Shown here in pieces: positions 1 through 64,000 of a DNA stretch of 64,000 bases. A model generated the notes under the pieces. The model had not been told where the DNA came from. It ran no database searches and saw nothing but the letters and a program-made list of their open reading frames with translations. Each line of letters starts with the position of its first letter. Position 1 is the stretch's first letter. The stretch is from NCBI GenBank assembly GCA_030704615.1, contig CM060734.1, positions 62,496,001 through 62,560,000 of the forward strand, in the 5' to 3' direction. A program made the translations under genes and the position numbers. The DNA is from Takakia lepidozioides. Its lineage: Eukaryota; Plantae; Bryophyta.

Positions 1-804
1 TGCTCTCAAGTCCACTGGCTCCTTGGCCTGTCTACCACCCAGATACACTGAAGAGAGCCAGGGTTATAAGTTATAAGCCTGCCTGCCATGGTCTTTGCCA
101 ACACCCTTTTACTAAGTTCCATTGATTTCAATTAGGATTGATAAATTTTTGACCAGGGATCAGCGATGCGGTGTTCTATCATAACCAATTCATCCACAAC
201 TCGAGGTTGGTTTCCCTTCGATTTGTTCGAATTGTCTTCATGCCATCTACTACAAGTTTTCTCGGCCCTTCCACAAAAACTTGGACCTGCACAACAGGCA
301 TCTTGAATGGAGAAAACCAAAGGGCCTGAAATCATCTCAATGGCAACCAGCAGCAAAAACTGATTGCTGCCCAAACCCAACTTCCACTTTGCTTGTTCAA
401 CCAAAGCATGAAAAAAATCTGTCAAAAATTGCATAGATTGCAGCAGGGCCTACATGTTCACACAGTAGTCGTCGTCAATGTTCGCTTTGAAGGCCTTTGC
501 TGACTTTGCTGAAATCTTTTCATGGACTGTATCGTACACATGCTCGCTCTAGTCATCCCCTGTCTTAGACCCCAAGGCGTCATTGATACCTCCCTGCAGC
601 ACTTAACCTTCTCTAATCAACCCCTGTAAACAATGCCTCTCTTCAACCTGAACTCAACTGATTGAATGCAGGGACCTCCATATAAGATGCTAAAGATCAA
701 CCAGACCTGTGTCAATAGCATTACCTATGCAATTGTGAGTGACCTAGTAGCAAATAGCTTGGTGATACAAGCATTTTTATATCCGGACAATGACAATGAC
801 AAAC

Positions 805-1830
805 CAATACGCACATGGTCCTTCCAAGTTATGCCATCCCGACCCTCCAAGACCAAGACGCCTGAAGGCAAGACCTCTCGAACCCTCAAAATAACACGTC
901 ATGCAGTCACATCCAAGGTCGTAGGAGCATAGTCACCAGGGTTGAATCTCCGAACCCCAGGACGATAGCCCCCACCACGTATGGTAGCATACCTCAAAGT
1001 ATCACGGTGTTGTGTGATGGCAAGGTTTTCGAAAGCCATGGGCATGACTTTCTTGAACAACTCTGCACGCTGCTCACATGCACGTGCCCACACGTCCGGA
1101 TCGTCAAGGTTAAGAACTACAGCAGCTTCTCTGCGAATGGATGCAGGCAAATCCGGCTCTCGGCCAAAGAGAAGAAAGTATGGTGAGAAGGAGGCAAGTG
1201 ATGCTTGCTTGCTGAACCTGTAGCCCATGGCTAACCAGGGTAACTGAAGGTCCCAATCTCCTAGGTGTCCCTTCTGCAAGCCATACTTGCGCAAACCCCT
1301 ATTTACTGTCTGAACAACTCTCTCTGCCAAGCCATCGGCCTCAGGATGATCCCGAGAAGTGGTGCAGTGGTCTATCAAGGCCTTGTCACACAAAGCCTGA
1401 AACTCCCCCAAGAACTCTCTCCCTTGGTCCGTGAATACCTCAGCTGGAGCACCGAATCGGCTAAGCACACAATCCAAGAATGCATACGCAGCTCCCTCAC
1501 TAGCCTTATCAGGCAATGGAACCAACTCAATCCACTTAGAGAAGTGCTCCACCATCACCAACACGTACTTGTTGTGACGCATGGTCAGTGACAATGGCCC
1601 TGTGAAGTCAAGATTCCATCTGTAGCCCAATCCCATGATCGGAAGAGGGTGCAATTGTGGAGTAGGGGCGTTGAATGAAGCACGCACCCTGTCACATACC
1701 ATGCACCTAGCCACAAATTGTTGCACCTCTGTGTGCATACCACGCCACCAATACTGCCCCTGTAGTAGACTATGAGTGCGTCGCACCCCAAAATGCCCCA
1801 ACTCCTCATGGGCATGCCGCACTAACCGTA
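805..1830 (-). pseudogene. Integrase of the gypsy element, C-terminus truncated
   Basis: HAHEELGHFG...CMVC zinc finger; WNLDF (D), VFTDQGREF (D), GLAERVV (E); SPYFLLFGREP motif. Confidence 0.92.
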
Positions 1831-2259
1831 CCCGCTGTATTGGGTGAGGCACAATCCTCACTCGACCATCCTCCCACACTCGGAGCAGGTGTGTCCCCTC
1901 CGACTTGAACCTCTTGGCTCGTTGTAGGATCCGATCCCTCTCCTTGGCAGTCACAGTGGCTGCAGTGTCTCCAGTGCGGAGGTAGTCCAACACAACTGAA
2001 TCCTCATGTATATCTTTGGCGCCACCTTGCTCATTGCTGGCCTCAGGGTCCTCAGACACTTGATCTACAGTCATCCATGTTGCAGGTCCAACCTGGCCTT
2101 CCGCTGCCAAGATACACAGAAATGCAGATGCATGCCATCCGGGCACCATCTCCTCGTCCGTCTCACTATGCCACCGAGCTCCAGTGTCATCCTGCTGGCT
2201 CGTGCATGGATTGCAACTCAACCCATCTGCATTGCGATTGACCAAACCCGGTCGATGCA

Positions 2260-3460
2260 CCACCTGAAAGTCATACTCTTGAAGGATGAGTGCCCACCGT
2301 GCAAGCTTCCCCGTAAGCTTGTCTGACTCCATCAACCACTTGAGTGGTTGGTGATCCGTGACAAGGGTGAAGAGATTGCCGTATAGATAGCACCTGAAGT
2401 GTGTCACGGCCCACACTGCAGCTAAGCATTCTTCCTCATATGAGCTATACTTAGACTCAGCATGCTCCAATCTGTATGCAGCTAAAAAGGACGCCCCCTG
2501 ATAGGTCGTCTTAAGATGGGCGCCGAGGTCAACCTCGCCTTGAGCTCTTGAAAAGCTTGTTCTTGCTCATCTTCCCACTACCACTCCTGGTCCACCTTGG
2601 TCAGCTTGGTTAGAGCCTTTGCAATGGCACTAAATCCCTTAACAAACCGTCTGTAATAGTTTGCTAACCCCATGAAAGCTCGAACTCGGCTCACATCCGT
2701 GGGGCGTGGAACCTGTGCAATGGACTCTACCTTAGTCTGCTGTACCCCCAATCCTCCAGGATATATCATGTGACCCAGATACTTCAATCTGGTTGTGGAA
2801 AAACTTGCACTTGCCCAGATGTAACTTCAATCCGTGCGTCCTCAAGCGCTCAAATACCCCCTGAAGGTGTCTCTCATGCTCCTCCACCGTAGCACTAAAG
2901 ATGATGATGTCATCTATGTAGCACCGAGCAAACTCTACCCCTGCTAGAATCCTGTCCATGACTCTTTGAAACTCAGCGGGAGCGTTTTTAAGCCTAAATG
3001 GTAAGAACCACCACTGGTATAGGCAATCCTTCCCGTGCTCATTGATCCCCCAGAATGTCGTCTTTTGCTTATCCGCCTCTTTGATCGGCAACTGGTGATA
3101 TCCGGATCGTAAATCCAACGTGCTAAAGACCTTGGAATGCCCAATGGCATCAAAGATCTCCTCTGGTGTCGGCATGGCATATCTATCGGACTTGGTCTGA
3201 CGATTTACAGGCCGGTAATCACCGCACATACGTCTCTCCGTCCAATTGCCATAGACATCCTTCTTGGCTGGCATCACTGTGGCTGAAGCATACTCTCCAC
3301 CAGAGAGCTCCACCAAACCTGCCTCCCAGAGATCTTGAGTCCTCATCTGAATCAAAGACCTCTCCATGTCACTGTATCTATAGGGTCTCCGAAAGATTGG
3401 CGTGTCAGTGGCCAACTCAATACGGATCTCTTGACCCTTCAGTGCTCCCAAGTCCTTCAA
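2260..3460 (-). pseudogene. Reverse transcriptase and RNase H of the gypsy element
   Basis: RRMCGDYRPVN, FSTLDLRSGYHQ, LKNAPAEFQR, YIDDII, KCKFF; frameshift near 2788 to YLGH...FMGLANYYRRFV; RNase H LHTDWS / EEECLAAVWAV / TDHQPL, with an internal deletion near 2460. Confidence 0.92.
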
Positions 3461-3919
3461 ACTGAAGACAAAGCAATTCCTGTAAGCCCTCAGGAACCGC
3501 CGTATACGTCGTCTCTCTCCTCCGGTGACAATGGGTCCAATGTCAGGCTCCCAATTGTCCTCCGTAACTGCAACCTTAAGTCCAGTGCGCTTAGAGATAG
3601 AGGATGCGTCCCGTGGTTGCTATGCTGCAACCTCTTGAGCAGTACTCCCTTCCTACTCAGTCAATGACAAGGCCTCATCCTGCCCCATCATCTCATCATT
3701 GAGAACCTCCTCATCCCGAGAAGAATCCCCAACCTCATCCATCACAGCTGCCTTGGCTGCCAACTCCCTCTGAACCTCGAGCACCTCCCACGTGTGCCAT
3801 GGATGTCTACACCCCGTGGTCCTCACCGGCTCGCCCCCACTCGCTGCCTGTACCGTCTCGGTAGGCAGAGAGACCGTCAACTGAAGTGCACTCCGCACTC
3901 TACGTTGCTCAGCCATAGC

Positions 3920-4873
3920 CAAGCTGATAATCCAGGTCAAGCAATTGAGATCCATTGCTTGCCCCAACACCTAACGACGTGATGCCTCAGAAAGAGAAAG
4001 CACCGCCGTGGTCCCAGTGGAAAATCCCATAGCCCGCTCTCGCTCGTCGGCATTAGGCTCCACTAACTGTTGCAACTGGCTATCCCACAAGAGGCCAGGT
4101 CCACCATCCCGAAAAGCATAGGATCCTGGGAAGCTGAGCAGTGTAGGTAATGCTGCTCGTGGTTGACCCACCCTGTTGACCACTGCCAAAGGCGAACGGT
4201 CATCGTGTCTCACACGTTGAGACTGCCTCCCTGTGTCCAAAATGTCATCCACGGTGAGGTGTGCTGGCCGCTGTACCCCATCAAATGCACGCTTGAGTAG
4301 TGCGGGTGGCATCAAGTTAGTCCACCAAAGCCGTGGACGATGAGCCCGTGACCCCACTGCAGCTGCATCCAGCAACACTGCTGACCCAAGCCACGACCGG
4401 ACTTGATGCACACTGGCCATCACCCTGGGCCAAGAATCATCCATCAGTGGCACATTCTCCAAGATGTATGCTGGAGATACAGCTTGATGAAGCTGCAAGT
4501 GGCGCAAAACCCGCATCATCTCCCAAAACAGACCCGTCCTCGAGTCTCGCAATCCATTGCCATGCCCAGCTGATGAATGCCCTTGGCAGGGCCAACCTGC
4601 CACTACCAGATCAATGGAGCCAACCTGCTCCAAATCCTGCGCCCCCAACAACGAAATGTCTGCTGGCAAGGCTTGTTGGTATCCACGAACTACAGACACT
4701 GGCAACAAAACAGGGTACTGTTGTACCAACTGAGCAACATGACGCAGCGAGACACGTCGTGCAGTCTCATCCCTCTCCACATACAGGTAACGTTGAACTC
4801 GTACACCTGCCTGCAGCACTGCAGCCAATCCAGTGCTGATCCCGCCAAACAAGTCCAGAAAGCATATGCCTTC
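3920..4873 (-). pseudogene. DNMT3-like C5 cytosine DNA methyltransferase domain embedded in Pol
   Basis: Motif I LDLFGGISTG, II YLYVE, IV DLVVAGWPCQGHS (catalytic PC), V GLFWE, VI YILENV, VIII SRAHRPRLWWTNL, IX ERERAMGF, X RR*VLGQAMD. One TAG at 3971-3973 inside the domain. Confidence 0.93.
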
Positions 4874-5269
4874 ATCCGGGCACTGCCACACAAGAGGTAT
4901 GGTGTCCAATGGCGACAATTGGGGTGGTCCTGGTGCAATCACCGCACTCTCCTCCTCTCCTGACGGTACGAAAGCTTCTACCCAAGCTTGTTGCACCCGT
5001 CCATCAGCAGCCTGCTGCAAATCCTTGCTCGTACCCCACAATGGAGTGTGAGCAACCATGGCAGGCAACTCCGCCATACCATGCATGTCATCCTGCTCTG
5101 CTGGAGGTGGCACATCCTCTGCATGGGCATTGCCCTCCAGCAACTCTCCAGGCCAACTAACTGCAGCTGTAAAGGCGGTTAGTGTTGGCATCTTGCCCCG
5201 TTGGGCAGCCGCAATACCCCCGATGAATGTCACAGGGAGCTGTGCACGACGACCATCCCCTGACTGTCA

Positions 5270-6148
5270 TCCAGGCCTGTAGGATGCTGACTCCTCCCAA
5301 AAGTCTAGGGTGAAGCCCATGGGATATAACACTGCCCCACCAACGAGGACATAAGAGACCGCGTCTGTCACAATGGCCTTGGCTCGCATCACTTAGCCAT
5401 CTACAGGATGATCTGCTTGTAGTCCAATGGCCAACTCACGCCGTGTCATGCCCTGAGCCTGCTCTGATCCTCCCAGAGATGTCTGTATGTGGAAAGGACA
5501 AAGCTCCATATCCGCCTCCATGAGGCCCAAACCTGCAATAGCAGCTCTGCCCAACATCAGTGGCTGAGCTCCCGAGTCCAACAAGACCCGCAATGGCCGG
5601 TACTTCTTGCCTGCCGGTCCACTCAAAGAGAAAATGCCATCTTGGTTGTCTAACAAGACAACTCCAGGTGTCACCATGGCGCGCTCAAAGGCTGGCCTAG
5701 CTGGCAGTTCCGTCAACCTGGCAGCTGCAGCTTGCCATGGCGCAGCCGTGGCAGTCTTGACCCTCAAATCTGAGGATCCCTCTGCCACTACACCTTCCAG
5801 TAACTCCGCAGAAGATGAAGTAACCTCCCCACTCTCACAGAGTGTTGCTGCTAGTCTGAACACTGCAGCTGGCCTTACCCCCGGCGTCGCAATCATGGTT
5901 GCCGAGAACAGTGGGGCTTGACACACAGAGGTGGCTGCCCCCAATAACACACCGGCTGCACTAGCCTTGGTAGCAGGTGTCAGTGCTGCACGTGTAGCTC
6001 TCCCCAATGGCATAGTAACCTCCGCCTCGGTAACAGTCGGGCGAGAACTAGGTGCCATGGATGGCGTTGACACAGTCTCCGCCAATGTGAATGACTGAGG
6101 AAGCCTCGCCTGACGGCTTGCCTCCCCACGCTGTGGATCCAATTCCAC
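5270..6148 (-). pseudogene. Retroviral-type aspartic protease region of Pol
   Basis: Active-site RVLLDSGAQ. After an in-frame TAA (5393-5395) the frame continues with YVLVGG, resembling the protease C-terminal D-x-L-L-G motif. Confidence 0.85.
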
Positions 6149-6157
6149 TTCTGCACC

Positions 6158-7817
6158 TCATGGCTCAGGAACTCGTGCTGCTCCTTGAGTCACGGCTGCA
6201 GCAGACTCCACCTGCACTAGTGGTAGTGCTGCTCCGCACATGAATCCCATGCCTCCCATATCTCCTCCCTCAGGAGCAGGAGGTGGACCATCCCGCCTGG
6301 GAGCCGGTACCGCCTGAGCTATAACCATTGCAGCGAGCCTCTGCTCTAGCTGTTGAAGCCGGTTGGCCATGCCTTGGTCAACACCCTGACCACCGCGTCC
6401 TTGGCCATGTTGAGCTTGCCCTTGGCCTGCACCTCGTGCCCGACCACCTCGTCCTCTCTGGGCTGGTCCACCTCGCCCCCGGCCACCATTGTTCCCTTGG
6501 AACTGGCCTGGGCGCAACTCAGGATGCAAGTCATAACACTGGGCATCTCCATGCCCATACTTACCACAATGCCCACACTGCAACTGTGCAGGCTGTGCTT
6601 GTGCCGGCCTTCTGCACTCTCTGGGCAATCTCTCTTGACATGGGGTCCTCCACATGTCCAACATATCACCCTGGTTGTTGTTGGCCTGCAAAAGATGCCA
6701 CGGGCCTCTGCACCTGAGGTCCCCTGTAAGCTCCATGGAACTTGGGCTGGGCAACCTTGCCCCCCTGACCACGCTGTTGGGCAGTACCTTGTGCCTGTGG
6801 GCTGGCAGCTGCGCCTCGTGCAGGCATGTCCTTGCCAAATCCAATGGTAACAACTCGCTCCTCCACCATGTTGAGCTCAATCCGCTCAGCCAGCAGAAAC
6901 ACATCTGCTAATGTGGGTTGGGCTGCTTGTAACAGGGTTGCATCTCACACCCTTCTCTTGAGCTCCTTGTCCAGAATTCCATACCAAAACTGGATTGCCT
7001 GAGCTTCAGTAACCCCTTGGGTCTCATTTATCAAGCGCCTCATACGAGTGTACGCCTCTCGCAGGCTCTCACTAGGTTTGCGCTGGAAGTCTTGCAAACT
7101 TCGCAGCTTCTCTGTCCGTACACCTTGGTAGTTCCTCCGCAACTCCTGGAAGAACTCCACCACCGGGTTGAATCTAGGCACATGTGTTGTAGTTGTGGCA
7201 GGAGGAGTAGTAGCACCTTTTGAACTAGTACCACCTGCAGAAGTACCGGCACTACTTGCTCCACTACTAGTGCTGGCAGTGGGAGATATTGGTACTGATG
7301 CAGCTACTGGTCGCGTCGTGCCTCGAGTAATAGAGACGTAGTCAGGTGACCAATACATCCTCCATTCCTCAATCTCTGCTTCATGTTCTCGCCTGAACTC
7401 GTGGTAATCGTCCATAGGCGAGCCTTCCAAATGCTGGAACAGTCCTTTCCACGCCATGAATGAGGTGAATAGCTGTGGATTGCGCATCTGCTGCAAATCA
7501 CACTAGCTGTCGAACTCCTGGATAAAGTCATCCAACTCGATTGTGCCCACAGCTCCAGAGTACCTACGAGGCCCCTTGGTAGCTCCATACATCTCCTCCA
7601 TGTCATCCCACAACAATGGCGAATGAAACTGCACACCTGTTGATGAAGCCTCCGAGTTTGTGTCTGACTCTGCACTAGTTGAGGGTGGAGGTGAAGGTGG
7701 TCTGAAACGAACACCTCGTCTGGTGAACCCACTCTCACTGCTACTGCCTGTAGCTGTACTCCCCTCAGAACCCCTGGGTAACTCCGTGATGACACTCACA
7801 ATGTGCACCTCCCCCAC
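6158..7817 (-). pseudogene. gag region with two CCHC-type zinc knuckles (stops and two frameshifts)
   Basis: ORFs 7503-7817, 6945-7496 and 6666-6902 share one frame (retrotransposon-gag-like 'FQRKPSESLREAYTRMRRL'). CWTCGGPHVKRDC is in the 6669 frame and CGHCGKYGHGDAQC in the 6904 frame. RG-rich tail follows. Confidence 0.8.
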
Positions 7818-8030
7818 GTGACACTATAAGGCTCTATTACTAATTTTAATAGTGACACGGGTAGGTACCTGTTGCAGTTTAAGGGTCATATCCCAGTGGC
7901 TCAGGGCACCTGCACCTGCATCCACCGCAAGAACTCCTATGGTTGGCTGGTCATCAACCCAGTCTCACCATAGAAGAAACACTGGTGGTCTTGCTGGTCA
8001 TCACTCCAGCCTCACCACTGACAACATACT

Positions 8031-8747
8031 CTAGGAAGCAGATCTGCAAACAATGCATCTCAAAATTTGAGGGTTTGCAACATCCACAGGGAGATTATCA
8101 TTCACAACAAAGAATCCCCAACAAACGCTATTCCGATTATGCGGTTTCCAAAAACCAGCTTGAAGGTGCATCGCTGCCAGATGTGCTGCATCCCCATCAA
8201 CTTGCAGGTTCACCTCACCACGCTCAGTCAAACTCACAAAGGTTCAGGATGTGAGATTGTTGAGCTTCCCCAATGCCCATGGCATTAACGCTACCTCCCT
8301 CCTCTCCGTACATCTATGAAAAACAGATTCAAAGCAAACATGTGTGACAAATTTAAAGCGAAACGATCTGTTCATAGTTCATATACCTGAAGCCTAACTA
8401 GACATCGTATTCATGCTCTAGATACTGATGTAGCTTGCAGCTGATTCATTGAATGGCTTCAATGGAGAGACGGCGCTAGAAACGCAGCTGCGTTGTGTGA
8501 GCAGGAACGTGTCTTATACATAACTGTAACCGCTCTAGGGGGTCAAAACGCCTTACTAATCCGGGTATACAGTGTAGTGCTAACCTTGATATAGGGTACA
8601 TATACATATACATACTCACCTCCCAACCGTCGGTTATCTATTTGCTCTATTTTATAGAAATACCCTGTATGCGGTTATGTATACCTATTAACCGGGGTGA
8701 TAACCGACTCACTAACCGGGGTAGAGTGCTATACCCAGCCAACACTC
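8031..8747 (-). mobile_element. Terminus and BED-finger-like N-terminal transposase remnant of a hAT-like DNA transposon, apparently interrupted by the gypsy element
   Basis: Terminus CCAACACTC ending 8747 resembles the termini of the hAT MITEs at 25847 and 62735. ORF 8031-8237 has CWGFF...LRCIVC, a BED-finger-like W-x-F-F...C-x2-C pattern. Confidence 0.55.
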
Positions 8748-9664
8748 GTATGTACATATAAACCCTAAAATCCTTGGAAATCACAAAGAAGCAAGGGATG
8801 AAAAGGGGCTGGTGAGGTGGTTAACGCACAGACACGAGAAAGCCTAGTAACACGAACTCTCCATCCATAGCTGCCTACAACTACTCGGGTTCAAAGCATG
8901 TATCCTTTCGTTGGCCTATGACAGTGGTGGTATTATTCGCTGTAACTGAATTGAAGCCTATAAAGTTGAATTCAAAGAAGGATAGTGCACAGAGAGGACC
9001 TTGAGCAAAGATGCCATCGCAGAAGCGGATTAATCAGAGTGCAGCACCTATGTTGCTCTATTTGATGCCACAGCTGAGGAGGTACCGTCAGCTTTGCTTG
9101 CTTGATTTACTTGCAACGTCATGAACAAGCTGCACAATTACTTCGTAGCACGGCTGTACCTTCGGAATGTGGAAGCGGTGCCATTTATGCGGAACCCCTA
9201 GAAGATTACATAGTCAAGTGGCTTTGTGAATCTGTGTGAAGTGTATGTTTTCTATGTTGATCTCTATCACATGGTGCCAGGAATGAAATGCTTTGGCTCT
9301 AATTACTGAATTCTTTTTCTGAACCCTACGTTCATGCTTGTGCCCACTCCACTCAAATTTTTGTCTAAAATTGATTCGCTTGTGATGCTTGCCAGCACTG
9401 ACTTGTTATTAGAAAGGCTTCTCCTGCCAGTCTTTACCTCATTGAGAAGGCACACCGTCTCCTACAATGGAGCGAGTGACAGAAGCATCCGGCTGGTTCA
9501 CTTTCAGGACGAAATAATCTCGGCTACCAGCAGTGTTCCAAGAGTGGCCGGCAATCACCACAACTTAGCTTTCTCTCTCAGTAGTAGAATCGTTGCCTCC
9601 GCATCAAAAATACTCCTCCAAGCTATCTAGGAATGACAATATCTCTTCAGCCTGCTGGCAATTC

Positions 9665-9960
9665 AGTTAGTGCTCACCGTTCACCTCTCGAGCCTGACGA
9701 GGCCGAGGTGAATTGGAGACATAGACGTAGTCTTAGGAAGGCTCAATCTTTTGATGCCCCCCAAAGGAAGAGAGGCAGCATGTAGTGTATCTGTAGAGTA
9801 TCTGTAGTGCAGACTGCTGACTTAGTAGCTCTTACCTTCCTTGGTTACTCCTTCTCCTCCACCTTTCTCTCTCCCTCCTTCTCGTGAACTGTTGGCTTTG
9901 AGTGGAATCTCGATGCTCTCCCTTCATGGCTTTGTAAGGTTATTTTTTCCTTACCATTTA
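9665..9960 (+). mobile_element. 3' end fragment of an L1-like LINE
   Basis: Homologous to 16520-16975 (GAGGT-AATTGGAG-CATAG-CG-AGTCTTAGGAAGG ... CCTTCATGGCTTTGTAAGGTTATTTTT), which follows L1 RT-like sequence. Confidence 0.65.
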
Positions 9961-9978
9961 CCGTACCTACGATGGAGA

Positions 9979-12900
9979 ATGGCACCGTCTTCCTGCGCTC
10001 TCCTGCAAGCGCATGCCCGCTGCCTACGGAAGGCCCTGTCCTCTTGCATCAGTCATGCGAGAGGCCTCGCATCATGCATTGGATTAAAGTGCTGGGATGT
10101 GGAGCTGAAAACGACATCCCCCTTGGCAATGCATATGGTGGCTGTGGCGTCTTCAGGGATGCCATTCAAATTAGGTGATAACACCAAACACTTTGAGGTT
10201 TCCTTATTTGGGGTCGCTATATTGTATGTATGCGCCGTCGGATCCAGGCTCGGAATTGTCTTTTGCGCAATTCAGCATAAACGGATGTACTATGGTGGCG
10301 TGTAGGTCAACGATGGAGCATGGAACAGCGCTGGCAGGAGTTCTTTCAAGATCAATCACAATGGTGGGACAGTAGCCTTGACAAGGTGAGCTTTCTTCAT
10401 TCTGGTATTATCGTACTGTGTGGACTCGATTGTACCGTTGTTGAGTGAAGTCAGAATCTCGCTTCGCTCTGCAAAAACTGCTTTTCCTGTCCGTATCAAG
10501 TTAGTTCTTGAAGTAAGGGAACTTGTCAAAATGTTGATAATATGGGATTTCGGGCACAAAGGTCTACTGTGGAGCATGGAGCAGAGCTGGCACGAATTTT
10601 TTAAAGATCCTTCACAATGGTGGGACAACCGCAATTGCAAGGTGTGGATTTTTTAATATACGACGCGAGGAAGTTTGCCCATCCTGCAAATCTGGGCTCT
10701 TCCTGTTAGTATCATGATTTGGTACTTTCCCTGATGTCTACAAGGTAGTTGGATGGGCCAGCTTGGTCTTAGGAGGCCAAGTTCATATCTATGGTTGCTC
10801 AGCTGCACCGTGGTGGTTCTCCTCACAGACCAATCCAAGATCACCTGACTACAGACACAAGCAGAGCACACACAAGGTCCTTTTGGGTTGATGGGGGGTT
10901 GAATCCTCCATGGTTGAAAGAAAAGCTAGCTACTTTTGTGACACAAGGCCAAGGACAATGTGGTGAGGGCACCTTCTTCTTCAACACATTTCAGCCAATT
11001 TTGCCCTCTTATCAGAGTCGTCTCTAATTTTCCATGTTGAATTCTGCCAGTTAGCTCAGTGGGTTGATCTATGGTGGTTTGGAGTGATTCTCACATGCTC
11101 ATGCACATGTGTCAGCAGGAAAGTATCCAAAAACGGCTAACACAAACGAGGAGAAGCTCTCGAATGAATATCTTCCCAACCCCAGTCAATGGTGGGACAG
11201 TCGACGCGAAAAGGTGAATGCCTGTTAGATTACAGAGAGAAGGAGACAACAATATGCAATGAAAAGCTTCGCTGGAAATGGTCATCCTCTCTCTCCCCAG
11301 CACATTTTTTGAATCCTGGGAGCAATGCAACATAGGAACTAGTGTGTGCTGAGTAGGGTTGGGGTGTTTGCTAGAACAAATCTAGGCTTTCATTGTCAGC
11401 TGCTAGATGCAAGGCGAGGATCTATACATGACCGGTGCAGAGGCTGGGATAGCTGAAGGAGCAGGGATAGAGTGTGGGTCCAGATTTACCCAAGAGGAGT
11501 GGATTTCAAGCACAAGATTACCTATGACTCCCTGTGGATTGATAGCTACAAGAAACCTGCATGGGTAGATGGTCAACTGGAAGCAGCGGCGGCGGCGGCA
11601 CAGTTGAGAAAATCAGGCACCTCAACCATGACCACGGCTTCCAAAAGAGGACCAAGAGAGGAAGTCCACAATGCCTCTTCTGGCACTTCTGGGTATGTGA
11701 GGATGCTCTGTGAGGCAGGCCAACTAAAAGAGGCTCTACACACTTTAAACCAAGGAGGCATTTCAGCAGATTCAGATACATATGTCTGTCTCTTGCATAA
11801 GTGCATCAAGATGAAAGGCCTGGAAGCTGGAAAGCAGGTGCACGCTCACATTATCCAAAGTGGATTCAAGCCAAACGTTTTTTTACACAACACCCTTGTC
11901 AACATGTATGTTAAGTGCGGGAGCATCATGGATGCTCACCAAGTGTTCAGCAGAATGCCTCAACGACGTTTGATCACGTGGAATATAATGATGGCAGGAT
12001 TTACCAAGCATGGGTGTGGTAGGAATGCTTTGGAGACCTATGAGGAAATGATTCGGGAAGGGGTGAAGCCCGACCACATCACGTTCATCTGCGTTTGCAA
12101 TGCGTGTGCGAGGCTGGCAGCCCTGGAAAAGGGCAAAGAGGTCCATGGTGACATCATCAAAGCTGGAATTGTACCAGATGTCGTTCTGAACACTGCCCTG
12201 GTGGACATGTATGCGAAGTGTGGGTGTATTGAGGCTGCAAAGGAAGTGTTCAACAAAATGGCTGAAAGAAATGTGGTGTCATGGAGCGCGATGATCACAG
12301 GATATGCACAGCAGGGGCGCGGGATGGAAGCTTTGGAGACCTATGAGCAAATGGTGTGGGAAGGGGTGAAGCCCAACCACATCACGTTTGTTTGCGTTTG
12401 CAATGCGTGTGCAAGCCTGGCAGCCCTGGAAAAGGGCAAAGAGGTCCATGGTGACATCATCAAAGCCGGGATTGCACCAGATGTCATCCTGAACAGTACC
12501 CTCATTGACATGTATGCCAAATGTGGGTGCATAGACGATGCAAAGAGTGTGTTCAACAATATGGCTGAACGGAATGTGGTGTCGTGGAGTGCGATGATTG
12601 CAGGATATGCACAGCAGGGGCACGGGATCAAGGCTTTGGAGACCTATGACCAAATGGTGCGGGAAGGGGTGAAGCCCAACCACATCACGTTTGTTTGTGT
12701 GTGCAATGCGTGTGCGAGCCTGGCATCCCTGGAAAAGGGCAGAGAGGTCCATGGTGACATCATCAAAGCTGGAATTGTACCAGATGTCATTCTGAACAGT
12801 ACCCTGGTGGACATGTATGCCAAATGTCGGTGCATTGAGGATGCAGAGGGAGTGTTCAACACCATGGCTGAGCGAAATGTGGTGTCGTGGAGTGCAATGA

Positions 12901-14105
12901 TCGCAGGATATGCACAGGAGGGGCGCGTGATGGAGGCTTTGGAGACCTATGAGCAAATGATGCGGGAAGGTGTGAAGCCTGACCACATCACGTTTGTTTT
13001 TGTTTGCAATGCATGTGCAAGCCTGGCAGCCCTGGAAAAGGGCAAAGAAGTCCATGGTGACATTGTCAAAGCTGGAATTATAACAAGTGTCATTCTGAAC
13101 AATACCCTGGTGGACATGTATGCCAAATGTGGGAGCATGGAGGATGCAGAGGAAGTGTTCAACAATATGGCTGAACGAGATGTGGTGTCCTGGAGCTCGA
13201 TGATCGCAGGATATGCACAGCAGGGCCGGGCGCTGGAGGCTTTGGAAACCTATGAGCAAATGATGCGGGAAGGTGTGAAGCCCAACCACATCACCTTTGT
13301 ATGTGTTCTCTCTGCATGCAGCCACGTTGGCCTACTGGATGAAGGAAGACGCTACTTTGATTCCCTGAGTCAAGATCATGGTGTCAGTCCGACAGTGAAG
13401 CACTTTGGCTGCATGGTAGACCTTCTTGGACGTGCAGGGCAATTGGATGAGGCAGAGGACCTCATTAATAAAATGCCAATCAAACCAGATGCTGTGGTGT
13501 GGAAGGCCTTGCTTGGTGCCTGCATATTGCATGGTAATGTGGAGATGGCTGAACGTGCAGCAACATCTATTCTCAAGTGGGATGAACAGGATGATGTGGC
13601 TTATGTGTTGCTATCAAACATCTATGCCGCAGCTGGCAGGTGGGACGATAGTGCAAAGGTGAGACAAATGATGAAGGTTAGAGGAGTTAGAAAGGAGCCA
13701 GGTCGCTGCTGCATCGAGGTTGGCAACAGGGTGCACACCTTTGTTGTAGATGACAAATTGCATCCCAAAATTAAGGAAATCCATGCTGAATTGAGGAGAT
13801 TGTCTGGGCAGATGAAGGAGGCAGGGTATGTGCGTGACACGCGCTTTGTATTGCACAATTTGGGGGAGGAGAAAAAGGAATTTTCTCTTTGCCACCACAG
13901 TGAGAAGCTGGCCATTGGTTTTGGGCTGATCAGCACGGCCCCTAGGACGCCTCTCCGTCTCATCAAGAATCTTCAGGTATGCGGTGACTGCCACACATCC
14001 ACCAAGTTCATCTCAAAGATTGTTGGCCGAGCAATTGTTGTACGGGACGCTAACCGTTTTCACCACTTTGAAGATGGGGTTTGTTCTTGTGGGGATTACT
14101 GGTGA
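9979..14105 (+). CDS. PLS-class PPR-E-DYW protein (17 PPR motifs) with N-terminal transit-like peptide and OSB-type PDF motif exons; paralogue 1
   Basis: Terminal exon 11484-14105: L-S-(P-L-S)x4-P2-L2-S2-E1-E2-DYW with HHSEKLA, CGDCH and C-terminal DYW. Predicted upstream exons: 9979-10174, 10306-10385, 10562-10641, 10803/10829-10962, 11119-11213, all bounded by GT/AG. The upstream exon usage is predicted. Confidence 0.9.
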
Positions 14106-15399
14106 AACTATGTTTTTCTGGAAAGGCTTGTCTTGCTTCATTCATTGATCTGTGTAGCTACTCAGTTCATCCACCATCCTGATAATATTGACGGTGATGT
14201 ACTGTTGAGGGCATATCCACAGGACATGGTAGTGGGTGTACCCAGCATAAGTGGGAAATCAGCCCATAATTGCACTTGACTGGAGCAGGTAATGAGTGAA
14301 TGGGGATTTTGACTGACTCTGGTGATAGTGGAAGGAAATAGAGTGGTGTCCTGATTCTGGTGTGGGTGGTTGAGCCTCTCCAAATGGAAGTGGAAGTGAA
14401 ATACGATTCGCAATGAGCTTGATTGGGGGGCAGCCCTTTGCACAAGTTTGGTCAGATTTTTAAATATAGACGAGACAAAATTCCATATTGAGAGTTTTGA
14501 TGTTTTGACATCATTAGCTATTATCATTAGCGTATTTACATTAATAAAATGTAAATAGATAAAAGGTAAAGATAAACAAACGTCCAGTGAGTTTACAGAG
14601 CCTACTGCGGACATGCCATCCGAAGGCCCAATGGACGGTCTGAAGGCACATGTTGAAAGATTGAACCCCCAATGGTTGGGTGTTTGTGCCTTGCCTGTAA
14701 ATAACCTAGGTGCTACTTGCTCAAGTGCAAAAAAACTTGGACCATTTCTCGATTTGTGAGTGTCATCTTTGCGCAGGGCCATGCTAATCTTCTCTGTATC
14801 GTGACAACCAGCATGTAGCCGAGTGATAATGGGCACATACTAGCCCTTGTGGTGAAGTGACACCATAAGTTACGTTCCTTTCAGGAGGTGTCATATATAT
14901 ATCTGTATATATATATATATATATCTGTATTGATCCAATTTTATCAGATGTAATGTAATAGATGTAATAAATGTAATAGATGTAATAAATGTAATAGATT
15001 TAAATGTGCTTATCATGAATTCAAAGTAATATTTGGAAGTGTTATAACTTTTGCATATGTGAAAAAATGAAATAAATAAATATTAGAGCATATTTGACAA
15101 AAATGATCTTCATAATTCAATTTTCTTTTCCCGGGCAATCCCAATATGCGAATGTACGTTGATGATGTGGCTTACGAAACGTGGCAAAGATGATGTCTTT
15201 TTAATTTTTTTGGGCAAGCCGGGCAGCTTTATGAAAGTGGCGATGATGACGGGTCACTATGGCACCTTATTCATCCCAATTGATCTTCAGTCCAGAAGCC
15301 GTGCAATAACAATATAGCGAACTCAGGGCGGAGCTGACATTGAATGTGGAGCTGGGATAAATCCATAGGCATTCTTAGTCGGGTGCCTGACTCCTCTGC

Positions 15400-16975
15400 T
15401 GCTATGCATTGCGACCCTTGGGGCTCTGAGTTGGGTTTGAGATGGCTGGATGTTGGGCAAGCTCATGAATCCCTTGGGCACCAGATTGGTCATGGCCTTA
15501 GCAATGGCCTTCGCTTTGTTGCGGTGCTCTATAGACTGAAGCGCAAACTCTCTTACTGGAGCTCCTTGCACCTCTCAGCAGTGGGCAGAGCACTGGTGGT
15601 TAACCAGATCTTGCTTGCTTCTACTTGGTAATTCATTGCCTCCGTGTGGTCTCCGGGTTCACCCATCATCAAAAAAGATTAAGTCTCTGGCCAAGAACTT
15701 TATTTGGGGAGCAACCTCCGCCTCTACGAACAAGAGGGCCTGAGTCAGCTGGACGCAGCCCTGTCAAAAAAAGAAATACAAGGGCCTTGGTGTTATGGAC
15801 CCTCAGTCTCATATCACTGCTTTCCTTGCCAAGTGGATCCAAGGGTGTTCACCCATCTGTCCAGTCTTTGGAGCCGGCTCGTCAGGTATCATTTAACCGC
15901 TGCTACTCTTAATTCGAATCCGCTCTGGCCTGCTTCGCTGGCTGTTCACGGGGGTAAGTCTAACTCTAATCCTGGGGTGGGCTCTGAAGCTTGGCAGTCG
16001 ATTTGGGCCGCTTGGTGTAAACTGAGACCCTTCTTACTTCAGACTAAACCAACCTCCTTCGACGAGTACTTGAGGCAACCTCTCTTTGGCAATTATAATA
16101 GAGATTCGGAGGCTCTTATTTGTTGTTCCAAGCGTTGGGCTCACAGCTGGTCTTTCCCATCTCTTACATTTTTGTCTCCCCTTCCCTTGCTGCGGAGAAT
16201 TTCTCCTTAAGAAGAGTATCCCTAGGATGGGACACAGCCTTCCGGATTGCGAGACAGACCTTTTAGCTAATCCTCGTCAGATTGTTTTTCCGCAATGGCT
16301 GGCTTTTTCTCTGGGCCCTGAGCTTAAAGCCATTCATGCTGTCTCTGAAGCTTGTAAATCTTGGTTGGTTCTTATGTCAGCTCTTCCCAAGTGTGGTAAT
16401 AAAAGGAGAGCCCAACTCCTCAATGCCTTCGACAAATCTTGGGGGAAGAATGGTGTGTTCTGCAGGAGAATTACCGACTCAAAAATTGTGTGCACTCTCT
16501 TCCTCTGGCAGCTTTGTTAGTGCTCATCCCTCTCATTTGGACAATGAGGAAGCTGAGGTTAATTGGAGGCATAGGCGGAGTCTTAGGAAGGGGAAGTCCA
16601 AGGGCCAGCTTTCCTTTGATGCTCCTAACAAAAAAAGAGGAAGTTTGTAGTGCTATTCTAGTTTGGCACTGGATGTTCTTTTGTACTCTTGATCTGTAGT
16701 GCCCATGGCCCAGCTTTACTTATAGAGTAAAAGGGCAGTAGGTGGTGCTCTCTATGGTGACACTGGATCTACTTCTGGCCTTTGATCTCTAGCCTCTCCT
16801 TATTCCATTTAACTTCATTCTATTCCTCTTCCTTTTCTTATCATGAACTGTTGGCTCAGAGTGGAACCTCAATCCTCCGTGAATTCACTGGACGTTAAAG
16901 AATCTTTATCTTTATCTTTATCCTCTGCCTTCATGGCTTTGTAAGGTTATTTTTTCTTACCTTTATTGATAAAAT
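15400..16975 (+). mobile_element. Degenerate 5'-truncated L1-clade LINE
   Basis: RKLSYWSSLHLSAVGRALVVNQILLASTW, typical of plant L1 ORF2 downstream of RT. Frameshifted. 3' end shared with 9665-9960. Confidence 0.75.
16878..16919 (+). mobile_element. 42-bp 3'-end retroposon (SINE tail) insertion with 6-bp TSD
   Basis: AATTCACTGGACGTTAAAGAA(TCTTTA)n matches the 3' ends of the SINEs at 49456 and 62306. Flanked by ATCCTC at 16872-16877 and 16920-16925. Absent from the homologous LINE end at about 9915. Confidence 0.8.
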
Positions 16976-17562
16976 TACCAGGGCCTCTGTCCCTGTTCTG
17001 TTATATATATATATGTATGTATATATATATATATAATTTAATTTGATTAGAACGGCTCCACTTCTTTCTAAGTTCTTATTAAAAAAGACCAAATAAATAT
17101 TAATGCTGGTTTATGGCTTAGGTACTTTGCTGACGTACACAAATTGAAATAGATTCACAACCAGCGTTAGCACATTTTTATTTCGCCATAAACACATTAT
17201 TTGGATATCTGAAGAACGTAAAGAACTAGAGGATCTTGGAGAAAGATCTTGGAGAGGATCTAAGGATGAAAAGATAAGGAAATCATCCCATTTCCTTACG
17301 CAGGATAATGCCCCTCGTGTGGGCATTCCCGGATTTTTCGGATTTTCGGGCCTTCCCGCGGGGCTACCGCCCTCGGTGTCAGGCCCTTAAATCCTGGAAT
17401 CTCAAATTTGTCTCATGACAATAGCGTCCCTTATCAACCGGTTAGGCATTTTTGCACCTAATAATTATTAAAAACCTAACAGACTGCTTCGGCACGTTTT
17501 CAAACCATTTCTCACATTAGGCATCTATGGGGGAAATGGGCATAAGTTGGTGTGACCACACT

Positions 17563-17779
17563 ATTTATTGATAACCGGTTCCTTTTTTAAGGCCATGGCC
17601 GGATACCAATAAATAAAAAACCAAACTTGCTCGCCGGTTATCTCAACCCCTAGCCTCCGCCAGATCTATTTATATCCGGTTTTTTTTATTTTTGCACCTC
17701 CTCCAGCTATATATATATATATAACCGGTCTAATAACAGGCGGTTATAACCGGCCAAAGTTCATAACTGCCCAACACTG
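17563..17779. mobile_element. Partial copy (right end) of hAT MITE
   Basis: Near-identical to 26335-26600, including the (TA)n run and terminus AAC-GCCCAACACTG. Confidence 0.8.
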
Positions 17780-18460
17780 GTAATTTCCAAACATTAGGCA
17801 TGTATTAGAGTGGACCCTAAATAATAATGAACAATTGCTTTTGACCTCCCTCAAAACCTATAGTTGAGGTTATTTTCTTTTCAAAAAACATAAAAGCATT
17901 TTTTTGAGCAATTAGGCACTTCCCAGGAATTTTTTTCCAAGTTTTAGGCACATTTTCCAAAAATGTTCTAAATTTAATTAGGCACTTGATTTTGAATTAA
18001 TTATTACCTAATAAGCTAGGTAAGTACGGTAGGTATTACAAATCCATGTGGAGGGGAGAATCGGCCAAGTCCCTTGTCGCACTCACCGCAAGCCGCCTGC
18101 GACCTTCACCGGCGATCCTGAGGAAGAATTTAGTAGGCGCCACCGCAAGAATCATACTAGTTTGCAGAATGTATGATCGAGAAATCACTCGCTCACACGA
18201 TGGCGACGAGATGACACAGAGGTCAGGGAAGTGCAGCGGTAAGGCTGCGAGAGCGGCCCGCCTCTGCTTTTTGTGACGTTTGGGGAAGGGAGGAGATATA
18301 GAGAGAGAGATGATGTGTCCTTGGAAAGGACAGAAGGAAAGAGACGTAAAAAATGTGGCAGCAAATGATGGTTCACAGCTATGCGTGATCCTTGAAGCTG
18401 GATGATCGTGTCCATGTATAGAGGTGCCTGCCGATGCCTCTTTCTTAGTCACAGGCGGAG

Positions 18461-21400
18461 ATGGCAGCGTCTTCACGTGTTCTCCTGCAAGCACATGCCC
18501 GCTGCCGACGCAAGGCCCTGTCCTGTCGCTTCGGTCATGCGGGAGGCCTCGGGTCATGCAACGGATTCAAGGGCTGGGCTGTGGAGCTGAAAGCGACATC
18601 CCCGTTGGCAATGCGCAAAGAACGGAGACGCTTGCAAATGGTGGCTATGGCGCCTTCGGGGATGCCATTCAAATTAGGTCATCACACGAAACACTTTGCG
18701 GTTTCCTTTTTGTGGTCGCTGTATTGTATGTATGCGACGTCGGATCCAGGCTCGGAGTTGTTTGCGCAATTCAGCATAAACGAATGTACTCTGGGCAAAG
18801 AAGCAAGAAAGCGCAGAAGATCGTTAGACAAGGCCGATAATTGGTATATCTCGCGTGTAGGTGAACGCTGGAGCATGGAACAGCGCTGGCAGGAGTTCTT
18901 TCAAGATCCTTCGCATTGGTGGGACAGTAGCCTTGACAAGGTAAACAATCTTCATGTAGGATGAGCAGGAGTGTGAGGGAGTTCCACTGAACCCTGGTAT
19001 GATAATATTGTGTGGACTGGATTGACCCCTAGTTGTCGAGATCTCGCTTTGCTCTGCAAAAACTGCTTTTACTGTAGGATGTTGTTCCTGAGCAGTATGC
19101 ACAGACCACTTGATTTCCAGACTACAGACATAGGTTTGTCTACCATCTGTGTAAGTTTGGACACGTTCATATGTTTCTCATTGTCTGGAGTCCAATGGAG
19201 CCCAATTTGACTTGAATGTTGTTGAAAGCTCCCTAGCTCTCCTCCATTGTTAATGCTGTCGGATATTGGGGCACAAGGTCTACTGTGGAGCATGGAGCAG
19301 AGCTGGCACAAGTTTTTTAAAGATCCTTCACAATGGTTGGACAACCGCAATTGCAAGGTGTGGATTTTTTTTAATGTACGGTGTGAAGAAGTTTGCCCAT
19401 CCTGCAAGTGTGGGCTCTTCCCATCAGTATCATGATTTGGTATTTTCCTTGGTGTCTACAAGGTAGTTGGGTGGGTCAGCTTGGTCTTAGGAGGCCGAGT
19501 TCATGTCTATTGCTGCTCAGCTGCACCGTGGTGGTTCTCCTCACAGACCAATCCGAAATCACCTGACTACAGACACAAGCAGCACACACAAGAGGTCCTT
19601 TTGGGTTGACTGTCGGTTGAATCCTCCATGGTTGAAAGAAAAGCTAGCTGCTTTTGTGACACACGATCAAGAACAATGTGGTGAGGGCACCTTCTTCTTC
19701 AACACATTTCAGCCAATTTTGCCCTCTTATCATAGTCGTCTCTAATATTGCATGTTCAATTCTGCAAGTTAGCTCAGTGGGTGGATCTATGGTGGTTTGG
19801 AGTGATTCTCACATGCTGCTGCACATGTGTCAGCAGGAAAGTATCCAAAAACAGCTAACACAAATGAGCAGAAGCTCTCGAATGAATATTTTTCCAACCC
19901 CAGTCAATGGTGGGACAATCGAGGCAAAAAGGTGAATGCCTGTTAGATTACAGAGAGAAGGAGACAACAAGATGCAATGCAAAGCTTTGGTGGAAATGGT
20001 CATCCGCTCTCTCCCCAGCACATTTTTTAAATCCTGGGAGCAATGCAACATAGGAACTAGTGTGTGCTGAGTTGGGTTGGATTGTTTGCTAGCACAAATC
20101 TAGGCAGTCATTGTCAGCTGCTCGTAGCAAGGCGAGGATCTATACATGACTGGTGCAGAGGCAGGGATAGCTGAAGTAGCAGGGATAGAGCTTGTGTCCA
20201 GATTCACCCAAGAGGACCCGATTTCAAGCACAAGATTACCTATGACTCCCTGTGGATTGATAGCTACAAGAAACCTGCATGGGCAGATGGTCAACTGGAA
20301 GTAGCAGCAGCAGCGGCACAGTTTATAATATCTCGCACCTCAACCATGACCACAGCTTCCAAAAGAGGACCAAGAGAGGGAGTCCACAATGCCTCTGGCA
20401 CTTCTGGGTATGTGAGGATGCTCTGTGAGGCAGGGCGACTAAAAGAGGCTCTACAGACTTTAAATCAAGGAGGCATTTCAGCAGATTCAGATACATATGT
20501 CTGTCTCTTGCATAAGTGCATCAAGATGAAAGGCCTGGAAGCTGGAAAGCAGGTGCACGCACACATTATCCAAAGTGGATTCAAACCAAATGTTTTTTTA
20601 CACAACACCATTGTCAACATGTATGTTAAGTGCGGGAGCATCGTGGATGCTCACCATGTGTTTAACAGAATGCCTCAACGATGTTTGATCACATGGAATA
20701 TAATGATAGCAGGATTTACCAAGCATGGGTGTGGTACGAAAGCCTTGGAGACCTATGAGCAAATGATGCGGGAAGGGATAAAGCCCAACCACATCACGTT
20801 TGTTTGCATTTGCAATGCGTGTGCGATCCTGGCAGCCCTGGAAAAGGGCAAAGAGGTCCATGGTGACATCATCAAAGCTGGAATTGTACCAGATGTCATT
20901 CTGAACACTGCCCTGGTGGACATGTATTGCAAATGTGGCAGCATTGGAGATGCAAAGGGAGTGTTCAACAATATGGCTGATCGAAATGTGGTGTCGTGGA
21001 ATGTGATGATCGCAGGATATGCACAGAAGGGGTGTGGGATGGAGGCCTTGGAGAGCTATGAGCAAATGATGCGGGAAGGGGTGAAGCCCGACCACATCAC
21101 GTTTGGTTGCATTTGCAATACGTGTGCAAGCCTGGGAGCTCTGGAAAAGGGCAAAGAGGTCCATGGTGACATCCTCAAAGCTGGAATTGTACCAGAGGTC
21201 ATTCTGAACAATACGCTCGTGGACATGTATGCCAAATGTGGCTGCATCAAGGATGCAAAGGGAGTGTTCGATAACATGACTGAACGAGATGTGGTGTCAT
21301 GGAGCTCGATGATTGGAGGATATGTACAGCAAGGGCACGGGATGGAGGCCTTGGAGACATATGAGCAAATGATGCGGGAAGGAGTGAAGCCCAACCACAT

Positions 21401-22820
21401 CACGTACGTTTGCGTTTGCAATGCGTGCGCAAGCCTGGCAGCCCTGGAAAAGGGCAAAGAGGTCCATGGTGACATCATCAAAGCTGGAATTGTACCAGAA
21501 GTCACTCTGAACAATACCCTTGTGGACATGTATGCCAAATGTGGATGCATGAAGGACGCAAAGGGAGTGTTCAACAATATGGTTGAACGAGATGTGGTGT
21601 CATGGAGCGCTATGATCGCAGGATATGCACAGCAGGGGTGCGGGATGGAGGCTTTGGAGACCTATGAGCAAATGATGTGGGAAGGGGTGAACCCCAACAA
21701 CATCACATTTGTTTGTGTTTGCAATGCGTGCGCGAGCCTGGCAGCTCTGGGAAAGTGCAGAGAGGTCCACTGTGACATTATCAAAGCTGGAATTGTACCA
21801 GATGTCATTCTTAGTACTGCCCTGGTGGATATGTATGCCAAATGTGGGAGCATTGAGGATGCAGAGAGAGTGTTCAACAACATGGCCAAACGAGATGTGG
21901 TGTCCTGGAATGGGATGATTGCAGGATACACCCAGCATGGTTGTCATAGGAAGGCCGTGCAACTATTTGAAGAAATGCAAATGGAAGGCTTGAAGCCGGA
22001 CAGTATCACCTTTGTATGTGTTCTCTCTGCATGCAGCCATGTTGGCCTACTGGATGAAGGAAGACGCTACTTTGATTCCCTGAGTCAAAGTCATGGTGTC
22101 ACTCCAACAGTGAAGCACTTTGGCTGCATGGTTGACCTTCTTGGACGTGCAGGGCAATTGGATGAGGCAGAGGACCTCATTAATAAAATGCCAATCAAAC
22201 CAGATGCTGTGGTGTGGAAGGCCTTGCTTGGTGCCTGCAGAATGCATGGTAATGTGGAGATGGCTGAACGTGCGGCAACATCTATTCTCAAGTGGGATGA
22301 ACAGGATGCATCAACTTATGTGTTGCTATCAAACATCTATGCCGCAGCTGGCAGGTGGGACGATAGTGCAAAGGTGAGAAAAATGATGAAGGTCAGAGGG
22401 GTTAGAAAGGAGCCAGGTCGCTGCTGCATTGAGGTTGGCAACAGGGTGCACACCTTTGTTGTAGATGACAAATTGCATCCCAAAATTAAGGAAATCCATG
22501 CTGAGTTGAGGAGATTGTCTGGGCAGATGAAGGAGGCAGGGTATGTGCCTGACACGCGCTTTGTATTGCATGATCTGGGGGAGGAGCAAAAGGAATTTTC
22601 TCTTTGCCACCACAGTGAGAAGCTGGCCATTGGTTTTGGGCTGATCAGCACGGCCCCTAGGACGCCTCTCCGTCTCATCAAGAATCTTCGGGTGTGTGGT
22701 GACTGTCACACCTCCACCAAGTTCATCTCAAAGATAGTTGGCCGAGCAATTGTTGTTCGGGACGCTAACCGCTTTCACCACTTTGAAGATGGGGTTTGTT
22801 CTTGTGGGGATTACTGGTGA
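18461..22820 (+). CDS. PLS-class PPR-E-DYW protein (17 PPR motifs) with transit-like peptide and OSB-type PDF motif exons; paralogue 2
   Basis: Terminal exon 20202-22820 begins IHPRGPDFKHKITYDSLWIDSYKKPAW, in frame with ORF 20346; HHSEKLA, KNLRVCGDCH, DYW. Predicted upstream exons: 18461-18677, 18861-18940, 19278-19357, 19521/19547-19680, 19837-19931. Confidence 0.92.
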
Positions 22821-25800
22821 AACAATGTCTCTCTGGAAAGTTGTGAGTGTCTTGCTTCATTCATTGAGCTGTGTAGCTACTCAGTTCATCCAGCATTTCT
22901 TGAGAATATTGACCATGAGGACATTTCCTGTGGCATATCCACAGGAAATGGTAGTGGGATATACCTAGCATAGGAAGTCAGCCCGTAATTGCACTCGACT
23001 GGAGCAGGTAATGAGTGAAGGGGGGATTTTGACTGAGTCTGGTGATAGAGGAAGGAAATTAGAGTGCTGTGCTGATTCTTGTGTGGTTGGTGGAGCTTCT
23101 CCAAAGCTTGAAGATGAGAGTAAACACGATTTGCAATGAGCTTGATTAGAGGGGGAGGCTAGTTCCCAAGTATGGTGAGCATCTTAAATTTGGACATGTT
23201 TGTATGTTAATTGTGGTGCTGCTGCAGATAAAGCCCTTGACTAGCATGAGTGTTGTCGAAAGCTAGCCTTAACCCAACAAGATCAAATCCCATGGTGGCC
23301 ACTTGACAGTTCACATAGTGATTGTAATGGTAATAAGGTATTCTGTTCTTGATTGATGCGGCATGACTTGGATTTGCATGACTCACACTAGAACATCATT
23401 TTGTGTATGTTGGAGTTCAAGGTGGGAACAGAGTCCACCTACTCCACCCACTTCAGAACACAATGCAGCACGAGACCAGATTTGGAAGCATGTATGGAAC
23501 AATAGTAGAGTAGACAATTGTGCGTAGTTTCATGCAACGATGAGTGATACTTCTATGGTCTTGGGAAGCAGGTGCTGATTGTTTGCATGACTCCGTACTT
23601 CAGCTGCTGATCTCAAACAAGCCAAAAGCTCTTCTAAATATCCACTTTGAGAAGAGTTAATCCATGTTCTTTTCTTCTCAATTTCCTGCTTGCAGGAACT
23701 GTTAAATTTCAAATTTGCACCCAAAAAGACTGGATGGAGCTCTTGCCACCATGTCAGTTCAGTTTACATCGATAAAGTTATACCAAACTATGGGAATAAT
23801 GAAAGGAAGACATAAGCAGTTGACTGCTCTTCCTTACGAACCGCTGATGGCATTGTCATCACAAGAACCACTTTGCCTTGCCTTGTAGTGAGCTGAGGTA
23901 TGAGGCCCAACTCTTGTGATAAGGGTGGGATTCTCCTTTCACCAAGTTTTGGGGGATAAGATAGGATCAATAGGTCGAAAACTCTCAAGATTCTCAATTC
24001 ATTACTAGACGTTGACCCAAACACCCCCATTCTTTTCCTGTACATTGCAAAGCTCATTCAACTCCTACAAAATACAACATCAATACAGAACAGAGAACGC
24101 TTTGAGCATACCAGGGATAAAAAGGAAAAAAAACCAGTTGTTTGAGAGACTTCATAGAAAGCCAGCCTAAAAATGATATGTGCTGAGGTGCGACTAGATT
24201 ATTGGATAAAACAGGGGGTTGGTATCCTGTGAGCACGGCATGAGCACAACCCGCAGTCATAGGGGTTAAATGATTTCAAACCGCGGTCATAGGAATTACA
24301 TGTTAACAGGCACGGTGCATATGAGTACCTTCAGATTTATTTTCTCAGTGCGAAAATAACTTTTCAAGGGCTTAAACTGCCGATACTGGAATGAAAACCA
24401 CGATTTTTGTTTTTCTGGGGTTGACCTGCAATGAATAGTCTTTATAACATCGTAACTGTTCGCATAACATGAGGAAACCCCACGCCTATAGGGTAACATG
24501 CTTATCATATAGGGTAACATGCTTATCGTGTATAGGTATTACTTGTTTCTTAAGTGATGCTGTGAGAGCCTACCAGTTAAAAATAGTTTCGCAAAGTTTT
24601 TAGTTTCTCAATTTTAGTTTCGCTGGAGAATATTCGAAAGGCATCTAGGGAATATACTTATTATTCGCTTATGCTCACGTGAGCATGCTCATACGCTACC
24701 CAACCGCGATAAAACACTAGGAAAATACTTTTGTTATCCTAGCAACAACTGCTCTCTCTCTTTCTCTCTCGTTTAGATTAACCGAGGGCATAACACCTAA
24801 CGGAAGATAATAGGAATAATGTAAGAACTTAATGCACGCGTGCAACTTCTGAATAGATGGTACGCCGGTGTCCGGCATGTCAAATCGTCCCCACCCTCTC
24901 TTGAGAGTGAAGGAGTGTCAACTCCAGTCGGGGTTACACGACGAGGTGTGTAACTCCACTCGGGGTTACACAGAATGGAGTGTAACTCCACTCGGTGTAA
25001 CCCACACTTGGCCTCGAAATTTGACTGTCCAAATGTGGCTAAGTATAAAATGGACTAAACCAAGGTTTCATGAGAAACCGGGGTTAGAGAGGGTTACACC
25101 AATTGGAGGGTTACCTGGTCGGGGTTACAATACAATCTCCCATCAAGAATCAAACCCTAAACTTCGGACGCGTGCATTGTCATCACCTTACCATCACGCT
25201 ACCCACCACACCTAGCAACCCGCTTGGATTCTTAAGTATTTAATAGTGAAACCGAGGTAAGAGGGGGTGGGGAGGATTTGACAGCCCCCCCCCCCTCTGG
25301 ACGAGCTTCCCCACCTAACGCATGTCCCTAATTACGGTTTTGGAAATTAGAAATGCATGGGGCAAGTGCCATCGCTAGCTAGAGACCTCCTTAAATGGTT
25401 GGGCTCTCTAATAAACACCACCTACTAGTTCGCTTTTCAAAGTCATAAGTGGTGGCTCTTAATGAGCTCGGTCTCTTTCCCCTACTGTCGCCGTCGAGGA
25501 CAGGGCTCGGGAGACAAGAGGGGCTGCCCCTATGGTGGGGGCAGCTGCAGCAGTGAGAGTGGGGGCTAAATGGCCATTGAGTGCCATACTCAAAGGGTGT
25601 TGGTTTGTGTGCTTCACTGACTAGAAGGAGAGACTTGAACCAGTTTGGGTACCATGTACATACATAAAAGAAATTGTGATTGTTGCAGCAATGGAACAGG
25701 TTCCATCATACTATTGGTATATTAGTTAAAAATAAAAATTTGACCCCGTTAGTCTAAATTCGATCCATTTGTGAAAATTTGATGATAGGGGTGAAGCTCA

Positions 25801-25846
25801 TCCCTGAGAATGTTTAGGGTTACAACCCCACCATCGTGGTTATTTC

Positions 25847-26493
25847 CAGTGTTGGGCGGTTCTCAGGTTTTCGTGAGCTCCTCCGGTGCAGGTTCTTTGC
25901 CAATTGCCCCTTCTTTAGAACCTCCGGAGGCGGTTAAATGGACAAAAGAAAAAATTAAATAACCTGCCGGAGGCCGTTCTTTGATGTTTTAAAAAAACCC
26001 GGTTAAGTTCAATTCCGGTTATTAAAGACCTTTGCATAGGCGGTTTTTTGAACCGGTTCTGGAAGTTCAATATACTTTATAATCGGTAGATAACCGGCAG
26101 TCCTTAAAACGGTTATATTGCGGTCATGTAAATGAACTATTTATAAAATAAAAATTTACATATATTGAAATGATGATTTTTTTTTTCTTAAAGCTGAAAT
26201 AAATGCCAAGCAGGGATTGACCAGCCATGCAAGATGATTAGCCCTAGAAACTGGATCATCCAGATGTTCAATAATGGATATCTTAGTTACCAGATTGGTG
26301 TCACATTAATCTTAGCAAGGGTATATGCTGACATTATTTATTGATAACCGGGTCCTTTTTTAAGGCCATGGCCGGATACCAATAAATAAAAAACCAAACT
26401 TGCTCACCGGTTCTCGAAGCCCGCCGGTTATCTCAACCCCTAGCCTCCGCCGGATCTGTTTATATCCGGTTTTTTTATTTTTGCACCTCCTCC

Positions 26494-26545
<52 letters not shown>

Positions 26546-26600
26546 CCGGTCTAATAACAGGCTGTTATAACCGGCCAAAGTTCATAACCGCCCAACACTG
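25847..26600. mobile_element. hAT-type MITE, 754 bp
   Basis: 15-bp TIR CAGTGTTGGGCGGTT / AACCGCCCAACACTG; 8-bp TSD GTTATTTC at 25839-25846 and 26601-26608; CCGG-rich subterminal repeats. Confidence 0.92.
26496..26544. repeat. (TA)n microsatellite inside the MITE
   Basis: Uninterrupted AT dinucleotide run, longer than in the 17563 copy. Confidence 0.95.
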
Positions 26601-26663
26601 GTTATTTCGTGGTCTTACCTTTTTATAATTGTTGTTGTTTTTCTTGCTCCCCAGGTATAATAA

Positions 26664-27412
26664 CCCTTAATTTCCCAAGCTACCCGAATCGGGTTGCTGT
26701 GAATTTTCACTTCCAACTCATCTCAGCAGCTCCTGAATATTTTTGGACAAGGGACTCGTCTCAAATATGATGCAAAAAAAATATTAAAAAAAACAAAAGT
26801 TCCGACCTACAACAAATATCTAAGATAACTACGTCACATATTGGGCATGTAAAGGGCTTGTTGACTGCAGACGTGGCAGGTAAACAGGCCCAAATTGTAA
26901 ATTAGTAAAGTTAGTAAAATTAATAAAATTGTAAAAACCACTTCAGCTTGTGGTGTGTGAGCATTACATACACACATCCACTGCTGAGTTGTAGAAATTT
27001 TGTAAGTGCTTCATTTGGAGGCACATTTTCCCTTGTCAATAAGTTTGAGATTTTAATCCATATGTAATTACATACAAAGCAACCATAGGTGAAAAACTCA
27101 GTTGGACCTGCAATTTAGAGGGGTTGTAGCCACTCTACTATTGATTTGGAAATGGTGGGTCTTGGGGCAAGCAAAATTGGATAAAGCCACATTTTGACCT
27201 GGTCAAACCTATTTCCTTCCCACTTTTCCATTGGGACCGACCTAAAATTTGAGGTCCGGGCCAATGTTATAATCTCACAATTTCCACTGTGGAATTGGCT
27301 CATTTTTTGATATGTCGTGCATAAATGATCGGCCCACTTCTATATGGCTGGTTTCTATGGATGATGTTTGGTAAGTTTTGTGGGCAATTTAGTGCAGCTG
27401 GGTACCCAAAAT
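26664..27412. mobile_element. Truncated copy of TTAA/CCC MITE family A
   Basis: Left TIR CCCTTAATTTCCCAAGC; body colinear with 43433-44210; no right TIR found. Confidence 0.75.
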
Positions 27413-29464
27413 CAATTTTCGTTTCTTCGGTAAAGCCTGAGCCTAGGCCATTACGTGGTCCTCAGCCCTACATCTAAGGTGCACCTCAAACCATGTAATA
27501 GCCTTGTCTTGAGGCTTTATCCTATATCATTGTCAATATCATCAGAAAATGGTGGATGAAGTGAGTAGCTCCGTAGATCAATGAATAAGCAAGACACTGG
27601 ACCTTTCTAGGAAAACACCATTTCAGCAGTAATTCCCAAAAGAACAAGCAGCTAGTCACGTAATGGCTCCACCCTGATTACAAATTATAGCGCTAGCGGT
27701 CTTGATTTTACTGAATTTTCTTCGAATATTCAGAGCACAACAGTGGTCAGTCAAAAACCAATCAGGGGTATATTACTAACAATCAATGAGTACTGCTTAC
27801 CTCTGCCTTTGTAAATCTGCAAGGCAGTAGATAAATGTAAGGGGACAGATGTGACATTTCTATCTATTTCTGTGAAGGAGCCAGCAACGCCATCTGCATT
27901 TGCTGGGAATCTCTCCCTTGTCTGGAAGTTTTACCATGACCGCAGGTATCCTTTCCTCCACGGTGTTTTATGTCATGCTTGTTTGATGCTGTCCGTCGGC
28001 ACTGACAATAATTAAAAAATAATTTATGTGAAATTTAGAATCAAAATATGTCATGTTTTACCTCGATGGAAAATAATAATAATAAATGAAATGCAAGGAA
28101 CAAATGTGAAAAGATAAAATTGGATGTGATGGAATTGGAAGCATAAATTCGAAGAGAATGGAATTCAATGTGATAAAACTGAAAGGAACTGAATATAATG
28201 GAGCTGAATGGAACTAAATATAATGGAAGTCATTAAAGTTATCCGTTAAGTCCAGGGGATGGATGTGAGTTAGGCCAGTTTGGCCAAAAGACAGGCTGAA
28301 GTGCAATTAAAGGCAGAAAAACAGGGGATTAAAATACAAGGAATGAAAAGAGAGGACCAAACTCAAAATAGCACCAAATGGAGAGCAAAATGAGTTTCAC
28401 CTGCATTTGCTTTTTGGCTTTTTCTGCTGAGACGTCACGCCGACTTAAGGAGAATCAGTTGCGTGGGCCCGTTGCTGCCGTCTTTTGGTAATCTCTTCCC
28501 AAAAACATGCAAAGTGCCTAGGAGAGGTATACTGGGGATATATCAGGGCCAGAAGGGATGGTCACTTAAACGGATAACTTTTTTGTGATAAGACTGAGAG
28601 AAAATCAATATATGAAGTGAGACGTTTGTTTTGTTTTATTTTGTAGATTTGAGATGTCCGAAACCGCAGGTCCCTAGCCTTGGTGCTTGGTACTGTTGGA
28701 AAGCCCTCAACGAGGAGGGGTGCACGGGCTTGGTCTCATGATTTTTGGACCTGAGGTGTGGGAGATGTGGTATTTCAAGTACTTTGGGTCGCTGGAAATT
28801 CCCGAAAAATAGCAAAGTGAGAATTCTTGGGAGCCTCGACAAGAGAGATATCAATGGAAAGGTCTCCGGGTCAAATTGGTCGTAGACTCTGTGGAAAAAA
28901 TTGATGATATGTGACTAAAACAAATTTCAAGTACTTTCAATGGTTGGAGCCTCGACATGAGAGATATCAAGGAAAAGGTCTCCCGTTCAAATCAAGTCGT
29001 AGATTCCGTAAGAAAAACAATGATTAGACTTGGATGACTTAGATGACATTGGACACTTGGGCGAACGGCAGAGGCTACCTTGGAGGTCATACTTGGGCCT
29101 AGACATAAGATACCCACTTGAATGCATAGGAGATTGCACTTGGGCTTAGATGACCATGGACACTTGGGCCAATGACACAGGCTACCCTAGTGAGTATAAT
29201 AGAGCTCAAGGGATAAATCTGAAAGGAATTGAATATAATAGAACTCAAGGGATAACTCTGACTCAGGGAACTGAATATGATGAAATTATAGCACTCACCA
29301 AGTTAGAAATGAATGGGTAACAATAGGCGAATAAGAATCTAGAGTACGCTGAAAATGGCTATTTATTGTGGGAAGGTATAATCTTGATTGACAGATAGGT
29401 ATGAAGTGGGGAAGGTACATCTGAAGAAAACAATCTATGCATGGTCTCTCCTTAGGGAGGAGCT

Positions 29465-29592
29465 AACAAACACCATCTTCAAAGTGGTAAAAGTAAGTGG
29501 TAAAAGAGGTTAGCCGTACAACAAATGCTCAGCCAACAATCTTTGAGATGCACTTGGTGGAGGTGTGGCACTCACCACACACTCCAACATTG
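29465..29592 (-). pseudogene. DYW-domain C-terminal remnant
   Basis: NVGVCGECHTSTKCISKIVG*AFVV...FEDGVC*, closely matching the ends of the two intact PPR genes. Confidence 0.85.
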
Positions 29593-30238
29593 GACCAAGG
29601 GTTCGAAGTTCGAAGACACCAAAAAAAAAGCATAACAGAAAGATAAAAAGTCCATGACACCGCCCCGGCAGGCACCTGCCCCCCTTGCCAACCACCATCT
29701 CTTCTTGTAAGTTGACCCTCATCCTTCCGACCTTCACCTAGGACCCTAAGCAATGCGCTATCTTTAAGAGATTCCATGACATATATTGTATATTCAAGTG
29801 GAATGTGACAGACAGGTGCTGCATTAAACACTAGCTCTCATGAGACATTTGGAGGGGGGGGGGGTGTGTGGGGGGTGTGTGGGTGGTGCGCTGTAATAAA
29901 GCTGTTGAAGTGACAGAATCATCAAGTGTCCTGCGCAAGTGAATTCTTGCCTGAACAGAAACATACAGTTTTCAAGGGGCCTTACACCTATCACCACACA
30001 CTCACCCTGTCATTGCACACCTGGCCTAGCACTTCCTTTCCTGTCCAAGCATGCAGACATTGGAAGAAAGAGAAAGCTCCATAGTATATTGAAAAGGGCC
30101 TTTCTTGGCCATTTTTCCTGAAAGTCCCCTACATTCCTGATCAGAACCATTGAGCAGAGTGGAAGCCAGAAAGACTTGACATTTCCCAAACAGTCAGAGC
30201 TGCACACCATTGATGGCTCAGAAAATCAAAGAGCTTCT

Positions 30239-31361
30239 TCACTCAAATGCCCACTGATTTTCCCGCCTAACTTCCTCTTCTTCCTCGGGCGTGAAGTCAT
30301 TCTTGATGTTGAATGTCTTCCGAATCTCCTCTGGAGTCTTACCTTTAATCATATCAGCAACAGTCTGACAAGTCAAGTCCAGAAGGTGTTTGATATTGAG
30401 ATAGTTTGCTGCCTGTTCACATACAAGACAAACCCCAGTAAGTTCCATACTCTTGAGTAATAACACTTTGGATATGCCCTTCAAGCGCACTTTAAGGCTA
30501 GGTCTAAGAATAAGAGGGACATCACAGTTCGGCCCCCACAATCAGTGCTCGACCAGAGTTAAGAGGAAATAGAGAGGCGTGTAACTCAGTCCATCAACTC
30601 TAAGAAGATTTTCCCTTGACAGTCACCACGGGGAGGGGAGGTTTCTGGTCGGTCAGTACAAACAAACGAAATACATCGTGTAGCGGAATCTGTAAACATC
30701 AAGGCGGCTGACCTCACCCACAAGCCACATACACCCATGTTCAAATCCAAACTCACATAGCAATCTAGGGGTAAGACCTTGTACAGTGTGCAATTCGACA
30801 GCACTACAACTTCGCTACATAGCAACAAGGACACCCAACACCGTAAAACATCTTCCAAACATCCTTCATCTTCTCCGCCACTCAGAACTTTCCTTAAACC
30901 AACTGTGTTTAAGATTCCCGAGAGTACTTAGAAGAACCTCTTCATACTCATGCACCATTTCCGGGTAATGTACAAAGGTGCTCTCGCGGGTCTCCGATTC
31001 ACAGGTCACGTAACGTACGTTCTAACAAGTGCCTATGAAGACCCAACAGAAGAGCACTTACCAAGATTAGATCAAATAGAGTTGCCTGATCAACCTTCAC
31101 GAAGTCTTGATCCCACGCCTTGATTTCATCCTCGGGAGTGGCTGGCTTATCATCACCGGCCTTCTGATTGTCCACGTGATACTTGCAGTACTCAATCACC
31201 TTGGCCAAAATCTTACTGGACACATTCGGCAGAGGGATGGGATGATCCATGCCAGTGTCTTCTATCATGTTCTTCACGGCCTGAGACTCAAAGGCCACGG
31301 CCTCCTCCACCTCAAACATCTCATCATCCGAGCTCTTCAACTTCACCCTCTTCTCCGCCAT
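30239..31361 (-). CDS. SKP1: SKP1-like (ASK) SCF subunit, 157 aa, two exons (31361-31062, 30412-30239)
   Basis: [39 protein letters not shown]|[57 protein letters not shown]; phase-0 GT-AG intron. Confidence 0.97.
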
Positions 31362-31866
31362 GGCAACGCTCCTTCCGCTCCTTGCACCGAAGCCGTGAAC
31401 GCTCTACAACCAAACCCTAGAGCCGCGAATTGTGAGCAGCAGTAGAGTGAGTGCGATGCACGTAAGCAAAGCAATGCGCATGCGAGCCCAGCGAGCGAGC
31501 ACGGGGACGTCGCCAGGGAGACTCACCGGCCCGCCCGGTCTCGCGCTCTTTCGCTCGCGCTCTCGGACCGGGTGGAGCCGGTCTGGAGGCCAGCCACCGG
31601 GGATCACCGGTGGGTTGGGACATGCCATCGGTTGCTAACGACCGACGCACTAACGGCGAGCTAACGGAGAGGAGACTGCGAGGCAATGCAGTGCAGCGAA
31701 GGAGGGCAGGCTTGTTGAAGGAGGAACGGTGAGGGAGAGGTGTTGATCTTTGCCTTGAATTGCCTTCCAAAGCAACTGCTGTATTCCCTGAAGGGCACGG
31801 CAAGCATGATCTAGTTAGTATGAAAGCATGTACATGATGCAGGGAAGCTGTTTTGTGGTATTTCAG

Positions 31867-32168
31867 GGAAAGCGGGTCATGAGTCTGGACATGCGACTGC
31901 TGCTCGCTGGGGTCAAGGAGCGCGGTGACCTGGAGACCGGCTTAAGCAGCCTGGTTGAACAAATACGCACTGAAGGTGGGTAACATTTCTATATTATGTA
32001 GTGATTAGGTCATCTGAACAAACTTGACAAGTGTATGCTGGATTGGAGGAGCATCATAAGGTCCTCTTCACCACCGAGGCACTGGAGTCTGCTGTATATC
32101 TTTAGGCCCCTTACATTGCTGACCAGTTTTTGCCTGACAAGGCAATTGATCTGTTGGATGAGGCTGGG
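31867..32168 (+). pseudogene. Fragments of a plastid Clp/Hsp100 ATPase (ClpD-like)
   Basis: Exon 31867-31975 GKRVMSLDMRLLLAGVKERGDLE. Second block [38 protein letters not shown] has an in-frame stop. The rest of the gene is absent. Confidence 0.8.
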
Positions 32169-32931
32169 TATACTGGGAGGAAATCCGTAGTCGTCAATCC
32201 GCCCATGAAGCCACTAGTGTCGACACCTCGTCAGTTACATGTCCCACTTAAGAGTTACTTGGGCAAAAAACTCTGTAGGAATAAAAGTTTCCATGGAATC
32301 AAGCATAAACAAGGCACAGCTTCTGATAAACTCAACCACTCAAACTTTATGGACCATTTCATATAAAGGAAAGGAAGCTCGAAGTTTCTCAACAAATGCA
32401 ATGGGAAAACAGAACATAGTCATGCTTTCGAATGAGAAAATCCGTAGTATAGTGTTGCTCCCTCAAACAACAAGTGGAAGTACAGATTTTGTCACAGCAG
32501 GCTCAGAGAGCGCTGCAACCACTTTGTTAACAAAGGGCTGGGATGTGGATACTATTCTTTCTTCTGTTGACAATGCCTACTTGGATGCCAGCATGCTGAG
32601 TGATGATGATTTTGAGGTCAGGTACGTCCTTGCGATCTGGTTGTGCCACTTGTTGTCAGACTTGTGTCAGATAAAGTGGTTGCAACTCAAGCAGATGAGG
32701 GACAGACTTGAGCATGGAGAACGTGTATTTACTATTGTTTTATGTAGAAAGATGGGTGTAAAACACAGGCTGAAGTAGAAGAAAGGGCGCGGGTTAATTG
32801 TGTGGGCCTGTTTGCATTGGGTAATAGACCAGTGGTTGTGGGACCCATTGATTACGCAGACTCTCCTGAACTATGAATCTCCCTTAATGTTGTCAGTATC
32901 GCTGATGTCGAAATTGAATGGTGGATTGCAG

Positions 32932-33386
32932 GCATACATGTTCAAATACGATTTTGTCCATGGGCGGTGGACGAAACTTGAAGTTCTTGCAAATGAAGCC
33001 CACGTAGCCAACACAGCCTATCATTTGGTGGCAATCGTGTAGCTGTCTATGGTGTCAAGTAATATACTTGGCATGTCTTCCCTATATCAATTTCATCTGT
33101 TGAGCGACCTGTAACGCATGTTGAAAACTGAATGTATGCAGTATCACAACATAATCATGTGCAACGGTATTTTCCCCATTTGAGGCTCATACTATACTGG
33201 TGGATAATGTAGGTAAGTAGGTCGGTGTGGGGCTCGTCTTTTGTCTTCGGTGGCCTTCTTTTCATTATTTGGACTTCTTAGAGGTTGACTGTGGTGGTGA
33301 TGCAGGGACCCTGCTGACATGGTGCTGGTTTGTAGTTGAAACTACTAGGGTGTTCACCGACAGAAGAAGCTTCTGCTCACCTTAAG
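32932..33386 (+). pseudogene. Two-exon fragment of a GAPC-type GAPDH
   Basis: AYMFKYDFVHGRW...FGGNRVAVYGV (32932-33058) and DPAD...VVETT.VFTD...SAHLK (33306-33386), with GT/AG boundaries and frameshifts. Confidence 0.75.
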
Positions 33387-35529
33387 GTACTAAATCCTTA
33401 TCTACAAAGAATGTGTTGGTTTGAGTGTTTCTAGAGGCTTGCCTGTCTACTTCCACCAGAAACAAGGAACAAAAAGAGGAAAAGAGAACTACCCTTGTAC
33501 TCCAGAGAGAAAATTCTTAATGTCACTATCTGGGCATTGTATTCCTGGGTGACAGTCTTTGCGCTCACTAGTATAGGGCCTTCTTGGTTGACTCTCTGTT
33601 TCGAAATACTAACAGCTGATGAGATCGTATCTTAGAGAAAGGAGAGGAAAGAGAGACTAGGGGTGATCAGGGATTACAGTATGGGTCGTTCTCATTTCTT
33701 TCTCTCACCGAAATCATGGACATCTATGTAATACACTGAATCTAGTTCACATGTTTAGTGTTGTATATTGTAGCTGACTGCTAAGATTACTTCCATGATC
33801 TAATCACATTTCTGTGAGAATGATAGTGAGGTGGAAATCAGGTTGTGAATGGGTTTGGGGGCAACTTGATGTGAGTTGGGTCCAGGCAGAACAATTGCAA
33901 TTGATCCAGGAAATTAAAGGAGGGCGAGGAGGGGAGTAACAGCGGTTGATGGACTATGTCCATCATAACTCCTGTTGGAGTTGTCAGGCATATCCTTGTT
34001 GGCTATTCCTGTGTACGTTGATAGTGACAGTACTAAGGATGGCAGAGTTCCTGTAGGATGAACGCACCCTTTCCAATGTCCAGGGTATGGAACTCTGCCA
34101 AAACTGCGAGGTGCTACATACGGATAATGACAGTGCATCAGATGAATTTCAGTGCTGACTTGAAGGGTGGCATTTCCGTTATGCTGGGAAGCATAAAGGT
34201 TATCTCAGCACTGGTGCTGCAGCGCTCTTCCTGAACATAGATTTGACGTCACAGGGTCTGCCTTGGGATACAGATACTGGGTCTGAATGGCTCAGGGCCT
34301 TGTCATTCCTTTGGCAACAATGGTATCACCTAGTCCAGAGTGTTTGAAGGCAACAGGTAATTTGAACGAGTTGATTTGAGCCTACAATCAAAGTCAAGGC
34401 ATAGTAATGGGAATTATGGAAGTGCTAGGGTCTACTTTCTTACATACCCAATGGAAACATAGGCCCAATTGCCTTTCTGTAGGATGTGGGATGCCACTAC
34501 AATGACTTAATGTTGTTTCCTTTGGACTTCAACTATACTTCACTCTTGTTCACTCGTGGGAACAAAAAATTACTCGTCATTGGTGTCATCCTCTAAAGAA
34601 TTTCGTCATATATGCAGTTTGAACAGGTTGGCCATCAAAATTCAGCCCTCAATGCCCTCCCATGTGAAAGCATGAAACAAGCTCACATTGGCCAGCAACT
34701 GCCCACAAATATGGCAAGGCAGGATGCTTGACAACATTTGTCCATGTCACTCTTCACTCACTTTGATTTTTTTCTTAACTTTAATTTTTAATGAAAGTAA
34801 AGGTGCAAGGAAAAAAGCAACCTTGCAGCGGTGCCATGGAGGCCAACAAAGGAGACACCGCCCTGTGACCGAATTTTCAACTGCAAGGCTCCGGTTCAGT
34901 GCATGATACACCTTTTAATCTGCAATTTTTTATGTTTTTATGTTTTTTTTTTTTTTTTTTGGTGAAAGGGTTTGGAGCCCTTGTTAGTTTTATTTATAGT
35001 TATTGCAGGGAAAAAAATTAAAACCCTTACATGCCCATAGGCTGCCATGAGTCTTAACACACGAGCACCATGTTGGAGATACCATGCGAACTATGCCTGA
35101 ATGCCTGCCAAGAGGCTTGAGATCGAATGCCCGAATGCCTGCCATGAGGCTAGCGACTAGAGCTCAAATCTAAGACCTGGAAGTGATCAGAGACTTAAGC
35201 TAGTAAGGAGCTCCTATAGAAGGATGCAAGACAGAGTGGACTGTTGCAGTCTGACGAGACCAGAGAGCTCTACGTGGGTAAGAGGGAGGTACCCAAGGTT
35301 GAACACAGAGGATGAGCCAAGACAGGGGTTACGCTAAAGAGAAAGCAGCAGAATCAATGGTGTCTATATGTGAAAGTGCAGCCGAGCCCAAGATGCCACC
35401 TTTACATGTTTCCAAAAAGAGAAAAGTATGACGCCTTCCGAAGGGAGCGTAACTTATGGTGTCACTTCACCACAAGGGGTACTGCCTTCCAGCTGAAAGG
35501 TGGACACCTTTACATGTTTCCAATTGATG

Positions 35530-37755
35530 TCCGATTTGTCAAACTCCTCCCTTTCTATTTCTCTTTGTGGCGGATGCTCTAGGATACCTTCTTGATGACA
35601 ACCTTCTCTTCAAAGGCCTCAGACTTAAAATTCCTAAATTGCAAATGTGGATCCAAGTCAAGGACTCAATGTTTGTGATGACACGTCTCTGCTCCTTGAG
35701 GCCCACCCAGATACATTGCAGGCTGCGGAACAAACCTTGCTAAAGTTCTGTAGTATCTTGGGATTCAGAGTCAATTGGTCAAAAACCAAAGCTCTCCTTG
35801 TGGGAGACTCATCTAAATCCTCTATTGGGATCGTTCCGACCTGGGGCGCCGGACGTCTGGTATGGCTCAAAGATGGAGAGACGACCACTCTGTTGGGTCA
35901 CACCTTTGGAAATAATATCACTGATGAGTAGAGGATGCAGCCTACGGTTTCCAACCTCAAACACCAACTGGTGTATTGGGGTTCCAAATTTCTATCCATC
36001 ACATTTAGAGCCCTAGTTGCCAACCAAATCCTACAGGCTGGTATATGGTATTTTGCGTCCACATGGGGCCCCAGCTCTAAGATTATTCAAGAGGTCAAAC
36101 GTTGTGTGCGTAATTTCATCTAGGGGCCCAGTCTTCTTTGCAAAACAAACGACCACGGGTATCGTGGCATCAAATATGCCAGCCTAAGAAGCAGGGTGGC
36201 TCGGTGTGTTAGACCCGGGTACTCAAATTCAGGCATTGCTTGGGAAGTGGATCCCACGGTTCCTAGGGCCTGAAGGAGGTTGGTGGAAACTGCTAATTAT
36301 CGCTAATATTTGTGCCAGCTCCCCCCTTCAATCCACCTCCTGGGCACCTTCTCTCCGCTGGATATCTCAAGGGTTCAACCATAAGATAGTTGGATCTTCT
36401 CTCTGGTCATCCATTTGGAGGGCCTGGAATAGACTCAAACCCTTCTTGATCAAACAAGCTCCCCTCTTTCCATGAGACCTTGAGACAACATCTTTTTCTC
36501 AACTCTGCAAAGCCATCCCAGGTAGAAAAACAGCAGGCCAAAAGATGGGCGGCATGGGAAACAAGGGGAATTAGCCAAGTTCAAGACCTCTGGATTAGTA
36601 CTCCAGCTCGTCTGGAGAATGATCATTCTTGTTGAAAAAGATCCCAACGTGCGGCCTTGGAGTAGGAGAATAACCCCTTGGAGAAATACTGCTCAGGGCT
36701 GGAGCTCTTCCAAAAAGCCCACCCAATGGGTGACCTTCAACGACAAAGAGTTCCATATCTTCTATGTCACTGCAACCCAAAATGCCTTGCTAAAGGGTTT
36801 CGGATTCAAGGCAGACCCCTTCTCAGGCATACTGACTCTCGCCACCCCAATTGAGACTCTGACCCCGTGCGCTAGAGCAAGACCAGCTCGAATATGCCAC
36901 TGGTCTTCAATCTCTAAAGACTACAACCCTTTGCACCCGCTGGGCATTCCAGTGGCAGTCTGGTTGGCTAAAGAGACATTTGCATGGATAGGGGGTCAGG
37001 AGCTGCAACTCCTGCAATTGGACCCAGCTGAGTGGCTGTGGAAATTTGGGAACTCTCCTCAGCCCTTCTTCACGTTCACCGCTAAAAAAGCTTACAGGGC
37101 ACTTAGCAAAGCAACCCAACTCTATGCCAAATGGAACACTAGATGGGGGCATGCTAATTTTGTGTTGGAAAAGTGGAACTGTATGTGGAAATTGATATGG
37201 GAAAAAAACAAGCCTACAAAGCTGAGCGCCTTTTTATGGCAGATTGCCAACAGGATATTGAAAGTAGGGCAGTTTTTGGCTTTCCAGGACGCATTTTTAT
37301 GCAGATGTTGCTCGATTCAAACTATAGAAAGTCTGGAATGCTATCTCCTCTGCTGTTTGGCTCCAATGGCAATCTGGCGCTTGGTTCTGGCATTCTACCA
37401 TCCCTAGAGATCGCCACCTCAAGGACCCATTGCCCTGCTCCTCAATTACAATCAGAGAGAAAAGACAAAAGCCTCAGACTGCCCAGTTTATGAAACCCTT
37501 AGATCAGCTACCCTATGGCACTTATGGAAAGCCAGATATAAATGGTCCTTGGACTCTCACAACACCTCAGTCACAACAATCCTTACTTAGGTTTTCTTTG
37601 ATTTGACCATTGCTGCCAAACACGCATGGGCCAAAATGTGTGCAGAGATCGCCAGAAGACCCCAATGTCAGTTTGCTCTCTTCGACACCTTCCAGGCGAC
37701 CTGGGGAAGAGACGGACTCATTTGCAGATGCTCTGATGCTCTGATACTCGAGCTG
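35530..37755 (+). mobile_element. Degenerate L1-clade LINE (RT C-terminal half and zf-RVT)
   Basis: LFLFVADAL, DDT, GFRVNWSKTK, RALVANQIL, KLSAFLWQIANRIL...CRCC...ES; multiple stops. Confidence 0.85.
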
Positions 37756-37756
37756 C

Positions 37757-39209
37757 CCCTTCCCCCATCATTTGCTCATAGGTCTCCAAAGCCTCCATCC
37801 CACGCCCCTGCTGGGCATATCTTGCAATCATCACACTCCACGACACCACATCTCGTTCAGCCATACTGTCAAACACTCCCTTTGCACTCACATTTGCATA
37901 CATGTCCAACAGGGCAGTGTTCAGGATGACATCTGGTACAAATCCAGCTTTGACGATGTCACCATGGACCTCTTTGCACCTTTCCAGGGCTGCCAGGCTT
38001 GCACAAGCATTGCAAATGCAAACAAATGTTATGCGGTCGGGCTTCACCCCTTCCCCCATCATTTGCTCATAGGTCTCCGAAAGCCTCCATCCCGCGCCCT
38101 TGCTGTGCATATCCTGCAATCATCGCCCTCCACGAAACCATATCTCGTTCAGCCATACTGTCGAAAACTCCCTTTTGCATCCTCGATGCACTCACACATA
38201 CATGTCCAGCAGGGCAGTGTTCAGAATGACATCGGGTACAATTCCAGATGTGACGATGTCACCATGGACCACTTTGCACCTTTCCAGAGCTGCCAGGCTT
38301 GCACACGCATTGCATATGCAAACAAACGTTATGTGGTCGGGCTTCACCCCTTCCCCCATCATTTGCTCATAGGTCTTTGAAGCCTCCATCTCGCGCCCTT
38401 GCTGTGCATATCCTGCAATCATCGCCCTCCACGACACCACATCTCATTCAGCCATACTGTCGAAAACTTCCTTCATACATGTCCACGAGGGTATTGTTCA
38501 GAATGAAATTTGTACAATTGCAGCTCTGACAATGTCGCCATGGACCTCTTCGCCCTTTCCCAGAGCTGCCAGGCTTGCACATGCACACAAATGTGATGTG
38601 GTCGGGCTTCTTTCCCCTTTACCAGAGCTCCCAGGCTTGCATACGCATTGCAAACACAAACAAATGTGATGTGGTTGGGCTTCACCCCTTCGCGCAACAT
38701 TTGCTCATAGGTCTCCAAAGCATTCCTACCACACCCATGCTTGGTAAATCCTGCCAACATTATCACGTGATCAAAGATCGTTGAGGCATTCTGTTGAACA
38801 CTTGGTGAGCATCCATGATGCTACCGCACTTAACATACATGTTGACAAGGGTGTAGAGTAGAAAAACATTTGGCGTGAATCCACTTTGGATAATGTGAGT
38901 GTGCATCTGCTTTCTAGCTTCCAGACCTTCCATCCTGATGCACTTAAGCAAGAAATAGACATGTGTATCTGAATTTGCTGAAATGCCTCCTTGCCAGAAG
39001 AGGCATTATGGACTTCTCTCTTAAACCCCTTTCAGAAGTTGTGGTCATGATTGAGGTGCCTGATTTTATCAACTGTGCCGCTGCAGCTGCTACCTTTAGT
39101 TAACCATCTGCCCATGCAGGTTTCTTATAGCTATTGATTCATAGGGAATCATAGGTAATCTGGAGCTTGAAATCTGGCCCTCTTGGATGAATCTAGACCC
39201 ACACTCTAT
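37757..39209 (-). pseudogene. Third, inverted PDF-PPR paralogue: disabled 5' part of the terminal exon
   Basis: From 39192 reads IHPRGPDFKLQITYDSL*INSYKKPAWADG*, then degenerate L/S/P repeats with deletions. Retains the intron acceptor ATAGAGTGTGGGTC-AG seen at 11468-11483. Confidence 0.9.
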
Positions 39210-40713
39210 GAGCGTAGCTACGGCGTGAGCCTAGCCACGTGAGCCCAGGAGCTCAGCTCACGTTTTGCCCTCTAAGCGTGAGCCCAGGGTTTAGAGGAAG
39301 GAGAAGCAAGTCCTATAACCGAGAACAGGGTTTAGAGGCACGACATATTGAGTCCCCTTTAGAAACACGGCGATCGACCCAATTCCCCCCAGCCCTACTT
39401 CGTCAACCCCAAGCACTCCCACCCCAAGCACTTCATGCAGTGGTCCTACCCTCCACCAGCCGCGCTCCACCTTGAAGACGAGCCCCAAGCCGCGATCCCA
39501 CCTGGCCCCACTCTCATCAAGCCCCAACCTTCTGTGGTCACTGTTCCTATAAGTATACTCCTGCAGCAGCCACACCCACTAGTGAGTTGCTTTTCAACCC
39601 ACCGACAATAGTAACTATCTAGAAAGTAGAACTCTCTAGAAAGTCAACTAGTGAACTAGGGGAGATGGCTATACCAACTCTGGCCCGCGAATAGCAGGTT
39701 TTACGGGTTCTGGACCTAGCTGGCGGGTCCGGGTCCGGTTTTTAAATGAACCCAGGTCAGGGCCGAGTTTTTGGTGATGGCACGGGTCCGGATCCGGATA
39801 GGTAACCCGGATCCTAACCAAGGTTTTTTTAGGGATTTCGAAAACGGGTAGGAGTGGCTATATATATTGGGTGAGGCTACATGTATTTCCACCCTTGTCA
39901 TATTTTGCGAATCAAATGGATGTTGATGAGCAATAGAAGGTGAAGTACAGAAATAGTTGAAAGCCGTATAGTTCTCACAAGACTGGCGACAAGAATCTCC
40001 TTGAGAAACGGAGGAGGCCCCACAATCCTAAACCCACTCCTCTAAGCAGGTAGAGATTGAACACGGCCTACTAAGACCAAGCTGACTCTCCCAAGAACCT
40101 TGCAAACATCAGGAAAAATACCAAATCATGGTACTGATAGGAGCCGAGAGCCCACCTTTGCAGGATGGACAAACTTCTTCAGATCGTACATTAAGAAAAA
40201 GCCACACCCTTCCCCCATCATTTTCTTGATCCTTCATCTGCCAAGACAATCTCTTCATCAAATCTTCAGCTCAGCATCGATTTCCTCAATTCGTTGAGAG
40301 CTTGCACCTTGCAAGGTGAACGATGGCGGAAAACGCAGATCAAGATGATCAAGATTCGGGCATTTCGGGCAATTCCGAAAAAAGTTATCGCGACAATTTC
40401 TATTGGCTTATTTCGGGAGGGCAGCCCGGGCAGATTTAAATAATTTGACAACGAAACTTGGCGATGATGACGTGGTGACGAAAACGTGGCACTATGGCAC
40501 CCTATTCCTGCTCCACGCTAAACTAGCTTCCGACCTTCGGTCGTCGCTAGAATTTAGTAGTGAAACCAATGTGATAGGGGGTGGGGAGGATTTGACAAGG
40601 GCCCCGCTGGAGGAGCCCAAGTTGCCAGAATCCGGCAAAAGTACTGTCAGATCACGCGCGTCCATTAAGTTCTTACATTATTCCTATTATCTTCCAATTT
40701 TTACAGTGTCTTT

Positions 40714-40866
40714 AGAACAAGCCTAATACGGCGATGGGCCCTCTTGCTTTGGCAAAACATAAGAGGAGGTGAGAGTAAGGGGCATGACTTAGAGAACAAG
40801 CCTAATACGGCGATGGGCTCTCTTGCTTTGGCAAAACATAAGAGGAGGTGAGAGTAAGGGGCATGA
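40714..40866. repeat. Tandem direct repeat, period 79 bp, two copies
   Basis: AGAACAAGCCTAATACGGCGATGGGC...GAGAGTAAGGGGCATGA at 40714 and 40793. Confidence 0.9.
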
Positions 40867-43432
40867 TTCAACACAACGTACCAATTGGAGCTTTGACACC
40901 GTATAAGGTCCTTTGGCCACATTTTCTCCATTGACTTGAACATGTTGCAAAGTCTGTCTCTACAACAGAGCCAATAAAGAGGAGCCAATAAAACAAAACA
41001 AACTATCTTCCTTAAGAAAAGAAAAAAAAATAGTGAACAGGGGCCACAGGCCTTGAATTATTTTTATTAAGTTTATTTCGGGGAAAAAAAATTAAAACCC
41101 CCGAATTACACCATGAGGTACATCTTGCTTAGTATGTTGATTTTGGTTCATAGGCTATATGGTCTTTATACAGTTGACCCTCCTTTATTGTTACGCCTTG
41201 GGAGTAAGAAAAAAATAACAATCACAGAGTGATAACATATTACCAATTAAAGAGGGCGACCAAGACTCTTCTTAACATTTATCCATGTAACAGTAAATCA
41301 GGGATGATTTCAAAAAATATAACATTTACAGAATTACATGTCAAATCGACTGAAAATTCTGTCAATAGTGTCATGTCGACAATTTGCAACCTGCAACGTA
41401 GATAACTTGGACTATTTTCTACAGATCTAACCCTTTTAGAAAGTCTCTCAACCAACCACCGAGGGTTGTTGTTCTAGAAACATATTAATCACTTTGAATT
41501 CCTCCTGAACATTGGAAAATGTCACTTGTGCCACTGGATCTAAAATAGGTTCGTCTTCGTCATCTGTTTGCACATGGATCAACGAGCTCCCAGGCTTTCC
41601 GTAGGTGGATATGGAGTGTTCAAATCGCGTTCTTCCTCGTAATGAACAAATTCGTGACCCCCCCATAGTCGGAAACGTAACTACATTGCATTATATAAAG
41701 CCAATTTGCTAGACATCCATCCCTATATTAATTCAGAAATTTAATCGTCACATGTCGGTAGTTCCACATTATTTATTTCTTAATGAAATGTCAATGGAAA
41801 TATTTATGTTTCAACCTACTTTAGGCGGCCTTCGCCTTCACTGTACTTTCCTAACAAAGAGGTGGACATAACGTATATCAAGGGTCACTTTACAAAGGAG
41901 GGAGTACCATTTTTGTAACGTTTAACATATAAAATCCCTACTGTAGCATAGTGTAAAATTTTAGGGCGTAAAAAAAAGATAACAATTACACCCCTTATAA
42001 CACATAAAGAGGGCACATTCAGCCAGGGTCGACTGTATATGAGATTGTAGGGTCATAGAGAGCCTACCAGATAGGCTATCCATCAAGCTTGTAAATATCT
42101 TATTTGGATATAACTCTGAGAAATTATGCTGCCCAAATGGGGGGTCCAATATGGGGAATTTCACCAGGAACTAGAGCACTATTCAGGGTCTATAGGACAT
42201 TATTTAAACGTAGAGCTACGTATAGCCTTCCATTATCAGCCTTTATGGCACTCTACCACAGGTTATTTCTTCCTCTTTGTAATTCTCGGACGTTTTTTGG
42301 TCCATTATCTATAAAGTTTTAGGCTACTGTCCCTCTTCTCTTTGATAAAAAAAAAAGAAAAAAAAAGAAAAAAAAAAAACATGATATATCTTGCCCAAAT
42401 ATGTAGAGCAGTTTCATTCGGCCCGGTTAATTCTAAAGTGGTCCAGGAATTAGCGTGGTCCAGGAATTAAAAGAGGATCCAAAAATTAAGGATTGACTTT
42501 CTAGAGTAGCTGACTTTCTAGATAGTTCTAGTTCTAGTTGACTTTTTACATAGTTCCAGTTTCTAGATACTTGTACTAATATGTCGGTCCGATGAGAAGC
42601 AACTGACTAGTTGCTTGTAACTTGTGTCTTCAACATGCTGGTGAGTCCGGGTTACCCCTTTTCAATAAAAAAAATGGACCCTCCGGGTCCGCCTTTCAGA
42701 TTTGTGTGCACATACAATCCGGGTCAGGTCAAGGTAAACTAAGATCTGAATAATGAGCCAGGTTAAGGGATGTCCCGGTATTCATATAACATACCATCAG
42801 GGCAGGGCTAGGGAAAATTAAGGGTCCGGGCCTATTAAACAAATAATGGCACAACACAGTAATAAGGAAGGGGGGGAAAAAAAAACTGAGTCCGATAGAA
42901 AATGGCGTTGCTAATTCAAGTTTTCAACACTTTAAGAAAAAAATGTTTCAGGGTGGTATCCCTTGTCTACTTCACGGCGTTCTTCAGCATTTTTTTTTCC
43001 TTGTTTCGCCTTTTAATTTGACTTGAAATGCTAAGAGGGGGGGTAGAACATGGCGTAAGAACAAACAAGGCAGAGGAAACCCTGCTGCACCTACTGAGCC
43101 AGTTTTGCAATGGAGCTCTAAGAACAATGTAAGCTGCTTTAGAACCGAGAAACAGGAGAGACAATGAGGGGAGGCAGAAAAGGCCCGCTAGAGGGGGATG
43201 CTCCAGCCTGCGAGTTCGGAGCTGCAGATGCTACAAACCGACAGGCGAGCGATTGGTGCTTCAGATTCAGAACACTAAAAAAACCCCTCTGATCTCTCCT
43301 TCGTCTCTATTAGCTGATTTGCTACAGTCACGGGAACCAGTAAGTCCTCACGGCCTCTACAGTGGTTATTTTTTCCACTGATATGACTCTTCTTTTATTT
43401 AATTTGATTAAAAGGGCCCCTATCCCCTTTAA

Positions 43433-44244
43433 CCCTCAAGTTCCCAAGCGACCTGAATTGGGTCACTTTGAATTTGCAGTTCAACCTAATTTTTGCAGAT
43501 CTAATCTGATGGGGCCCACTTCTGAAGCTTTAGTGACAACGGATTTGTCTCGAGTATGATGCAAAAAACAAAATTAAAAAAAAACAAAAGCTTCTACCTA
43601 CAAAAAATATCTTAGATCTCTCATTTACGTTTTGGGGCCTGAAAAGGGCTTGTTGACCGCTGATGTGGCAGGTTAACAAGCTCAAAACAGATTGCACTCC
43701 AAAGGCCATTTTTGGCAAAAAAATTAACAATTTTGGAAAAAGCACTTCACCTTGTGGTGTGTGAGCATTACATACACACATCCACCATTGGCTTTTAAAA
43801 AATTTGTAGAGAAAAAAGTACTTCATTTGGAGGCACATTTTCTCTTGTCAATTTTGAGATTTCAACCCCCATGTAATTGCATGCATAGCAAGCATAGGTG
43901 AAAAAATCAGTTGGACCTGCGATTTAGTGGGGTCATAGCCACTCCACTATTGATTTGGATCTTGGGGCAAGCAAAATTGGATAAAGCTAGGTTTTGATTT
44001 GGTCAAACCAATTTCTTTCTCACTTTTTATTTGGGACCTGATATTGTCCGGGGCCAACGCTACAATCTCACAATTACCACGGTGGACTTGGCTCCTTTTT
44101 TGGTATGTCATGCATAAATGAGCTGGGCCCATTGCTATAAGGCTGGAGTCTCTGGATGATTTTCGGTAGGTTTCTGGGGGCAATTTACTGCAGCTGGGTA
44201 CCCAAAATTGGTAAAAAGTAAAAAAGGGCTTGGGAACTTAAGGG
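43433..44244. mobile_element. TTAA-flanked MITE family A (piggyBac-like), 812 bp
   Basis: TTAA|CCCTCAAGTTCCCAAGC ... GCTTGGGAACTTAAGGG|TTAA; 17-bp TIR with one mismatch; non-coding. Confidence 0.85.
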
Positions 44245-44907
44245 TTAATTAAAAAAAAAAAACAATTGACTATAGTGCACCGCTCCTTTTTTCAAAAAAT
44301 AAAATAAAACAAATTCGTTGGCATATAATCAATGAAGAGGGAAAAAAGTAAAATCCCTAAGAAGCCATAAGGTAGATTACACACCCACTCGTGAGGAGTC
44401 TGAAGGAGTTTGAAGATTTGTTGAATCACAATGGCAATATGGCAGCCCTCAATGCTCTCCAATGTGCAGGCATGAAACAAGCTCACGGTGGGGTTGATGC
44501 TTTATTGGTAAGCAACCCAGTATATGGCAAGGCAGGATGCATGAAAACATATGTCCATGTCACTCTGCACGCAGTCTGACTTTGCAAACGCATCGCATCA
44601 GTCGATTGAACATGATACACTTTTTTAATGTGCAAACTTCCATCATGAAGTAAATAATCTGGAGACACTGTAGATGATCAACCTGCACTGCCAAGTAGAA
44701 TTTCTGTATTCTGATAGTTGAAAAGCTGTTTTCCCTCAACAATTCGTGGGTGCTATGGTTACCAGCTGATATCGAAGACCGTTCCACCTTAAGACTCTTC
44801 AACCTGCAACAAATATGTCTCTTCCACCATGTACAATGCAGCCAAGATCCATTGACTATAGACTGAAAAGCGTGATTCATAACACTGACCGATCTTCTGC
44901 AGTCTTG

Positions 44908-47900
44908 CTAGATTTTCTGGCTGGAAAGGGTAGCAGTGCACTGTGCCATAGTGCGTGAAGCACGGGATATTGGATCAGTCATGTAAAAATTCTCAAACGC
45001 TCTGGCAAATGAAGATAATTCAAGCTTTGAGGCAGGCTCAGTCTTGAGGGATGGAGACCAGTCGGAAGCAGGCTCCAATTCATCCACACGGAATAAGTTG
45101 GGAGACACTGCTAGCATGCGAGCTCTTACTGCATTTGCAGTGTCATAAGGCAGCCGCACCCCTGCCACCTCTGATAAGGCTCGGATTATTTTCCAATCAT
45201 CCCGAGCATCACCAACAGTCGGTACTGCAGGACTTGTTTGTTGAGTGCGGCCTTCAGTATTTTCATAGGTGCCTTCCTTCTCAGTGTAGGCTGACCCAGG
45301 GAGGATAACGTTGGCTCTGTAGGCACTGCGATCACCATGATGTCCTTGGTAGACAACAAATGCATCAGCTGGGATATCTGCTGGAGTCAAATCATCAGCA
45401 CCTAGCAGATATAGAAATTTCACCCCACGCTTGCTAACTCTTGCACCTGCCACCAAGCCCAAATCACGAGCACCAGCCTGGGCTGCATTCAAGAGCAGGA
45501 CATTTAACCCATTCCAATCATCTCGCACAAGCTTGCCTTGTTCTACAATAGTTTGTATTCCTGCCATAACTGCTGTCTTATCTTGGCGTTCCAACAACGC
45601 CGCACCAACAACAACAACTGGCCGTTCTGCTGTTGCCAACACTGCACAAAAGGGATGCCGGCCCTCCGCTATTTTGCAGAGAGTTTCAGTGCCAGTGCCC
45701 AAGTGCTGATGAGGATAAGCCAAGTCCATAGGAGTTCCAATGCTAGCAACCGTTGCCCTCGACTGGCGTACAGCTTTCCTTAGCCTTGCATTAACCAGCG
45801 GTGCCTCCCACCGTATCTTCATCCATAAAAACCAAACCTTTGTTAAACCCTATTGAACCCTCAAATTTCTCTGACAAGCCAGCAGGGGTGTCAAAATCAA
45901 TATTATCCTCTCTTTTACCCAATATCCCATCCTCAAGTTCACCTGATCGCCCTACCCTACGATGACCTATGACAGATTGCTTGGAAAAGAAAACTATAGT
46001 GAGTATCCAGTGCTTTTGAGACCTTAAAGCTTCATTGATCTCTTCCCCAACAACCTTAAATTCAAACTGATTCTTGACATTACCCAGAGCATGAGTTCAA
46101 GTGATCATAGACACCACCACCCCGATGTGGACCAATGTGCTACGACTTTGGTGGGTCTCTTGACCAGACCACTTCACCAGTTCCTTCTTCAATAGGTACG
46201 AGGTCAAGAGATCCAATCATTCTTCCACTGCCTGCTTGACAGCGTACATTCATTTGGGGGGCAGAGAAAGACAAAACTTTGTGATACAAGTCTCCTCCCG
46301 CTCTTGTGAGCCTACTTCTTATGAGAGAGCTGAAACAAATAGGGGCCAAGAAACCAACAGAGAAACCAACCTGGGTGCCTATTAAGAGGCAGACATCTGC
46401 GTGCTCTAGGGTGGCAATCCCAGTGTTAAGCAGGAACCTGGCTCGCAAGTCGGCTTCCACTAATTCACCATCACCTTCGCACCATAAACGTTCACAACCC
46501 ATTTTATTTAGGAAGTCCTTCAGAGCCATCATTGACTCAGCATCAGATAGTTTGCCAGCTATCCCCACCATCTCCTCAGGCTTCACTAGGTGTGCCGCCT
46601 CTGCCACAGCTTCAAGAGCATCAGGCCATGTCACAGCCTCCAAGTGTCCATCTGAGCGGCGGATCATGGGCTCACTCAACCGTTGGCGCTTCAGACCATC
46701 ATAGCTAAATCTTGCTTTGTCTGAGATCCATTCCTCATTAACTTCCTGTGCATTGTTGTGAATACACTGGTCACTCTCACATTATTAACACAGCCTAGCA
46801 CTGTGAAACAATTGTTCCTGTGTACAGTTGCCAATTTCACTAAAAATTGCAAATGAACTTCACATCCTCTGGCATCATAGTCCTCAGATCTGGGCTCAGG
46901 TCACAGCAGTGCCCATACACTAGCCTCGCGTTGATTTCACCCTTCACCCTTGAGACATGGCTGTTGTTGTAAATTTCCATCCACTACTCCAGACAACCTA
47001 TGGTTGACCCTGGCAGTGATAACTGATCTAGCATTCAGCAAGTCCACCCTTATTGCCAATACAAGTGTCTCTCTCTTATTCTGTGAATACCACCTTAGAC
47101 CCCTGGCATACGACCTGGCATATATGGGCAACTAAGTAGGTACAATTGCAATGCATAAATCACAGTCACCTCAACCTCAGTTCTGTTGCCCTAACAAATA
47201 TCCCATGGGGTCACAAGCTTAAAATTCTCTCATTCATTCAGCTGGAGATTCGTTCACCACATTTTGAACCGTATCTCCCAGATAAAACATCTCTAATCTT
47301 AACTGAAGGAGAAAGAGACCTCATGAAGACGAGGAAGGACCCGCATCACTTCAGGGCCGCGGCTGTCAACACGGATGCTCGAGCCAACAGCATCCAATAC
47401 ATCAATGCTTTCAGTACTTTTCAACTCCCAGCTTCTTGCCGTGAAAGCATATGGCTTGGATGTCAGTGCACCCACAGGGCACACATCAATAACATTGCCT
47501 GAAAGCTCGCTGGTCATTAGATTCTCCACATATGTTCCTATCTCCTCACTCCCTCCACGTCCCAGCACACCCAAGTCCTCCACCCCTGCTATCTCTTTAG
47601 CAAACCTCACGCATCTGGAACAATTGAAATGACAGAAACCATGGTCAGCAGCAAGTTTACCAAATCGTATAGAATCTGATAATACCCAATGCTCCATGAT
47701 GCTTGTGCTGCTGCCTTGCAAAAATATCTATGCAAAGAAAATAAACCCAGAAGTCAATGGACAAGGCAGTGTCACCTTCAACGTTAGAGACTTCCCTATT
47801 GAATGCATCAACAAAACTCCAGAAACGCCAACAGGCAGCACAAGCTCAAAACCTCCAAATAAGCTATAGTTACTTTGACCCTGACCAAGAATAAAAGAGT

Positions 47901-49123
47901 GGCCATAAAGACAGCAATTTACAATGGATCTCTGAAAGAAATGATGGACAATGATTGTATGGCGACACAAGATCAGCAAGGCAGTCTTGTCTCAGGATGC
48001 AAATGTTCATTTTGTAGATCGGGATCAAACCTGGTGCACTGGATACAGCGGGTCATGATCGTCTTCACTAGAGGCCCTAGATTCTTATCCAAGACAGTCC
48101 GTTTTGTTTCAGTGAATCTGCTGCGGTCGGATCCAAAAACCATTGATTGATCCTGTAGGTCGCATTCTCCCCCCTGATCGCATATGGGACAGTCCAAGGG
48201 ATGATTAATCAACAAAAACTCCATCACGCCCTCCCTTGCCTTTTTACACAACGGAGTATCTGTCTTGATTTTCATACCTGCCAAGCAGACCCAGCTCCAC
48301 GTCAACATATTTCCCTTTGCTTCACAGGCGGATACTACCGAGCAATAACCTTGAAGGGACAACGGGAAAGTCAACATCTGGCCCCAAAGAAAGGAAGCAA
48401 TTTAGAGGTCTCCATTGAAAGGAAGGGAGAACAACAAAGAGAGAGGGCTGGCAAACAGCAGGGATGTGAGTAAACCTCCAGAGAGAAGATAATTAACAGA
48501 TATTAGCTGTACAGACCTGGAAGGGCAGGCATCGCACAAGATGCTACAGGCTTGGGAGTCTTCTCAACTTCAACAAGGCACATGCGACAATTCCCCGCAA
48601 TGGAGAGGCGGCTATGATAGCAGAACCTGGGGATGATCACTCCTCCTAATTCACAAGCCTGAAGCACTGTCATGCCTTTGGGGACCTGCACTGCCTGTCC
48701 ATCCACACTCACTTCTATCATCTCCTCTGCCTTCGCCACTTTCGCCCCTACTGCCGGCAGAGCCGCACTGTGCGCGTACCGCAAACCTCCCCGACGCAGA
48801 GCAGCACCCACAACCATGCCACTTACATCGCGTGCTACTCCTCGCACCCTGCCTTCGACTGCACCTCGTAATCCTGAAATTGAGGTGCTCCTGTCATGGC
48901 ATCCATCATCTGGCCCCAACCCACTTCTTCCTGCATGGTGAATATGACGGAGTGCTTGCAAGCTTGACGGTGAGGAAGGCCTACAATCACATAATGCCAA
49001 TCTTTGACGAAACTGATGTAATGAGCCCTTCAAACAGTCCAAGGAATCAACGACATGCTTAGCTTCAGCATGAGCCTGCAGGAATGTGATGGTCTTGCGA
49101 CCCCTCCAACCCATCTTCCACAT
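44908..49123 (-). CDS. NDUFS1: Mitochondrial complex I 75-kDa Fe-S subunit; exons 49123-48517, 48277-48031, 47614-47320, 46745-46371, 45816-44908 (start codon uncertain)
   Basis: [104 protein letters not shown]; phase-compatible GT-AG introns. Confidence 0.96.
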
Positions 49124-49455
49124 TGTCTGCCGATCGGCCTCGGGGTCTGGTCGCTGGTGACGACGATCGTTAAGAGCTTGGATGGCTTAGTGTGTGGAGC
49201 TCGGATGCCTTGGATGGCTCATGCCTGCGCCACAACATGGAGCCTGACCACGTCTACGGTCTCTGCTCTGTCTGCGCTCTCTCTACTCACCCTTGGCACG
49301 ACCTTCCTCGTCCCACATACTTAAGTACGACTGTTGCCACAAAACGCTCTCATGTCGCCAAAGCACGCAGGCAGGCCATACAGGGAACCCTAGCTTTGCT
49401 GTCCGCCCCCATCACTCTTTTCTACATATGAGTTTTTTACCATCAGTAGATCTGC

Positions 49456-50504
49456 ACTTGAGCAGGTAGCCCAGTGGTCGAGTGTTCGTATTGCTTGCCT
49501 GTGCGTAACCTGGGTGATCCTGGGTTCAATCCTTCAACTTGTTGTGCCTTCAGACGGTCCATTGGGCCCTCCATGGCCTGTGTGTTGAGCAGTAGTGTAG
49601 GCTCTATAGGCTCTATAAATTCACTGGACGGTTAACCCCTAATGGACGAGGCAGTTTTTGGTGGGCCCCCTCCAAAACAGGATATACCCTCACGGATGAG
49701 GGTATATCTCTCAGGAAACTAACATCCACAGGGATGAACCGTATGAATGGGAGGCTACCTACTTCATCCAGCTTCTGTGAAAATTTCAGCTCATTCCATC
49801 CTGTCGTTTGGAAGATTATAAGAAATTTGCAAGCCCAAAATTTGGGGGTACTCTCCAAATTTAGAGTGGAAAAATAGTTTGACCAGGAAATTGGATCGAC
49901 AAAATATTTTTTCCTCGCAAGACCCCGTCCAGATTCCAATTATGTGGCATCTAAAGCATGTTGCCCCAAAATTTCAAAGCAGAATTCTAAAATCTTGATA
50001 AGGTTGCTTTGTATGGAAAAAAAGGGGGGTCAAAAATACACCATGAAGCTCAAATGACATGTATTTCAGGCTTAGGAGGTCGAAATTTCCTTGGAATCTC
50101 AATTGCTGCGGTGAAAGTGTTCCTTGAATGATGAACTACTACCTTCAAAAAGAAATTCAGAATTCTAACAAAAATTCAGGCAAAGATTTGCATTTGTTTC
50201 CATTTGCACTTTTGCCTTGTTGTCACCCCTTCAGCCTGCCACATCACTAAGTCAAACCTGCTGGACAACCAATTTTGGGCACCCTTGCACACTAAAAAAA
50301 TTACTGATGGCATGACTTTCATTATTTTAGGGTGCCATAAAGACGGGCAGGTGCGTGACATCAAGGTGCACAACTTTCGTTCAGAAAGTTTTTTCATCCA
50401 AGGTCATCCAACGATTTGCCATCGTGGATGATTTTTCACGTGACCTTGACGCGACCCGAAATGGGTGGCCTCGTCCATTAGGGGTTAAGCAAACTTTATC
50501 TTTA
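49456..50504 (+). mobile_element. tRNA-derived SINE (body 49456-49635, tail 50485-50504) interrupted by a MITE
   Basis: Pol III box A TAGCCCAGTGG (49467-49477), box B GGTTCAATCC (49523-49532); homologous to 62306-62490; CTTTATCTTTA tail resumes after the MITE. Confidence 0.82.
49636..50484. mobile_element. TTAA-flanked MITE family B (piggyBac-like), 849 bp
   Basis: TTAA|CCCCTAATGGACGAGGC ... GCCTCGTCCATTAGGGG|TTAA; perfect 17-bp TIR. Uninterrupted SINE copies show a single TTAA at this site. Confidence 0.9.
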
Positions 50505-50574
50505 CTAACATTTGGTTTTTCTACATTTTCCAGACCACCAATTATGGAGTAAAAACAGCTTCGTTGAAAAGAAG

Positions 50575-51410
50575 GCGTTTTTTGGCTGGCGAATTTGCGC
50601 CAAATTTTGACCTCAGAAAAAATAAATAAAAAATAATATATATATATATATATTCTGTCGCAAATTCCCTGGTTTTTCATGGATGAAATCGCCAAATTTC
50701 TCCAAATGAAAAATAAATTACGGATGGATTCGCCAAATATGGAGGATATAAATGGATTTATGAAATGGATGATTCTGTCCTAATTTCAATGGATGAACAG
50801 AATGTATGGCTATTTTTTGCCAAACTCTGTAGCCACTCGTGGCCTTTTTCAAATTCGAGAAAAAAAACACTTCAAACCTGGGGGAAAAAACAAAAATAAA
50901 AAACCCAGGAGCTACTGCTCGAAATTCAGGCCCTTGAGGAGGGGGAAAAATTAACCCCCTTTCATATAAGCGATTGGGCATGCACACAAGGGGATTGGTA
51001 TGGCTTGCACAACATAAGCAGAAACGGTGTGCGCAGAAAAAAAAACCCCGTGAGCAGAATGGGGGTGGTATGTATGCAAGCAAAAATACATATAGTAGAC
51101 GGACATAGGGTCTTTCTGCGTCAACGGGTCTACATCAGCGTTTTTCTTTTGGCGAATTTTCGCCAAATGGCGACCTCAAAAAATAGAAAAGAATATTCCA
51201 TGAGCAAATTCCATGTTTTTTCATGGATGAAATCGCCAAATTTCTCCAAAAATAATAATTTTTATGGATGAATTCGCCAAATATGGATGATCTGAATGGA
51301 TGAAAGTACAGATTTGGATGATTCTGTCCTACTTTGAATGGATGAATAGAGTATATGCCTAATTTTTGCAAAACTCTGTAGCCACTCGTGCTATTTTTCG
51401 AATTTAAAAA
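50575..51410 (+). repeat. Two dispersed copies of a roughly 270-bp AT-rich repeat (about 50575-50850 and 51136-51410)
   Basis: Shared GGCGAATTT-CGCCAAA, TTTTTCATGGATGAAATCGCCAAATTTCTCCAAA and CAAACTCTGTAGCCACTCGTG. Confidence 0.75.
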
Positions 51411-52277
51411 AAAAACTCTGGTCTACATGGTGTGTGAATATAATTTTAAACATATAAAAAAGAACCACATGCTCAGTAAAGATAATTTCAACCATGACAT
51501 TGATTGCCTAAAAACTAGAGCATGAAAGGGAGAAAACCAAAAGGAAAAAAAGTTAATAAAGTTTTACAGGGCTACAATCAATCCCCCTGTTCTCTTGTTT
51601 AAAAAAAAATTTAAAAAGAAAAAACCCAATTTGCTGGCGAAACCCAATTTTTGGTATACTGGTATACTCTCCCCCTTCCCTGGGCGGTAGTCCCATTTTT
51701 CAGCAGGGTTACAACTGCGAAAGAGGTTATTTTTTCTTCTCTCACTATCAAGGGGCCTGGTTACTAATATTTGTCTATATGAAAGTTCATACATTCACTA
51801 TTGTCTATAGACAATTGGAAATTAGTCCTAGTCACATGGTTTGCAATGTCTAGTTGCGATTACAGTTTTGATGGGTGTCATTTTGAACATGTGTTGGGAT
51901 CACTGATGATATATCCTCACATATGGGACCGGATGTTGAGAGATTAGGGATGATTGGCTCGTAATTATCACTTTTACTTGGCAAAGTAGGAGAAGTAGAG
52001 AAAAGTATTTGAAGTGGGTTTTGCGAAACAAACTGATCGCCTGCTGATATCATAATGTCTGTGTTATATTTGACCAAACTAATATTCGTCTTTGCAAATT
52101 CAATGCCCAAAGGACATCTTCTTTTGGCCTACCCTCCTTTTGAACTTGAGTGTAAGTACTACTCGGAATCTTGGTTTCCTTGCAACCGGAGCTACAATTC
52201 GGCTGTGTGAGTTGTGTGGTGGGGCAAGGATTTGAGCTGTAGAGTCGGTTTGCAGGTGACCTGTAGCTGGAGTTCAC

Positions 52278-55200
52278 ATGGCAAGCTGTGGGCTGCTCTT
52301 GTTATCTCCCCCATGGGTCCCGCTGCCTCTGAGGCCTTCTCGCATGAGAGACACAAGCAATGTCGGACGCCTGGATGCACAGTGCCTTTGCGGGTTTGTG
52401 ACAAGCAGAGGGGTAATTAGGCTTGAAGGCTTCCAAATCCCGTACCGCAGGTGGGGCAACCCACGGACCACCAGGGCCAGCACTGAAGAGAATTTGGAGA
52501 CTTCTAATGTAAGTTGTTGCCTTCTTTGTAGTGTATTATTTGCGGGGTTTGGATCATCTCCTTTCCCTCAATCTTAAATTCTTCTTATAGCACTTTCTGT
52601 CTGGGCGTTATAAAGCCCCTTTCCCTGTCTTTCTTTCTGTTACCTCCGCTTGTGGCTAGATGTTACCAAGCTCAAACTAAAAAATTGCGTTCTGATTCTT
52701 TGCGCCGACCAGGGAGGGGTTTTATGCTTCGGTGTCTATGTCTAGCTATGAAATCTGTGTGATAGCCTGACGGTCCTGCTTCCATTTACCTGACATTATG
52801 TACTTGAATCACCAGATGAACGTTCTGATGACATTCCAATCACCTTCTCTGCAAACGGAATATCATTCAGCTCAATCGTATGTAAATGGAGAAGAGAAGA
52901 TTGTTTATCAGCCTTGAAAATTCATCTTTTTGAAAATCTGGCAGATTTGAAACCTATCCCTCTTTATCGCAGGATGGTTCTTTAATCGTCACTACGTTGA
53001 ATTGAAAAGTGTTGTCTGTATGAGCTCGTACAGAGTTTCCTCCCACTCTTCGACCGTGAGTATGGAACTGCGATAGCCCTCTCAAAGTGAAATGCAATCC
53101 ACTTGAACGATTCAACTTCACTCGTGCTCGATGAGATGGTTTATTTGAGTGAGCCGCCGAATGGACTGAGGCAATGTCAAGCCTACCGTCAAAGAAGGTG
53201 TACTTGTAAAGCCCCAGTCACAGGTCAAGGTTAAAGAGTATTCTGGGGGACTGGGCCTTCTTCTCAGTGAAAACCTGAGAGAAAGTGAGAGAAGAAGGGA
53301 ACTTTATAATAGAGGGAAGGATGGGGAGTGGGATGGGAGATAGAGTTAGAAAGACAGAGTGATGTAATCAGACTCTTGTAAAATTGTGGCCATACACCTT
53401 GCGCCCAATTTGGACTGGACAGAAAGGAAGTTAAGGGAAGGAGAAACCGTGTATATGTTGTGCTAATGATTTGAAGACAGAACAATTTATCGTGAAATAG
53501 TTGATATCTCCTTTTTTTTTCACATGCCATACTTTTCTGGTGACTGGTGCAGGGTCCTGTAACAACATCAACCTCTGAGAATGAGAAAGAGGAGTTGGCA
53601 TTAAAGGTACTGTCTTGTCTCTGTAGGCGCTTGTCTCTTTTTATTCCTTGATATTGGTTATTTGTTCATTCTCTGTAACTCTGTTATATTGGCACAGGGA
53701 GGGCTTGTAGAACAAAACGGGTATGTGAGGAAAGGATAAAGAGGAGAGAGAGTTTTTTTTTTGAGAAGACGCTTATGTACATAGTAGGCTTGGAATAGTC
53801 TGGAATAGGCATGGGTTTGGAGTTATATTCCTAATTTTGCTGGAATAGTCCTCGCATTGTTAGAGTGTTGATGCACAACTGGCATGCACATCCTATCAGA
53901 GAGTGTGGCATTGCTACTACTAGAGCACGCTAACAGACATGAATTATTTGGCTGTGATTGCAATGCCAGCCACACTGGACACAACAAAGCGTCAGGTAGG
54001 GAAAGTGGACACACAAAGCGTTGGACACACAAAGCGTCAAGGTAGGGAAAGAAAGGAATTTCAGGAGCAGCCGCAAGAGCAGCCGCAATGCTGCAGACCT
54101 GTCCAAGCTGAAGCCAGGCATTCCTGAGAAGCGAATCGATGGAACAGGCTATCGAGAAACCATTTTTTCAGGCCGGGGCAATACCACTGGTTAGTGTGTG
54201 TTCTCTTCCTCCTTCAAGAAAAATTCGTTTTTATTTCTCCTCTTGCACTTTCTTTGGTAAATGGGGTAGGTGCAGATCGTTGTACTGGGTAATTGCAGGA
54301 GAAACAAAGAAAGATGTAAGGTTTACGACAAGCCCACAAAACTTATGGCAAAAACATGCAGGGAAGATGTAGGAGCAAGGAACGGAATGAATCTTTATAA
54401 AGAAGAATGAGACAAAAGAAGAATGATATGAGAAAGAAGAGGGGCACTCAACTAGCAGCCCAAAAACCCACTATTCAACATCCAGAGATTCTCTATGGTG
54501 GAGTAGCCAGGCATTTCTGGTCCTCATAATGAAAGATCTCAGCAAGATATTGGTTGTCCTGAAATAGGCAATAGTATGGACCCCGGATTTCATTATAGAG
54601 AGGACACTGACAGAAAAATTGTTCTCCAGTCTCAATCGTCCGTCTGTCTTCTCTAGCTCAAGCCAGGGACAAGTTGTCAACGCGCTCCAGGTTCCCATCT
54701 ACCAGTCTATATCCACAGGCTCTGTGAGCTAACGCCAATGCCCATAGAAGAGACAGAATCACTGATTGTGTTGGAGCTCCATCAGAAGGCACCCCTAAGC
54801 CAATGTAACCCTCCAAGGCACATCCCAAAGCGAGCAAGAAAGGAAACTTTGTAATGTCCACTGGAAACCAAGGAACTTATAGGATAAGAACAAATCAACT
54901 GAAAATCAGGCTCAAATCATTCCGTGAAGTTGGAGCACCTTTTGAAGAATGTACTCGTAAGACATTGTTTGCCATAGCCTGAGTACCTTTTGAAGGTGAG
55001 CTACGAAGCATCTCTGGTCTTTGTATCCAACTGCCTTTAGCACGGATGAGCAGCCTCTGGTAACATAGCATCTCCCTGTTATTATACACAGGACAGGAAA
55101 GGAAGAATGATGTTCTCTCCATGAATTGCAAGCTGAGTGCAGTATAATAAGCCAGTTGCGCGTTGCACTCTGGAGATTGTATGAATTAACTCTAAAAGTC

Positions 55201-58200
55201 CCCAAGCCCCACTGACTGATGTGGTATCTGAGGACGAGGAGAACCTCAAGAAAATACCAGAATCATAATAAATTAGGAAAAAAATATCAAGGTAACATGG
55301 TAGATAATTAGTAAGGCGCCAAGATGTGGTGACCCCTATGAAGGCATCCTTGTAGAACTCAGCAAGCTCATGACATCCACAGAAATCCGCAAGAGCTTAT
55401 GGGACAGGAACGCATAACACACATAACAAGCCTAAATCATCAAGAGACTTTCTTATGAGTCACGCTTTGCCAGTACACATATATCATTTCTGTTTGGCAA
55501 CCGTCCTTGGCCTATTGGACGAATTTCGTTTCATCTCATATTCCTCTGGGACCTCTTAGATGCTATTCAACCTGAGGAATCCATCTCCTCCTCTTTGCTT
55601 TCTCTGTACTAGGCTATGGTGTTCTAATTGTAAGAGAAACATTGCTTTAACTGGTTTTTCATACCCAACACGTGAAAGTGAGTCTCAATGGAAGAAATAA
55701 AAGGTTGAATACAAGGAAGAATCATTCAAATATAGATGGATCTTCTACAAGTTGAGTGGTTGAGCAAAGTCTGCATGCCACTTCTTTTGCCGTGTACTGG
55801 ATGTTAGGGACGCCCGAGCAGCAGCCAAGTAAGTGGGGTCTATCAGAAGCAGAGCTGTTTTTGTCAAAGGGGGCACCCACAGAAGGGACGGGCTTAGGAG
55901 GAGAGGCCATGGAGCCAGGCACTAGTGAGATTGTCTCTCGACGCTTGGCTATAGGAATTGGGCTCACGGTGCTTGCAGTTGGGTTAGCTTTTGTGAGTCA
56001 TTCGCCCCTATTTTGCTGTTTGGTGTAATAGGTAATGGGCATCCTTCTGTCCCTTCTCATTATCTCTATGAGAATATTCCATCTGAGCTGGATATATTTC
56101 AAATCATGGTGATTCCACGATAAATTCTAGTAGGGTTTGTCTCCTGCCCAAATTCACAGAGAATGGCCTATGAGTACACTTCCACTCTGAGGAGGGTAGA
56201 AAGTTAAATGCTAGAGTCAACTTATCATGGCCGAATTGCTGACTTGTATGGGTATTCAGATCTCTCACCCTCCTCCTCTACTCTTTAAGAGTCAGCTTGT
56301 TGGAATCTTGCCAAGACAAATTTCTGGGTTAGTAGATTTCCAAAGCTGAACAGTAGCTTGAAAATTCTCTGAATCTGAAATGCAAGCCAGTCATGGCAGG
56401 GCTGAATTGTGCCACTTAGACTTCTTGGTATGGCTTTGTGGCCATCGATCTACACCTGGTCTAAGGGAGCAGAAATTGGGGTGAAAGGGGGAGGGAGGGT
56501 GGAGAAGAGACCTGAATGGCACTCAGTACCATCTTTAAAGCTTGCCCTGGTGGAGGGAGTCCTAAGAAGGGATATTTCATAAGGTTCCCAGGCGGGCAGA
56601 CTGTTCATGCTTGTATCTCCCATAAAGGTGACTTCCAAACAGGTAGCTCCCATATGCACTGTTCAAGGACCAGATTGAGCACAGGATTGTGTTTCTGATT
56701 TTGTATTTTGGAGAACAGCAGCAGGAAAAACAATTGGGTGGCCTTTTTCTAAGACCACTGAGTGTATGATCCTGGATTGGGTGTGGACATAGTTCAAGCT
56801 GCCAACAGGCAGACCTTCCAAGCCTCTCTTCTTGTATATGGTGTCCATTCTCCGGCTACAAGAGCAACTTAAGTCCTTGGAAGATTCCGCATCCGGTAAA
56901 CCAAATTCACAGACTTTTCTTGGTTTGTTGGAAAGACCATTTCGGGAGGCTTTTGCTCCCTGAACGGGACCCCTGTTTTTTTGGTTTGTTCAGATCTTGC
57001 AGACTCACTCAGTTGAGTGTTGAATTATATTGGATTTATTCTAGGGAAGTATTTGTTTTTCTTCTGGGTGTTTTATTTCATCTGATCTCCATTGTATGAT
57101 CTACATGGCCCGACAACAGATGTACTTATCTCGCATTATGAAAATCAGGGAACGTTAGAAATTCACTTCCTTTCTTGGTTCATGCCTTCTTGTCTTTGAG
57201 TTTTCTGCAGACGTTATAAATTATCATTACATTTGATTTCGTCACGAAGTCTGTTTTGCGGATGGGCTGCAGACGCTGATGTGGTGCGGAAACAATTGCA
57301 ACGGGCTGGAACTCCAGAGGAAATAAAGAACAATTTTCTTAGGTTGGACCCTCAGTGCCTATTTTTCTTCACTTTGTATGAGCAATATCTTCTCTCTGTG
57401 CTGTGCTGCTTATCAAGGATCAATGGACTTTGTTTCTTGTTACATAGCACTCCCGACCCAGTTGCAATGTTTTCTGGGTATATGCAGTGCGGCGGCATGG
57501 CTGGATGGAGAAGAATCGGAGCGAGCCTCCTCCCTTGCCTACAACATATTTGAGTACCTTGATCAGGTTACCCCTGCATACCTCCTCCTTATTTCTCAAT
57601 GTGGATGCCCACTGGGATAGTTGAGTGCAAATGTCTTTTCATTTTAGGTTTGGCTAATGTTCCATTGCTACTCAGAGGGGCCATCTGCCATGGCAGATTG
57701 CCCTCGGAAGAAAGCTGTGCATTGGAGTTCATTCAAAATGGCATGCAAAGCTGGTGCTTGAGTTCGGATTGCAAATGGAACTCCAGAGGAAATAAAAAGC
57801 TGGTGCTTGAGTTCGGATTGCAAATGGAACTCCAGAGGAAATAAAGAACAAGTGATCATGCCCTATTTCCCATATGGACTGATCTTTCCTAACAAGGATC
57901 ATGGACTGGTGTTCATAGCACTTTGCTGTTTCTAATATGATGCGGCCCAACTTTTGTGAACCTGATCAGGCTTGTACCTCCTCATTTCTCAATGTAACAA
58001 TAGCGCAATTTTTTCTGGGTGCCAGGCAGACTACACCAAATACTTTGAAAGTTTGGGCCAGCCTACGCCCACTCAACAGTAATTTCCTAGGCCCGTCATG
58101 TCTGCGCATTTATAATTGTTTTCCTATGAACTGGTCCGCTTGTCAAGGGTTGTATATTTTTCAAAGCTTGTCTTGAAACCCCCATGGACATACAGATGAC

Positions 58201-59355
58201 AAAAAAAAGGACAGGGAGGAGGCGGAAAGGGGGATTGTATACCCCCATCAATGTCCACGCATGTGATCTGGGCTGTAAGGGGAAAAACTGACTGTTGTCA
58301 TAGCCCACTACGTGCAGTGAGTACTGCATCCAATGGGATGTTATTCCTTTGTCTATTCTTGTTTCGAAACTGCAATGAGCAGCAGGATCTGCATCACTTT
58401 GCTTCTAAGTTCTTTTCAAAAGGTTCAAAATTCCTGGTGTTGTGGGAGTAGATCTTCTGTTGGTGCGCTTCTTCGTTATGAGTAGTCAATGAAGTGTCCT
58501 TGGTCCACGCCCTCTCATGACCTTGCTTTCTTCCAATGAGGTTGTTAGATGACGTCTTCATATTGTTGGAGGACCCCATGGTTTGAGTGGTCCATGCTTG
58601 TAGAGGCATGTGTTCCAATGAGTGTTGCTCAGTGTATGCATTTTCTCCCTCTGCAGGGTTGAGTTTTCTCAATTCAGTCTGCAGTCGATCAAGGTGGGTG
58701 CTGTTTTGATCTGAACCTTTATAAACCACAGGTCAATGAATCTCTGTTTCAGGAGGCCTCTGACATCATTGTACGTCATTTTCTTGTATTATTCTGGCAG
58801 AAATGCCTTGCTCTAGACCTAACCATACAAGGGGGTTTACGGGGGGAATGAGAAGAGCATTATGGGGCCCAGCACCAAAGGGTGAAGGCTCTGTATCGTG
58901 TCCCTTTAGCACTTGCTTTTGGTTTTAGCTATCCAACCACGACATTGATTTTTCTTCTATCTGATCTCAAACAGAATATTAAGCACAAAGCAACCAAGAT
59001 ACATCAAGTTTGGTATGAGTGTTCTACTTGGCCATGGCAGTAGATGATGGAGGTGCTTGTCCAGATTTGTCGGTTCAAAAGGTTGTGGAATGTGCAGTTC
59101 ATTTCAACAAGGGTTTTTGATGTGTTTTATTAATGTTCCTTATTGCAGGCTGCCAGACAAAAGGTGGAAGAGTTTTTAACACGTATTCCCCGAGAGTTCC
59201 TTTGGACCTTCCAGTTCACTGGCAATGGGCACGCTGAAGCCCAGATTGATCTCATTCAATGTGCCCATACTAAACTTCATTTCTTAGGCTATTTGGGTCC
59301 AAATTGTGGCACTTACACATTATACATGCAGGCAATGTGCAATGAAGCTCTTTAG
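52278..59355 (+). CDS. Multi-exon gene of unknown function, probably plastid-targeted; 5' part unresolved
   Basis: Exon 52278-52508 is transit-peptide-like, then 53553-53606. Phase-consistent chain 57273-57342, 57488-57566, 58026-58078, 58657-58693, 59149-59355 gives ...GTPEEIKNNFLSAAAWLDGEESERASSLAYNIFEYLDQADYTKYFESLGQPTPTQQVEFSQFSLQSIKAARQKVEEFLTRIP.... The 53700-54189 region does not give a clean frame. Confidence 0.55.
54450..56950. mobile_element. Highly degenerate LINE-like remnants in an intron
   Basis: Only scattered L1-like motifs (FRVNS and a CRLC knuckle-like motif on -, KGYFIRF on +); no long ORF. Confidence 0.35.
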
Positions 59356-60077
59356 ATCAAAACTCTTTTTACTACTCGAATGTATGCAATTGGACTCAAA
59401 CTGGAAAATTGGATAAAGCGTTTTTCCTAATTGCATACATTTTTGCTGCAATATCACTCTACAATCTGACTCACTGACTCATAAACTGTTTATCATCTAG
59501 TCTAGTGGCACCTGTTTATTTCAGTAACTAGCAGATTGTGGGTTGATAGATTTTTGCTTGCCCTCTGGTAAGGGCAAATAGATTCGAGAATATTATTTAT
59601 CCTATTGGTAAGGGTAATGAAAATTTGATGATTTATTTATCCTCCGGGTAATTGGTAAAGGCAAATATATTTATAAGGGTAAATGATTTACCTTTTTATA
59701 TATCCACAGGGTAGATCAAGGATGCATCGAAGAATATATGATTTTTTGTGTTTATTATGCTCAACTCTATATTGCAGTGTCTTCCTGGGTCAGCCTCTAT
59801 GGCACCCTATGGTGAGGTTATTTTTTCCTCCATTGTAATCCCTGGGCATTTTGTCCACCTGCATAAGGTTCAGAGGCCTGCGTCCCTCTTCTCTAAAAAA
59901 AAACAAAAATCCAAAAAAACCAAAAGCAAAAAACTCTATATTCATTTTCTCAAGGTGGTCATTTTTGGTGTAATAGTAGGGCTGATTATATGATATTGTG
60001 AGTAATAAGAGGGATCATGATGTTACCGTGGTTTTCATCAGACCTAAGATAATAACCAAACAAAGCAAAATAAGACC

Positions 60078-60700
60078 ATGCAATGCAATAAGCTGAAACC
60101 TCAGCAGAGACACAGATACTATTGGAAGGACATTTGGTTACGTCCACGCTCGTCCAAGCTTTCAGGTTTCATTTGGAGACTGGCACACAAGATTTTTCCC
60201 TTTGGAGCCTATATCTCTGATCCTCCTCCCAGGCAGTGGAATCCCTACAATTACATGGCCTTTTTCATTGCTGTTGTGCTGCAACTGTCTGTTCTAAAGT
60301 ACGATCTTTCTATGCTCATTGGAAGGATATTCCTCCTACGTCTGTGTCTGCTGTTGAATCTGCAGGCTGGGACACTATGGCATTCATGCCAAGTTTGGTC
60401 CTCTCTTCGCTCTCTTACTCTGTGGCATATATTGAGGATCCGATGTGGCAACTGGTATGACAAGGAATATCCTTGCGTAGAGCGGTGCTTGGGAAGATCT
60501 ATTTATGATCTGTGGGTTGAGGGGAGGAAAGCTTGGGGGGTTTTGTCTGCAGCTCTTTTGCAGATGTTCTCAAACGAAACGGACCAAGCTACTTCAAGTA
60601 TTTGACGATTCATGGGGGTGGAGAAACATCATCTGCACGAGATCTGGAGACAGATGTGATTTCAACGCTGCCTTCAGCGATCAACGTTGGCCCCTCTCCC
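60078..60700 (+). mobile_element. L1 zf-RVT / 3' fragment
   Basis: WKDIWLRPRSSKLSGFIWRLAHKI, then VESLQLHGLFHCC; similar to 37170-37740. Confidence 0.7.
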
Positions 60701-60789
60701 CTGGCCTTCGCCTCTCGAATTTGAGAATGACATTAATTGGAAACACAAGAAGAACAGAATTCGAAAATTAAAGCCCATCTCAATTTTGA

Positions 60790-61110
60790 GGCTTTGAGAT
60801 CCAAGCGCTGACTCTCTTCTTGCTTCCCCCCTCTCTTCGGAATTGCTCTAGCCAGCTTTCATAGATGGCAGACCTCTCGGTCTTAGATTTATGGTCTTGA
60901 AATTTCTGATCAAACGTTTGATTTGGCTGCAGAGAATACTCCGGGGCCCATATCGAAGCAATAAACCAAGTGGACGCCAGGAGAACTTGGTTGGCTATGA
61001 GAGCTCTACCTGTGATGGTTAGTCTGGCAGAGCACCAGTAGTTCAACTTGGCTTTAAGTCTGGTTAGAATAGGAGTGAATCTCTGATGCGAAGTGAGGCT
61101 TGTACCAACC
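60790..61110 (-). mobile_element. L1 ORF2 fragment, opposite orientation
   Basis: RLKAKLNYWCSARLTITGRALIANQVLLASTWFIASIWAP, homologous to 15530-15660. Confidence 0.75.
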
Positions 61111-61689
61111 TGATGCGGTCGCTTTTGGCTGCAATTATAATGGCAATGCCAATAACGTTGACCTATGCTAAGCGCAAAGCAAATCTCCTGAGGCGAACAC
61201 GGTGACAATGATATGAATATAGAAGACTTTAGGAAAGTTGATATCCGGGGTAGCGTCCCAAAGATGTCAGCTGCATGTCTTCTTGAAGCATGATACGAAT
61301 CAGCGTTTTTTTTTTTTTGTTTTGTTTTCTCTGGAAAATAGTGAGAAATAGCCATATATTTTGTTCATTTTATTTGGAGAAGTTTGGCGATTCATCCTTG
61401 AAATAACAGCATTTGCAACAAAACAGTTTATTTACGTATTCTTTGTTTTGTTGTGGATTCGATTCTTTTTTGTATTTTTAAATCAACAAATTTAGATTTT
61501 TAGAAGGTTGTTGATCTATGCGGACATCAAAGTCTTCCACCTACAACTTTATTACCAACTACTACAACCTGATCTCAAGTATATATATGTCTCCGTTCGA
61601 AGGTTACAATAGAATACATGAGACTTGCAACCAAGCAAACACAAGCGACCTCTTTGTAATATTCCTTCGTCTTACCATTGCATTTCATC

Positions 61690-62155
61690 ATGGCACTACA
61701 TTCATCAGTTGTGCTCACCATTCTCATTCTCACAGCCTTGAGCATTCAAAGCGGTGTTGCAGCACTTGGCATCAAAGTGTAGCGGCAACTTTTATTGTTG
61801 GACAAGGTAGGGCTATGGACCAGTACTTCAAACGTTGGTGACCATCATCAACGATCACATCGACCCCAATCGCTTTTACAACAATAAAGAACAGATTACA
61901 TGCGTTTATCGCGCTTGGGGATTTTTTGGACAACAAGACTTTTGTGTCTTCTGCCAAAATTCCGGTGCCGCTCCCGGCTACTTGATCAAGACCTTGATTC
62001 AACAACTTGCAAATCACGGTTGCGAGACTTGTGGGAGTATTCCACTTTTCTATCCAAAAGACAACAATCTTGCAAAGGGTATGCTGACCGTCAACTTGGT
62101 CATAAACTCCTACCCTGCTAATTCTTATGCAGGTTCCGGCGTAGGCCTATGCTAG
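61690..62155 (+). pseudogene. KP4 killer-toxin-like secreted protein, disabled by a +1 frameshift and an in-frame stop
   Basis: Signal peptide MALHSSVVLTILILTALSIQSGVAA, then LGIK/CSGNFYC; C-terminus LANHGCETCGSIPLFYPKDNNLAKGMLTVNLV matches the KP4 pattern HGC..CGS.P....N....G.LTVN.V. Extra base at 61774-61777; TAG at 61808-61810. Confidence 0.85.
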
Positions 62156-62305
62156 TGAGCGGAAAGCAGACACTACAACATCCCATGGGATTTCCAACCA
62201 TAGAGGTTTCAGGGTCATTTTCACTATTGACACATTTCACTATCATTTTCACCATATAGTTAAGAATTGCTGACAAGACATTAAACTCACTATATAAACT
62301 TACAT

Positions 62306-62490
62306 ACTTGAGCAGGTAGCCCAGTGGTTGGGTGTTTGTGCCTTGCCTATGCATAACCTAGGTGATCCTTGTTCAATCCTTCAACATGTGCCTTCGGACC
62401 GTCCATTGGGCCCTCGATGGCATGTGCGTTGGGTAGTAAGCTCTGTAAATTCACTCGACGTTAAAAAAAACTTTATCTTTATCTTTATTT
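62306..62490 (+). mobile_element. tRNA-derived SINE, full-length copy
   Basis: Box A TAGCCCAGTGG, box B-like TGTTCAATCC, 3' AATTCACTCGACGTTAAAAAAAA(CTTTAT)3. Confidence 0.85.
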
Positions 62491-62734
62491 TTATGTAATA
62501 GTTACGCTGGAAGTGATATTTATGATATTTCAATACCTAGTGGCTAATTGTAGTGGCAAATGTTTCAAAGCAATGTGTACAACAATTCAAATGTATATGA
62601 ATATTTCGATATTTTCAACTGAAGACCATCTATGGCTTAAATAATACTTCAGCAATTCACACATTCAAAGTGACAATATATCAATCCTTGATACTACTTC
62701 TGTGCCGAAAGTGGGAGATTGACTGTGTTGAGAC

Positions 62735-63598
62735 CAGTGTTGGGCGGTTCTTGCATTTATGAAGGAACCTTTGGTGCTGGTTCCACAATTATTTCAAGAG
62801 ATGGTTCCGGATCCAGTTCCGGTTTTTTTTTATTGAGCCAGTTCCGGTCCGGTTCCGGATCCAACTTTTAAACATGGGGGCAGTTCCGGTTACCGGTTAG
62901 TTGTTGATAAAAACCACGGTTCCCGGTTAGGTTCCGGTTCTTTTATATATATATATTAATTTAATTAAATTTAAAATATTTTATCAGTCCGGGAGTTTAA
63001 ATAGCAATGTATTCACATATTTCAACTAAAATCCAACGATTTTATTAGTTTTCACTAAGACAAAAAAACAAACAAACAAAAATACTCTAAATGAACTGGG
63101 AGAAGAAAATGGGTAACATTTTATGGGTTGAAATTACTATTCAGCTCTCTGGCAAGTATTGGCATCTTCTAACATTTTCATTAATGAACTTAGCCGGGAC
63201 ATCATGGAGCTGGAGATTGAACCCAAGATCTCATGGCGTTAATAGAATGTCATGGCCTTCAAGCATTGAACCCAAGATCTCATGGAGCTTGAGAGAATTA
63301 AAGAATTTTGCCATGGGCCCACCAGTTCTCTAGGGTTATGCCATGTTATACCAAGGCCCACCAAGGGTTCAAGAACTTGAACCTGTTTTTATCCCCATGC
63401 GCCTCGGCCCCGGTCTCCGCTTCTCACACCCAGCAGGAACCGCCGGTTCGGTTCTGTGCTGATCCCCATTGGCAGGTTCCGGTTCCGGATCAAGTTCTGC
63501 AGGAATGGATCCGGTTCCGGTTAAACCGGCGGTTAACCTGGGTCCTGGCGAGTAACCGCCGGTTAACCTGGGTCCCGGCGAGTAACCGCCCAACACTC
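62735..63598. mobile_element. hAT-type MITE, 864 bp
   Basis: TIR CAGTGTTGGGCGGTT / AACCGCCCAACACTC; 8-bp TSD GTTGAGAC at 62727-62734 and 63599-63606; many CCGGTT subterminal repeats. Confidence 0.92.
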
Positions 63599-64000
63599 GT
63601 TGAGACTCAGATTTCCTAACATATGAAAGGGTTTAGGCAACACTAGAGAGAGTGGATGCACCAAAAGATGATGATGGCTGCCAATGTTAGTGGCCGAGTG
63701 CAGCACATCAAGAGGCATTGCAAGGAGCATTGGATAACCGAGTTGAAGGTCAGAATTTCATTTTTTTAATATTAGCCGGTTAGGGATGTTTAATTTTAAC
63801 TTTGTGTTCACATCCTCCGGTTCCGGGGTTTTGGAGCTTTTCCGTTTCTGATATCATGCCAGTTGGCAACAAATACAAAATTTCACCCTATGCGGTTATG
63901 GACAAATGGAGTTTTGTCACGATGGCCTCCGACGGTTCAGTATCCGGTTATCAAATAAATCTAATTTTATTTTAATAACATAAAATAACCCAAACTAAAA

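Follow-up and report, generated by a model that had tools for sequence, protein, structure and literature searches.

A decayed Ty3/Gypsy retrotransposon lies on the minus strand of the window, as the whole 64-kb stretch of DNA analysed here is called. Its first frame carries a DNMT3-like cytosine methyltransferase (MTase), separated from the reverse transcriptase (RT) by a stop codon that the family conserves. The reading preferred here, whose chances we place somewhat above even, is that ribosomes read through this stop, that the MTase is made at the level of the capsid, and that it methylates the element's own cDNA.

Why a transposon should retain an enzyme of host silencing has been an open question since 2018. 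The prior Gypsy example was algal only, and its enzyme was silent in yeast. The family described here, from a likely moss and from Marchantia, offers new ground for testing.

The element, its family and its host

The copy in the window spans approximately 808 to 8036. Truncation at about 808 has removed the PHD finger and the 3' repeats, and at about 8036 the copy departs from its sisters. Both loose ends appear in sequencing reads (808 in runs X5, X6 and X7; 8036 in X1 and X5), with read depth dropping outside them. Neither terminal repeats nor an end junction of the element were found within the window, and no further repeat of the element was found elsewhere in the 64 kb.

Reading along the minus strand, the gag capsid region (6945-7823) resembles Retrotrans_gag (PF03732, E 8.5e-5; 23.1 bits, slightly below the cut-off of 24.1). 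It has a single internal stop (7503-7505), a first conserved methionine at 7601, and 45-59% identity to peat-moss-like relatives. Two CCHC zinc knuckles follow (6625-6663 and 6536-6577), which the window copy no longer reads in one frame because of single-base indels near 6668 and 6614; at each of these points, sister contigs assembled from reads have one extra base. The gag of the window copy thus occupies two other frames upstream of the main one. In Marchantia protein P0003, a single open reading frame runs from gag to the MTase. The aspartic protease (5393-5701) has its D-S-G at 5567-5584 (LLDSGA, 5584-5567); the Asp_protease_2 profile gives only E 0.038 here, and E 2e-4 in the intact locus L014. 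Next come the MTase (3893-4885), the conserved stop, and, in frame past that stop, the RT (2771-3562; PF00078, E 2.6e-26), with YIDD at 2909-2920 and a frameshift near 2783. RNase H (2200-2566; PF17917, E 9.8e-23) has lost about 80 bases near 2458, where record 26 of run X7, perhaps an RNA run, has about 80 additional letters. The integrase (899-1999; PF17921, E 6.4e-16; PF00665, E 9e-14) retains its HHCC motif (1694-1810) and D-D-E core (about 1313-1615).

The order GAG-PROT-RT-RH-INT that defines Ty3/Gypsy elements (PMC6317226) is therefore present by domain profile. DIRS and Ngaro elements are set apart by a tyrosine recombinase and the lack of a DDE integrase; here, an rve integrase is found, and relatives show 4-bp target duplications.

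The initial annotation described one reading frame broken only by point stops. The minus-strand frame 6907-2732 does span the second knuckle (6577-6536), the protease, the MTase motifs and the RT (YIDD, 2920-2909), and its internal stops are exactly the six that had been named (6158, 5393, 5267, 3971, 3653 and 3620). The word "only" does not survive: the stop at 3620 is conserved, gag is thrown out of frame by indels, and a frameshift lies near 2783. The window copy is, of course, dead, and yields none of the products proposed below.

The host is a land plant, as the annotation had supposed, and likely a moss. A flanking host gene in the window groups with mosses (moss clade, 97/95), and the same window bears PPR-DYW and NDUFS1 genes typical of land plants. 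This excludes algal contamination.

Copies outside the window were studied through reads and metagenome loci (L numbers). In run X1, 75,502 contigs fall on positions 600-8800. Summed depth, which is not copy number, is 0.6-1.2 million over the MTase, 0.9-1.0 million over the RT and 1.0-1.4 million over the integrase. The family is thus abundant in host reads, and the MTase is a family-wide domain. At E<=1e-10 there are 88 longer relatives, most of those from Marchantia, Calypogeia and Sphagnum at 58-73%, and 805 clusters at 50%. The suggestion that the lineage persists in bryophytes is borne out, as relatives in these three genera carry the MTase.

Separate RT and MTase trees, which the annotation had proposed, agree broadly and have the same main groups; both were built quickly under LG+G4 and carry warnings of long branches. 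The Klebsormidium RT KFL_013780010 falls within the same RT clade (support 99), at only 44% identity. No Klebsormidium MTase was found among the relatives matched, only an RT (P0281) being placed in the tree. Two of the RT matches are relatives bearing Dam.

The relatives also supply the ends that the window copy lacks. These have TG...CA termini, a polypurine tract (PPT) and, in place of two LTRs, split A..B-A-B repeats. The full A-coding-B-A-B arrangement occurs in relatives of both lineages discussed below (L031, L047, L056 and L064; partly in L046 and L061). Complete relatives conserve an internal end junction, CA-NN-TG, and the 4-bp duplications are found in all four relatives whose two ends could be located by motif. 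In intact relatives, a PHD finger sits on the integrase side, the MTase portion having no chromatin reader.

The methyltransferase domain

The C5-MTase motifs were said to lie in canonical order between protease and RT, and they do so on the minus strand: I (4861-4835), II (4780-4769), IV (GWPCQ, 4597-4583), VI (ENV, 4459-4451), VIII (4345-4313), IX (4045-4022) and X (3970-3950). A stop at 3971-3973, just ahead of motif X, breaks the domain in this copy; natural copies such as Marchantia Mp_4g09160 keep it unbroken. The suggested PF00145 search gives a match (E 4.7e-12; 46.4 bits against a cut-off of 22).

The proposed DNMT3-like identity is upheld by both sequence and predicted fold. With a single query, the top PDB sequence matches are DNMT3A/B (E 1e-8). 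With a 24-row profile these reach E 3.5e-26, against 3.5e-17 for the DRM-type 4onj, 6.7e-14 for DRM2, 2.8e-10 for M.HhaI and 6e-7 for DNMT2. The predicted structure (pLDDT 93.4) has DNMT3A as its top fold match (E 1.6e-19; TM 0.72/0.83), and every match listed in that search is a DNMT3. By this ranking of similarity, which is not a tree, the domain is nearer to DNMT3A/B than to DRM, DNMT2 or bacterial MTases. It is DNMT3-related, non-rearranged and intronless, sits within the coding region of a Gypsy element and retains key residues; the catalytic cysteine, the glutamate of ENV and both arginines of motif VIII are unchanged in 24 of 24 aligned rows. A search of a viral collection returned only 30 phage-type MTases, 28-47% identical over part of the domain, and these were set aside.

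The domain is under purifying selection in the family. The comparison used five unsaturated pairs, one close decayed pair and five pairs with saturated pS. In the unsaturated pairs, dN/dS is 0.09-0.13 (0.10-0.13 among L013, L014, L022 and L067; 0.09 for L047 against L041). The close pair, L012 and L016 of the peat-moss-like family, gives 0.70, as expected of decayed copies, and offers no sign of selection. The window copy against L012 has pN 0.195 and a saturated pS of 0.76.

The stop between methyltransferase and reverse transcriptase

The frame that holds Gag, protease and MTase ends at TAG CAA CCA (3614-3622, minus strand), an instance of UAG-CAR-YYA. This is the Type I read-through signal of tobamoviruses such as tobacco mosaic virus (PMC3542737). 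The same TAG could serve as a splice acceptor as well.

The TAG at 3620-3622 is a family-wide feature, not decay. In four of four runs, positions 3613-3624 show zero variants at 5% or above; by contrast, at the stop that lies 33 bases upstream, 99.5% of the X1 depth carries another reading. The junction was counted in what remained of 81 sequences (80 loci and the window) once 21 lacking the MTase end or the RT start, and 8 duplicates, had been removed. Among the 29 distinct loci of what is here called lineage 1, 26 have a stop at the same site (19 TAG, 7 TAA), and in 25 of these 26 it is followed by CAR-YY. As background, 23,948 codons contain 230 stops, 6 of them followed by CARYY. The exact UAG-CAR-YYA occurs in the window, L013, L014, L022 and L067; in 21 peat-moss-like loci, the final base is C or T rather than A. 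Since one close peat-moss-like family accounts for 22 of the 26 stop-bearing loci, these counts represent about five separate lineages, window included.

Intact L014 shows the layout of lineage 1 most simply: 1369 codons, TAG CAG TTA, then 1047 codons, this being its sole stop. The residue encoded by the second codon past the stop varies (Pro, Leu, Ser), with YY retained. Three Marchantia proteins and one from Calypogeia end 124-126 residues past motif IX, the stop site of the peat-moss-like loci; the Marchantia ends are those of gene models rather than ends read from DNA. Four sequences compared 3' of the stop show no clear common RNA structure, their z scores relative to mononucleotide shuffles being 0.11, -0.61, -2.3 and -3.2.

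The conserved stop divides Gag-PR-DNMT from RT-RH-INT-PHD and puts the MTase on the Gag side in this lineage. The annotation had called the MTase an integral Pol domain rather than a nested insertion. Integral and inherited it is; the Pol picture holds for a second, more distant lineage, where 22 distinct loci have no common stop. No gag/pol recoding site common to 15 decayed loci of that second lineage was found. In at least 108 proteins, the MTase lies on the RNase H/integrase side. Thus, capsid-level dosage is not required by all DNMT-bearing relatives.

Read-through of UAG-CAR-YYA would deliver RT, RNase H, integrase and PHD finger, and the MTase would be produced at Gag level rather than Pol level. 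In retroelements, Gag exceeds Pol by about 20:1. By analogy with this ratio and with the tobamovirus signal, read-through quite probably operates at a few percent. An MTase on the capsid side of a likely leaky stop would mean, in turn, many enzyme copies per particle, within which the protease may release it. That its substrate is CG in new cDNA we hold to be marginally better than an even proposition. Were the cDNA methylated in the particle, the copy would reach its insertion site already methylated, at a target whose chromatin the PHD finger on the integrase may read. A broader history is more tentative, and we give it rather less than an even chance. Here, a lineage older than the split of mosses and liverworts would have captured a DNMT3, with its recoding site shifted downstream of the capture, so as to carry one MTase per capsid subunit, to insert pre-methylated copies, and to combine a DDE integrase with the internal CA-NN-TG junction in split repeats.

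Other readings accept the two-frame layout, or even the read-through, and part from the preferred one later. An abundant Gag-side MTase might have its main targets outside the particle: integrated copies, host chromatin (limiting the element itself or silencing competitors) or RNA. De Mendoza et al. name such options and did not demonstrate activity of the Gypsy enzyme in the passages cited (PMC5890265). CpG observed/expected, an uninformative measure here, comes to 0.50 for the element against 0.49 for the remaining window, so CpG loss does not exceed host background, and some relatives keep the MTase beside the integrase. Such action is nevertheless unlikely, as the enzyme consists of a catalytic core alone, joined to Gag, the PHD finger being on the integrase, and as its sequence and fold are DNMT3-like, not DNMT2-like. 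Somewhat less probable still is a bypass of the stop, with the MTase still on the Gag side, by splicing as in Ogre, which uses an intron at the same GAG-PROT / RT-RH-INT boundary (PMC6317226), or by an internal promoter or other route as in Tca2, whose stop context gave zero read-through in yeast and itself contains a minor promoter (PMC2194720). It is true that the stop ends in AG and that, in the peat-moss-like family, a T-run precedes it and an ATG lies three codons past it. However, the Ogre spacer is about 274 bases as described (PMC6317226), against one codon here, open in frame on both sides in L014. No U-rich tract or splice donor common to the sequences at the stop was found, T content upstream of it (0.22-0.33) is like that of the region (0.25-0.30), and past it no in-frame ATG is conserved (codon 85, 3, 3, 117, 5, 14, 117). 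The part that is conserved is the downstream CAR-YY, a read-through signal.

The single continuous Pol polyprotein of the annotation, with all six stops due to decay, is very improbable for this lineage. Every domain does lie in one frame, a layout that holds for the second lineage and for proteins such as P0280, and a single Pol is stated for KnitGypsy in its authors' reply to reviewers. Against this, the stop at 3620 is invariant in four runs and common to lineages whose synonymous sites are saturated. No point was found in favour of three further ideas: that a host gene was captured in a one-off event, that the MTase is a nested insertion, or that the contig is algal contamination. Even read depth over the MTase, relatives in three named bryophyte genera, congruent trees and the land-plant genes on the window leave these a negligible chance.

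Meaning, and comparison with known systems

A leaky stop predicts enzyme at capsid dosage, not Pol dosage, and the lineage lacking the stop and that with the MTase beside the integrase offer natural contrasts. The family exists in many copies in Marchantia polymorpha, for which methylation mutants exist, transposons being derepressed in met1. This, with its abundance in a likely moss, makes self-methylation testable; if pre-methylation is true, it becomes directly so in a model land plant. Annotators should be warned that several Marchantia and Sphagnum models labelled "DNA methyltransferase" or hypothetical are these elements. In some of these models, splicing seems to skip the stop.

No published land-plant DNMT retrotransposon or leaky stop of this kind was found in the literature searches; supplementary trees and figures of the 2018 and later papers could include bryophytes. 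Two later papers, citing the 2018 study, speak of "streptophytes", and a preprint separates streptophyte Gypsy-DNMT3 elements from DAM-LTR/EpiLTR (bioRxiv 10.64898/2026.05.21.726589).

The nearest known system is KnitGypsy-Dnmt3 of Klebsormidium nitens, which shares Ty3/Gypsy domains, an intronless DNMT3-like domain, purifying selection and the DIRS-like A-coding-B-A-B repeats seen in relatives of the window copy (PMC5890265). Its host is an alga with about 30 genes of this kind (PMC5890265), whereas the moss family is abundant in reads of a land plant. KnitGypsy is described as one Pol frame; lineage 1 has a conserved leaky-type stop between Gag-PR-DNMT and RT. With MTase and RT/RNase H in the same frame but parted by a stop, the moss element is a variant rather than a plain member. 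Its PHD finger, 4-bp duplications and CA-NN-TG junction find no mention in the cited KnitGypsy text (PMC5890265). The Klebsormidium enzyme gave zero methylation in yeast, a result its authors call inconclusive; retrotransposon DNMT3s of Symbiodinium carried out de novo CG methylation there (PMC5890265). SymbioDIRS-Dnmt3 shares the DNMT3-like domain and split direct repeats, but its recombinase is of the tyrosine type and its RT of the DIRS type, in place of a DDE integrase and Ty3 RT (PMC5890265).

Other elements share the cargo or the split. DAM-LTR/EpiLTR and the PHD-bearing Chlamydomonas Gypsy-7a (PMC9940879) likewise carry an MTase or PHD, the DAM-LTR/EpiLTR enzymes being described as adenine MTases or DNMT4-related with chromodomains (bioRxiv 10.64898/2026.05.21.726589). 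Ogre, of the Tat clade, shares the GAG-PROT / RT-RH-INT division; its spacer of about 274 bases is spliced, and the passages cited mention no methyltransferase or PHD finger (PMC6317226). Lastly, MuLV, SIRE1 and Tca2 (PMC2194720) and the tobamoviruses (PMC3542737) use a single in-frame stop followed by CAR-YYA to set the ratio of upstream to downstream product, as the moss element would. In the first three, as described, it is gag and pol, or pol and env, that the stop separates (PMC2194720), while the putatively leaky moss stop comes after the protease and a cargo enzyme.

The window copy, its family and its host

The element lies on the minus strand (about 808-8036). Here, one frame (6907-2732, minus strand) runs from the second zinc knuckle through the protease and the C5-methyltransferase (DNMT) motifs, complete and in canonical order in the translation, to the reverse transcriptase (RT). 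A Pfam scan matched the methyltransferase region to PF00145 (E 4.7e-12) and also found RT, RNase H and both integrase domains; the gag match of this copy fell below threshold. The six internal stops that the initial annotation placed in this frame were all found again. The copy is dead, because a stop precedes motif X of its DNMT, frameshifts break gag (two) and RT (one), and both element ends (about 808 and 8036) are missing.

As a single-sequence query against the PDB, the domain matched DNMT3A/B best (E 1e-8). A 24-row DNMT profile also ranked DNMT3A/B first (3.5e-26), followed by DRM-type enzymes (3.5e-17), HhaI (2.8e-10) and DNMT2 (6e-7). The predicted structure (pLDDT 93.4) is closest in fold to DNMT3A (TM 0.72/0.83), and none of the 24 aligned rows departs from the catalytic Cys, the Glu of ENV or either motif-VIII Arg.

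From one sequencing run (X1), 75,502 contigs map onto positions 600-8800. Depth over the DNMT, which does not measure copy number, is comparable to the depth over RT and integrase. When longer proteins were searched, 88 matches reached E<=1e-10, with Marchantia polymorpha (many loci), Calypogeia fissa and Sphagnum at the top (mostly 58-73%) and Closterium next; 805 clusters (50% identity) passed E 1e-10. Main groups agree between quick LG+G4 trees of RT (72 rows) and DNMT (66 rows), both carrying long-branch warnings. The window element groups with Marchantia, Calypogeia and peat-moss-like loci (95 and 99 in the RT and DNMT trees), and one clade (99) holds all DNMT-bearing RTs and one Klebsormidium RT. 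Five unsaturated pairs gave a DNMT dN/dS of 0.09-0.13, and a single pair of closely related, decayed copies gave 0.70; synonymous sites were saturated in the remaining five pairs. Family-wide depth, the relatives, the agreement of the trees and this selection led us to reject both a one-off capture of the DNMT and a nested insertion.

Some element copies are annotated as Marchantia or Sphagnum hypothetical or DNA methyltransferase genes (P0003, P0006, P0008, P0009, P0013, P0051); in P0008, P0009, P0013 and P0051, DNMT is joined to RT without a linker, as if an intron had been called over the stop. Two RT relatives at about 40% (P0290, P0293), which the RT tree places apart from the DNMT clade, encode a Dam-type adenine methyltransferase (PF05869), and one of the two has a PHD as well.

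Contamination was rejected as the source of the contig. The nuclear NDUFS1 gene (complex I 75-kDa subunit; 44908-49186, minus strand) served to place the host among mosses. Among named sequences, that of the moss Ceratodon comes closest (72%), and the gene clusters with moss rows (97/95), liverworts being sister, in a 24-row tree from which named hornworts and algae are absent. The host is a land plant, and likely a moss. The window also holds two intact-looking PPR-E-DYW RNA-editing genes (11457-14105 and 20175-22820, plus strand), a tandem duplication of about 8.7 kb; a third copy, broken and inverted (about 37750-39210, minus strand); and, by eye, LINE RT C-terminal-like fragments (36526-37407 and 60048-60605, plus strand; 60780-61364, minus strand).

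The stop between DNMT and RT

The initial annotation took all six stops for point decay. That description suits those at 3653-3655 and 5393-5395, which are read otherwise across the family (the former in 99.5% of X1 depth, the latter likewise in reads), but not 3620-3622, which is conserved across the family. Relatives' proteins are open at the other three. Across 3613-3624, none of four runs mapped to 3540-3760 differs at 5% or more, with an X1 depth of about one million.

Among 80 metagenome loci and the window, the DNMT end and RT start are present in 60 (52 distinct). Within the lineage that includes the window, an in-frame stop occupies the place equivalent to 3620 in 26 of 29 loci (19 TAG, 7 TAA), loci that are, of course, not independent (22 belong to one peat-moss-like family; about five lineages, window included). 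CAR-YY directly follows in 25 of the 26; in the background, it follows 6 of 230 stops in 23,948 codons. The remaining three loci comprise one sense codon, one without the junction and one too decayed to place. The window reads TAG CAA CCA, and L022 and L067 read TAG CAA TCA; the tobamovirus read-through consensus is given as UAG-CAR-YYA (PMC3542737). In the codon after CAR the residue varies and two pyrimidines are kept. One unbroken locus (L014) stays open for 1369 codons, reads TAG CAG TTA, and then stays open for a further 1047, with a PHD finger at the end.

Many Gag-PR-DNMT relatives (1250-1450 residues) terminate downstream of the DNMT, at the point where the best RT relatives, RT-RH-INT-PHD proteins of 1033-1083 residues, start. 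Three Marchantia proteins and one from Calypogeia end 124-126 residues past motif IX, as at the peat-moss-like junction, a correspondence at the protein level only. The stop at 3620-3622 belongs to the design of the element.

Other layouts and element ends

A second, more distant lineage (22 distinct loci within L041-L080; DNMT identity 34-43%) has Calypogeia RTs in its RT clade, and its 22 loci share no common stop between DNMT and RT. In at least 108 proteins the DNMT lies on the RNase H/integrase side; those sampled form a nested clade in both trees, including a protein labelled Chrzof1, which we take to be the green alga Chromochloris. In P0042, P0045, P0048 and about 100 others, the DNMT is flanked by RNase H and integrase, and a PHD finger is present too. 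This group is likely green-algal, and the literature looked at held no description of its domain order. Because the layouts differ (no shared stop; DNMT beside RNase H/integrase), the sequences argue that the enzyme's position and dosage shifted during the history of the lineage.

Repeats in L031, L064, L047 and L056 are arranged A-coding-PPT-B-A-B, starting TGTCATG and ending CACGACA; all four relatives with both ends found by motif have 4-bp target duplications. An internal B/A junction, CAYGACA-NN-TRTCAYG, occurs in 11 loci (10 distinct) of both lineages, among them L031 (10344-10359), L064 (14658-14673), L047 (14473-14488), L056 (14499-14514), L014 (8653-8668) and L022 (8232-8247). Near-palindromic and end-to-end within the 3' B-A-B block, it is kept between lineages about 40% alike in protein. 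Its probable role is either to template two-base overhangs at the cDNA ends or to serve integrase as a circle-junction substrate. Finding split repeats together with a DDE integrase hints that integration takes an unusual route.

Proposed mechanism and known systems

Architecture, conservation, selection, the stop and its context are the observed parts of the following mechanism. One RNA would yield mostly Gag-PR-DNMT, and read-through of the stop would, with good probability, add a few percent of full polyprotein, matching the Gag:Pol ratio of 20:1 cited for retroelements in PMC2194720. The protease would free the DNMT inside the particle. There it may, with barely better than an even chance, methylate CG in new cDNA, by analogy with the Symbiodinium enzymes, for which such methylation is described as proposed and partly supported (PMC5890265). 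Jointly, a Gag-PR-DNMT first frame, an RT part likely made by read-through and a particle DNMT likely methylating cDNA form a combination that we modestly favor. Against it stand the Klebsormidium enzyme, reported without signal in yeast (PMC5890265), the near-equal CpG observed/expected of element (0.50) and host background (0.49), and relatives that persist without the stop.

The DNMT might instead act on host chromatin, integrated copies or RNA, which we consider unlikely. The RT part might come from splicing across the junction or from an internal promoter there, as described for Ogre (PMC6317226) and Tca2 (PMC2194720); the junctions compared share neither a conserved ATG after the stop nor a U-rich tract or splice donor, and we hold this route to be quite unlikely. 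That all six stops are decay is very improbable beside the invariance of one of them in four runs, and that the DNMT is present by accident is scarcely credible.

The literature searched held no report of a land-plant occurrence or of the stop; supplements outside that search may hold bryophyte sequences, and passages in two later papers say "streptophytes," citing the 2018 study. DNMT-bearing Gypsy elements as a kind are, of course, already known from Klebsormidium. The text on KnitGypsy-Dnmt3, the element of Klebsormidium nitens, makes no mention, in the portions consulted, of the internal junction or target duplications found in the relatives (PMC5890265); the repeat layout of these relatives is the one reported there (Fig. 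4 legend).
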